NCBI RefSeq assembly: GCF_963921235.1
Contig: NC_086097.1
Location: forward strand, 1,798,001-1,862,000
Source of the DNA: Mobula hypostoma
Lineage: Eukaryota
Reading direction: 5' to 3'
Length of the DNA: 64,000 nt
This document shows positions 1 through 64,000 of the stretch, in pieces. The notes below the pieces were generated by a model. The model searched no databases, was not told where the DNA came from, and saw nothing but the letters and a program-made list of their open reading frames with translations. The position numbers and the translations under genes were made by a program. Every line of letters starts with the position of its first letter. Position 1 is the first letter of the stretch.

Positions 1-611
1 GTTTGGGGCTCTGAATGATGGCAAGAGAGGAGGTGTAGGGACAGGTGTAGCACTTGCGCTTACAGGGATAAGTGCCAAGTGGGAGATCCGTGGGGAGTGT
101 GGACCAGGGAGTTGCGGAGGGACCGATCCCTGTGGAGGGGGGTGGAGGGAGAAAAATGTGCTTAGTGGTGGGGTCCTGTTGAAGGTGGCAGAAATTGCGG
201 AGGATAATGTGCTGGATCCGGAGACTGGTGGGGTGGTAGGTGAGGACAAGGGGAACTCTGTCCCTGTTGTGGTGACGGGAGGATGGGGTGAAGGCCGAAG
301 TGCGGGAAATGGAGGAGATGCAGGTGAGGGCATCATTAATGACAGCAGAAGGGAAACCATGATCCTTAAAGAAAGAGGGCATCTGAGATGTCCTGGAATG
401 GAAAACCTCATCATCGGAGCAGGTGTGGCAAAGACGGAGGAACTGGGAATAGAAAATGGCATTTTTGCATGTGGCGGGGTGGGAAGAGGTAGTTATGAGA
501 GTCAGTGGGCTTGCAGAAGATGACAGTGGACAGTCTGTCTCCAGAGATGGAGACCAAGAGATCAAAAAAGGGGAGAGAAGTGTCCGAGATAGACCAAATG
601 AATTTGAGGGC
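1..611 (-). mobile_element. Degraded Penelope-like element fragment (RT C-terminus to RT/EN linker)
   Basis: Colinear with the minus-strand Penelope copy at ~63180-63830 (e.g. gtttggggctctgaatgatgg, ggataagtgcca, gatccctgtgga) but more diverged; runs off the window start. Confidence 0.85.
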
Positions 612-1480
612 TCATGCCCTGGGTGTTGGAGGTCCTTAATAATGGACACTGCCTTTCCGAGACATCGCTACCTGAAGATGTCCTGGGTACTTTGTAGGCT
701 AGTGCCCAAGATGGAGCCGACTAAATTTACAACCCTCTGCAGCTTCTTTCAGTCCTGTGCAGTAGCCCCCTCCCCCCCCATACCAGACAGTGATGCAGCC
801 TGTCAGAATGCTCTCCATGGTACATCTATAGAAGTTTTTGGGTGTATTTGTTGACATACCAAATCTCTTCAAACTCCTGATGAAGTATAGACGCTGTCTT
901 GCTTTCTTTAGAACTGCATTGATATGTCTGGACCAGGTTAGATCCTCAGCGATCTTGACACCCAGGAACTTGAAGCTGCTCACTCTCTCCACTTCTGATC
1001 CCTCTATGAGGATTGGTATGTGTTCCTTCGTCTTACCCTTCCTGAAGTCGACAATCAGCTCTTTCGTCTTACCCTCGTTGAGTGCCAGGTTGTTGCTGCA
1101 GCACCACTCCATTAGTTGGCATATCTCACTCCTGTAGCCCTCTGGTCACCACCTGAGATTCTACCAACAATGGTTGTATCACCAGCAAATTTATAGATGG
1201 TATTTGAGCTATGCCCAGACACAGTCATGGGGATATAGAGAGTAGAGCAGTGTGCTAAGCACACACCTTGGAGGTGTGCCAGTGTTGATCGTCAGCGAGG
1301 AGGAGATGTTATCACCAATCCACAGAGATTGTGTTCTTCCGATAGGAAGTCGAGGATCCAATTACAGAGGGAGGTACAAAGGCCCAAGTTCTGCAACTTC
1401 TCAATCAGGATTGTGGGAATGATGTATTAAATGCTGAGCTATAGTCGATGAACAGAATCCTGACGTAGGTGTTTGTGTTG
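612..1480 (-). mobile_element. Rex1/Babar-type LINE, RT C-terminal fragment
   Basis: ORF 699-1112: KTKELIVDFRK, FKFLGVKI, KKARQRLYFIRSLKRF, ESILTGCITVWYG; closely similar to 58080-58930. Confidence 0.9.
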
Positions 1481-1712
1481 GCAGTGAGGCTGATCAACAC
1501 CTCCACCCACTAACCCACCCCTCTACACCCCACCACCACTACTTTATCACTTTCTGTCAAAGTCACCTTATGTACAGACACTCCTGTGCCTAGCATCACT
1601 CTATGGACATAAAATTATATTTATTGTTTTTTTTATTATTGTGTTCTTTATTTCATCGTGTCATTTTGTGTGGTATCAGATCCCCAATAACAGTTATTTC
1701 ATTCTCCCTTAC
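1481..1712 (+). mobile_element. Rex1-type LINE 3' tail
   Basis: gcagtgaggctgatcaacacctccaccca... also follows a Rex1 RT end at ~62210-62340. Confidence 0.6.
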
Positions 1713-1759
1713 ATTCCCGCAGATACACAGGTCTTGTAAAACCTCCCCCCCCCCCACCC

Positions 1760-1930
1760 CACCCCACCTTTTTATTCAGCTTCTTCCCACTTCCTTTCCA
1801 GTCCCGATGAAGGGTCTCGGCCCGAAATATCTACTGGTTATTCCCCTCTATAATGTTGTCTGACCTGCAGAATTCCTTTCGCATTTACGTGTCTTTCTCT
1901 GGATTTCCAGCATCTGCAGTGTCCTGTGTT
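1760..1930 (+). mobile_element. Penelope pLTR/3' tail fragment with degenerate hammerhead
   Basis: ccagtc-ccgatga-agggtctcggccc-gaaa-tatc-tactgg at 1798-1837, then the tail ...ttccagcatctgcag. Confidence 0.7.
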
Positions 1931-1954
1931 TCGGGTTTACTCTGTCGTTGTGTA

Positions 1955-2520
1955 GCAGTTGACCGTCCCCACCCCACGCCACCCCAGTCAGGAGCGGAAG
2001 AATCGCTGAGGGCTGGGCTCTTTAAGGCCAGCGAATGGGAGAGTGCTGGGAAGTGAGAGTGGGGAACGGGAAGGGGAGCCTTTGTGAAGAGTTGATTTAT
2101 GCCGCGGTTCCTGTAATTATGTAGCTCATTTGATTTCTTTTTTTATATCCAGCCTGGGGACGTGTGCGGGATTTAGTCGGCTCTGGCAGCCCGTGCCTAG
2201 CCTCTCCCCGCCAGGGCCTCAGGAACTGCATTCACTGGCGGGCAGCCTCGTGTTTTCTGGGAATCTCAGTGCAAGAGGCCATAAATAGCGCAGGAGCCGC
2301 AGCGGCGCTGGCTGCGTCCCAGACCCAGGCACCCGCACCCATTCCCGTGGCTGGGTTGTTCTGATGCTGGGGCAGCTGCGGCCTGAGCTTAGTACCGACA
2401 CCGAGTAAACATTAGCGTACATTCGATCAAGCGCCGTGCTATCAGATTATGCAAAGGTCAACGCGGGTAATTATTTAGTGGTAAACACTGACAATATTTA
2501 TTCCGTAACTGCCAACCAAG
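1955..2520. promoter_or_regulatory. Non-repetitive CpG-rich island, candidate enhancer/promoter
   Basis: Many CpGs in a CpG-poor context; motif matches tgatttat, ttctgggaa, cataaata, gtaaaca x2, caaaggtca. Confidence 0.35.
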
Positions 2521-2714
2521 TGTGGTGTGGCGCCACATTCCACTCTCTCCGTGTGTTTCTCATGTGGGCAGAGTGGTCACCGTGTGCATGCCGTGCTCTC
2601 ATACACCACCATTTGCCCCATGGCCCACACCAAACAGGGCGCCACAAGTTCACAGCACCACATACCAAGGTGCTTCCCGACAACGTTAGTCATGAGTAGG
2701 CAGGAGGGGAGCAG

Positions 2715-3275
2715 GCTGAAACAACATCGAACATTTCAGCACGGTACAGGCCCTTCGGCCCTCAATGTTGTGCTAACCTTTTAACCTCCAAGATCAATCT
2801 AATCCCTCCCTCTCACATAACCAACAATTTTCTATCATCCTTTAAGATTTTCTCCAATGTCCCTAGAATATCTTTCTCTACCACCACGCCTGGCAGGCGT
2901 TCCACACACCCACTAACCTCTGTAAAATACCTACCTCTAACGTTCCCCTATACTTTCCTCTGAAGTTATCAAGATGGGAAAAAGATGCTGGCTGTCCACT
3001 CTTAATTGTGCCTCTTATCAAGTCACGTCACATCCTCCTTTGCTGCAAAGAGAAAAGCCCTCGCTTGCTGAAACTTTCCTCATGGGACACACTCTGTAAT
3101 CCAGGGAGCATCCTGGCAACACATCTCCGCAGCCTCTCGAAAGCTTCCACATCCTTTCAATAACGAGGTGACCAGAACTGAACACAATGCTCCCGCTATA
3201 GTCTACCTGGGTTTTATACAGCTGCAACATTACCTTGCGGCTCTTGAACTTAATCCACTGACTAAAGGCGGCCAA
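2715..3275 (-). mobile_element. CR1 LINE 3' end
   Basis: CR1 3' UTR signature ggcccttcggccc; RT-end residues IKFKSRKVMLQLYKT. Confidence 0.8.
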
Positions 3276-3454
3276 CACATAACTTCCTGACGCTGCTGTT
3301 CCCAGTTCGACACTGAGTGAGCAGTCTGTGTTGAGGAAGGTCCTGTGGGCTGCCTTCGCATTTCCAGTTTGCTGGGTCATGTGAGGGTGCTGTTGTAAAG
3401 TGAGACACACAGTCACTCACCGGCGAGGTGACGCTCTCCACATTACCATGAGAC

Positions 3455-3880
3455 ACGAGCAGAGTTAGGCCATTTGGCCCATCGAGTCTGCTCTATCATT
3501 CCATCATGGCTGATTTATTATCCCCCTCAATCCCATTCTGCCTTCTCATAATCTTAGATGCCCCGACTAATCAAGAACCTATCAACCTCTGCTGTAAATA
3601 TACTCAACGACTTGGCCTCCACAGCCATCCGTGGTAATGAATTCCACAGTTTCACTACCCTCTGGCTAAAGAATTTCCTCCTCATCTCTGTTGTAAATTG
3701 ACATCCTTCAATTCTGAGGCTCCGTTCTCTGGTCCTAAACTCACCCACTATAGGAAACATCCTCTCAACGTTCACTCAATCGAGGCCCTTCAAAATTTGG
3801 TAGATTTCAATGAGATCCCCCCTCATTCTTCTAAACTCAAGCAAGTATAGGTCCAGAGCTACCTGTATTAAACACTCTTC
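3455..3880 (-). mobile_element. CR1 LINE 3' end
   Basis: ORF 3554-3775 VERMFP...RRKFFSQRVVKLWNSLP. Confidence 0.85.
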
Positions 3881-3959
3881 ATAGAACAATGGGAGCACAG
3901 CACAGGAACAGGCCTGTCAGCTCACATTGTTGTCCCTAACCAATGAAATAGCCAACTAA

Positions 3960-5050
3960 ACTATTACAGGAAAGTTACTAACATGGTTATAGTATTGGCT
4001 AATTGGTAGGAGGCAGCGAGTGGGAATATAAGGATCTTTGTCTGGTTGGCTGCCAGAGACTAGTGGTGTTCCGCAGGGGTCAATGTTGGGACCACTTATT
4101 TTTGTGCTGTATATAAATGATTTAGATGATGGAATAGAAGAGCTTGTTGCCAAGTTTGCAGATGATACGAAGATTGGTGGAGGTGCAGGTGGGATGCAGA
4201 AGGACTTAGATTAGAAGAATGGTTAAAAAAGTGGCAAATGAAATTTTGGAAAATGCATGGTTATGCACTTTGGTAGTAGAAATAAATATGTGGATATTTT
4301 CTAACTGTGGAGAAAATCCCAAATTCTGAGATGTAAAGGGACTTGGGAGTCCTTGTGCAGAACACCCTAAAGGTTAACTTGCAGGTTGAGTCGGTGGTGG
4401 TGAAGGCAAATGCCATATTAGCATTCATTTCAAGAGGTCTAGAATACAAGAGCAAGGATGTGATGCTGAGGCTTTATAAGGCACTGGTGAGGCCTCACTT
4501 TGAGTATTGTGAACAGTTTTGGGCTCCTCATCTAAGAAAAGACGTTGGAGAGGATCCAGAGGAGGTTCACAAGGATGATTCCGGGAATGAAAGGGTTATC
4601 ATTCGAAGAATGTTTGATAGCTCTGGGTCTGTATTAACTGGAGTTTATAGAAGGATGAGGGGGGTATCTCACTGAAAGCTTTCAAATGTTGCAAGGCCTA
4701 GACAGAGTAGATGTGGAAAGAATGTTTTTCATGGTGGGGGAGTCTAGGACAAGAGGGCACAGCCTCAGGATAGAGGGGCGTCCACTTAAACCAGATGTGG
4801 AGTATTTTCTTTAGCAAGAGAGTGGTGAATTTGTGGAATTTATTATCACAGGCAGCTGTGGAGGCCAGGTTGTTGGGTGTATTTAAGGCAGAACTTGATA
4901 GGTTCTTGATTGGACACAGCATCAAAGGTTATGGGGAGAAGGCTGGCAACTGGGGCTGAGGAGGGAAATAAAAGGGATCAACCATGATGGAATTGTGAAG
5001 CAGACTTGATGGGTCAAATGGCCTAATTCTGCTCCTATGTCTCATGATCT
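3960..5050 (+). mobile_element. CR1 LINE RT/3' end, decayed
   Basis: SGVPQGS and KFADD motifs, LYKALVRPHFEYC, CR1 3' UTR. Confidence 0.9.
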
Positions 5051-5054
5051 AAAC

Positions 5055-5430
5055 TAATCCCCTCGTACTACACACTTTCCATATCCTTCCGCTTTCCTCA
5101 TATTCATCTGCCTATCTAAACGCATCTTAAAAGTCTCTAATGATTCTGCCTCCTCCACCACCCCAGGCAGCACGTTCCAGGAACCTACCATTCTTTGTGT
5201 CAAAAAACGTGCTCCTCTCATCTCCTTTGAAGTGACCCCCTCTCCCCTTAGAGCTTGCCCTGATATTAGACATTTCAACCCTGGAAAAAAGATACTGTTT
5301 GTCTCTGCCTCTCATAATCTTGTAACCCTCTATCAGATCCCCTCTCAGCCTCACGTTTTAACACATGCCTCTAATCCAAGAAACATCCTGCTAAATGTCT
5401 TCTGCCTCTTCTCCAAAGCCTCAACATCCT
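5055..5430 (-). mobile_element. CR1 LINE 3' fragment
   Basis: RLRGDLIEGYKIMRG; FLTQRMVGSWNVLP. Confidence 0.8.
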
Positions 5431-6257
5431 CCCTTTACGGATATTTAAATGATCTATGTGTATAAACTATCTTATGTATTTATATTTATTGTGTTTTTTA
5501 TTATTGTGTTCTTTATCTTATTGTGTTTTTTTATGATGTATCAGATTCAGAGTAATAATTATTTCATTCTCCTTTAAACTCATGTACTGGAAATGACATT
5601 AAACAGTCTTGAATCGTGTTCTCTTTTGCATGTTGGGTGTTTGTCAGTCTGTTTTATTTTATGTGGATTCTATTGTATTTTATGTTTGCCTGGAAGATGA
5701 ATATCAAGGTTGTACGTGATATGCACACTTCGATAATAAATGTACTTTGAACCTTTAGTGAGAGCATTCCTGCAGCACTGGATAAACACGTCAGTCTCAT
5801 TTCAAGAGAGCAGTGTACTTCCTCTTAAGGAGGCAGCACCAGTTCCCCAGACTGACCCTGGGCTGTCACGTTTACAGGCAGAGGGGAGGTCAGTAACTGG
5901 CTTGGGTAGGATTCAGAGGAACGAGATACAGTCTGACTGAAATTGAGATCTCTGTACAGAGCTCAGCAGCTTTCCCTGGCTGAGGAATTTAACTCGGGGC
6001 GGAGTCTCGGAAACAGGATAGGCCATGCTCAAAGTTCAAAGCAAATTTATCAAAGTATGCACTGTATTTATTAACATGTACTACTCTGAGATTCACTTCC
6101 ACACAGGCATTTACAAGAAAATAAAGAAATACAAGAGAATTTACCATAAACAAACGCTGACAACCAACAACAAAGTGTGCAAATGAAAAATAACATGGAG
6201 AACATGAGTTGTCGAGGGTCTTTGAAAGAGACCCCATAAATTGTGGAATAATTTCAG

Positions 6258-7545
6258 TGTTGAGTGCCATTGCTATTACAAAGGAAAAAGTGCTAGGCAA
6301 ACTCAAAGGTCTTAAGGTGGATAAGTCACCTGGACCAGATGGACTACATCCCAGAGTCCTGAGAGAGGTTGCTGAAGAGATAACGGATGCATTGGTCATG
6401 ATCTTTCAAGAATCACTGGATTCTGGCATGGTCCCAGAGGACTGGAAGATTGCAAATGTCACTCCACTCTTTAAGAAGGGGGGTGAAGGCAAAAGAAAGA
6501 AAGTTATGGGCCAGTTAGCCTAATTTCAGTGTTGCAGTCTATTACTCAGTTTGGGATACTTAGAGACTAATGATAAAATGATAATGAGCAGCAGTGAACC
6601 ATCTGATTGGCCTATCAGAGTTCTCTTTGGGAACTAGTTGACTTGGTCAGCATTTCTGATCTGGCCATTGTTCACGACTGCACTAAAAGAAAGTCAAAGT
6701 CAGCATGGCTTCTGTAAAGGGAAATCTTGCTTGACAAGTGAGTTCTTCAAGGAAGTAACAAGCAAGGTTGACAAAGGAGAGGCAGTGGATGTCATTGACT
6801 TGGATTTTCAGAAGGCATTTGATAAGGTGCCACACATGAGGCTGCTTAACAAGATAAAGCCCTATGGTGTTACAGGAAAGATACTGGCGTGGATAGAGGA
6901 ATAGCTGACAGGCAGGAGGCAGTGACTGGAAATAAAAGGGGCCTTTTCTGGTTGGGTGCCGGTGGTGTTCCTCAGGGGTCACTATTGGGACTGCTGCTTT
7001 TCACATTGTTTGTCAGTGATTTAGATAATGGAATTGATGGCTTTGTGGCAAAGTTTGCGTATGATATGAAGATAGGTGGAGGGGTAGGTAATGCTGAGGA
7101 AGCAATGTGATTGCAGCAGGACTTTGACAAATTGGAAGATTGGGCAAAAAAGTGGCAGATGGAATACAGTGTTGGGAAATGTATGATAATATGTTTTGGT
7201 TAAAGGAACAATAGTGCAGACTATTATCTAAATGAGGGGAAGGTTCAAAACATCAGAGGTGCAGAGGGACTTAGGAGTCCTCATGCAAGATCCCTGGAAG
7301 GTGAATTTACATGTTGAGTCTGTGGTAAGGAAGGCAAATGCAAAATTTGCATTTATTTCAAAGGGAATAGAATATAAAAGCAAGGAGATTATGCTGAGCC
7401 TTTTCCTGATCGGTCAGGGCAACAAAGGATATGGCAAGAAGGGAGGTGTATGGAGTTGAATGGGATCCAAGATCAGCCATTATGGAATGGCTGAGCAGAC
7501 TTGATGGGCTGAATGGCCTAATTCTGCTTCTATGTATCATAAACA
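6258..7545 (+). mobile_element. CR1 LINE ORF2 fragments
   Basis: KSPGPDGLHPRVLRE, QHGFCKGKSCLT, LDFQKAFDKVPH, GVPQGS. Confidence 0.9.
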
Positions 7546-7549
7546 TTGC

Positions 7550-10405
7550 AGATTAACTTAGAACGAGGATCAATAGGTGGAACTATGACATTGTGGCCAT
7601 TACAGAGACTTGGATGTCTCAGGAGCAGGAATGACTGCTGAGTGTGCCGGGCTTTAGAAATTTCAAAGAGAACAGAGAGGGAGGCAAAAGAGGTGTGGGC
7701 ATGGCATTGCTAATTAGGGACAGTGTCACGGCTGCAGAAAAGGAGGAAGTTATGGAGGGATTGTCTACTGAGTCAGTGTGGGTGGAAGTCAGAAACAGGA
7801 AAGGGGCAATAACTCTACTGGGTGATTTTTATAGACCCCCATAGTAACAGAGACATCGAGGAGCAGATAGGGAGGCAGATTCTGGAACGGTGCAATAATA
7901 ATAGGGTTGTTGTGATGGAAATTTTTAACTTTCCTAATATTGATTGGCATCGCCTTAGCAGAAGGGGCTTAGATGGGGTGGAGTTAGCTAAGTGTGTTCA
8001 GGAAGGTTTCCTGACACAATATGTAGATAAGCCAACTAGAGGAGAGGCTGTACTTGATCTGGTATTGGGAAATGAACCTGGTCAGGTGTCAGATCTCATA
8101 GTGGGAGAGCATTTTGGAGGTAAGTGATCACAACTCTATCTCCTTCACCATAATGCTGGAGAGGGATAGGAACAGACAATTTGGGAAAACATTTAATTGG
8201 AGTAAGGGGAAATATGATGCTGTTAGGCAGGAACTTGGGAGCATAAATTGGGAGCAGATGTTCTTAGGGAAATGCATGGCAGAAATGTGGCAAATGTTCA
8301 AGGACTATTTGCATGGAGTTCTGCATAGTTATGTTCCACTGAGGCAGAGAAAGGATGAGAGGGTAAAGTAAACATGGTGTACAAAGAATGTAGAAAATCT
8401 GGTTAAGAAAAGATTACAAAAGGTTCAAGAAACTAGGTACTGTTAGAGCTCTAGAAAATTACAAGGTTGCTAGGAAGGAGTTGAAGAATGGAATTAGGAG
8501 AGCCAGAAGGGGCCATGAGAAGGCCTTGGCGAGCAGGATTAAGGAAAACCCCAAGGCATTCTGCAAGTATGTGAAGAGCAAGAGGATGAGATACGTGAGA
8601 CTAGGATCAGTCAGGTGCAATAGTGGAAACATGCATGGAGTTGGAGGGGGTTGCGGAGGTATTTAATGAATACTTTGCTTCAGTATTCACCAGGGAAAGG
8701 GAACTTGGCAATTGTGGGGATGACTTACAGCGGACTGAAACACTTGAGCATATAGACATTAAGGAAGAGGAGGTGCTGGAGCTTTTGAAAAGCATTAAAT
8801 TAGATAAGTCACCTGGACTAGATGAGATATACCCCAAACTACTGTGGGAAGCGAGGGAGGAGATTGCTGAGCCTCTGGCGATGATCTTTGTGTCAGGGAG
8901 AGGTTCCAGAGGATTGGAGGGTTGAAAATGTTGTTCCCTTGTTCAAGAAAGGTAGTAGAGATAACCCAGGAAATTATAGACCAGTGAGTCTTACTTCAGT
9001 AGTGGGCAAGTTTTTGGAGAATATCCTGAGAGACAGGATTTATGAGCATTTGGAGAGACATAATCTGATTAGGGACAGTGAGCATGGCTTTGTCAAGGGC
9101 AGGTCGTGCCTTACGAGCCTGATTTAATTCTTTGAGGATGTACCAAAATACCTTGATGAAGGTAGAGCAGTGGATGTAGTGTATGTGGATTTCAGCAAGG
9201 CATTTGATAAGGTACCCCATGCAAGGCTTATTGAGAAAGTAAGGAGGCATGGGATCCAAGGGGTCTTTGTGTTGTGGACCCAGAATTGGTCTGCCTACAG
9301 AATGCAAAGGGTGGTTGCAGATGGTTCATATTCTACAAGGAGGCCGGTGACCAGTGGTGTTCCACAGGGACCTGTTCTGGGACCCCTCCTTTTTGTGGTT
9401 TTTATAAATGACCTGGATGAGGAAGTAGAAGGGTGGGTTAGTAACACACATCAAAGTTGCTGGTGAACGCAGCAGGTTAGTAAGTTTGCTGATGACACAA
9501 AGGTTGGGGGTGTTGTGGATAGTGTGGAGGGTTGTCAGAGGTTACAGTGGGACATCGATAGGATGCAGAACTGGGCTGAGAAGTGGCAGACGGAGTTCAA
9601 CCCAGATAAGTGTGAGGTGGTTCATTTTGGTAGGTCAAATATGATGGCAGAATATAGTATTAATGGTAAGACACTTGGCAGTGTGGAGGATCAGAGGGAT
9701 CTTGAGGTCCATGTCCATATGACAATCAAAGCTGCTGTGCAGTTTGACAGTGTTGTTAAGAAGGTGTATGGTGTGTTGGCATTTATCAACCGTAGGATTG
9801 AGTTCAAGAGCAGTGAGGTAATGTTACAGCTATATAAAACCTTGGTCAGACACCACTTGGAGTACTGTGTTTAGTTTTGGTTACCTCACTACAGGAAGGA
9901 TGTGGATGCTATAGAGAGAGTGCAGAGGAGATTTACATGGATGTTGTCTGGATTGGAGGGTGTACCTCATGAGAATAAGTTGAGTGAACTTGGCCTTTTC
10001 TCCTTGGAGCGACGGAGGATGAGAGGTGACCTGATAGAGGTGTATAAAATGATGGGAGGCACTTATCGTGTGGATAGCCAGAAGCTTTTTCCCAGGGCTG
10101 AAATGGCTAACATGAGGGGCATAGTTTTAAGGTGCTTGGAAATAGGTACCGAGGGGATGTCAGGGGTAAGTTTTTCACACTGAGAGTGGTGGGTGCGTGG
10201 AATGCACTGCAGGTGGCGGTGGTGGTGGTGGAAGTGGATAAAATAGGATCTTTTAAGAACCTCTTAGATAGGTACATGGAGCTTAGAAAAATAGAGGGCT
10301 ATGCGCTAGGGAAATTCTTGGAAGTTTCTAAAGTAGGTTACATTGTTGGCACAACATTGTAGGCCGAAGGACCTGTAATGTGCTGTAGATTTCTATGTTC
10401 TATGT
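7550..10405 (+). mobile_element. CR1 LINE ORF2 (APE + RT), frameshifted, with 3' UTR
   Basis: APE residues (ITETW, YRPP, FNFPNIDW, SDHNSISF) and RT motifs ([21 protein letters not shown]); ttctatg tail; same subfamily as 45298-48660. Confidence 0.92.
9445..9474 (-). mobile_element. 30-bp Penelope tail micro-insertion with 9-bp TSD
   Basis: cacacatcaaagttgctggtgaacgcagca is identical to the PLE tail near 25848-25877; flanked by ggttagtaa at 9436-9444 and 9475-9483. Confidence 0.85.
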
Positions 10406-10419
10406 CTTATGGTCATAGG

Positions 10420-10785
10420 GAGCGGTGTCTCAGCAAGGCAGCATCCATTATTAAGGACCTCCAGCACCCAGGGCATGCCCTTTTCTCACTGTTATCGTCA
10501 GGTAGGAGATACAGAAGCCTGAAGGCACACACTCAGTGATTCAGGAACAGCTTCTTCCCCTCTACCATCCGATTCCTAAATAGACATTGAAGCTTTGGAC
10601 ACTACCTCAGTTTTTAAAAAAATATACAGTATTTCTGTTTTTGCACATTAAAAAAATCTTCAATATATGCAATTGATTTACTTGTTTATTTATTATGTTT
10701 TATTTTATTAATTATTTTCTCTCTCTGCTAGATTATTGCATTGACAAATTTCACGTCACTTGCCGGTGATAATAAACCTGGTTTT
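10420..10785 (+). mobile_element. Rex1-type LINE 3' end and UTR
   Basis: aaggcagcatccattattaaggacc...tcaggaacagcttcttcccc; reverse-complement match to ~57780-58130. Confidence 0.8.
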
Positions 10786-10999
10786 GATGGTCCAAATCTA
10801 AGTGAAATTATCCACGTCAGTTCAGAAGCCTGATGGTTGAAGGGTAATAATTGTCCTTGAACGTGGTGGTGTGGCAATTGAGGCTCCTGTACCTCCTGCC
10901 CGAAGTTAGCAGTGAGAAAAGAGCATGGCTTGAATTGGATGGGTAGGGATCTTCAAGATGGATGCTGCTTGCTTGTGGCAGCACTCCTTGTATAAAAAA

Positions 11000-13062
11000 G
11001 ACCATAAAGTATAGGAGCGGAATTCAGCCATTTATTTATTGAGTGAGCCTGCTCCGCCATTTCATCATGGCTGATCCATTTTCTCTCTCAGCTCCAATCT
11101 CCTGCCTTCTTCCCGTATCCCTTCATGCCCTGATTAATCAAGTATCTATCAACGTTTGTCTTAAGTATACCCAATGGCTTGGCCTCCAAACCGTCTGTGG
11201 CAAAAATCCACAGATTCACCACTCCCTGGCTAAAGAAATTCCTCCTCATCTCCAATATAAAAAGACACCCCCCTATTCTGAGGCTGTGTCCTCTGATCTT
11301 AGACTCCCCCACCATAGGAAACATCCTCTCCACATCCACTCTATTGAGGCCTTTCAACATTCGATAGGTTTCAGTAAGATCACCCCTCATTCTTCTGAAT
11401 TCTGGTGAGCTCAGGCCCAGAAGCATCAAATGCTCTTTATATGACAAGTCTTTCAACCCCAGAAACATTTTCATGAACCTCCTTTGAACCCTCTCCAATA
11501 TCAGCAAATCCTTTCTAAGATAAGGGGCCCAAACTTGCTCACAATACTCCAGGTGAGGTCTTACCAGTGCTATATAAAGCCTCAACACCACATCCTTGCT
11601 TTTATATTTCAGTCCTCTTGAAATGAATGCCAACATTCCATTTGCCTTCCTCACCACAGACTCAACCTGCAACTTAGCCTTTCAGGGATCCAACATGAGG
11701 ACTCCCAAGTCCCTTTGCACCTGGGATTTTTGAATTTTCTCTCCATTTAGAAAATAGTCTACCCCTTTATTTCTTCTACCAAAGTGCATGACCATACACT
11801 TCCCGACACGGTATTCCATCTGCCGCTTCTTTGCCCATTCTCCTAATCTGTCTAAGCTCTTCTGTAGCCTCTCTACTTCCTCAAAACTACTTGCTCCTCC
11901 ACCAATCTTATCTGCAAACTTGGGCACAAAGCTATCAATTCTGTCATCTAAGTTATTGTCATACAACGTAAAAGGCAATTCCAACGCAGACCCCTACAGA
12001 ACACCAGTCATCGGTAGCCAATCAGAAAAGGCTCCCTTCACTGTATTCGCACTCTTTCCCTCCTCCCAATCAGCCAATGGTTGTTTGGTTTCTTTCGTGT
12101 AATACCATAGGGTCTTAACTTGTTAAGCAGCCTCACGCGTGGCATTGTGTCAAAGGCCTTCTGAAAATCCAAGAACACAACATCAACCGATTCTCCTTTG
12201 TCTATCCTGCTTGTTGTTTCTTAAATGAATTCCAATAGATTTTTAAGGCAAGAAACCCTTGAGGAAACTATGCTGACTATGGCCTACTTTATCATGCACC
12301 TCCAAGTACCATGAAACCACATCCTTAGCAATCAACTCCAACAACTGATGTCAGACTAACTGGCCTATAACTTCCGTTCTTCTGCCTCTCTGAATTCCTG
12401 AAGGGGGGAGTGACATTTGTAATTTTCTATTCCTCTGGAAACATGCCAGAATCAATTGATTCTTGAAAGATCGTTATTAATAACTCCACAATCTCTACAG
12501 GCACCTGTTTCAGAACCCTGGTGTGTACACTATCTGGTCCAGGTGAGTTATCTACCTTCAGACCTTTCAGTTACCCAAGAACTTTCTCCCAAGTAATAGC
12601 AACTTCACACAGTTGTGCCCTGACACTCTCAAACCTCCGATATACTGCTAGCGTCTTCCCCAGTGAAGACTAATGCAAAATATTTATTCTGCTCATCTAC
12701 CATTTCTTTGTTCCCCCAATACTACCTCTCCAGCATCATTTTCCAGTGATCCAGTATCTACACTTTCGGTATCAGAAGAAACTTCTTTTATCGTCTTTAA
12801 TATTATTGGATAGCTTTCCTATGTATTCCATCTTTCCCTCCTTTATAACTTTTTTAGTTGCTTACTATTGGTTTTTAAAAGCTTCCCAACCCTCTAACTT
12901 CCCACAAACTTTCCGCTATTACATACCTTCTCCTGGCTTTGACTTCCCGTCAGCCATGGTGGTGTCATCCTGCCTGAAGAATATTTATTATTCTTTGGGA
13001 TGTCTATAGCCCAGAAATGACAGTCATTGCTGCTCTACCGTCATCCCTGCCAGTGTTCTTTT
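11000..13062 (-). mobile_element. CR1 LINE ORF2/3' end, decayed
   Basis: ORFs 11088-11672 and 11682-11984 encode the CR1 RT C-terminus. Confidence 0.9.
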
Positions 13063-13063
13063 C

Positions 13064-13610
13064 TAGTCACTAACCAAACTCATAATCAACTCACCGCAAA
13101 CTCCCTCCATCCAGTCACTGACCCAACTAGATACGAATTCTCTCCGTCCAACCTCTGACCAAACTCATAATCAACACAAACTCTCCGTCCAGTCACTGAC
13201 CAAACTCAATCATCACAAACTCTCCGTCCAGTCACTGACCAATCTCATAATAAACACAAACTCTCCGTCCAGCCACTGACCAAACTCATAATCAACACAA
13301 ACTCTCCGTCCAGTCACTGACCAAACTCATAATCAACACAAACTCTCCGTCCAGTCACTGACCAAACTCATAATACACACAAACTCTCCGTCCAGCCACT
13401 GACCAAACTCAATCATCACAAACTCTCCATCCAGCCACTGACCAAACTCAATCATCACAAACTCTCCATCCAGTCACTGACCAAACTCATAATCAACACA
13501 AACTCTCCGTCCAGTCACTGACCAAACTCATAATAAACACAAACCCTTTCCGTCCAACCTCTGACCAAACTCAATCATCACAAACTCTCTGTCCAGTCAC
13601 TGACCAAATT
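13064..13610. repeat. Minisatellite, 39-41 bp unit (aactctccgtccagtcactgaccaaactcataatcaacaca), ~13 copies
   Basis: Direct tandem units starting at 13218, 13259, 13300... Confidence 0.95.
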
Positions 13611-16185
13611 CAAACCCGAAGCATCCAACGACGCAACCTGCCAATTGATTCCTGCGGGACGCGTCCACCAACATCAAAGAGCTGACAACAACACACTGTA
13701 TCGATGGAGACCTGGAAAGATGCACTACTTACCGAGGAAGCGTGGGAAAAGAGCTGGGCTGCTGGTCAGATTGAAGCTGAGGGGCTTCAGGGTCCCTATA
13801 CCCACTATCCTACTAGCTAATGTGCAAGCCATAGAGAACAAGGTGGATGATCTTAAAGGGAGACTCACCTACTGCAGGGAGATGCAGAACTGCTGTGTAT
13901 TCTGTTTCACTGAGACCTGGCTCTCCCCTGCCACCCCCGACTGTGCCATCCGACTGGAGGGATTTTCGATCCAACGGATGGACCGCACGACGTCTTAGGG
14001 CAAGACGAGGGGAGGTGGTGTCTGCCTACTGATCAACACTGCGTGGTGCTTGGACACAGTGGCACTGACAAGCTCCAGCAGCCCGGACCTGGAACACCTG
14101 TCGGTGAAGTGTTGTCCCTACTATCTGCCACAAGAATTCACCTCGGTCATACTGACAGTGGTCTACATTCCCCCCCAGGCGGACGTGGAGTGTGCTCTGA
14201 ACATACTGTATGCCAACATCAGTGAACTTGAGACCAGGTATCTGGAGGCCTTGCTCATTACAGCCGGGGACTTTAATCAGGCCAGCCTCAGAAAGGTGCT
14301 GCCAAAGTTATACCAACATGTCTCCTGCCCCACTAGAGGCCCGAATATACTTGACCACTGCTACACAGCAGTCAAGGATGCCTACCGTTCCATCCCATGA
14401 CCTCAATGAGACCATCAGGCCGTACTCCTCCTCCCAGCTTACAAACAGAAACTGAAGCGGGAGGTCACGGTGTCAAAAGTAGTGTCGCGTTGGACGGAGG
14501 AAACGGATGAGGTCCTCTGTGACTGCTTTGAATCGGTGGACTAGTTAGTATTCAAGGACTTGGCAGCTAACCTCGACGAGTATGCCTCAGCTGTCACGGA
14601 CTGTATTCGGAAATGCATGGAGGACTGTGTGTCTCGCAAGACGATCCAGGTATTCCCTAACCAGAAACCTTGGATGAATTATGAGGTCAAGTCCCTTTTA
14701 AAGGCTAGAGCTGTGGCTTTTAGGTCCAGGGATACCAGTCACTACACAGATTCCAGGCGTGAACTCCGGAAAGCCATTAAGGGCACCAAGAGGCAATATC
14801 GAGCCAAGTTGGCAGCTCAGGGTAACCAGAGGGATGCCAGTAGACTATGGCAGTGTCTAAATGAGATCAGTGGGCACAAAGGCTGGGAATATCAATAACT
14901 GTGGCGCTTCTCTTCCTGACGAACTTAACGTATTCTACGCAAGATTCGAACAGAAGAGGAGTGTCCCGCTCCCTCCGGATCAATGGGACCTGGTGGCATC
15001 GAGATTCATCGTCACTGAGGAGGACGTGAGAAGGGCCTTCCTGAAGATAAATCCAAGGAAGGCGACGGGCCCAGATGGCGTCCCAGGACGGGTTCTCCGG
15101 GCCTGTGCAAACGAGCTAGCTGGAGTGTTTGCTGACATCTTCAACTGCTCCTTGCTTCAGTCTAAGGTCCCCTCCTGTTTTAAGAAGGCAATGATAATCC
15201 CAGTGCTGAAGAAGAGGAAGGTGGCATGCCTGAATGACTAACCTGTGGCTCTGACATCAATTGCTATGAAGTGCTTCGAGAGATTGGTTATGGCACACAT
15301 CAACCACAGCCTACCGGTCAACCTCGACGCTTTGCAATTCGCCTACCAGAGCAACAGGTCAACGGCAGATGCCATCTCTCTGGCCCTACATTCCTCCTCA
15401 GAACACCTGGAGAATAAAGATGCATATGCAAGGCTCCTTTTCATTGACTACAGCTCTGCCTTTAATACCATCATTCCAAATAAACTGATTCCTAAGCTCC
15501 GGAACCTGGGCCTTAGCACTCAGATCTGCAGCTAGATCTTCAAATTCCTCACAGACAGGACCCAGGCTGTAAAAATAGGGGACAAGATCTCCTCTACAAT
15601 CACTCTGAGCACCAGTGCCCCACAAGGCTGTGTACTCAGCCCCCTGCTGTACTCACTGTACACCCATGATTGTGTAGCCAAGCTTCCATCAAACTCAATA
15701 TATAAGTTTGCTGATGACACAACAATTGTAGGCCGTATCTTGGGTAATGATGAGTTTGAGTACAGAGAGGAAATTAAGAACCTGGTGGCATGGTGCGAAG
15801 ACAATAACCTATCCCTCAACATCAGCAAGATGAAGGAATTGGTTGTTGACTTCAGAAGGAGTAGCGGACTGCACAACCCAATTTACATTGGTGGTGCGAA
15901 AGTGGAACAGGTCAAAAGCTTTAAGTTCCTCGGGGTCAATATCACAAATGACCTGACTTGGTCCAACCAAGCAGAGTTCACTGCCAAGAAGGCCCACCAG
16001 CGCCTTTACTTCCTGAGAAAACAAAAGAAATTTGGCCTGTCCCCTAAAACCCTCACTAATGTTTATAGATGCACCGTAGAAAGCATCATTCTAGGGTGCA
16101 CCACAACCTGGTATGGAAGTTGTCCTGTCCAAGACCGAAAGAAGCTGCAGAAGATCGTGAACACGGCGCAGCACATCACACAAAC
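13611..16185 (+). mobile_element. Rex1/Babar LINE, APE-RT almost complete, several stops/frameshifts, 3' end missing
   Basis: [69 protein letters not shown]. Confidence 0.93.
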
Positions 16186-16410
16186 CAGCCACTGACCAAA
16201 CTCAATCAACATAAACTCTCTCCATCCAGTCACTGACGAAACTCACAATCAGCACAAACTCTCTCCGTCCAGTCACTGACCAAGCTCAATCAACAGCTTC
16301 AACTGCATCCAAACTCAAACCAGCTCACTCTGAACTACCTCTGCCCACTGACCAAGCTCCACACCACGAACTCCCTCTGTCCAGTCACTGATGAACCTGA
16401 ATCAACACCG
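16186..16410. repeat. Continuation of the 39-41 bp minisatellite, degenerating
   Basis: cagccactgaccaaactcaatcaac, ctctccgtccagtcactgacc. Confidence 0.9.
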
Positions 16411-16419
16411 CAAATTCCC

Positions 16420-17330
16420 CCCGCCAGTCACCGACCCCCCCCTCCTTGTCCCACCCCTCATCCCTCTCCCCTCCCTGTCCCACCCCTCGGCCCTCTCCCC
16501 TCCCTGTTCCACCCTCGGCTCTCTCCCCACCTCTCCGGCCCCTCTGTCCTCTCCCCTCCCCCATCAACCCCTCTCCTCTTTGCCCCCCCCACCAACCCCT
16601 AGGCTCCTCGCCCCTCTTCCCTCCATCAGTAGCCTGTCAGCCCCTATCCCGTTTTGCCCTTCTCCCCTCAACCCCTCGGCCTCCTCTCCCTTCCCTCCCA
16701 ACTCCTCGTCCCGTCCCCCTCCCTCTCTGACCCCTTGGCCCCTCCCCTCTCTCTCTGACCCCTTTGCCTTTCTCCCCTACCATCCTCCCTCTCCAACCCC
16801 TCGGCCCCATTCCTTTCTCTCACCGACCCTTCAGCCCATCTCCCCTCCCTCACTGACCACTTGGTCCTTCTCCCTTTCCCCAACCAACCCCCCCGGCCCT
16901 CTTCCCTCCCTCAGTAACCTCTCAGCCACTATACCCTCCCTTCCCTCAGTTACCTCTCAGTCTCTATCCCTCCCCTCCCCCAGTAACCTCTCAGCCCTGC
17001 CCCTATTCCCCTCCCCTCCTCTCCGACCCCTCGGCCCTTCTCCCCTGACTCTCAGACACGTCTGCCTTTCTCCCCCTCCGCTCCTCTCCCCTCATCCCCT
17101 CAACTCCCCTCCCCTCGCCTTCCTTTCCGACCCCTCAACTCCTTCCCTCCCTCTCCGAACCCTCGACCTCTCTCCCCTGCCTCTCCGGCCCTCTCCCTCG
17201 CCAGCCACTCTGCCCTGCCTCAGTAACTCCTCGGCCGGCCCCCCTTCACTGAACCCCTACACCCTCACGCTACTCTCACGACCCCTCGGTCCCTCTCATT
17301 GCTGTCTCCCTCTCCTCACCCTCCAGCTAC
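16420..17330. repeat. C/T-rich low-complexity tract
   Basis: Strongly pyrimidine-biased on +; recurring accc(c)tcggcccc. Confidence 0.9.
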
Positions 17331-17525
17331 GCCACGCCCCTCTCTCCGCCAATCCACGTTTGCAGCTCAGTTGCTAGGGGACAGTGTGATCGACGTAGAT
17401 GTATCAACGTCACCCCGTGTTTCCACGGATACCGTGACGTTCATGAACGGCTGACGTCTGAACGCATCTCCCGGTTTGGCAGTTGTTAGGGCGCATGTGC
17501 GGTTGCTAGGGCTGGCGGTCTGAGG
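17331..17525. promoter_or_regulatory. CpG-rich candidate (bidirectional) promoter with RFX X-boxes
   Basis: ccacgcccc (SP/KLF) 17332; CCAAT 17349; X-boxes gttgctaggggac 17370 and gtttccacggatac 17419; gttg(t/c)taggg 17482 and 17502; CRE half-sites 17407, 17435, 17452; NRF1-like gcgcatgtgc 17491. Confidence 0.6.
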
Positions 17526-17529
17526 GTTG

Positions 17530-17740
17530 CCTTGAGCAAGGCGCTTAACCACACATTGCTCTGCGACCACACTGGTGCTAAGCTGTATCGGCCCTAGTGC
17601 CCTTCCCTTGGACAACGTCGCTGGCGTGGAGAGGGGATACTCGCAGCATGGGCAACTGCTGGTCTTCCATACAACCTTGCCCAGGCCTGCGCCCTGTTCC
17701 AGGCGCAGATCCATGGTCTCGCAAGACTAACGGATGCCTA
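17530..17740 (+). mobile_element. 5'-truncated SINE with CORE-like body
   Basis: ccttgagcaaggc...acattgctct is shared with the tRNA-headed SINE at 33907-34126; the 3' tail differs. Confidence 0.55.
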
Positions 17741-17761
17741 TTTATTTGAAGCTGGATAAAA

Positions 17762-18250
17762 ATAGAGGGAGGGAGTGAAGGGGGTAGAGGGGGTGTAGGT
17801 GAGAGGAGAGGAGCGTGGGAAGGAGGGGTAAGGGGAATGGGAGGGGGAGAAGGGGTTGAAGAGGGGTAAAGGGAGAGGAGAGGAATGAAAGTGGAAGAGG
17901 GCAGAGCAGGGTTGGGGAAGTGATAAGGGAGGGAGAAGAGGGTAAGGGTAGAGGAAGGGGAGTGGGAAGGAGGGGGATGGGGAGGGGAGGTAGGGGTTGG
18001 GGAATGGGGAGAAGGCGGGTGAAGGGGAAGAGTAGGGATGGGGAGGGGAGAGACAGGGCTGAGGGGTAAGGAGAGGAGAGGGGAAGGGGACAGGAGGGGG
18101 AGAGGAGGATGGTGGGGATGGGGAGGGGAGACAGGAGGGTGGGTGAAGAGGGGGAGGGAGAAGATGTGAAGGGTGGAAGTGATGACAGCAAGAGGGAGCA
18201 AGGGAGGGGAGAAGAGAAGGAGGGGGTGAGGAGGGAGGAGGGCGAGAGAG
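17762..18250. repeat. G/A-rich low-complexity tract
   Basis: Almost all purines on +, with many GGG runs. Confidence 0.9.
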
Positions 18251-18769
18251 ATCGGGTGACTGGAATTGTGGAGTGCGAGGCTCAAGAATTCTGGAAATAC
18301 GAAATAAAATCAGAAAGTTCTGATGAAGGCGTCGGGCAGCATGTGTAAGAGAGTGGGGCAGAGTTTGTGTTTTAAACTCATGGCTTTCTCACAACTGAAT
18401 ACCTGTGGGTTTTCTGCTGGAGAGAATAGCTAGTTATGTTACTTCATTTAAAAAGGGCCCAGGGAGGATGCAGGAGAACATAGCATTGCTGTAGAGTCAT
18501 AGGAAAGTACAGCACAGAAGCAGGCCCTTTGGCCCATCTAGTCTGTGGTGAACCATTTAAACTGCCTATTCCCAACAACCTGCACCTGGACCATAGCCCT
18601 CCATACCCCTACCATCCATGTACCTTGCCAAACTTCTCTTAAATGTTGAAATCAAGCTTGCATGCATCACTTGTGCTGGCATCTCATTCCATACTCTCAC
18701 AAACTGAGTGAACAAGTTTTCCCACCTCTTCTCCTTAAATGGAGCCTAATGTCCAAGGATACACACTGT

Positions 18770-21700
18770 ATCAAAAGGAAAGGCAGAGGGGGTGGCATTG
18801 CTCTGTTGGTAAAAAATGAAATCGAATCACTAGAAAGAGGTGACATAGGGGTGGAAGGTGTTGAATCATTGTGGATAGAGCTGAGGAACTGCCAGGGTAA
18901 AAAGATCCTGATGGAACTTGTATACCGACCCCAAACGGTAGCAAGGATGTGATCTATAAATTACAAAGGGAGATAGAAAATGTATACCAAAAGGGCAATG
19001 TTACTATAGTCATGGGGGACCTCAATATGCAGGTAGATTGGAAAAATCAGGTTAGTGCTGGATTCAGGAGGGGGAATTTCTAGAGTGCCTATGAGATGGC
19101 TTTTTAGAGCAGCTTGTGGCTGAGCTCAAGAGAGGATCAGCTACTCTAGATTGGGTGATGTGCAATGAACCAGAATTGATCAGAGAGCTTAAGATAAAAG
19201 ACCTTAAGCTCCCACAAGGATCTGTTCTGGGACCTTGACTTTTCGTGATTTTTATTAATGACCTGGATGTGGGGGTTGAAGGGTGGGTTGGCAAGTTTGC
19301 AGAGGACACAAAGGTTGGTGGTGTTGTGGATAGTGTAGAGGATTGTCGAAGATTGCAGAGAGACATTGATAGGATGCAGAAGTGGGCTGAGAAGTGGCAG
19401 ATGGAGTTCAACCCAGAGAAGTGTGAGGTGCTACACTTTGGAAGGACAAACTCCAAGGCAGAGTACAAATGGCAGGATACTTGGTAGTGTGGAGGAGCAG
19501 AGGGATCTGGGGGTACATGTCCACAGATCCCTGAAAGTTGCGTCACAGGTGGATAGGGTAGTTAAGAAAGCTTATGGAGTGTTAGCTTTCATAAGTCGAG
19601 GCGTAGAGTTTAAGAGTCGCGATGTAATGATGCAGCTCTATAAAACTCTGGTTAGGCCACACTTGGAGTATTGTGTCCAGTTCTGGTCACCTCACTATAG
19701 GAAGGATGTGGAAGCATTGGAAAGGGTACAGAGGAGATTTACCAGGATGCTGCCTGGGTTGGAAAGTATGCATTATGATCAGAGATTAAGGGAGCTAGGG
19801 CTTTACTCTTTGGAGAGAAGGAGGATGAGAGGAGACATGATAGAGGTGTACAAGATAATAAGAGGAATAGATAGAGTGGATAGCCAGTGCCTCTTCCCCA
19901 GGGCACCACTGCTCAATACAAGAGGACATGGCTTTAAGGTAAGGGGTGGGAAGTTCAAGGAGGATATTAGAGGAAGGTTTTTTACTCAGAGAGTGTTTGG
20001 TGTGTGGAATGCACTGCCTGAGTCAGTGGTGGAGGCAGATACACTAGTGAAGTTTAAGAGACTACTAGACAGGTATATGGAGGAATCTAAGGTGGGGGCT
20101 TATATGGGAGGCAGGGTTTGAGGGTCGGCACAACATTGTGGGCCGAAGGGCCTGTACTGTGCTGTACTATTCTATGTTCTATGACCCTTAAGGGACAGTG
20201 ATCATAATGATAGAATTCACCCTGAAATCTGAGAAGGAGAAGCTAAAGTCCGATGTGTGAGTATTACAGAGGAGTAAAGGGAATTAGAGGCTTGAGAGAG
20301 GAGTTGGCCAGTACTGATTGGAAAGAAACACCGGCAGGGACAACAGCAGAGCAGCAATGGCTGGAATTTCTGGAAGCAATTCAGAAGGAACAGGATATAT
20401 ACATCCCAAAGAGGAAGAAAAGGAAGGATGACACAACCATGGCTAACAAAAGAAGCCTTCATAAAAGCCAAAGAGAGGGCAAATAATCAAGCAAAAGTAG
20501 TAGTAAGTTAGAGGGTTGTGAAGCTTTTAAAACCAACAAAAAAGCAACTCAAAAGTAATTAAGAAGGTAATGATAGAATATAAAAGTAAACTAGTCAAAA
20601 ATATTAAAGAGGATGCCAAGTTTCTTCAAATACATAATGGGTAAAAGAGAGGCAAGAGTGGATATCAGACCATTAGACATGGGAGCAGAATTAGGCCATC
20701 TGGCCCATCGAGTCTGCTCCGCCATTCAAGCATGGCTTGTCCTTTTATTTATCTCCTCCTCAACCCCAGTTCCCGGCCTTCTCCCTGTAACCTTTGATGC
20801 CATGTCCAATCAAGAACCTATTAACCTCTGCCTTAAATACACTCAACGACCTGTCCTCCACAGCTGCATGTAAAACAAATTCCACAAATTCACCATCCTT
20901 TGGCTAAAGAAATTTCTCCGCATCTCTGCTTTGAAAGGGCACCCCTCTATCCTGAGGCTGTGTCCTCTTGTCCTAGACTCTCCCACCATGGGAAACATCC
21001 TTTCCACATCTACTCTGTCTAGGCCTTTCAACATTTGAAAGGTTTCAATGAGCTCCCCCCTCATCCATCTAAATTCCAGTGAGTACAGACCCAGAGCCAT
21101 CAAACGCTCCTCATATTGGACTGCTGGAAAATGATGCTGGAGAGGTAGTAATGGGGCCATTGAAATGGCACACAAACTGAGTAATCAGTCTTCAATGTGG
21201 AAGACACTAGCAGTACGGTAGAAGTTCCAGGTGTCAGGGGGCATGAAGTATGTGATTTCCATTACTAGAGGGAAGGTTCTTGGGAAACTGAAAGGTCTAC
21301 AGATGGTATACACCCATACAGCTCTGAAAGAGGTGGCTGAGGAGGTTGTGGAGCCATTAGTAACAATCTTTCAAGGGAGAGAGGCAGAAGAAAGGAAGCT
21401 ATAGGCTGGTTAGTTTGACCTTAGTGGTTGGGAAGATGTTGGAGTCGATCATTAAGAATGAGGTGTCAGGGTACTTGGAGGCACATGATAAAACAGGCCG
21501 TAGTCAGCATGGTTTCCTCAAGGGAAGATCTTGCCTAACAAATCTGTTGGAATTCTTTGAAGAAATAACAAGCAGGATAGACAAAGGAAAATCGGTTGAT
21601 GTTGCATACTTGGATTTTCAGGAGGCCTTTGACAAGGTGCCACAGATGAGGCTACTTAACAAGTTAAGAGCCCATGGAACTATGGGAAAGATTCTAGCAT

Positions 21701-22795
21701 GGATAAAGCAGTGGCTGATCGGCAGGAGGCAAAGAGTGGGAATGAAGGGAGTCTCTTCTGGCTGGCTGCCGGTGACTAGTGGTGTTCCACAGGGGTCTAT
21801 GTTGGGACCACTTCCTTTTATGTTATTGACAATGATTTGGATGATGGAATTCATGGCTTTGTTGAAAAGTTTACAGATGATATGAAGATAGGTGGAGGGG
21901 CAGGAAGTTTTGAGGAAGTAGAAAGGCTACAGAGGGATCTAGACAGATTAGGAGAATGGGCAAAACAATGGCAGATGGAATACAATATCAGGAAGTGTAT
22001 GGTCATGCACTTTAGTAGAAGAAATGAAAGGGTTTGGCGATTTCCTAAATGGAGAGAAAATACAAAAAAAAACAGAGGTGCAAAGAGACTTGGGAATTCT
22101 TATGCAGGGTTCCCTAAAGGTTAATTTGCAGGTCGAGTCGATGGTGGGGAAGGTAAGTGCAATGTTCGCATTCATTTCAAGAGGACGAGAATATAAAAGC
22201 AAAGATGCATTGTTGAAACTTCATAAAGCACTGATGAGGCCTCACTTGGAGTGTTGTGAGCAAGTTTGGGCCCCTTATCTTTGAAAGGATGTGCTGAAAC
22301 TACAGAGGGTTCAAAGGAGATTCAGGAAAATGATTCCAGGATTGAATGGCTTGTCATATGAAGAATGTCTGATGGCTCTGGGCCTGAATTCTCTAGAATT
22401 CAGAAGAATGAGAGGTGACCTAATTGAAACCTATTGAATGGTGAAAGGCCTTGATTGAGTGGATGTGGAGAGGATGTTTCCTATGGTGGGAGAGTCTAAG
22501 ACCAGAGACACAGCCTCGGAATAGAGGGGCATTCTTTTAGAACAGAGATGAGGAATTTCTTCAGCCAGAGAGTGGTGAATCTGTGGAATTCATTGCCACA
22601 GGCAATTGTGGAGGCTAAGTCTTAATGTATATTTAAGGCAGTGATTGATAGATTCTTGATTGATCAGGGTTTGAGGGGATCTGGGGAGAAAACAGGAGAT
22701 TGGGAAAATTACATCAGCCATGTTGAAATGGCGAAGCAGACTTGATGGGCCAAATTACCTAATTCTGCTTCTGTCTCTTATAGTCACATGGTCTA
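18770..22795 (+). mobile_element. CR1 LINE ORF2 carrying nested CR1 insertions
   Basis: APE part to ~19208 resumes at ~20183 (GDSDHN); RT motifs 21415-22300; antisense CR1 3' end nested at ~20660-21113. Confidence 0.85.
19209..20182 (+). mobile_element. Younger 5'-truncated CR1 nested in CR1
   Basis: ORF 19366-20121 is the RT C-terminus; (ttctatg)n tail; ccttaag on both sides. Confidence 0.85.
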
Positions 22796-22799
22796 AACA

Positions 22800-25700
22800 T
22801 TTCACTTTTCACCTTTAATCCAAAATTTTTGATTGCAGTCCCACCCAGTCTCAGTGGGAAAAAGCCTGCTTGCATTTACCCTAGCTATACCCCTCATAAT
22901 TTTGTATACCTCTATCAAATCTCCCCTCATTCTCCTACACTGTAGGGAATACAGTACTAACCTATTCAATCTTTCCTTATAACTCAGGTTCTCCAGTCCC
23001 GGCAACATCCTTGTAAATCTTTTACTGTCCTCTTTCAACCTGGTTTACATCTTTCCAGTGGCTAAGTGACCAAAACTGCGCATAATATTCCAAATTACGC
23101 CTCACCAACATCTTATACACTTCAACATAACATCTCATTTCCTGTACTCAATACTTTGATTTTGATTTGTGTAGCAAGAGGTCCTGCATAGAAAATTTGT
23201 TTGAGTTTTTTGAGGAAGTCTTGATTATTACTGAGGGTGGAGCATAGGATGTAGTCTTCATGGACTCGCAGTTGACGAGGTCCCTCACAGTAGGCTGATC
23301 TGAGATATTATGTCACATGGGTATGTTGGATACAATATTGTAGAAGATAGAGGGAAGTGGTGGAGTGACAAGAGGCCTGTGACCAGTGGTATTCTGCGGT
23401 GATCAGCGCTGGGATTTCTGTTGTTTCTGATATATGATCTGGACAAAAATGTAAGTGAGCTGATCAGTAAGTTTGCAGACAACAGAAAAAGTTGGCAGAG
23501 TTGTGGTTAGCGAGGAAGGTTGCCAATTTTTATTTATGCACCATAGAAAGCATTTTGTCTGAATGCATAATGTCCTGGTATGGCAACTGTTCTAGGCATG
23601 ATTGCAAGGAACTAGAGAGTTACGGACACAGCTCAGAACCTTCTGTCCATAGACTCTGACTACACTTCCCATTGGCTCGGTAAAGCAGCCAGCATAGTCA
23701 AAGACCCCCTCCCACCCCACCCCCGGGTCACTCTCTGCTCTCCCCTCTCCCGTTGGCCTGAGCGCATGTACCACTGGACCCAAAGACAGCTTTTGTCCTG
23801 CTGTTATAAGGTTCCCTTGTTATGATCTTATATCTTTTGTTAACCTCTACCACACTTTCTCTGTAGTTGTTACTGTTTATTCTGAGGTCCCCATGAGGGT
23901 CTTGGCCTAACAGATTGACTGTTTATTTCCCTTCGCTGTATTTTGATACTTCTGACAATAATAAACCAATTTTCCCTGGGCGGATAATGGTGGGGCTTCT
24001 GTATTGCAGTTGATAGTGATGGAACGGGTCCTTTGGTCTCATCTATCCATACCTCTCCCATCTATGAACCTATCCAAATTTCTCCTCGTGCTCGATTCCA
24101 CACTCTCACTACCCTCTGAGCGAAAAGATTCGCCCTCATGTTCCCCTTAAATATTTCACCGTTCAACCTATGTTCTAGTTCTAGTCTCACCCAGCCTCAG
24201 GTGAAAAGCTCTGCTTGCATTTACCCTGCCTATACCCCTCATAATTTTGTACACCTTCCTCAAATCTCTCCTCAATCTCCTCCACTCCAGGGAACAAAGT
24301 CCGAAACCTATTCAACCTTTCCCTGTAACTCAGGTCCTAGTACCATCCTTGCCAATTTCCTCTGCACTCTTTCAATCTTATTGATATCTTTCCTGTAGAT
24401 AGGTAACCAGAACTGCCCACAATACTCCAAATTAGACCTCATCAACATCTTATACACTTCAACTCCTGTACTTAATATCGATGTTAAACAACAACAGACC
24501 CAGCACCGATCCCTGTGGCACGCACACCACTAGTCCAGGCTCTACTCGGAGATAACCCTCTATTATCTCTCTGTCATCTTCCTGCTAAACCGATGTTGCA
24601 TACACCCTGAATGCTGTATGATTTAACCTTCTGGACCAGCCTCCCATGGATAACTTACCTTGCTGAAGTCCATGTAGACTTTGGATTCTCCTTCCCCTTG
24701 TCTGCTAGAACAACTTCATGCCTCCTTCTAGCCCCCATGATTTCCCTATTTGAGTGCACTCTTACATTTGTTATATTCCTCAAGCAGCTCATTTGATCCT
24801 ATCTGTCTACAGCTGTGGTGCGCCTTCTTTTTCAGAGTATTGTACATTCCTTATCAAAGTATGTATGCATTAAACAATCTTGAGATTTGTCTCCTTGCAG
24901 CCACAAACAAAGAGACCCAAAGGAACCCTTTAATACAGAAGACCATTAAACACCCAGTTTGTAGAGGAAAAAAAATCATGCAAACAATAAACGCAAGCAA
25001 ATAGCATTTTGAACTGAAGTCCACAAAGAGTCCGTCCAGCACAGAGCCGAGTAATCGTAATAGTATCACTTTATCCGATTGTAAAGCATTTTGAACTACA
25101 TTGTATGAAAAGTGCTCAGTTAATATGTTATTATTATTAATATCCAGGGCTGCAATGTCTCTCGAAACCAAGCCTCCCTAAAGCTGTTATCCTTGCCGTT
25201 TATTCTAACAGGAACGTACAAACTCTGTACTCTCAATATTTCACTTTTGAGGGCCTCACACGCACCAAGCATCCCTTCGCTGGAAGACAGTCTGTCCCAA
25301 TCTACATTTGCCACCCAATCCGGATGATTGCTGAGACTCTGCTGATGTGAGTGCTCCTTGCTGCCTATTTGCCCATGTCTGCCTGTAGCCCAGACCTCAA
25401 GGTGAGTGCAATGCATGGTGAGTTGGTCACGTGGGTTCAGAATTGGCTTGTCCACAGAAGACAGGCAGTAGTTATTCTGGCTGGCTGTCTGTGATCAATG
25501 GTGTTCCGAAAGGGTCTGTTCTCAGACCGCTGCTGTTTGTAATATATAGAATTGTCCTAGATGAAAATGTTGATGGGTGTGTTAGTAAGTTTGCAGGCAA
25601 TGTAAAAACTGGTGGTATTGTGGGTAGTGTAAAAGACTGGCAAATAATACAGCATGATATAGATCAATTCAAGATATGGGCAGAGAAATGGCAGATGGAG

Positions 25701-25806
25701 TATAATACAGTCGATAATGAAGTGTGGCATTTTCGGAGATGAAAAGTACACTGTTGCTGTCTGAATTAGAGGCCATGAGCTATAACGAGAGGCTAGACAA
25801 ACTTGG
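22800..25806. mobile_element. Patchwork of short CR1 and Rex1 fragments on both strands
   Basis: e.g. RRMRGDLIEVYKIMRG (- 22802-23038) and GVPKGSVLRPLLFVIY (+ 25431-25742). Confidence 0.7.
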
Positions 25807-25906
25807 ACAAACAACAGGAATTCTGCAGATGCTGGAAATTCAAGCAACACACATCAAAGTTGCTGGTGAACGCAGCAGGCCAAGCAGCATCTATAGGAAG
25901 AGGCGC

Positions 25907-25942
25907 AGTCGACGTTTCAGGCCGAGACCCTTCATCAGGACT
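25907..25942 (-). ncRNA. Minimal type I hammerhead ribozyme, intact core
   Basis: Minus strand reads AGTC-CTGATGA-AGG(GTCTCGG)CCT-GAAA-CGTC-GACT. Confidence 0.8.
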
Positions 25943-27121
25943 AACTGAAGGAAAAGTGAGTAAGGGATTTGAAAGCTGGAGGGGGAGGGGGAGATGCAAA
26001 ATGATAGGAGAAGACAGGAGGGGGAGGGATGGAGCTGAGAGCTGGACAGGTGATAGGCAAAAGGGGATACGAGAGGATCATGGGACAGGAGGTCTGGGAA
26101 GAAAGACGGGGGGGGGGGACCCAGAGGATGGGCAAGAGGTATATTCAGAGGGACAGAGGGAGAAAAAGGAGAGTGAGAGAAATAATGTGTGCATAAAAAT
26201 GAGTAACAGATGGGGTACGAGGGGGAGGTGGGGCCTAGCGGAAGTTAGAGAAGTCAATGTTCATGCCATCAGGTTGGAGGCTACCCAGACGGAATATAAG
26301 GTGTTGTTCCTCCAACCTGAGTGTGGCTTTATCTTTACAGTAGAGGAGGCCGTGGATAGACATGTCAGAATGGGAATGGGATGTGGAATTAAAATGTGTG
26401 GCCACTGGGAGATCCTGCTTTCTCTGGCGGACAGAGCGTAGATGTTCAGCAAAGCGGTCTCCCAGTCTGCGTCGGGTCTCACCAATATATAAAAGGCCAC
26501 ATCGGGAGCACCGGACGCAGTATATCACCCCAGTCGACTCACAGGTGAAGTGATGCCTCACCTGGAAGGACTGTTTGGGGCCCTGAATGGTGGTAAGGGA
26601 GGAAGTGTAAGGGCATGTGTAGCACTTGTTCCGCTTACACGGATAAGTGCCAGGAGGGAGATCAGTGGGGAGGGATGGGGGGGACGAATGGACAAGGGAG
26701 TTGTGTAGGGAGCGATCCCTGCGGAATGCAGAGTCTTCCTCAGATCCCACCGTCAACTCCTGGGCCCTCAGAGGCTCCATCTTCCTCTCACCCCAACCCT
26801 CCCCTCTCCACTGACACCCCCAGCCTCCCCCCTCCCCCCTCTGATCCCAGCTCTCATCCGTGCCGGGTCTTTACCATCCCCTCCGACCTTCAACTGTCGG
26901 AGGCAGAACGCTCTGTCCTCAGTAAGGGCCTCACGTTTGTCCCCCTTCGCCCACACCTCAGCGAGTCCCGTGTTCGCCACGATGCGGAACTTTTCTTCCG
27001 CCGTCTCCATCTCTGAGCCTACTTCTTCGGCAAGGACTCTTCCACCCCCACCGATGACCCCTTCTCTCGTCTTCAACCCTCCTCTTCTTCATGGACACCC
27101 CGCTCTGGTCTTCTGCCTGCT

Positions 27122-29056
27122 GTGGATCTCTTTATTGCCAACTGCCGACGGGACATCAACCGTCTCGACTTCACCGCACCTTGTCCCCATTCCAACCTCA
27201 CTCCTTCGGAACGCTCTGCTCTCCACTCCCTCCGCACTAATCCTAACATTATTATTAAACCCGCTGATAAAGGGGGTGCTGTTGTAGTCTGGCGTACTGA
27301 CCTCTACCTTGCCGAGGCACAGCGACAACTCGCGGATACCTCCTCTTATTTACCCCTCGATCGTGACCCCACTAAGGAGCACCAGGCCATTGTCTCCCAC
27401 ACTATCAACGACTTTATCCGCTCAGGGGATCTCCCATCCACTGCTACCAACCTTATAGTTCCCACACCCCGCACTTCCCGTTTCTACCTCCTACCCAAGA
27501 TCCACAAACCTGCCTGTCCTGGCCGACCTATTGTCTCAGCTTGCTCCTGCCCCACCGAACTCGTTTCTGCATACCTCGACACTGTTTTATCACCCCTTGT
27601 TCAATCCCTTCCAACCTATGTTCGTGACACTTCTCAGGCTCTTAAACTTTTCGATGATTTTAAGTTCCCTGGCCCCCACCGCTTTATTTTCACCATGGAT
27701 GTCCAGTCCTTATATACTTCCATCCCCCATCAGGAAGGTCTCAAAGCTCTACGCTTCTTTTTGGATTCCAGACCTAATCAGTTCCCCTCTACCACCACTC
27801 TGCTCCGTCTAGCGGAATTAGTCCTTACTCTTAATAATTTCTCCTTTTGCTCCTCCCATTTCCTCCAAACTAAAGGTGTAGCTATGGGCACCCGTATGGG
27901 TCCTAGCTATGCCTGCCTTTTTGTTGGGTTTGTGGAACAATCTATGTTCCGTGCCTATTCTGGTATCCGTCCCCCACTTTTCCTTCGCTACATCGACGAC
28001 TGCATTGGCGCTGCTTCCTGCACGCATGCAGAACTCGTTGACTTTATTAACTTTGCCTCCAACTTTCACCCTGCCCTCAAGTTTACCTGGTCCATTTCCG
28101 ACACCTCCCTCCCCTTTCTAGATCTTTCTGTCTCTGTCTCTGGAGACAGCTTATCCACTGATGTCTACTATAAGCCTACTGACTCTCACAGCTATCTGGA
28201 CTATTCCTCTTCTCACCCTGTCTCTTGCAAAAACGCCATCCCCTTCTCGCAATTCCTCCGTCTCCGCCGCATCTGCTCTCAGGATGAGGCTTTTCATTCT
28301 AGGACGAGGGAGATGTCTTCGTTTTTTAAAGAAAGGGGCTTCCCTTCCTCCACTATCAACTCTGCTCTTAAACGCATCTCCCCCATTTCATGTACATCTG
28401 CTCTCACTCCATCCTCCCACCACCCCACTAGGAATAGGGTTCCCCTGGTCCTCACCTACCACCCCACCAGCCTCCGGGTCCAACATATTATTCTCCGTAA
28501 CTTCCGCCACCTCCAACGGGATCCCACCACTAAGCACATCTTTCCCTTCCGCCCTCTGTCTGTATTCTGCAGGGATCGCTCCCTACACAACTCCCTTGTC
28601 CATTCGTCCCCCCCATCCCTCCCCACTGATCTCCCTCCTGGCACTTATTCGTGTAAGCGGAACAAGTGCTACACATGCCCTTACACTTCCTCCCTTACCA
28701 CCATTCAGGGCCCCAAACAGTCCTTCCAGGTGAGGCATCACTTCACCTGTGAGTCGACTGGGGTGATATACTGCGTCCGGTGCTCCCGATGTGGCCTTTT
28801 ATATATTGGTGAGACCCGACGCAGACTGGGAGACCGCTTTGCTGAACATCTACGCTCTGTCCGCCAGAGAAAGCAGGATCTCCCAGTGGCCACACATTTT
28901 AATTCCACATCCCATTCCCATTCTGACATGTCTATCCACGGCCTCCTCTACTGTAAAGATGAAGCCACACTCAGGTTGGAGGAACAACACCTTATATTCC
29001 GTCTGGGTAGCCTCCAACCTGATGGCATGAACATTGACTTCTCTAACTTCCGCTAA
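27122..29056 (+). CDS. Penelope-like RT + GIY-YIG endonuclease (open part of a 5'-truncated ORF)
   Basis: IKPADKGG, LLPKIHK, MDVQSLYT, GVAMGTRMGPSYA, RYIDD, linker CKRNKCYTC, VIYCVRCSRCGLLYIGET..RFAEH; the frame extends back to ~26734 across one TGA at 27014-27016. Confidence 0.9.
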   Translation: MDLFIANCRRDINRLDFTAPCPHSNLTPSERSALHSLRTNPNIIIKPADKGGAVVVWRTDLYLAEAQRQLADTSSYLPLDRDPTKEHQAIVSHTINDFIRSGDLPSTATNLIVPTPRTSRFYLLPKIHKPACPGRPIVSACSCPTELVSAYLDTVLSPLVQSLPTYVRDTSQALKLFDDFKFPGPHRFIFTMDVQSLYTSIPHQEGLKALRFFLDSRPNQFPSTTTLLRLAELVLTLNNFSFCSSHFLQTKGVAMGTRMGPSYACLFVGFVEQSMFRAYSGIRPPLFLRYIDDCIGAASCTHAELVDFINFASNFHPALKFTWSISDTSLPFLDLSVSVSGDSLSTDVYYKPTDSHSYLDYSSSHPVSCKNAIPFSQFLRLRRICSQDEAFHSRTREMSSFFKERGFPSSTINSALKRISPISCTSALTPSSHHPTRNRVPLVLTYHPTSLRVQHIILRNFRHLQRDPTTKHIFPFRPLSVFCRDRSLHNSLVHSSPPSLPTDLPPGTYSCKRNKCYTCPYTSSLTTIQGPKQSFQVRHHFTCESTGVIYCVRCSRCGLLYIGETRRRLGDRFAEHLRSVRQRKQDLPVATHFNSTSHSHSDMSIHGLLYCKDEATLRLEEQHLIFRLGSLQPDGMNIDFSNFR

Positions 29057-29350
29057 GGCCCCACCTCCCCCTCGTACCCCATCTGTTACTCATTTTTATG
29101 CACACATTCTTTCTCTCACTCTCCTTTTTCTCCCTCTGTCCCTCTGAATATACCTCTTGCCCATCCTCTGGGTCACCCCCACCCCGTCTTTCTTCCCGGA
29201 CCTCCTGTCCCATGATCCTCTCGTATCCCCTTTTGCCTATCACCTGTCCAGCTCTCGGCTCTATCCCTCCCCCTCCTGTCTTCTCCTATCATTTTGCATC
29301 TCCCCCTCCCCCTCCAGCTTTCAAATCCCTTACTCACTTTTCCTTCAGTT

Positions 29351-29386
29351 AGTCCTGACAAAGGGTCTCAGCCTGAAACGTCGACT
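29351..29386 (+). ncRNA. Hammerhead motif with mutated core (CTGACAA)
   Basis: AGTC-CTGACAA-AGGGTCTCAGCCT-GAAA-CGTC-GACT; G8 changed to A. Confidence 0.7.
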
Positions 29387-29844
29387 GTGCCTCTTCCTAT
29401 AGATGCTGCTTGGCCTGCTGCGTTCACTAGACAAACTTGGGTTGTTTTCTCTGGAGTGGCAGAGCCTGAGGGGTTTACAACATTATGAGAGGGACAAATA
29501 GATTGGACAGTGGTATCTCTTTCCTATGGTTGAAATGTCCAACCATAGGAAAGAGACCATGCATTTAAGATGAGAGGGGGTAAATCAAAGGAGACGTGAC
29601 AGGCGAGATTATGACAGAGTGGTGAGTGCCTGGAATGCGGTGCCTGGGGTTGTGTGAGAGGCAAAATCATAAGATGGAGGCATTTAAGATGCACATGAAT
29701 GTGCAGAGAATGGAAGGATATGGACATTGTGTAGGATTAGTTGATTGGGCATTTAATTACTAATGTAATATATAGTTTGGCCCAACAAGATGGGCTGAAG
29801 GGCCTGTTGCTGTACTGTACATTGTAACTCAGTCTCCCTGTCCG

Positions 29845-29905
29845 GGGCCTGGGCCTGGGCCTGGGTCTGAGCCTGGGACTGGGCCTGAGCCTGAGCCTGG
29901 GTCTG
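29845..29905. repeat. Hexamer repeat (cctggg/cctgag)n
   Basis: Directly visible. Confidence 0.85.
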
Positions 29906-30124
29906 GTACAGATTGACGGAGCTGCAGCCTGGCACAGAGACACAGTAACATCAGATTGACACTCAGCCCAGTCAGGGTGGTGAGCTAAAGAGGAAGAAAC
30001 TCTCCCCTTGTGTAACGAGGAACTAGCGTCAACCCCAGCCCCCTCTGGCCGCAAGCTCGCAAGCTGTGGGGGTTGTGCAATCAATTGGAGTGCTGTGCGT
30101 ATGGTGCTGATAAAACGTCATAAC

Positions 30125-31176
30125 AACAGCGGCGGGCAGAACGGTGAGTACGGTCACTGTACTGAACAGCGGCGGGCAGAACGGTGAGTACGGTCACTGT
30201 GAACAGGGGTAGACAGAACGGTGAGTACGGTCACTGTGAACAGGGGTAGACAGAACGGTGAGTACGGTCACTGTACTGAACAGCGGCGGGCAGAACGGTG
30301 AGTACGGTCACTGTACTGAACAGCGGCGGGCAGAACGGTGGGTACGGTCACTGTGAACAGGGGTAGACAGAACGGTGGGTACGGTCACTGTGAACAGGGG
30401 TAGACAGAACGGTGAGTACGGTCACTGTACTGAACAGCGGCGGGCAGAACGGTGAGTACAGTCACTGTACTGAACAGCGGCGGGCAGAACGGTGGGTACG
30501 GTCACTGTGAACAGGGGTAGACAGAACGGTGAGTACGGTCACTGTGAACAGGGGTAGACAGAACGATGAGTACGGTCACTGTGAACAGGGGTAGACAGAA
30601 CGGTGGGTACGGTCACTGTACTGAACAGGGGTAGACAGAACGGTGAGTACGGTCACTGTGAACAGGGGTAGACAGAACGGTGAGTACGGTCACTGTGAAC
30701 AGGGGTAGACAGAACGGTGAGTACGGTCACTGTGAACAGGGGCAGACAGAATGGTGAGTACGGTCACTGTGAACAGGGGTAGACAGAACGGTGAGTACGG
30801 TCACTGTGAACAGCGGCGGGCAGAACGGTGGGTACGGTCACTGTGAACAGGGGCAGACAGAACGGTGAGTACGGTCACTGTGAACAGGGGTAGACAGAAC
30901 GGTGGGTACGGTCACTGTACTGAACAGCGGCGGGCAGAACGGTGGGTACGGTCACTGTGAACAGGGGTAGACAGAACGGTGAGTACGGTCACTGTGAACA
31001 GGGGTAGACAGAACGGTGGGTACGGTCACTGTGAACAGGGGTAGACAGAACGGTGAGTACGGTCACTGTGAACAGGGGTAGACAGAACGGTGAGTACGGT
31101 CACTGTACTGAACAGGGGTAGACAGAACGGTGGGTACGGTCACTGTGAACAGGGGTAGACAGAACGGTGAGTACGG
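30125..31176. repeat. Minisatellite, 37/40 bp unit (gaacaggggtagacagaacggtgagtacggtcactgt), ~27 copies
   Basis: Near-perfect tandem; variants cagcggcggg/caggggtaga, gtgag/gtggg and +/- act. Confidence 0.97.
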
Positions 31177-31249
31177 GGTCAGAGTGCACAGTGTCCCGGG
31201 GGTGTGAGTGTGACCCTGGGGTCAGAGTGCACAGTGTCCCGGTGGGATG

Positions 31250-31492
31250 ATTGATTTATTGAGATCCAGCATGGAACAGGCCCTCCCTGCCTGCTCTTTG
31301 AGTCGTACTGACCAGCAACCCACCGATTTAACCCTTGCCTATCACACAGCAATCTCCAATGTCCGATTAGCATACCAACTGGTACGTCTTTGGACCATGG
31401 GAAGAAACCAGAATTTGCAGAGGAAACTGACATGGCCACGGGAAGAACACACACGGTCCTTACAGACAGCAGCTGAGTTGAACCCGGGTCGG
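31250..31492 (-). mobile_element. V-SINE (HE1-like) fragment
   Basis: Minus strand: B-box gggttcaact, V-domain-like ggtttcttcccatggtccaaagacgtacc, CR1-like tail ggcctgttccatgctg. Confidence 0.7.
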
Positions 31493-32164
31493 GAATGAGG
31501 AACAGAAACCTGAAGACACACACAATGTTTCAGGAACAACTTCTTCCCCTCCACCAGCAGACTTCCGAATGCTCCTCATCTAAGAAAAGATGTGCTGGCA
31601 TTGGAGAGGGTCCAGAAGTGTTTCACAAGGATGATTCCAGGAATGAAAGGGTTAACGTATGAGGAGGCTCTGGGCCTGTACTCACTGGAGTTTAGAAGGA
31701 TGAGGGGATGTAACTGAAAGACTTCAATTTTGAAATGCCTAGGTAGAGTAGATGTGGAAAGGATGTTTCCCATGGTGGGAGAGTCCAGGACAAGAGGGCA
31801 CAGCCTCATGAAATTTCTTTAGCTGGAGGCTGGTGAATTTGTTACTGTTGTAATGTGAGCATTATTAAAAGCAAGTTAATACCAATTAGAATAATGGGGG
31901 GTTTTACTTCTGTTCCTTTTACTTCCTGTGTGCTTTGTATATTGTGTTCCTGCCATGCTGTACGGGTTGTGAAAGCCTCTGTATATACATAACGGTTTTG
32001 ACGTTCAAGATAAAGTTGTTCCTTTGGGCATGAAGTTGCCGAGTTTGCCTTTTTCAAAGTAGAAGTTACCACATACTTTTGGCGACAAGGTGAACTGGTT
32101 TTGTGGACATGTCGGCACGTTTCGAACAGGAGCAGCAGCGTCGATAAGGGGCCTCATGTTCAGA

Positions 32165-35100
32165 TGGCTACGTTTGAGACTATTGTTGAGTTTGTGGAAG
32201 TAACGGAGGACTGGCCGGAGAATGAGGAAAGGTTGGGACACTTTTTCTGTGCTAATGGAATTACTGAGGAGGCTAAGAAGCGCTCTATTCTCCTGAGTGC
32301 GTGTGGGGCGAAGACTTACAAGCTAACTTCAGGAATTTAGCTGCGCCGCGGAAACCGGGGGACAGTCCATTTGATGAACTGGTCAAGCTCTTGCGGAACC
32401 ACTACAATCCGAACCCTTCTGTGACAGTCCAGCGGTGTAAGTTCCACAGCCGTTTCAGGAAGCCAGGTCAGTCTGTGGCCAATTTTGTGGCCGAGCTTTC
32501 GGAGCAGTGTTGGATGACATGCTCCGTGTTAGATTGGTATGCCGCATTAATAATGACGGCATACAACGCCGCCTGTTAGGGAAAACCCCATCGTTGACTT
32601 TCAAGAAAGCCTTGGAGATTGCCCAAGGCATGGCGATGGCTGCTAATATTGTCCAGGATATCCAGAAAGGCCATGGGGGTCGCAGTCGGCGGCAGTGCAC
32701 CGCGTCAGGAGGGAGACTGGTAAACAGGCAAAGCGGGTGGGATGTTTCCAGTGTGGAGGGACGCACGATGCAAATGATTGCAAATTCAAAGACACTGTCT
32801 GCCATGCTTGTAGCGAAAAGGGACATTAGCTAAAAAGTGCAGAAGTTCAAAGGGTAAGTTTAAGCCTGGGCATGGGAAAGGTCAACAGGCTCAGGCAGCC
32901 ACACACCATCTAGAAGAGGCAGCGTGTGCCTACAACATGTTTGCAGTGGGAACAGATGAGGAACCACCTGAACCATATTATGCCACAGTCACTGTCAGGG
33001 GAAAGGACATTAAGTTTCAGATTGATTCAGGGGCTACTGCATCGGTCATTAGTGAGACCTACAGGAGGACCTGGGGGTCCAACCTGCCTCCCATCAGACC
33101 GTCAGGGCTCAAACTTCGGACCTATATGGGGCAGCCCATACCTCATTTAGGGGTGTTATATGTGGACATTTCAGCCGGGGCTCAGAAGGCTGAAGCCAGG
33201 CTAGTGATAACTAAGGGCAGGGGGCCCAGTCTTTTGGGTCGCAATTGGCTTCGCAAAATCCGGCTAAACTGGCATGAAATTAAGTACGCGCACATGACGG
33301 AGGACTTTCTGCAGTGGTACAGTGACGTTTTCAGGGATGAGCTGGGCACACTGAAGGGTGTGACAGTGAAACTCCACGTCAATCTTGAGGCCACACCACG
33401 TTTTTTAAAGCCCAGGTCGGTGCCCTATGCCATGAAAGGAGCTGGAACGTTTACAGAGGCTGGGCATTATTGAGCCCGTCCAGTTTTCAAGGTGGGTGGC
33501 TCCCATTGTTCCAGTTTTGAAGGCAGACAAAACGGTGAGGATATGTGGGGATTATAAGCTTACGGGGAATCAGGTCTCTAGGCTGGAGGAGTACCCATTG
33601 CCACGGGTGGATGACCTGTTTGCGACCCTGCCAGGGGGTAAGCTGTTCACAAAGCTGGACATGAGTCACGCCTACCAACAGCTGCTGCTCGACCAGGATT
33701 CAAAGGAGTGCGTCACCATTAATATGCACAAGGGATTATTCAAGTACAATCACCTGAGTGGCGTCCAGCCCTGCCATTTTCCAAAGGACAATGGACACTT
33801 TGCTGCAGGGGATTCTGCACGTAGCACTGTACCTTGATGATATTTTGATCACGGGGGGCTACGGAGGTGGAGCATCTGGTTAATTTAGAACGGGTGCTGA
33901 AGAGGCACGGTGTGGGCTCCTGGCCAAGTGGTTAAGGCGTTCGTCTAGTGATCTCAAGGTCGCTAGTTGGAGCCTGAGCTGTGGCAGCGTGTTTGTGTCC
34001 TTGAGCAAGGCACATTGCTCTAGTGTCTGTGCGAGGAGTGGTGCCCCACACAGACCTCCAATCTGAACCTTGTAAGGCACGAAAATGCCCGACACAGGCC
34101 TCTCATCGTCTGAGTCAACGTTCCCCGCTGAAGAGGCTCTCAGACGCAGGGCTGCGGTTGAAATGCAGAAAATGTGTGTTCCTGGCGTCGAGTGTGACTT
34201 ACCTGGGACACAAGATCACGGCTGAGGGGCTTTGCTCTGTGGAGGACAAAGTGAGGGCTATTAAGGAGGCCCCAAGCTCCAAGACCGTCATGGAACTCAG
34301 ATCATTTTTAGGCATGGTGAATTATTATGGCAAGTTTCTTCCTGACCTCTCAAGGGTTTTGACCCCACTGTATAAGCTGCTTCACAATGACACTATGTGG
34401 CAGTGGGGTGAAGAGCAGGAGAAAGCTTTCAAGGAAGTGAAAGAACTCCTCCACTCAGTGAAGCTGCTTGTTCACTACGACCCAGACAAGGAGATCACCC
34501 TTGCATGTGATGCCTTGCCCTATGGAGTTGGGGCAGTTCTCTCGCATGTAATGGTGGACCATTCAGAGAAGCCTATTGGTTTTGCTTCACGTACCCTGAC
34601 AGCTGCTGAGAAGGGATATTCACAGCTAGACAAAGAAGGTCTGGCCATTGCTTTTGCAGTCAAATGCTTTTATCAGTACCATTATGGACGTGTATTTACA
34701 ATTTATACGGACCATAAACTACTGATGAGCCTGTTCAGTGAGACTAGATGCATCCTACCGCTAGCCTCAGCCAGGATACAGCATTGTTAGCCTATCAGTA
34801 CACTATAGTGTACAGAGCGGGTGGGGATAATGCAAATGCTGATGCACTGAGTCAACTACCTTTACCTGAGACACCTGTTACGACATATGTGCCTCCAGAG
34901 ACTGTGTTTTCATTGGAGAGGCTGTCAGAGACACCTGTAAAGGTGACCCAGATCAGGCAGTGGACAGAGAGGGACCCAGTCCTGTCCCAAGTCAAGACTT
35001 TTCTTTTACAAGGTTGGCCCAGAGTCGTGGAAGGAGAGGAACTGAGGCCTTATGCCAAACACAAGACAGAACAATCTGCAGGATGGCTGCATTTTCTGGG

Positions 35101-36049
35101 GGGCGAGGGTCATCGTGCCTCCCCCTGGCCATTCACAGATTGTGGAGGAAATTCATGAGATTCACCCAGGGGTGTCTTGAAAGAAAAGCCTTGCAAGATC
35201 CTATGTTTGGTGACCAAGAGTGGATCAGGATCTGGAGAACAAGGTAAAATCATGCACACAATGTCAGACTAATCAGAATATGCCACCACCAGCTCCTTTG
35301 CACCATGGGAGTGGCCAGACCACCCCTGGTCGAGGCTACATTTGGACTTTGCTGGCCCTTTTATGGGGCAAATGTTCCTTGTAATGGTAGATGCGCATTC
35401 TAAATGGATCGAAGCTCACATCATGAGCAACATCACAGCCTCCCCAACCATAGACAAACTCAGGCAAGTGTTTGCAGTCCACGGGTTGCCTGACACACTG
35501 GTCACTGATAATGGCCCGACGTTCACCAGTGAGCTGTTCAGTGAGTTCATGCAGCAGAATGGCATTTGTCACAGTAGGACGGCTCCTTTCCACCCAGCCT
35601 CCAATGGTTTGGCTGAGCGGGCTGTTCAGACAGTGAAGGAAGGCCTGAAGCGGATGACAGGGGACTCTCTTAGCATTTGGCTTTCACGTTTCCTGTTTAA
35701 ATACCACCTCATGCCACAGACTACAACTGCCCGCACTCCGGCAGAGATGCTGATGGGGCATAGGCCCAAGTCACAATTGGACCTGCTGCGTGCAGACATG
35801 AAGGCAAAAGTGGGACAGACTACTGCGGAAGCATGTCCACCAGTGACTTTGCCAGAGGGAGAGACGCTGGCAGAGGGGTCGGGGTCCCCTGAGGAGGATG
35901 GACATTCTCAGACACACACACAGACCCCTCACATGCCCCCAAAACCAGCTCCACCCAAAACACCCTCACCAGCGGTGCCTGCTGGGTCACCGGGGGTAGT
36001 GCGCAGATCACAGTGCACTCGTAAACCTCCTGACAGACTGAACCTTTGA
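32165..36049 (+). pseudogene. Gypsy gag-pol (Gag/CCHC-PR-RT-RNaseH-IN), frameshifted
   Basis: FQIDSGAT, RICGDYK, YLDD (~33830), LACDALPYGVGAVL, DFAGP, TDNGPTF, SNGLAERAV. Confidence 0.92.
33907..34126 (+). mobile_element. tRNA-derived SINE inserted in the Gypsy RT, 11-bp TSD
   Basis: A-box tggccaagtgg, B-box-like agttggagcc, body tgtgtccttgagcaaggcac; TSD gctgaagaggc at 33896-33906 and 34127-34137. Confidence 0.9.
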
Positions 36050-36513
36050 CAGGACAGTTCTTTTTTGTTGTTGTTAGATTGAATGTTGAATCTGTCATGT
36101 TTTCCAGATGTTTTGTATTGATAAACTGTTGCTGAGATACTAGTGTAAGTTTTCAGGAAGTTAATAACACCACTGTTTTTATTTCCTAGTCTTTTACATT
36201 TGAGGAATGTTGGATTTTAAAGGGGGAGAAGAGTTGTAATGTGAGCATTATTAAAAGTAAGTTAATACTAATTAGGATAATGGGGGGTTTTACTTACTTC
36301 CAGTGTGCTTTGTATATAGTGTTCCTGCCATGCCGTACGGGTTGTGAAAGCCTCTGTATATACATAGTGGTTTTGACGGTCGAGATAAAGTTGTGTCTTT
36401 GGGCATGAAGTTGTCAAGTGTGCCTTTTTCAAAGTAGAAGTTACCACAGTTACCGCAGGCAGCTGTTGGGTGTATTTAAGGCGGAACTTGATAGGTTCTC
36501 AATTGGACACGGC

Positions 36514-37000
36514 AAAAAAGCTACACAGGAATGGCTCAACTGCAACAAAGTTAATGTCCTGGAGTGGCCAAGTCAGAGTCCAGACCTTAATCCAATTGAG
36601 AATTTGTGGCTGGACCTGGAAAGGGCTGTTCACTGACGATCCCCATGTAATCTGACAGAGCTTGAGAAGTTTGGTAAAGAAAAACGGGGAAAAATTGCAG
36701 TGTCCAGATGTCTAAAGCTGATAGAGACCTATCCACACAGACTCAAGGCTGTAATTGCTGACAAAGGTGCATCTACTAAATACTGACGTGAAGGGAATGA
36801 ATACTTATGCAATCGATTATTTTGTATTTCACATTTGTAATTAATTTAGATCTCTTTGTAGAGATCTGTTTTCACTTTGCCGTGAGTCTTTTTCTGTTGA
36901 TCAGTGTCAAAGAAGCCAAATTAAATCCACTGTGCTTCGATGTTTTACAACAATAAAACATGACAACTTCCAAGGGGCTGAACACTTTTTATAGACTCTG
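36514..37000 (+). mobile_element. Tc1-family transposon 3' fragment (transposase end + right ITR)
   Basis: [18 protein letters not shown]; inner and outer DR-like aagggaatgaatactt / aaggggctgaacactt, ending ctg. Confidence 0.88.
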
Positions 37001-37154
37001 CATGCCAGTGATATGAATGCTGACTTTGAGTCTGATTCCATGGTGGAGGTGTGTCTCTGGGTGTGGACTGGCTGTGTTTCCGTAAACTGCCACGGACTGT
37101 TGTCTGAAGCTATCTGCACTCCGTGTGTTTTACAATACATGTCCGTGTTTGCAG

Positions 37155-37223
37155 AGGATGAGGGGAGGGGCCGTTCCAAGGGATGGTCTGAGTACGTTCC
37201 AGACACGTCCTGTAGGCCATGAC
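37155..37223 (+). other. Candidate 69-bp spliced exon
   Basis: Acceptor tgtccgtgtttgcag| and donor |gtgagt in non-repeat sequence; no recognisable product. Confidence 0.35.
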
Positions 37224-37264
37224 GTGAGTGTCTGAGCATTCCGGTTTCCTGCAAACAATGTTCT

Positions 37265-37317
37265 CTCGTTCTCGTTCTCTCTCATTCACTGTCTGTCTGT
37301 GTCTGTCTGTCTCTCTG

Positions 37318-37351
<34 letters not shown>

Positions 37352-37405
37352 ACTCACTCACTCACTCACTCACACTCACTCACTCACTCACTCACACACA
37401 CACAC
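37265..37405. repeat. Compound microsatellite (TC)n(TCAC)n(CA)n
   Basis: Directly visible. Confidence 0.95.
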
Positions 37406-37789
37406 CTGAACCTGTTATAGCACCAAGCACACACCTATCACATACCTTGGCGTGAGCTCCTTGGCTTGCCATAGAGTGATGTGCTTCTTGGGTTTTTGAG
37501 CATCTCAATTTACTAATCAGGATCTTAATTAGAGTCTGTATTGTTGGTTCATTGTGACTGGCAGATATTTCCCACATTCCGTGATTATTTAAAGAGGACT
37601 CTCATTCAGTGCCTGAGCGTTGGAGAGAATGTGTCACACTTAGTTGCTCCATGGAGGCTCTGTTGGTATTCCCATGGCTAACCTCTTGTTTTGGTCTCTT
37701 CCTGGGGATCCTGCTGTTCCTCCACACCTGGGAACACCTTCAAGAGTGCACCATGACATACATGAATCAGATACAGCGCACAGCGCACG

Positions 37790-38243
37790 CCTGTTACCTA
37801 CCTGAACCTGTTATCTCTCACACCACACACCTGTTACATGCCTGAACTTGTTACAGCACACACCTGTTACCTACCTGAACCTGTTACAGCACACAGCACA
37901 CACCTGTTACATACCTGAACCTGTTACAGCACACACCACACACCTGTTACATACCTGAACCTGTTACAGCACACACCACACACCTGTTACATGCCTGAAC
38001 CTGTTACCTCACACACCACACACCTGTTACATACTTGAACCTGTTACAGCACACACCACACACCTGTTACATACCTGAACCTGTTACAGCACACACCACA
38101 CACCTGTTACATGCCTGAACCTGTTACAGCACACACCACACACCTGTTACATGCCTGAACCTGTTACAGCACACACCACACACCTGTTACATGCCTGAAC
38201 CTGTTACAGCACACACCACACACCTGTTACAGCACACAGCACA
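37790..38243. repeat. Minisatellite, 40-bp unit (cacctgttacat[a/g]cctgaacctgttacagcacacaccaca), ~11 copies
   Basis: Direct tandem; a diverged monomer lies at ~37400-37445. Confidence 0.95.
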
Positions 38244-38374
38244 CACTGCTGCCTGGTACAAGGAAAGGATAGCTCCAAAATAAACACACCTTGTGGGGCG
38301 GGGCTCTGACCAGCTCGTGTCTGGTTTGTCTTCCTGTGTCGGCAGCTCATGAGGGCAGACTTACTGGATGTGGG

Positions 38375-38795
38375 AGAATAGCCCAATCACAACAGGGGTT
38401 GGGGAGCTCAGGGTCACGGGGTGGGGAAATGACCCAATCAGAACAGAGGGTTGGGGAGCTCAGGGTCACAGGTGAGAGAATGACCCAATCACAACAGGGG
38501 GTTGGGAAGCTCAGGGTTATGGGGTAGGGGTGTGGGTAAAGAACCAAGGAGATAGAGAAGGAGTGAAAAGAAATGTTAAGGTCACTGGGTCATGGGGAAG
38601 GGGTCGGTGATGGTCAGAATCAGAGGGAAGGGGAAGGTCAGGGTCACTGGGTCGGTGATGGTCAGAATCAGAGGGAAGGGGAAGGTCAGGGTCACTGGGT
38701 CAGTGATAGAATCAGAGGGAAGGGAAAGGTCAGGGTCACTGGGTCATGGGGAAGGGGTCAGTGATAGAATCAGAGGGAAGGGGAAGGTCAGGGTC
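38375..38795. repeat. Two short G-rich tandem clusters
   Basis: 3x acccaatca..acagggg(t)tgggga.gctcagggt; 4x gaatcagagggaaggg.aaggtcagggtca. Confidence 0.8.
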
Positions 38796-39049
38796 AGGAG
38801 GAACAGGTGGGGGAGGAGAGATCTCAGCGTCACGCAGTGACATGAGTAAGGAACTCCACGCGGGTGATGAACCTCCAGTGGTTGATGAAGGAAGTCATGT
38901 ATGGGAACAGAAACTACAGATTACAACTCAGTGCGGACTCAAGTCAGAGTAATAAGACCGTGAGCAGAATTAGACCATTTGGCATTGCATCATAATTGAT
39001 TTATTATCCATCTCAGCCCCATTCTGCTGCCTTTACCCTGTAAACTTTG

Positions 39050-41630
39050 ATCGGACCAATATCCTCACGGGCAGGTTTGCTAGAGCTGAGGATGAGCCAA
39101 CAGGTTTACAAGTAGATGATGGGTGTAACATGAATTTAAGGAGGGACAAGCCAATGACTGGATACAAATGCCGACAGATGAAGAGTTAAATTGTACCATA
39201 GAGGCAAAACTCAAATGGTGAAGAATGCAGGATTGAAGGTGCTGTGTTTAAATGCACGCAGCATTCGGAAAAAGGTGGATGAACTCATGGCACAATTAGA
39301 GATTGGTCGGTATGACATTGTGGGCATCACTGAATCATGGCTGAAAGAGGGCCATAGTTGGGAGATAAACTTCACAGGATATACTTTGTATTGAAAGGAC
39401 AGGCAGGAAGGCATTGGTGATGGTATGGCTCTGTTGGTAAGAGATGGAAAGAGGCGACATAGGATCAGAGAATATTGAATCTTTGTGAGTGGAGTTAAGT
39501 AACTGCAAGGGTAAAAAAAAACACATCATGGGAATCATATATAGGCTTCCAAATGGTAGCCAATATGTGGGGTTGATATTGCAAAGGGAGCTGGAAAGGG
39601 TATTTAATAAGGGTAATGACGCAATTGTAATGGGGGATTGTAAATTCACAAAGAGTAGTGGGAGACTGGAGGATTGGGAAAACTTTAAAAAGCAACAGAG
39701 AACAACTAAACAAGAAATAAGGAAAGGGAAGATAGAGTATGAAAGTAAATTAGTACAAAATATAAAAACAGATAGCAAAAGTTTTTATAAATATATAAAG
39801 CGGAAGAGGGTGGCTAAAGTCAACATAGGTTCCTTGGAAGACGAGAAGGGAGATTGATATTGGGTGATAAGGAAATGGCTGAGGCATTGAACGCCTATTT
39901 TGTGTCGGTCTTCACGGTGGAGGACACGTCTAAAATGCTAAAGAAGGATGTTATGGACGAAATGGGAGGTGAGCACCTCGATAAAATCACTGTCACTAAA
40001 GAGATAGTGATGAGCAAACTAGAGGGCCTGAAGGTAGATAAGTCCCCTGGTCCTCATGGGATGCATCCTAGGGTGCTGAGGGAATTGGCAGAGGTTATAG
40101 TAGACACGTTGGTAATCATTTATCAAAACTCTCTGGACTCTGGGCAGGTCCCAGCGGATTGGAAGACAGCAAATGTCACACCACTTTTTAAAAAAGGATG
40201 CAGGCAAAAGACGGGCAACTATAGGCCAGTTAGTTTAACATCTGTAGTTGGGAAAATGCTTGAAGCTGTCATTAAGGAAGAAACAGCGAAACATTTAGAA
40301 AGGAGTGGTTCCATTAGACAGACGCAGCATGGATTCAGAAAGGACAGGTCCTGTTTGATGAACTTACTGAAGTTCTTTGAGGACATAATGAGTGCGGTGG
40401 ATAGAGGCGAACAGGTGGATGTTGTACACTTGGATTTCCAGAAGGCTTTCGATAAGATGCCACACAAGAGACTTATAAATAAGATACGGATGCATGGAGT
40501 CAGAGGAAGTGTATTGGCATAGACAGTGGATTGGTTAACCAATAGAAGTCAGGGAGTTGGTATAAATGGGTGTTTCTCTGGTTGGCAGTCAGTGGTGAGT
40601 GGGGTGCTGCAGGGGTCGGTGCTGGGCCCGCAGCTGTTTACTATTTATATCGATGATTTGGAAGAGGGGACTGAGTGTAGTGTAGCAAAATTTGCTGATG
40701 ACACTAAATTGAGTGGAAAAGCAAATTGTACAGAGGATGTGAAGAGTCTACAGAGGGATATAGATAGGTTAAGTGAGTGGGCCAAGGTCTGGCAGATGGA
40801 ATACAATGTTGGTAAATGCGAGATCATCCACTTTGATAGGAATAATAGAAGAGCAGATTATTATTTAAATGGTGAAAGATTGCAGCATGCTGTTGTGCAG
40901 AGGAACTTGTGACTGCTTGTTCATGAATTGCAAAAAGTTGGCTTGCAGGTACAACAGGTTATTAAGAAGGCAAACAGAATGTTGGCCTTCATTGCTAGAG
41001 GGATTGAATTCAAGAGCAGGGAGGTCGCGCTGCAACTATACAGGGTACTGGTGAGGCTGCACCTGGAGTACTGTGTGCAGTTCTGGTCTCCATACTTGAG
41101 GAAGGATATACTGGCTTTGGAGGCAGTGCAGAGGAGGTTCACCAGGTTGATTCCAGGGATGAAGGAATTAACCTATGAGTAGAGATTGAGTCACCTGGGA
41201 CTATACTCTCTGGAATTCAGAAAAATGACAGAGGATCTTATAGAAACATACAAAACCTTGAAAGGGATAGATAAGATAGAAGTAGGAAAGTTGTTTCCAT
41301 TGGTAGGTGAGACTAGAACTAGGGGACATTGTCTCAAGATTCAGGGGAGAAGATTTAGGACGGAGATGAGGAGAAACTGTTTTTCCCAGAGAATGGCGAA
41401 TCTGTGGAATTCTCTGCCCAGGGAAGCAGTTGAGGCTTCTTCACTAAACATACAAACGTATTTAAGATACAGTTCGATAGATTTTTACATAGTAAGGGAA
41501 TTAAGGGTTATTGGGAAAAGGCAGGTAGATGGAGCTGAGTTTATGGACAGATCAGCCATGATCTTATTGAATGGCGGGACAGACTCGATGGGCCGGATGG
41601 CCTAGTCCTGCTCCTATTTCTTATGTTCTT
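39050..41630 (+). mobile_element. CR1 LINE (ORF1 end, APE start, internal deletion, RT, 3' UTR)
   Basis: LCLNARSIR..VGITESWL; KSPGPHGMHPRVLRE; DFQKAFDK; KFADDTK. Confidence 0.92.
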
Positions 41631-42225
41631 ATTTCAATATGCAAGGGGATTGGGAAAATCAGTTTGGTGTCAGATTGCAAGAAAGGGATTTGTTGAACCC
41701 CTAAGAGATGGCTTTTTAGAGCAGATTGTGCTTGAGCCTACTTGGGGAAAGGCTATTGTAGATTGTGTGTTGTGCAATAATCCAGATATTATTAGGGAGT
41801 TTAAGGTAAAGGAACAATTGGGAGACAGCGATCATAATATCATTGAATCCATACTGCAATTTCAGAGGGGGAAGCACAAGATAGAAGCAACTTAATAGGT
41901 ACTCTGCATCAGTCTTCACTGTGAAAGACACGAGCAGAGTGCCAGAGGTCCAGTGAGTGCCATTTCTATTACAAAGGAAAAAGTGCCAGGCAAACTGAAA
42001 GATCTTAAGGTGGATAGGTGACCTGGACCAGATTCGGCCCACAATGTTGCACTGAGCATGTAACCTACTCTAGACACTGCCTAGAATTTCCCTAGCACAT
42101 AGTCCTCTATTTTTCTAAGCTCCATGAACCTATCTAGGAGGTTCTTAGAAGACTCCTATTGTATCCGCTTCCACCACCGTCACCGGTAGTGCATTCCACA
42201 TACCCACCACACTCTGTGTGTGAAA

Positions 42226-44045
42226 TAGGGGTCGCCAACCTGTCGATCATGATCGACCGGTTGATCTTTGAGACTTTCTCAGTAGATCCCGAAAAAAAAC
42301 AAAAATAAATACACAAATACTGTTGTAATGTGAGCATTATAAAAGTAAGTAATATTAATGAGGATAATGGTAATATAGCAATACTTTTGCTACAAAGCTG
42401 TTTGTAAAGAGAGATTATTTCCGGGTTGCGGGGTTTTTGTTCCGTTCTTTCTGCCCAGTGCACATGTGTGTAGCACCCCCACCATGAACTGCGTTTTCAG
42501 CGTAGCTTGTGCTGCATCAAAGTGACCAATTAAATTAGATACGCAGTGGTCCCCAACCTCCGGGCCGCGAAGAATGCAGTGGTGCAGCGGTAGTCAGAAC
42601 GCACGCAGCACAGCTTTAAGAAAAAAAGCCGAAATAAACAAGCTAATTAATTAGGTGCTGCCCAGCACGTAAATGTCGGCCCAGATCAGAGGCGACGCAA
42701 TCGGCAATCACTCGTGATATCCTGATAGCATGGCAGAGGCTCCACGAAAGAAGGCGAAAATGTACAAATTCCATCCAGAATGGGAAGAGCAATTTCTATT
42801 TACCTTGGTGAAAGACAAGTGTGTATGTATGTTGTGCCACCAAACACAAGTACTGACTAAAAGAGGGAATCTGGAGCGGCACCGCAACACCAACCACCAG
42901 GAATTTAAAGACACCTAACCCCCAAAGAGCGCAATTCGTGCCTGGAAAGTTGAGGAGCTGAAATCAGGGTTGAAGGCTCAGCAATCGTTTTTCACAAAAC
43001 ATGCTGCTCAAAATAAGGCTGCTATTGAAGCATCATCTTGTGTAAGTCATCTTTTGGCTAAACGCAAGAAGCCTTTTACAGATGGTGATTTATTCAAGGA
43101 AGCAATGGCCATTACCGCAGAGACTGTTTTTAATGACTTTAAAAACAAAAACGGCATCACAACCGCAATACATAATATACCGCTTGGCCCTGCAACAGTG
43201 ACAAGGAGGGTAGAGTCACTATCAGAGGACGTGGATCAGCAAGTGTTAAAGGACTTGTCACTCTGTGAATATTTTTCACTACAGTTCGCTGAATCCCTGG
43301 ATGTAATGCAAACAGCTCAGCATGTTGTATTTCTCAGAATAGCTTTCCAGGATTTTACAACAAAGGAGAACTTCCTCATTCTTTTGCAATTAAAGGAGAG
43401 AACGAGAGGTGAGGATATTTACAATGAGTTTAAAAAATATGTCTGTGAAAATGACATCCCCATTCATAAACTGGTGGCAATTACTATTGATGGGGCCTCA
43501 GCAATGTGCGATGTGCGCGTCGGTTTTATAGCACTAAAAGTCAGTGCCTACTTCGGGTCAACTTATCTATGTGAAATTGCATTTTCACAGATGAAAAATT
43601 ATTAAATCTAAGTACAGGAACTGTCTTACTGACAGACACCTCACAGACTGCCTCAGACTGGCTGTCTGTAGTTACGAGCAAAATTTCAGGGAAGTAGCAA
43701 TAAGTATTCAGCCCCAGTCATCACACTGAGTGCAACAGTCAATTTTTATTCATTTATTTTTTTGTGTTGAAATAAAATTAAATAATGAAACTTCAAATTA
43801 AAGGTGTGAAGTATTGTAATATTCTTAAATAAAGATATGCTAGTTACAGTGTTTTCTTGTTTGAATTAATTTGAAAGTTTGACAAAAGTATTTTGTGTAA
43901 TTCAAATAGAATTAGCCCAAATAAAAGGCCTCAAATTGGCAGTACAATCTGAGCTGTTTTTTCTCTAAACAATTTAATAGGTAGATCTTGCCTTTCACTG
44001 AGGTCGAGGTAGGGATCTTGGGCTTAAAAAGGTTGGTGACCACTA
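42226..44045 (+). mobile_element. hAT DNA transposon (Charlie/Buster-like), internally deleted
   Basis: TIRs taggggtcgccaacct ... aggttggtgaccacta; 8-bp TSD gtgtgaaa (42218-42225) / gtgtaaaa (44046-44053). Confidence 0.92.
42730..43729 (+). pseudogene. hAT transposase remnant (BED finger, partial catalytic core, C-terminal dimerisation motif)
   Basis: FHPEWEEQFLF..CVCMLC..NLERH; KPFTDG; ITIDGASAM fused to FGSTYLCEIAFS; stop at 42916-42918, a frameshift, ends QSSH*. Confidence 0.88.
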
Positions 44046-45297
44046 GTGTAAAACCTACCCCTGACATCCCCTTGGTACCTGTTTCCAAGCACCTTAAAAC
44101 TATGCCTCCTCATGTTAGCCATTTCAGCCCTGGGAAAAAGCCTCTGGGCATCCACACAATCAGTGCCTCTCATCATCTTATACACCTCTATCAGGTTACC
44201 TCTCATCCTCCGCCGCTCCAAGGAAAAATGGCAGAGTTCACTCAACCTATTCTCATAAGGTATGCCCTCCAATCCAGGCAACATCCTTGCAAATCTCCTC
44301 TGCACCTTTTCTATGGTTTCCACATCCTTCCTGTAGTGAGGTGACCAGAACTGAACACAATACTCCAACTGGGGTCTGACCAAGGTTTTGTATAGTTGTA
44401 ACATTACCTCCTGGCTCTTGAACTCAGTCCCACGGTTGATGAATGCCAACACACCATACGCCTTCTTAACAACACTGTCAAACTGCACAGCAGGTTTGAG
44501 TGTCCTATGGACTCGGACCCCAAGATCTCTCTGATCCTCCACACTGTCTTACCATTAATACTATATTATGTTTTTATATTTGACCTACCAAAATGAACCA
44601 CCTCACACTTATCAGCGTTGAACTCCATCTGCCACTTCTCAGGCCAGTTCTGCATCATATTGATGTCTCACTGTAACCTCTGACAATCCTCCACACTATC
44701 CACAACACCCTCAATTTTTGCGCCATCAACAAACTTATTAACTCACCCTTTTACTTCCTCATCCAGATCGTTTATAAAAATCACAAAGAGGAGGGGTCCC
44801 AGAACAGATTTTTGCGTAACACCACTGGTCACCGACCTCCATGCAGAATATGACCTGTCTACAACCACTCTTTGCCTTCTGTGGACAAGCCAATTCTGGA
44901 GCCACAAAGCAATGTCCCCTTGGATCCCATGCTTCCTTACATTCTGAAGGAGCCTTGCAATGGGGTATCTTATCAAATGCCTTGCTGAAATCCATATACA
45001 CTACATCCCCAGAGTTCTGAAAAGATTGCTGAAGAGATAGCAGATGTATTGGTTATGATCTTGCAAGAGTCACTTGATTCTGGCATGGTCCCAGAGGACT
45101 GGGAAATTGCAAATGTCACTCCATTCTTTAAGATGGGAGGAAGGCAAAAGGGTGTTATGGTGTTATGCCCCTGACTAATCAAGAACCTATCAATCTCTGC
45201 CTTAAATATACCTAATGATTTGGGCTCCACAGCTAACTGTGGCAATGATTTCCACAGATTCACCACCCCAACGCTAAAGAAGTTCCTTCTCATCACT

Positions 45298-48200
45298 GAC
45301 AGCCAGAGGTCGTGGTACATATTGGTACCAATGACACAGGTAGGAAAGGGGAAGAGGTCCTGAAAACAGACTACAGGGAGTTAGGTAGGAGGTTGAGAAG
45401 CAGGACCTCAAAGGTAGTAATCTTGGGATTACTGCCTGTGCCACACGACAGTGAGTACAGGAATAGAATGAGGTGGAGGATAAATGCGTGGCTGAGGGAT
45501 TGGAGCAGGAGGTAGGGATTCAGATTTCTGGATCATTGGGACTGCTTTTGGTGCAGGTGTGACCTGTACAAAAAAGACGGGTTGCACTTGAATCCCAGGG
45601 GGACCAATATCCTGGTGGGGAGGTTTGCTAAGGCTACTGGGGAGAGTTTAAACTAGAATTGTTGAGGGGTGGGAACCGAACTGAAGTGACTGGGGAAGAG
45701 GCAGTTGGCTCACAAATAGAGAAATCTCGAAGACAGTGTGTGAGGGAGGATAGGCAGGTGATAGAGAAGGGACGTGCTCAAACCAGTGGTTTGAGATGTG
45801 TCTATTTTAACGCAAGGAGTATTGTGAACAAAGCGGATGAGCTTAGAGCATGGATCAGTACTTGGAGCTATGATGTAGTGCCCATTACAGAGACTTGGAT
45901 GGCTCAGGGACAGGAATGGTTACTTCAACTGCCGGGTTTTAGATGTTTCAGAAAGGACAGGGAGGGAGGCAAAAGAGATGGGGGCATGGCACTGTTGATC
46001 AGAGATAATGTCACAGCTGCAGAAAAGGTGGACACCATGGAGGGATTGTCTACAGAGTCTCTGTGGATGGAGGTTAGGAACAGGAAGGGGTCAATAACTT
46101 TACTGTGTGTTTTTAATAGGCCGCCCAATAGTAACAGGGATATTGAGGAGCAGATAGGGAAACAGATCCTGGAAAGGTGTAATAATAACAGAGTTGTCGT
46201 GATGGGAGATTTTAATTTCCCAAATATCGATTGGCATAGCCCTAGAGCAAGGGGTTTAGATGGGGTGGAGTTTGTTATGTGTGTTCAGGAAGGTTTCTTG
46301 ACACAATACAGTATGTAGATAAGCCTACAAGAGGAGAGGCTGTACTTGATTTGGTATTGGGAAATGAACCTGGTCAGGTGTCAGATCTCTCAGTGGAAGA
46401 GCATTTTGGAGATAGTGATCACAATTCTATCTCCTTTACAATAGCATTGGAGAGAGATAGGAACAGACAAGTTAGAAAAGCGTTTAATTGGAGTAAGGGG
46501 AATTATGGGGCTATCAGGCAGGAAATTGGAAGCTTAAATTGGACACAGATGTTCTCAGGGAAAGTACGGAAGAAATGTGGCAAATGTTCAGGGGATATTT
46601 GTGTGGAGTTCTGCAGAGGTACGTTCCAATGAGACAGGGAAGCTATGTTAGGGTACAGGAACCATGGTGTACAAAGGCTGTTGTAAATCTAGTCAAGAAG
46701 AAAAGAAAAGCTTACAAGTGGTTCAGAGAGCTAGGTAATGTTAGAGACCTAGAAGATCATAAGGCTAATAGGAAGGAGCTTATAAAGGAAATTAGGAGAG
46801 ACAGAAGGGGCCATGAGAAGGCCTTGGTGGGCAGGATTAAAGAAAACCCCAAGGCATTCTACAAGTATGTGAAGAGCAAGAGGATAAGACGTGAGAGAAT
46901 AGGATCTATCAAGTGTGACAGTGGGAAAGTGTGTATGGAACCAGAGGAAATAGCAGAGGTACTTCATGAATACTTTACTTCAGCGTTCACTATGGAAAAG
47001 GATCTTGGTGATTGTAGTGATGACTTTCAGTGGACTGAAAAGCTTGAGCATGTAGATATTAAGAAAGGGGATGTGCTGGAGCTTTTGGAAAGCATCAAAT
47101 TAGATAAGTCGCTGGGACCGGATGAGATGTACCCCAGGCTACTGTGGGAGGCGAGGGAGGAGATTTCTGAGCCACTGGTGATGATCTTTGCATCATCAAT
47201 GAGGATGGGAGAAGTTCCAGAGGATTGGAGGGTTGCAGATGTTATTGCTTTATTCAAGAAAGGGAGTAGAGATACCCCAGGAAATTATAGACCAGTGAGT
47301 CTTACTTCAGTGGTTGGCAAGTTGATGGAGAAGATCCTGAGAGGCAGGATTTATGAACATTTGGAGAGGTATAATATGATTAGGAATACTCAGCATGGCT
47401 TTGTTAAGGGCAGGTCGTGCCTTACGAGCCTGATTGAATTTTTTGAGGATGTGACTAAACACATTGATGAAGGAAGAGCAGTAGATGTAGTGTATATGGA
47501 TTTCAGCAAGGCATTTGATAAGGTACCCCATGCAAGGCTTATTGAGAAAGTAAGGAGACATGGGATCCAAGGGGACATTGCTTTGTGGATCCAGAACTGG
47601 CTTGCCCACAGAAGGCAAAGAGTGGTTGTAGATGGGTCATATTCTGTATGGAGGTCAGTGACCAGTGTGTGCCTCAGGGATCTGTTCTGGGACCCTTACT
47701 CTTCATGATTTTTATAAATGGCCTGGATGAGGAAGTGGAGGGATGGGTATGGAAATTTGCGGATGACACAAAGATTGGAGGTGTTGTGGATAGTGTGGAG
47801 GGCTGTCAGAGGTTACAGTGGGACATCGGTAGGATGCAAAACTGGACTGAGAAGTGGCAGATGGAGTTCAACCCAGATAAGTGTGAAGTGGTTCATTTTG
47901 GTAGGTCAAATATGATGGCAGAATATAGTATTAATGGTAAGTCTCTTGGCAGTGTGGAGGATCAGAAGGATCTTAGGGTCCGAGTCCATAGGACACTCAA
48001 AGCTGCTGCGCAGGTTGACTCTGTGGTTAGGAGAGCATACGGTGCATTGGCCTTCATCAATCGTGGAATTGAGTTTAGGAGCTGAGAGGTAATGTTGCAG
48101 CTATATAGGACTCTGGTCAGACCCCACTTGGAGTACTCTGCTCAGTTCTGGTCGCCTCACTACAGGAAGGATGTGGAAACCATAGAAAGGATGCAGAGGA

Positions 48201-48660
48201 GATTTACAAGGATGTTGCCTGGATTGGGGAGCATGCCTTATGAGAATAGGTTGAGTGAACTCGGCCTTTTCTCCTTGGAGGGACGGAGGATGAGAGGTGA
48301 CCTGATAGAGGTGTATAAAGTGATGAGAGGCATTGATCGTGTGGATAGTCAGAGGCTTTTTCCCAGGGCTAAAATGGTTGCCACAAGAGGACACAGGTTT
48401 AAGGTGCTGGGGAGTAGGTACAGAGGAGATGTCACGGGTAAGTTTTTTTACTCAGAGAGTGGTGAGTGTGTGGAATGGGCTGCCGGAAATGGTGGTGGAG
48501 GCGGATACGATAGGGTCTTTTAAGAAACTTTTGGATAGGTACATGGAACTTACAAAAATAGGGTGCTATGGGTAACCCTAGTAATTTCTAAGGTAGGGAC
48601 ATGTTCGGCACAACTTTATGGGCCGAAGGGCCTGTATTGTATGTTTTCTACGTTTCTATA
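45298..48660 (+). mobile_element. Near full-length CR1 LINE: ORF1 SGNH-esterase end + ORF2 (APE-RT) + 3' UTR
   Basis: ORF1 HIGTND...DGLHLN; ORF2 [38 protein letters not shown]; a few frameshifts and stops. Confidence 0.95.
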
Positions 48661-49139
48661 TTCCAAATGGATTTCCCTCTATTCTGACTCTGTGCTTTCT
48701 GGTCCCAGACTCCCCCACTATTGGAAACAGTTTCTCCTCAACTACTCTGTCTAGGCCTTTGCATATTAGTGTAATAGTGACATAGAAAAGTACAGCACAA
48801 AACCAGGCCATTTGGCTCATCTAGTCCATGCTGAACCACTTATACCGTCTACTCCGACTGACCTGCACTGGGACCATAGCCCTCCACACCCTAACACAGG
48901 TACCTAGCTGAACTTCCCTCAAACGTTGAAATCCAGCTCACATGCACCACTTGTGCTGCCAGCTTGTTCCACTCTCTCTCAATCGTCTGAGTGAAGTTTC
49001 CTCTCATGTTCCCCTTAAACTCTTCAACTTTCACCCTTAAACCATGACCTCTAGTTATATTCCTACCCAAACTCAGTGAAAAAAGCCTGCTTACATGTTC
49101 CCTATCTATACATCTCGTAATTTAGTACACCTCTATCAT

Positions 49140-50712
49140 AGTCATAGTCATACTTTATTGATCCCGGGTGAAATTGGTTTTCGTTACAGTTGCACCATAA
49201 ATAATAAATAGTAATAGAACCATAAGTAGTTAAATAGTAATATGTAAATTATGCCAGTAAATTATGAAATAAGTCCAGGATCAGCCTATTGGCTCAGGGT
49301 GTCTGACCCTCCAAGGGAGGAGTTGTAAAGTTTCATGGCCACAGGCAGGAATGACTTCTTATGACGCTCTGTGTTGCATCTCGGTGGAATGAGTCTCTGG
49401 CTGAATGTACTCCTGTGCCCACCCAGTACATTATGTAGTGGATGGGAGACATTGTCCAAGATGGCATGCAACTTAGACAGCATCCTCTTTTCAGACACCA
49501 CCGTGAGAGAGTCCAGTTCCATCCCCACAACATCACTGGCCTTACGAATGAGTTTGTTAATTCTGTTGGTGTCTGCCACCCTCAGCCTGCTGCCCCAGCA
49601 CACAACAGCAAACATAATAGCACTGGCCACCACAGACTCGTAGAACATCCTCAGCATCGTCCGGCAGATGTTAAAGGACCTCAGTCTCCTCAGGAAATAG
49701 AGATGGCTCTGACTCTTCTTGTAGACAACCTCAGTGTTCTTTGACCAGTCCAGTTTATTGTCAGTTCGTATCCCCAGGTATTTGTAATCCTCCACCATAT
49801 CCACACTGACCCCCTGGATGGAAACAGGGGTCACCGGTACCTTAGCTCTCCTCAGGTCTACCACCAGCTCCTTAGTCTTTTTCACATTAAGCTGCAGATA
49901 ATTCTGCTCACACCATGTGCCAAAGTTTCCTACCGTAGCCCTGTACTCAGCCTCATCTCCCTTGCTGATGCATCCAACTATGGCAGAGTCATCCGAAAAC
50001 TTCTGAAGATGACAAGACTCTATGCAGTAGTTGAAGTCCGAGGTGTAAATGGTGAAGAGAAAGGGAGACAAGACAGTCCCCTGTGGAGCCTCAGTGCTGC
50101 TGATCACTCTGTCGGACACACAGTGTTGCAAGCACACGTACTGTGGTCTGCCAGTCAGGTAATCAAGAATCCATGATACCAGGGAAGCATCCACCTGCAT
50201 CGCTGTCAGCTTCTCCCCCAGCAGAGCAGGGCAGATGGTGTTGAACGCACTGGAGAAGTCAAAAAACATGACCCTCACAGTGCTCGCTGGCTTGTCCAGG
50301 CGGGCGTAGACACGGTTCAGCAGGTAGACGATGGCATCCTCAACTCCTAGTTGGGGCTGGTAGGCGAACTGGAGGGGATCTAAGTGTGGCCAGACCATAG
50401 GCCGGAGCAACTCCAGAACAAGTCTCTCCAGGGTCTTCATGATGCGGGAGGTCAATGCCACCGGTCTGTAGTCACTGAGGCCGCTGGGGCGCGGCGTCTT
50501 CGGCACAGGGACGAGTCAGAATGTCTTCCACAGTACAGGAACCCTCCGGAGCCTCAGCCTCAGGTTGAATACATGGTGAAATACTCCACATAGCTGAGGG
50601 GCACAGGCTTTGAGCACTCTGTACTGACACCATCCGGTCCTGCAGCCTTGCTTGGGTTGAGACGTTTCAGCTGTCTTCTCACCTGTTCAGCTGTGAAGCT
50701 CACCGTGGTGGG
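49140..50712 (-). mobile_element. Rex1/Babar LINE, 5'-truncated, long open RT
   Basis: ORF 49286-50506: DYRPVALTS, FFDFSSAFNTI, PQGTVLSPFLF, KFSDDS, YKYLG; (ctatga)n tail. Confidence 0.93.
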
Positions 50713-52845
50713 CATATTTCTCATCATATTTCCCCTCAGTCTTCTGTGCTTCAAGGAATAAAGTCCTAACCTATACAATCTTTCCTTGTTACTCGGGTCC
50801 TCCAGACCTGACAATATCTTTGTAAGTCTTCTCTCTACTCTTTCAACCTTATTTACATCTTTCCTGTATTTAGGTGATTAAAACTGCACACAATACTCCA
50901 AATTAGGCCTCACCAATGTCTTCACAAACAAGGGAAAATCTGCAGATGTTGGAAATCCGAGCAACACATACAAAATGCTGGAGGAGCTCTGCAGGCCAGA
51001 CAGCATCTATCGAAAAGAATACAGTTGACGTTTCAGGCTGAGACCCTTCTTTTCCATAGATGCTGCCTGGCCTGCTGAGTTCTTCTAGCACTTTGTGTGT
51101 GTTATTCACCAATGTCTTAGACAATTTCAACATAACATCCCAATTCCTGTACTCTATACATTGATTTATCAAGGCCAATGTGCCAATAGCTTTCTTTCCA
51201 ACTCTCTATCTGTGATACCACTTTCAATGAATTATGACCTGTATTCCCACATCCCTTTATTTTGCCACACTCTTCAGCACCCTACCGTTCACTGTGTAAG
51301 ACCTACCCTGGCTGGTCCCACCCAAGTGCAAAGCCTTACACTTGTCTGCATTAAATTCCGTCTGCCATTTTTCAGCCCACTTTTCAATCTGGAACAGATC
51401 CTGCTGCAGGTCATGATAGCCTTCTTCATTCTTCAGTACTTCCCCAATCTTGGTGTCAACTGCAAATTTGCTGATCCAGTTAACCACAAACATCTAGCAC
51501 CAGTCTCTGTGGCACACCACTAGTCACAGGCCTCCAGTCTCCTGTCAGAGAAGCAGCCCTCTACTACCACGCTCTGGCATCTCCCATAAAGCCAATGTCT
51601 AATCCATTTTACTATGTACTCCTGAATGCCAAGTGACCGTCTCAACTATCCTCCCATGCGGGACCTTGTCAACATCCACTGCATAGCTTCATCAACTTTC
51701 CTGGTAACTTTCTCGAAAATAGATTGTTAGACATGACCTATCATGCACAAAGCCATGCTTACTATCTCTAATCAGTCCCTATCTATCCAAATTCTCATAC
51801 ATTCGGTCCCTTCGAATACCTTCCAATAACCTTCCCACAACTGATGTCAGACTCATCAGCCAAAAATTTCCTAGTTTACATTTACAGCCTTTTTGGGCAA
51901 AGTTGGTTATCCTCCAATTCTTTGGTACCTCTCCTGTCACCAAGGATGATTTAAATTTCTCTGCTTGGGCCCTGGCAATTTCTACACTTGCCTCCCATAA
52001 GATCAGAGGGAACACCTTATCAGGCTCTGGGGATTTATCCACTCTGATTTACCTCCGGGTAGCAAACTCTCCTCCTCTGTAATCTGTACAGGCTCCGTGA
52101 AGTTGATGCTACTTTGCCTCACCTCTATAGACTCTGTATCCATCTCCCGAGTAAATACAGGTGCAAAGAATTCATTTTCAAGGTGCAAGATCTCTCCCAT
52201 CTGTTTTGGCTCCTTACATACATTATCATTCTGATCTTCTGGAGGACCAATTTTCTGCCTTGTAATCCTTTAATCTCAACATACCTGCAGAATCCCTTTG
52301 GATTCTCCTTCACCTTGTCTGCTAGGCAACTTCGTGCCTTCTTTTAGCCCTCCTGGTTTCTTTCTTGAGTTCTCTTGCATTTCTTGTACTCCATAAGCAC
52401 CTCATTTGTTCCTTCCTGCCTGTACTGGCTATGCACCTCCATTTTCTTCTTAACCAGGACCTCAATATTTCTCAAAAACCAAGGTTCCCCACACCTGTTA
52501 TGCTTGTTTTTTGTTCTGACAGGCATATTCAAGCTTTGTACTCTCAAAATTTCACTTTTGAAGGCCTCCTTCTTACCAAGCAGGCCTTTGCCAGAAAACA
52601 GCCTGTCCCAATCTATTTGCCAGATCCTTTCTGATACCATCAAAATTGGCCTTTCTCCAGATTAGAATCTCAACCCGTCGACCAGATCCATCTTTTTCCA
52701 TACAGTATTTACTCTGAATCTATGGCACAGTGATCATTGGATGCAAAGTGTTCCCCTACATAAACTTCTGTCACCTGCCCTGTCTCATTGTCCAATCGCA
52801 GATCAAGTATTGCACGCTCTCTCATTGGGACTTCTATGTACTGAT
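50713..52845 (-). mobile_element. CR1 LINE ORF2 fragments, decayed
   Basis: SKFAVDTK, WAEKWQTEFN, DKSPEPD, KENPKGF. Confidence 0.85.
50923..51105. mobile_element. 183-bp hairpin Penelope-derived insertion, 13-bp TSD
   Basis: Inverted arms 50963-51018 / 51048-51103; TSD tcaccaatgtctt at 50910-50922 and 51106-51118. Confidence 0.85.
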
Positions 52846-53346
52846 TAATTTCAAAATTCAAAGTAAAATTTACTATCAGAGTACATACATGTCACCACAT
52901 ACAACCTTGAGATTCTTTTTCTGCGGGCATCCTTAGCAAATCTATAGAACAGTAACTGTAAACAGGATCTGTAAATTGTAAACATCAGGAACTGTAAACT
53001 GTAAACAAACTGTGCAGTGAGAATTTTGGAAAACGGTTAGTTCTTTTAATATACAGTTTATGCTACAAAATACTCCTTAAAAGTTTTTAAGAACTACAAA
53101 TGTATTTTTGGCAAACATGTCCAAATCATATTTCTTTTGTTTTTTTTATTTGTTTTTTTTTATTTGATCCTTTTCAGATATATACTGGATAAAGTTTTTA
53201 GGAACACAGACTACTAGTACTTTACTAAAGTGATTATACCTTTAAATTTCACAACGTATGCCGGTAATAATAAACCTGATTCTGATCAGGCACTTGCTAA
53301 GTGATTACTTTTACAGGTTAATTAGCACCGAGAAATCCAACAAAAA

Positions 53347-53463
53347 CATCCTGAAGAAGGGTCTCAGCCCGAAATGTTCCATTAATGCTGCCTGACCTGC
53401 AGAGTTCCTCCAGCATGTGTGTGTTGCTTTGGACTTCCAGCATCTGCAAAATTTCTCATGTTT
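53347..53463 (+). mobile_element. Penelope tail fragment with degenerate hammerhead
   Basis: ctgaaga-agggtctcagccc-gaaa-tgtt followed by ...ttccagcatctgca. Confidence 0.65.
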
Positions 53464-53694
53464 AGAATAATCATTGTTCATGCTCAAATTCATTCCACAA
53501 ACAAACAACAGCAATCAGGAAGAGCAATTCTGAATGTTTTTTTTTAATTTTTAGGCCAGCAATGGTCAAACTCCAAATTCTGCCAAGACTATGTTGACCC
53601 AAGGATCATCCTTGTGTACATTGTGAACAGCAGACAATGATACAGGGCTTGCTACAGAAACATGGATCGAAACACAAATCTATCTGTACTAGCA

Positions 53695-55065
53695 TCAAAG
53701 TTCAAAGTAAAATTTATTATCAGAGTACATACATGTCACCATATACAACCCTAAGATTCTTTTTCTGCAGGCATACTTAGCAAATCTATAGACTGTAACT
53801 GTAAACAGGATCTGTAATCTGTAAACATCAGGAACTGTAAACTGAAAAAGCTGTGCCAACACAGATATAAATAAATAGCAATAAATAACGAGCGTGAAAT
53901 AACAAGACACAAGAGTCCTTAAATGAGTATAGCTATCCCTTTTCTTAAAGAGCTTGATGGTTGAGGGGTTGGTTGTAACTGTTAGGGAACCTGTTGGTGT
54001 GAGTCCTGAGGCAGTTGTACCTTCTACCTGATGGCAGCAGTGAGAAAAGACCATGGCCTCGATGGCGAGGATCTTTGATGATGCATGCTGCTTTTCTACG
54101 GCAATGTTTCACATAGATGTGCTCAATGGTTGGGAGGGTTTTACCTATGACGTACTGGGCCGAATCCACTACTTTTGTCGGATTTCCCGCTGAAAGGCAT
54201 TGGTGTTCCCATACCAGGCCATAACGCAGCCAGTCAGCACATTCTCCACACATCTATCAAAGTTTGCCAAGGTTTTTTATTTCATTCCAAATCCCCACAG
54301 ACTCCTGAGGAAGTTGAGGTGCTGTCATGCTTTCTTCACTATTACGTTTATATGATGGGTCCAGGACAGGTCCTCTGAGATAGTGACATCCAGGAATTTA
54401 AAGTTACTGACCCACTCCATCTCTGATCCTCTGATGATTACTGGTTCACGGACCTCTGATTTCCCTCTCCTGAAGTCTACAATCAGTTCCTTGGTCTTAC
54501 TGACATTGAGCTGTTGTTATTACACCACTCAGCCAAGTTTTCAATCTCCCTCCTGTTTGCCGATTCATCACACCACAACAGTGGTGTCATCGGCAAACTT
54601 GAATATGACATTGGAGCTTGCTTAGCCACACGGTCATTAAGTGTAAAGTGACGGGACTAGGTACACAGCCCTGTGGTGCACCCGTGCTGATGGAGACTGT
54701 GGAGGAGGTGTTTTTGCCGATCCGAACAAACAAGGATCTGCAAGTGAGGAAATCCAGGATCCAATAGCACAAAGAGGTGTTGAGGCCCAGGTCTTGGAGT
54801 TTACTGATTAGTTTTGAGGGATGATGGTATTAAATGCTGATCTGTAAATGGTAAAGAGCATCCTGACGTATGCATCTTTGCTGTCCAGATGTTCCAGGGT
54901 TGTGTGAAAAGTCAATGAGATGGCATCTGTTGTGGATCTGTTGCTTCAGTAGGCAAAATGGAGCAGATCCAAGTTGCCACTCAGTAAGAAGCTGATATAC
55001 TTCAATACCAACCTCTCAGAACACTTCATCACTGTGGATGTAAGTGCCAATGGGCGATAGTCATC
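53695..55065 (-). mobile_element. Rex1-type LINE RT/3' end (its 3' UTR also occurs at ~52850-53015)
   Basis: [31 protein letters not shown]. Confidence 0.85.
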
Positions 55066-55619
55066 TCCTGCAACATGGTCTCACTAATGGCTACAATATT
55101 ATAATTCTATGTGTTGATCCATGCCCTGAGTTCATCTGCCTTTCCTACGATACTTTTTGCATTGAAATATACACAGCTCAGGAAATTAGTCACACCATGC
55201 TCAACCTTTTGATTTCTGACTTTGACAAAGGTTTCACCAACATCTGTCTCCACAACTTCTCCACTAACTGTTCTAGCACTCTGGTTCCTATCCCCCTGCA
55301 ACTCGAGTTTAATATTCAATAGATTTCAGTGAGCTCCCCCTTGTTTCTTTTAAACTCCAGTAAGTACAAGCTCAGAACTATCAAATGCTTCTCATACGTT
55401 AACCCTTCCTTTCCTGCAATCATTCTTGTGAACCTCCTCTGGACTCTCTCCAATGCCAGCATATCTTTTCTTAGAAAAGGGGCCAAAACTGCTCACAATA
55501 CTCCAAGTGCAGTCTGACCAATGAGTTATAAAGCCTCCGTTTTAGATAGATAGATAGATAGATAGATACTTTAGATGCAGTCTGAGCAATGCCCTATAAA
55601 GCCTCCGTTTTAGAAAGAT

Positions 55620-56100
55620 AGATACTTTATTGATCCCAAAGGAAATTACAGTGTCATGCTAGCCTTCCAAATGCACAGATATACAAACAGAAGAGAAGTA
55701 AGAAAGAATAAAAATTAACTTACCACAAACAGTCTAACAGGAGGAGGTCATCACTTTTCCGGCTATAGGTTGACTCATTATAGAGCTGAATGGCCAAGGG
55801 CAAGAATGACCTCATATGGCACTCTTCGGGACAGCACAGTTGTCTTAGTCTATTACTAAAAGTGCTCCTCTGCTCAGCCAAGGTGGATGCAGAGGGTGAG
55901 AAACATTGTCCAGAATTGCCAGGATTTTCCATAAGGTCCTTTGTTCTACCAGTCTCCAAAGTGTCCAGTTTGACTCCTGTAACAGAGCCAGCCTTTCTAA
56001 TCTGTTTATTGAGCCTGTTGGCATCACCTCTGTTGATGCCACTGCCCCAGCACATCACTGCATAGAAGATTGTACTGGCAACAACAGACTAAGAGAACAT
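55620..56100 (-). mobile_element. Rex1-type LINE 3' end next to (GATA)n
   Basis: CWGSGI..NRLNKQIRKAGSV..RSFLPLAIQLYN, as in 49286-50506. Confidence 0.8.
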
Positions 56101-56244
56101 GTTATATCCTTGCTCTTATACTCTAGTCCTCTCGAAATGAACACTAACCATACTCACCGACTCAGCCTGCAAGTTAACCTTTATGGAATCCTGCACAAGG
56201 ATTCCCAAATCCCTTTTCAATGCTGATTTTTGAATTTTTTTCCA

Positions 56245-57272
56245 TAGAACCATAGAACACTACAGCACAGAAAACAGGCCATTCGGCCCTTCTAGTCTGC
56301 ATTGAAACTTTATTCCACTAGTCCCATTGGCCTGCATCCAGTCCATAACCCTCCAGACCTCTCCCATCCATGTATCTATCCAATTTATTCTTAAAACTTA
56401 AGAGTGAGCCTGCATTTACCACATCAGATGGCAGCTCGTTCCACACTCCCACCACTCTCTGAGTGAAGAAGTTCCCCCTAAAACTTTCCCCTTTCACCCT
56501 AAAGCCATGTCGTCTCGTATTTATCTCTCCTAATCTAAGTGGAAAGAGCCTACTCGCATTTACTCTGTCTATGCTCCTCATCATTTTGTAAACCTCTATC
56601 AAATCTTCCCTCATTCTTCTACACTCCAAGGAATAAAGTCCTAACCTGTTCAATCTTTCCCTGCAACTCAACTCCTGGAGATCCAGCAACATCCTAGTAA
56701 ATCTCCTCTGCACTCTTTCAATCTTACTGATATCCTTCCTATAGTTAGGTGACCAGAACTGCACATAATACTCCAAATTTGGCCTCACCAATGTCTTATA
56801 CAACCTCACCATAATATCCCAACTCCTATACTCAATACTTTGATTTATGAATGCCAGGATACCAAAAGCCTTCTTTACAACCCTGTCTACCTGTGACGCC
56901 ACTTTCAGGGAATTATGTATCTGATCTCCCAGATCCCTTTGTTCCTCCACACTCCTCAGTGCCCTAGCATTTACTGTGTATGTCCTACCTTGATTTGTCC
57001 TTCCAAAATGCAACACCTCACACTTGTCTGCATTAAATTCCATCTGCCATTTTCTGGCCCATTTTTCCAGTTTGTCCAGATCCCTCTGCAAGCTTTGAAA
57101 GCCTTCCTTGGTGTCTACAACGCCTCCCATCTTAGTGTCATCAGCAAATTTGCTGATCCAATTTACCGCATTATTATCTAGATCATTGATATAGACAACA
57201 AACAACAATGGTCCCAGCACAGATCCCTGAGGCACACCACTACTCTCAGGCCTCCAGTCTGAGAAGCAATCA
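56245..57272 (-). mobile_element. Young 5'-truncated CR1
   Basis: Uninterrupted 305-aa ORF 56318-57235 (PQGSVLGP, KFADD); short-repeat tail (catagaac)n. Confidence 0.93.
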
Positions 57273-57650
57273 TCCCTTTAGAAAATAGTCTCCACCTTTA
57301 TTCCTTCCACCAAAGGTCATGAGCATACACTTCCCTACTCTATATTCCAACTGTCACTTCTTTGCCCATTCTGCTAATATTTTTAAGTCCTTCTGCAGTC
57401 TCTTTGCTTTCTCAACACTACCTGCCCCTCCATTTAACTTCATATTGTCTGTAAACTTGGCCACAAAGCCATCAGTTTCTTCACCCTGAACTACCCTGGT
57501 CCTTCACCCTGAACTACCCTGGTTCTCTTCCCTCTATACTCTTATTGCTGTGGCAGGTTTTCTACCTGAAACACTGACCATTCCTCTCCCTGCACAGATA
57601 CCGCACTGAGGAACTTTCATTCAGTCTGCTTGTGACCGTCCCTGTAACTA

Positions 57651-57667
57651 GCACTGCCCTCTGGTGT
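57651..57667 (-). promoter_or_regulatory. Candidate CTCF site
   Basis: Minus strand acaccagagggcagtgc vs the CTCF core CCASYAGRKGGCRS (one mismatch), in a non-TE gap. Confidence 0.4.
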
Positions 57668-57769
57668 TTGAAGCAGCAATAGCAGTTCCCTGTCTGTCCT
57701 CCCCTCTCACTCATCTCTCTCCCCCTCTCTCACTCCGCCCCCCCCACCGCCCCCACTGTCTCTCTTCAG

Positions 57770-60700
57770 AATTAGAACCAGGTTTATTATCACCAGCATG
57801 TGCCATGAAATTTGTTAACTTAGCAGCATTTCAATGCAATACATAATATAAAAAAATAAAAATAAATAAATAAGTAAACCAATTACAGTATACATATATT
57901 AAAGAAATTAAAAATTGTGCAAACGAACAGAAATAACATATATTAAAAAAATGAGGTAGTGTCCAAAGATTCAATGTCCATTTAGGAATGGGATGGCAGA
58001 GGGGAAGAAGCTGTTCCTGAATCGCTGAGTGTGTGCCTTCAGGCTTCTGTATCTCCTACCTGATGGAAACAGTGAGAAAAGGGCATGTCCTGGGTGCTGG
58101 AGGTCCTTAATAATGGACGCTGCCTTTCTGAGACACCGCTCCTTGAAGGTGTCCTCTGTAGGCTCGTACCCAAGATGGAGCTGACTAAATTTATGACCCT
58201 CTGCAGCTTCTTTCGGTCCTGTGCAGTAGCCCCTCCATACCAGACAGTGATGCAGCCTGTCAGAATGCTCTCCACGGTACGACTACAGAAATTTTTGAGT
58301 GTTTTTGTTGACATACCAAATCTCTTCAAACTCCTAATGAAGTCTAGTCACTGTCTTGCCTTCTTTAGAATTGCTTCGATATGTTGGGACCAGGTTAGGT
58401 CCTCAGAGATCTTGACACCCAGGAACTTGAAACTGCTCACTCTCTCCACTTCTGATCCCTCTATGAGGATTGGTATGTGTTCCTTCGTCTTACCCTTCCT
58501 GATGTCCACAATCAGCTCTTTCATCTTACTGACATTGAGTGCCAGGTTGTTGCTGTGACACCACTCCACTAGTTGGCATATCTCACTCCTGTACACCCTC
58601 TTGTCACCACCTGAGATTCTACCAACAATAGCTGTATCATCAGCAAATTTATAGATGGTATTTGAGCTATGCCTAGCCACACAGTGATGGGTATAGAGAG
58701 AGTCGTGCAGTGGGCTAAGCACACACCCCTGAGGTGCACCAGTGTTGATCATCAGCAAGGAGGAGATGTTATCCATACAGATATACAGATTATAGTCTTC
58801 TGGTTAGGAAGTCGAGGATCCAATTCCAGAGGGAGATACAGAGGCCCTTCTCAATCAGGATTGTGGGAATGATGGTGTTAAATGCTGAGCTATAGTCGAT
58901 GAACTGCATCCTGACTTAGGTGCTTGTGTTGTCCAGGTGGTCTAAGGCTGTGTGAAGAGCCATTGAGATTGTGTCTGCCGTTGACCTATTGTGATAAGAG
59001 GCAAATTGCAGTGGGTCCAGGACTTGCTGAGGCAGGAGTTCAGACTAGTCATGACCAACCTCTCGAAGCATTTCATCACTGTAGATGTGAGTGCTACCAG
59101 GCGATAGTCATTAAGGAAGCTCACATTACTCTTCTTAGGCACTGGTATAATTGTTGCCTTTTTGAAGCAAGTGGGACCTTCCAACCGTAGCAGTGCGAGT
59201 TTGAAAATGTCTTTGAATACTCCCGCTAGTTGGTTGGCACTGGTTTTCAGAGCCTTACTAGGTACTCCATCGGGACTTTACGCCTTGTGAAGGTTCACTC
59301 TATTTAAAGACAGTCTAACATCGGCCTCTGAGACAGAGATCACAGGGTCATCAGGTGCAGCAGGAATCTTCACAGCTGTAGTTGTGTTCTCCCTTTCAAA
59401 GCATGCATAGAAGGCATTGAGTTCATCTGGTTGTGAAGCATCGCTGCCATTCATGCTGTTGGGTTTCACTTTGTAGGAAGTAATGTCTTGCAAACCCTGC
59501 CAGAGTTGTCGTATAACTGATATTGCCTCCAACCTTGTTCAAAATTGTCTCTTCGCCCTCGACTTTTTAAGAAAGGAGTGAGAGAGAAAGCAGGCAATTA
59601 TCGACCAGTTACTCTGACATCAGTGGTGGGGAAGATGCTGGAGTCAATTATAAAGGATGAAATAGCGGCACATTTGGATAGCAGTAACAGGATCGGTCCA
59701 AGTCAGCATGGATTTACGAAGGGGAGATCATGCTTGACTAATCTTCTGGAATTTTTTGAGGATGTAACTATGAAAATGGACATGGGAAAGCCAGTGGATG
59801 TAGTGTACCTGGACTTTCAGAAAGCCTTTGATAAGGTCCCACATAGGAGATTAGTGGGCAAAATTAGAGCACATGGTATTGGGGGTAGGGTACTGACATG
59901 GATAGAAAATTGGCTGGCAGACAGGAAACTAAGAGTAGGGATTAACAGGTCCTTTTCAGAATGGCAGGCAGTGACTAGTGGGGTACCGCAAGACTCGGTG
60001 CTGGGACCACAGCTATTTACAATATATATTAATGATTTAGATGAAGGGATTAAAAGTAACATTAGCAAATTTGCAAATGACACAAAGCTGGGTGACAGTG
60101 TGAAATGTGAGGAGGATGTTATGAGAATGCAGGGTGACTTGGACAGGCTGGGTGAATGGGCAGATGCAGTTTAATGTGGATAAATGTGAGGTTATCCACT
60201 TTGGTGGCAAGAACAGGAAGGCAGATGACTATCAGAATGGTGTCAAGTTAGGAAAAGGGGAAGTACAACGAGATCTAGGTGTCCTTGTTCATCAGTCACT
60301 GAAAGTAAGCATACAGGTACAGCAGGCAGTGAAGAAAGCTAATGGCATGTTGGCCTTCATAACAAGGGGAGTTGAGTATAGGAGCAAAGAGGTCCTTCTG
60401 CAGTTGTACAAGGCCCTGGTGAGACCACACCTGGAGTATTGTGCGCAGTTTTGGTCTCCAAATTTGAGGGAGGACATTCTTGCTACGGAGGGAGTGCAGC
60501 GTAGGTTCACTGGGTTAATTCCAGGGATGGCGGGAATGTCATATGTTGAAAGATTGGAGTGACTGGGCTTGTATACGCTGGAATTTAGAAGGATGACAGG
60601 GGATTAAAACATATAAGATTATTAAGGGATTGGACATGCTAGAGGCGGGAAACATGTTCCTGATGTTGGGGGAGTCCAGAACCAGAGGCCACAATTTAAG

Positions 60701-61745
60701 AATAAGGGGTAGACCATTTAGAATGGAGTTGAGGAAAAACTTTTTCACACAGAGGGTTGTGGAGCTGTGGAATGCTCTGCCTCAGAAGGCCAATTCTCCG
60801 AATTCTATCAAGAAAGAGTTAGATAGAGCTCTTAAAGATAGTGGAGTCAAGGGATATGGGGAGAAGGCAGGAACAGGGTACTGATTGTGGATGATCAGCC
60901 ATGATCACAGTGAATGGCGGTGCTGGCTTGAAGGGCTGAATGGCCTACTCCTTCACCTATTGTCTATTGTCTATTGAAATAGCCCTCCGCAAATCATACC
61001 TGGTTTTCTGGTACAGGCCTGGGTCGCAAGACTTGAATACCACAGATCTAGCCTTCAGTCGGTGACGTAACTCCTGGTTCATCCATGGCATTTGGTTTGG
61101 GAATGTACAGCAAGTCTTTGTAGGCACCGACTCATCCACACAGGTTTTAATGAAGTCGGTGACAACTGCAGCATACTCATCCAGGTTCGAAGATGAATCC
61201 CTGAATACAGTCCAGTCTACTGATTCAAAGCAGTCCTGTAGGCGCTCCTGTTTTTCCCTTGTCCATACCTCTTGGTCCTCACTACTGCTGCTGCAGTCTT
61301 CAGTCTCTGCCTATACTCAGGATGTAGAAGTACAGCCAGGTGATCAGACTTCCCTAAGTGAGGGCGTGGAATAGTACAGTAGGTGGTTTTGATGGTGGTG
61401 TAGCGATGGTCCAGTGTGTTGTTTCCTCTGGTATTGCAAGTGATCTGTTGATGGTAATTGCTTAGTGATTTTTTCAGACTGGCCTGGTTAAAATCTCCCA
61501 AAACGATAGTGAAGGTGTTAGGGTGCACTGTTTTGTGCATGTTGATCCCATTGCTCAGATCATCTAAAGTCTGATTGACTTTGGCCTGAGGTGGAATGTT
61601 TACTGCCACCAAAATGTTCCCAGAAATCTCCCGTGGCAGGTAAAATGGACGGCATTTAACTGCAAGATATTCCAGTTCTGGTGAGCAGTATTGGGACAGC
61701 ACTGATATATTTGTGCATCAAGAATAGTTGATCATAGGGCATACT
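57770..61745 (-). mobile_element. Rex1/Babar LINE (APE-RT-3' UTR) split by a CR1
   Basis: APE ORF 61217-61702 and RT ORFs 58039-59532; ...RYDLRRAIS|RAKRQF rejoins across 59561-60974. Confidence 0.9.
59562..60974 (+). mobile_element. 5'-truncated CR1 nested in Rex1
   Basis: RT ORFs 59545-60884; (ctattgt)n tail. Confidence 0.92.
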
Positions 61746-61879
61746 CCTCCACCCCTGCTTTTGAGAGATCTATCTATCTCTTTCTCTCCCTCTCCCTCAT
61801 TTGTTCCCCTCCACTTCCATTCATCCACCCTCCCACACATTCTCTCTCTCTCTCTCTCTCTAGTGCCTCTGGTTTCTGA

Positions 61880-62340
61880 GGAGCTTGAAGAGAGTTTGAT
61901 TATGCACATCTATAACCATGTCCTTCTGCAGATGTGCAGTAGACAGCATCCTAACAAGCTGCATGGAATCTGCAATTGTGGTGGACTGGGAGACTCTACA
62001 ACAGGTAGTCAGAACCGCCCAGCACATCACTGGCACCGGCACCAGCCTACTCACCATCAAGGACACACAAATGTATTGGAACAGGGCCAGTAACATCTTA
62101 AAGGATCCCACCCACCCTGCTTGGACTGTTTGTCCCACTCCCATCAGGGAGGAAACTACATAGCATCCACACCAGGAACAACAGACTCAACAACAGCTAC
62201 TTTCCCCAAGCAGTGAGGCTGATCAACACCTCCACCCAGTAACCCGCCATCACTACTTTATCAATTTCTGTCAGTCACCTTATGCACAGACACTCCTGTG
62301 CTGTGTGTCACTTTATGGACATACAATCAATCTGTGTGTA
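61880..62340 (+). mobile_element. Old Rex1-type 3' fragment
   Basis: CRCAVDSILTSC..LQQVVRTAQHITG..ILKDPTHP. Confidence 0.75.
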
Positions 62341-62406
62341 TTGGCAGTGTTGTTGGTTCTTCCACTTGTAGGTCCTCCCACTGCCAGTGGGCGGTGATAT
62401 TGATCC

Positions 62407-64000
62407 AAACAGTTGAAAATCTGCAGATGCTGAAAATTCAAGCTTCACACATCAAAGTTGCTGGTGAATGCAGCAGGCCAGGCAGCATCTCTAGGAAGAG
62501 GTACAGTCGACGTTTCAGGCCGAGACCCTTCGTCAGGACTAACTGAAGGAAGAGTGAGTAAGAGATTTGAAAGTTGGAGGGGGAGGGGGAGGGGGAGATC
62601 CAAAATGATAGGAGAAGACAGGAGGGGGAGGGATAGAGCCGAGAGCTGGACAGGTGATTGGCAAAAGGGATATGAGAGGATCATGGGACAGGAGGCCCAG
62701 GGACAAGGAAAAGGGGGAGGGGGAAAAACCCAGAGGATGGGCAAAGGTATAGTCAGAGGGACAGAGGGAGAAAAAGGAGAGAGAGAGAAAGAATGTGTGT
62801 ATATAAATAAATAACGGATGGGGTATGAGGGGGAGGTGGGGCATTAGCGGAAGTTAGAGAAGTCAATGTTCATGCCATCAGGTTGGAGGCTACCCAGACG
62901 GAATATAAGGTGTTGTTCCTCTAACCTCAGTGTGGCCTCATCTTTACATTAGAGGAGGACGTGGATAGACATATCAGAATGGGAATGGGATGTGGAATTA
63001 AAATGTGTGGCCACTGGGAGATCCTGCTTTCTCTGGCGGACAGAGCGTAGGTGTTCAGCGAAATCTCCCAGTCTGCGTCGGGTCTCGCCAATATATAGAA
63101 GGCCACATCGGGAGCACCAGATGCAGTATATCACCCCAGCCGACTCACAGGTGAAGTGTCGCCTCACCTGGAAGAACTGTCTGGGGCCCTGAATGGTGGT
63201 GAGGGAGGAAGTGTAAGGGCATGTGTAGCACTTGTTCCGCTTACAAGGATAAGTGCCAGGAGGGAGGTCAGTGGGGAGGGACGGAGGGGGGGGGGAACGA
63301 ATGGACAAGGGAGTCGCGTAGGGAGCGATCCCTGTGGAAAGCAGAGGGGGGGGGAAGGAAAGATATGCCTAGTGGTGGGATCCCGTTGGAGGTGGCGGAA
63401 GTTACTGAGAATTATATGTTGGACCCGGAGGCTGGTGGGGTGGTGGGTGAGGACCAGGGGAACCCTATTCCTCGTGGGGTGGCGGGAGGATGGAGTGAGA
63501 GCAGATGTGCGTGAAATGGGGGAGATGCGTTTGAGAGCAGAGTTGATGGTGGAGGAAGGGAAGCCCCTTTCTTTAAAAAAGGAGGACATCTCCCTCATCC
63601 TGGAATGAAAAGCCTCATCCTGAGAGCAGATGCGGTGGAGACGGAGGAATTGTGAGAAGGGGATGGTATTTTTGCAAGAGACAGGGTGAGAAGAGGAATA
63701 GTCCAGATAGCTGTGAGAGTCAGTAGGCTTATAGTAGACATCAGTGGATAAGCTGTCTCCAGAGATAGAGACAGAAAGATCTAGAAATGGGAGGGAGGTG
63801 TCGGAAATGGACCAGGTAAACTTGAGGGCAGGGTGAAAGTTGGAGGCAAAGTTAATAAAGTCAACGAGCTCAGCATGCGTGCAGGAAGCAGCGCCAATGC
63901 AGTCATCGATGTAGCGAAGGAAAAGTGGGGGACGGATACCAGAATAGGTACGGAACATAGATTGTTCCACAAAGCCAACAAAAAGGCAGGCATAGCTAGG
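62407..64000 (-). mobile_element. Penelope-like element 3' part (RT end, GIY-YIG, pLTR), runs off the window
   Basis: ORFs 63164-63970 (RYIDD) and 62949-63308 (GLLYIGET); close match to ~27900-29426 with frameshifts. Confidence 0.95.
62505..62540 (-). ncRNA. Minimal type I hammerhead ribozyme, intact core
   Basis: Minus strand reads AGTC-CTGACGA-AGG(GTCTCGG)CCT-GAAA-CGTC-GACT. Confidence 0.8.

Follow-up and report, generated by a model that had tools for sequence, protein, structure and literature searches.

In the twin priming known from L1 elements, both strands of the target act as primers and the outcome is an inversion lying within a single target-site duplication (TSD). For Penelope-like elements (PLEs) that carry an endonuclease (EN+), the published pattern comprises an inverted 5'-truncated copy, an optional tail at one end only and a short TSD; the inverted structures have been attributed to self-priming (PMC3846280), and the tail to endonuclease-mediated resolution (PMC8557442). 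In vitro work on a protein of the Poseidon clade (PMC11167929) shows cutting and extension of both target strands, with initiation at two sites on either side of the tail, and predicts a dimer; the passages drawn on here show no finished head-to-head product, and according to that paper the later steps of insertion await validation.

The locus described here is a single broken, 5'-truncated Penelope-like insertion in mirror-image layout. It lies in a stretch of 64,000 nucleotides from Mobula hypostoma (NC_086097.1, positions 1,798,001 to 1,862,000; hereafter the window, in whose numbering all positions are given). Inverted 5'-truncated copy, one-ended tail and TSD are all present, so that the layout as such is already known, in keeping with the remark in the preliminary description that PLEs often carry inverted pLTRs. 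A full-text literature search that did not extend to Repbase, Dfam or most subscription journals gave nothing on this family in rays. The parts of the locus are as follows.

25400..25792, forward strand: left part of the old target LINE, matching other LINE copies in the window at about 66-80%
25793..25806, forward strand: left TSD copy, 14 bp, identical to 29427-29440
25807..26732, reverse strand: inverted 5'-truncated copy of the element's 3' end, 926 bp, with linker zinc finger, GIY-YIG, 3' pLTR and full tail
25807..25866, reverse strand: stretch of 60 nt present in the left arm only, its outer 36-41 nt being the family's usual tail
26732..26733, no strand: head-to-head inversion junction, with at most 1 nt shared and no palindrome
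26733..29426, forward strand: forward unit, 5'-truncated, 2,694 bp, stopping 60 nt before the tail end
28559..29426, forward strand: right arm of the repeat, formed by the 3' end of the forward unit
29427..29440, forward strand: right TSD copy, 14 bp, identical to 25793-25806
29441..29734, forward strand: right part of the same LINE, which, translated from the right TSD onward, matches residues 209-223 of the reverse transcriptase (RT) frame at 56321-57277

The 14 bp at 25793-25806 and 29427-29440 form the longest exact repeat around both insertion ends, and since none of 400 random pairs of positions subjected to the same search exceeded 9 bp, the 14-bp TSD initially proposed can be accepted; the inner junction at 26732/26733 has no TSD. 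The left LINE part, when translated, corresponds to residues 194-212 of that RT frame (56321-57277), and as both sides thus match one frame, they continue one another, overlapping by the TSD. The target LINE is one that we take to be CR1/L2-like. A Pfam scan of nine long frames in the window gave retroelement domains for five and no match for four, and no host exon was recognised among the long frames scanned.

An inverted repeat of about 870 bp had been noted at the outset, and this is borne out: BLAST aligns 25863-26732 with 29430-28559 at 98.2% over 872, while in exact register (25867-26732 against 28559-29426) there are 866 columns with 13 substitutions and 2 gap columns, the longest perfect run being 311 nt. 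Set against another copy of the family, at 62.4 kb in the window, the two arms show 63 differences in 862 and 64 in 864 (7.3%), 56 of the substitutions being common to both, so that the arms are far closer to each other than to that copy. Seven of the 13 arm-to-arm differences are of CpG type, and at one CpG opposite halves have changed in the two arms (25934 and 29360), as would be expected from independent decay of arms that began identical. It must be remembered that gene conversion between nearby inverted arms could have raised their identity. The variant "ggccaagc" (25883) that had been offered as evidence for a common template is real in both arms, but it is carried by as much as 34% (X4) and 15% (X8) of family depth, and thus marks a subfamily rather than being private. 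A better witness is position 25954, where both arms share a letter that is absent from 97.6% (X4), 98.3% (X8) and 99.9% (X9) of family depth; summed contig depth, here and below, does not represent a share of copies and is not converted to copy numbers.

The left arm is indeed longer, by exactly 60 nt (25807-25866) where about 60 had been estimated, and it terminates at the outer end of the family, with three other copies ending 0, 1 and 2 nt away; taken together, the other family copies in the window end either 0-2 nt or 39-41 nt short of 25807, and run X9 has 12 loose ends at 25843. On the right the insertion stops 60 nt short of this outer end, where 36-41 nt would be usual. Each side carries sequence absent from the other, 60 nt in the case of the left arm and 1.8 kb in that of the right unit, and this rules out that either was simply copied from the cDNA of the other. 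The TSD matches the first 12 nt missing on the right at 10 of 14 columns, a score equalled at the same place by 41 of 5,000 random 14-mers, or by 139 of 1,000 when any one of 31 starts may be used. The start at the right end is about 20 nt inward of the usual site, at a point where the target resembles the RNA.

Within the forward unit the coding features are these.

26735..29056, forward strand: reading frame of 773 codons, without a start and with one internal stop, holding DKG motif, RT core, linker and GIY-YIG
27014..27016, forward strand: in-frame stop produced by CpG decay and confined to this copy or a narrow lineage around it
27524..28012, forward strand: RT core (Pfam RVT_1 match at E 2.5e-05, short of the curated cut-off)
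28652..28678, forward strand: Cx4CxxC linker motif, residues 640-648
28760..28984, forward strand: GIY-YIG endonuclease, with a CxxC lying between its two motifs and a pair of histidines further downstream (Pfam match at E 6e-04, again short of the curated cut-off)

The frame thus runs from RT to a C-terminal GIY-YIG, and although both Pfam matches are weak, the motifs are conserved across 120 homologs. A single stop arising from CGA to TGA had been suspected, and family depth does read C at 27014 (98.4% in X4, 96.1% in X8, 100% in X9). The description "near-intact" has to be given up, as the ORF start and a direct 5' pLTR are missing, together with about 125 N-terminal residues (the median shortfall against 50 homologs of at least 850 aa); a profile of 47 homolog N-termini did not find this domain at the locus, while it matched 13 of 13 control proteins, drawn from clusters whose representatives were among the 120 homolog matches.

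Judged by its motifs, the element is EN+ Penelope-like and probably of the Neptune clade. The linker cannot by itself mark Neptune, as had been asserted, since Cx2-5CxxC is assigned in PMC8557442 to Neptune, Nematis and Naiad, being absent from Penelope/Poseidon; it lies upstream of the endonuclease in 98 of the 101 homologs that have the YIG motif. The endonuclease conforms to the CCHH definition of PMC8557442 (CxxC between the motifs, two conserved histidines downstream). Naiad, in which the EN is N-terminal, is ruled out by the C-terminal position here, and Hydra (DKT, no CCHH, CxCx5C) by the presence of DKG and CCHH. Neptune is itself paraphyletic in PMC8557442, and is favoured over Nematis by elimination, the vertebrates of a preprint having had Neptune and Poseidon but not Nematis. 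Of the original assignment, then, a Penelope-like element with a Cx4CxxC linker is secure, whereas Neptune is only probable. No clade name occurs among the protein homologs (0 of 251 members inspected in clusters 1-7 are named), and a PDB sequence search gave one match, at E 0.11, which is unrelated.

A motif scan also predicts a minimal hammerhead-ribozyme core in the pLTR, once in each arm.

25911..25938, reverse strand: predicted core in the left arm, conserved core letters intact
29355..29382, forward strand: predicted core in the right arm, conserved G8 changed to A

The left-arm core matches the minimal hammerhead described in PMC4209133, and G8 is needed for cleavage in the anole element (PMC11167929). 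The scan finds a core also in the 62.4-kb copy, which folds with stems I and II; the CpG with opposite halves changed in the two arms lies within the core. Rfam returned five weak matches, none of them a hammerhead and all far below gathering scores, and the folding energy of pLTR plus tail was no better than that of shuffles (z-scores -1.4 to +0.7).

The family is very abundant, with 253,037 contigs in X4, and an older version of the layout occurs at 50.9 kb in the window (196 bp, 50923-51105, 13-bp TSD). Contigs were compared with the stretch taken without its right arm. Two listed family contigs (X17 record 3 and X4 record 10) have fits starting at 26733 and do not continue into the left arm, and no contig among the 32 records listed (271,722 others) spans a flank junction or the inversion junction. 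Further antisense-to-sense contig joints connect 25865 to 26434 (X4, X9) and 25901 to 25969 (X4). Joints to 28547/28549 were excluded as the normal continuous element, since the comparison stretch contained the 3' end in reverse orientation alone. In 10 of 40 listed rows (212 in all), the window letter makes up 21-66% of depth in organism A (X4) and at most 3% in organism B (X8). X4 contigs show 0 differences to the flank, and this run may be the source sample; run X9, which may be RNA, leaves the unique left flank uncovered. In X8 a contig of depth 4 agrees with 25676-25806 apart from one difference, and its last 8 letters, beyond the TSD, do not fit, as might be expected of an empty site. 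These X4-enriched letters and the ending of the X8 contig uphold the proposal that the insertion is recent.

It is likely that the locus arose by a single retrotransposition of an EN+ Penelope-like element, probably Neptune, primed from both nicked target strands. Such priming had been put forward in the preliminary description, and it is the most likely route in view of the single TSD, the kinship of the arms, which are far closer to each other than to the 62.4-kb copy, the two 3' start points and the in vitro precedent in PMC11167929. Cutting and extension of both strands at this locus are inferred from that Poseidon precedent. The GIY-YIG domain would have nicked both strands of the old LINE, presumably 14 nt apart, and each nicked 3' end would have served as a primer on element RNA, reverse transcription from the top strand starting at the outer tail end to give 926 nt of cDNA and that from the bottom strand starting 60 nt further in to give 2,694 nt. 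Both cDNAs would have ended early and been fused head to head, overlapping by 1 nt at most (the joining step being postulated), after which fill-in would produce the TSD. The templates would have come from one donor or one narrow lineage, as one RNA molecule or two RNAs. Having no ORF start and no direct 5' pLTR, the copy would have been dead on arrival, and its later drift would be largely CpG decay. Read-through across the arms, as the preliminary description also proposed, might form long dsRNA.

An unlikely alternative is single priming followed by copy-back, in which RT, having made the long right-side cDNA, would switch to its own cDNA or to a self-primed antisense RNA, 60 nt being trimmed from the primed end at resolution. 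PMC3846280 invokes self-priming, which accounts for identical arms with no extra assumptions, and one-sided tails have been ascribed to resolution (PMC8557442); the likeness of the TSD to the first 12 missing nt (10 of 14 columns) could also mark a microhomology deletion. However, the copy-back model rests on junction palindromes, and here there are none, with at most 1 nt shared and 1.8 kb between the arms, while the presence of the 60 nt in the left arm only would require a further loss that left the TSD exact. Very unlikely is a head-to-head structure already existing at the donor locus and copied whole from one read-through RNA: although composite Penelope-like loci can be active donors (PMC3846280), no donor flank was brought along, the left boundary coincides with the outer end of the family and not with a random truncation point, the RNA would form an 866-bp hairpin, and the two listed contigs reaching 26733 do not enter the left arm. 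Finally, separate insertions of two copies at the same spot, or a fold-back artefact of the assembly, might be entertained given the abundance of the family and the absence of a junction-spanning contig among those listed, but either is extremely improbable, as one TSD encloses both arms with none at the inner junction and a near-private letter is common to both, and as a fold-back would leave identical arms, without CpG-type differences, 60-nt asymmetry or TSD.

Beyond the likely two-strand priming at this one locus, it may be suggested, quite tentatively, that head-to-head insertions of Neptune-like elements in rays are the footprint of reverse transcription by a dimer with two primers, and that a nicked target can pick an internal start by pairing with the RNA. 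If true, such target pairing would qualify the in vitro report (PMC11167929) that Penelope-like initiation needs no homology. Taken alone the locus matters little: the copy is dead, its surroundings are rich in repeats and its layout has been published, though it makes a clean example. In a young and abundant ray family with exact TSDs and varied arm lengths, counting could separate two-strand priming from copy-back.

When the locus is compared with L1 twin priming, the use of both target strands as primers and an inversion inside one TSD would be held in common, but in L1 the inverted segment is derived from a more upstream region without duplicating the 3' piece, whereas here 866 nt were copied twice; with this duplication and no poly(A), L1-type twin priming was rejected. 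Neptune (and likewise Nematis) is resembled in the Cx2-5CxxC before a C-terminal GIY-YIG, the CCHH, the DKG, the minimal hammerhead in the pLTR and the vertebrate host, and differs in that the target here is a LINE and not a (TA)n run. With the EN+ insertions of PMC8557442 and PMC3846280 (in the latter, Adineta vaga Pen2a and a Pen2 derivative) the locus shares RT plus C-terminal GIY-YIG, an inverted 5'-truncated copy at the 5' end with flanking inverted repeats, a one-ended tail and a short TSD (8-10 bp in those insertions, 14 bp at this locus, and 9 and 13 bp at others in the window), and with Pen2a (PMC3846280) also a single in-frame stop. It departs from them in having an inverted arm of 866 bp reaching into the endonuclease coding part against about 180-212 bp of pLTR, an asymmetry of 60 nt against 30-40, and neither a direct 5' pLTR nor a junction palindrome. 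PAc, the Poseidon element of Anolis carolinensis, belongs to another clade and, as reported in PMC11167929, has no homology between RNA start site and cut DNA, where here there is a partial likeness and a shifted start; it resembles the locus in having two start sites near the 3' end that bracket the tail, both strands cut and extended, and a hammerhead beside the start sites.

At 25807-29426 a Neptune-like element has inserted head to head, and the insertion is real, clean and ordinary. A 14-bp exact repeat (25793-25806 and 29427-29440) brackets it, and it comprises two pieces:

25807-26732, minus strand: inverted piece, inside the 14-bp target-site duplication (TSD)
26733-29426, plus strand: forward unit, inside the same TSD

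When the same search was applied to 400 random position pairs, the longest repeat found was 9 bp (2/400), and 321 pairs gave no repeat of at least 6 bp. The left arm (the inverted piece) and the right arm (28559-29426, the 3' end of the forward unit) share a part whose alignment is 866 columns long and contains 13 substitutions and 2 gap columns, the left arm being the longer by exactly 60 nt; the exact repeat and this alignment bear out the inverted arms, 14-bp TSD and left-arm excess of about 60 nt of the preliminary description, whose coordinates were correct to within a few bases. The flanks, each translated separately, are the two halves of one old LINE (which we take to be of CR1/L2 type): both match an RT-bearing frame that lies elsewhere in the window, the left at its residues 194-212 and the right at 209-223, and these matches overlap by the target duplication. 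None of the 32 records listed (with 271,722 further) spans a junction, so the assembly here is without read confirmation. Just to the right of the insertion the LINE contains an imperfect 41-bp hairpin (29516-29556), whose match to mir-140 is weak and falls far short of the gathering score.

The frame at 26735-29056 has 773 codons, and its Pfam matches to RT and GIY-YIG are weak, both being below curated cut-offs. Of the 7,999 proteins scored in a homolog search, 1,458 were retrieved, and in an alignment of the best 120 of these 1,458 the DKG motif, RT core, Cx4CxxC linker and CCHH pattern are conserved, the linker being present in 98 of the 101 homologs that have the YIG motif. Among the matches listed, the closest named homologs are from Mobula hypostoma (92% over 59% and 94% over 54% of the query), Hypanus and Chiloscyllium, which makes a ray the most likely host; none of the matches listed carries a clade name. 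The linker had been read as the mark of Neptune; it is indeed present and conserved, but a passage of PMC8557442 assigns linkers of this type to Neptune, Nematis and Naiad. Naiad is ruled out by the C-terminal endonuclease, and Hydra by DKG and CCHH. Since, in addition, the vertebrates covered in the relevant section of preprint 10.64898/2026.07.22.740005 have Neptune and Poseidon, the element is, judged by these motifs, likely to belong to the Neptune clade.

Describing the copy as near-intact proved too generous: relative to 50 homologs of at least 850 aa, a median of 125 residues (range 41-228) is missing upstream of the first codon, and the forward unit has no direct 5' pLTR (Penelope-like element terminal repeat). 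An N-terminus profile built from 47 homologs, which recognises 13/13 control proteins, gave no match at 25807-29426 and three chance-level matches elsewhere in the window, and family contigs in the records listed start fitting at 26733, the letters upstream being different. The frame does have the single internal stop proposed earlier (CGA>TGA), which is CpG decay: in three runs 96-100% of the family's contig depth has C at 27014, this being summed depth rather than copy share.

Several other related copies lie in the window:

62406-64000, minus strand: second same-family copy with full tail and broken frame, 92.6% to the forward unit, running off the window
50923-51105: miniature insertion, head to head, from an older related family, 77-84% alike, 13-bp TSD (50910-50922 and 51106-51118)
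9445-9474 (9436-9483 with TSD): 30-bp piece inside a LINE, identical to the left arm's pLTR, 9-bp TSD
1-611, minus strand: diverged Penelope-like fragment, with 73% identity to the element in DNA and about 62% in protein
1800-1932 and 53349-53463: solo pLTR ends from older related families (about 71% alike), both with a degenerate start resembling a hammerhead

In the miniature insertion the inverted arm, about 127 bp long, keeps the full tail and the forward arm, about 56 bp long, is 39 nt short, while the 30-bp piece stops 39-41 nt short, at the inner 3' site (a 9-bp repeat occurs in 2/400 random pairs). Seven other 3'-end matches were found, three ending 0-2 nt from the outer end (25807, the usual tail end), two 36-41 nt short, and one being the right arm; the seventh, a diverged copy, is 16 nt short in BLAST and 2 nt short on realignment. 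Because copies in the window end either 0-2 or 36-41 nt short, and because 12 loose ends, mixed in sequence, occur at 25843 in X9 (a further sequencing run), the family's 3' ends fall into two classes some 36-41 nt apart.

Each arm differs from the copy at 62406 by 7.3-7.4%, with 56 substitutions common to both arms, this copy being a thin, sole in-window control. Contigs of four runs were also compared over 25300-28550, where 40 of 212 difference rows were listed and summed depth does not measure the share of copies. The variant at 25883, previously remarked on as shared by the arms, is real in both but is a subfamily marker, reaching 34% of depth in X4 (a run of organism A) and 15% in X8 (organism B); 25954, where the arms have a letter absent from 97.6-99.9% of depth in X4, X8 and X9, is the better marker of common origin. 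In 10 of the 40 rows (25904, 25996, 27139, 27248, 27265, 27271, 27403, 27408, 27848 and 27859) the window's letter makes up 21-66% of contig depth in organism A and at most 3% in organism B, which points to expansion of the subfamily after the two species split; each of the remaining 30 is a private change, an older variant or a flank position. An X8 contig (139 letters, depth 4) fits 25676-25806 with 1 difference, and its 8 unfitted end letters past the duplication (not printed) are as would be expected of an empty site. X8 shows 7 differences and 1 gap in 363 nt of unique flank, and X4, possibly the source sample, shows none. With 253,037 contigs in X4 and 173,452 in X8 the family is extremely abundant; many of its variants differ sharply between the two organisms, and between 28.5 kb and 26.8 kb summed depth in both runs drops about sevenfold, the gradient usually left by 5' truncation.

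Seven of the 13 arm differences are of CpG type, and at one CpG opposite halves have changed in the two arms, a pattern consistent with two arms that began identical and decayed independently; gene conversion between them is also conceivable, given a single perfect run of 311 nt.

The locus was probably made by two-strand priming and subsequent joining of truncated cDNAs. According to a portion of PMC11167929, a Poseidon protein cuts and extends both strands, with two internal start sites, one on either side of the tail. Here, top-strand priming at the outer site would give a 926 nt cDNA and bottom-strand priming at an inner site one of 2,694 nt, and the two would then be joined; at the observed junction the pieces overlap by at most 1 nt. 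For 25807-29426 the nicking, its stagger and the joining are our inference, and the templates may have been one RNA molecule or two of the same donor. Copy-back followed by trimming is unlikely: each arm has sequence absent from the other, so neither is a plain copy. That the head-to-head structure was inherited is more doubtful still. Two insertions, or an artefact, would be very surprising; the one TSD, and arms closer to each other (13/866) than to the copy at 62406, uphold the single recent insertion first proposed.

What is odd is that the right end lies 60 nt inside the outer end, about 20 nt past the usual inner site. At this shifted end the duplicated target and the RNA agree in 10/14 columns, a likeness that is a single post hoc case, equalled by 41 of 5,000 random 14-mers at that place and by 139 of 1,000 if any of 31 starts is allowed; it could instead reflect a microhomology deletion.

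RNA read through the whole locus would, by complementarity alone, pair over 866 bp; the copy has no 5' pLTR of its own, and no host gene was recognised in the frames scanned in the window. Other features of the window include an LTR-retrotransposon-like region at 32814-36046 (Pfam matches to aspartic protease, RT-RNase H and integrase), a pyrimidine-rich low-complexity tract (16352-17374) followed by a purine-rich one (17740-18390) with long proline-rich frames, the one scanned having no Pfam match, and three minisatellite arrays:

13089-13588: unit 39-41 nt
30088-31293: unit 37-40 nt
37700-38311: unit 40 nt

Full-text searches found no paper on this Penelope-like family in rays, and the section seen of PMC12602865, which concerns killifish Neptune, leaves inverted structure unmentioned. 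The head-to-head layout itself is already known, similar copies with 9- and 10-bp TSDs being described in part of PMC3846280. The pLTR contains a minimal hammerhead core, intact in the left arm and in the copy at 62406 and with G8 changed in the right arm; it resembles the minimal hammerhead described in an excerpt of PMC4209133, and Rfam did not detect it.
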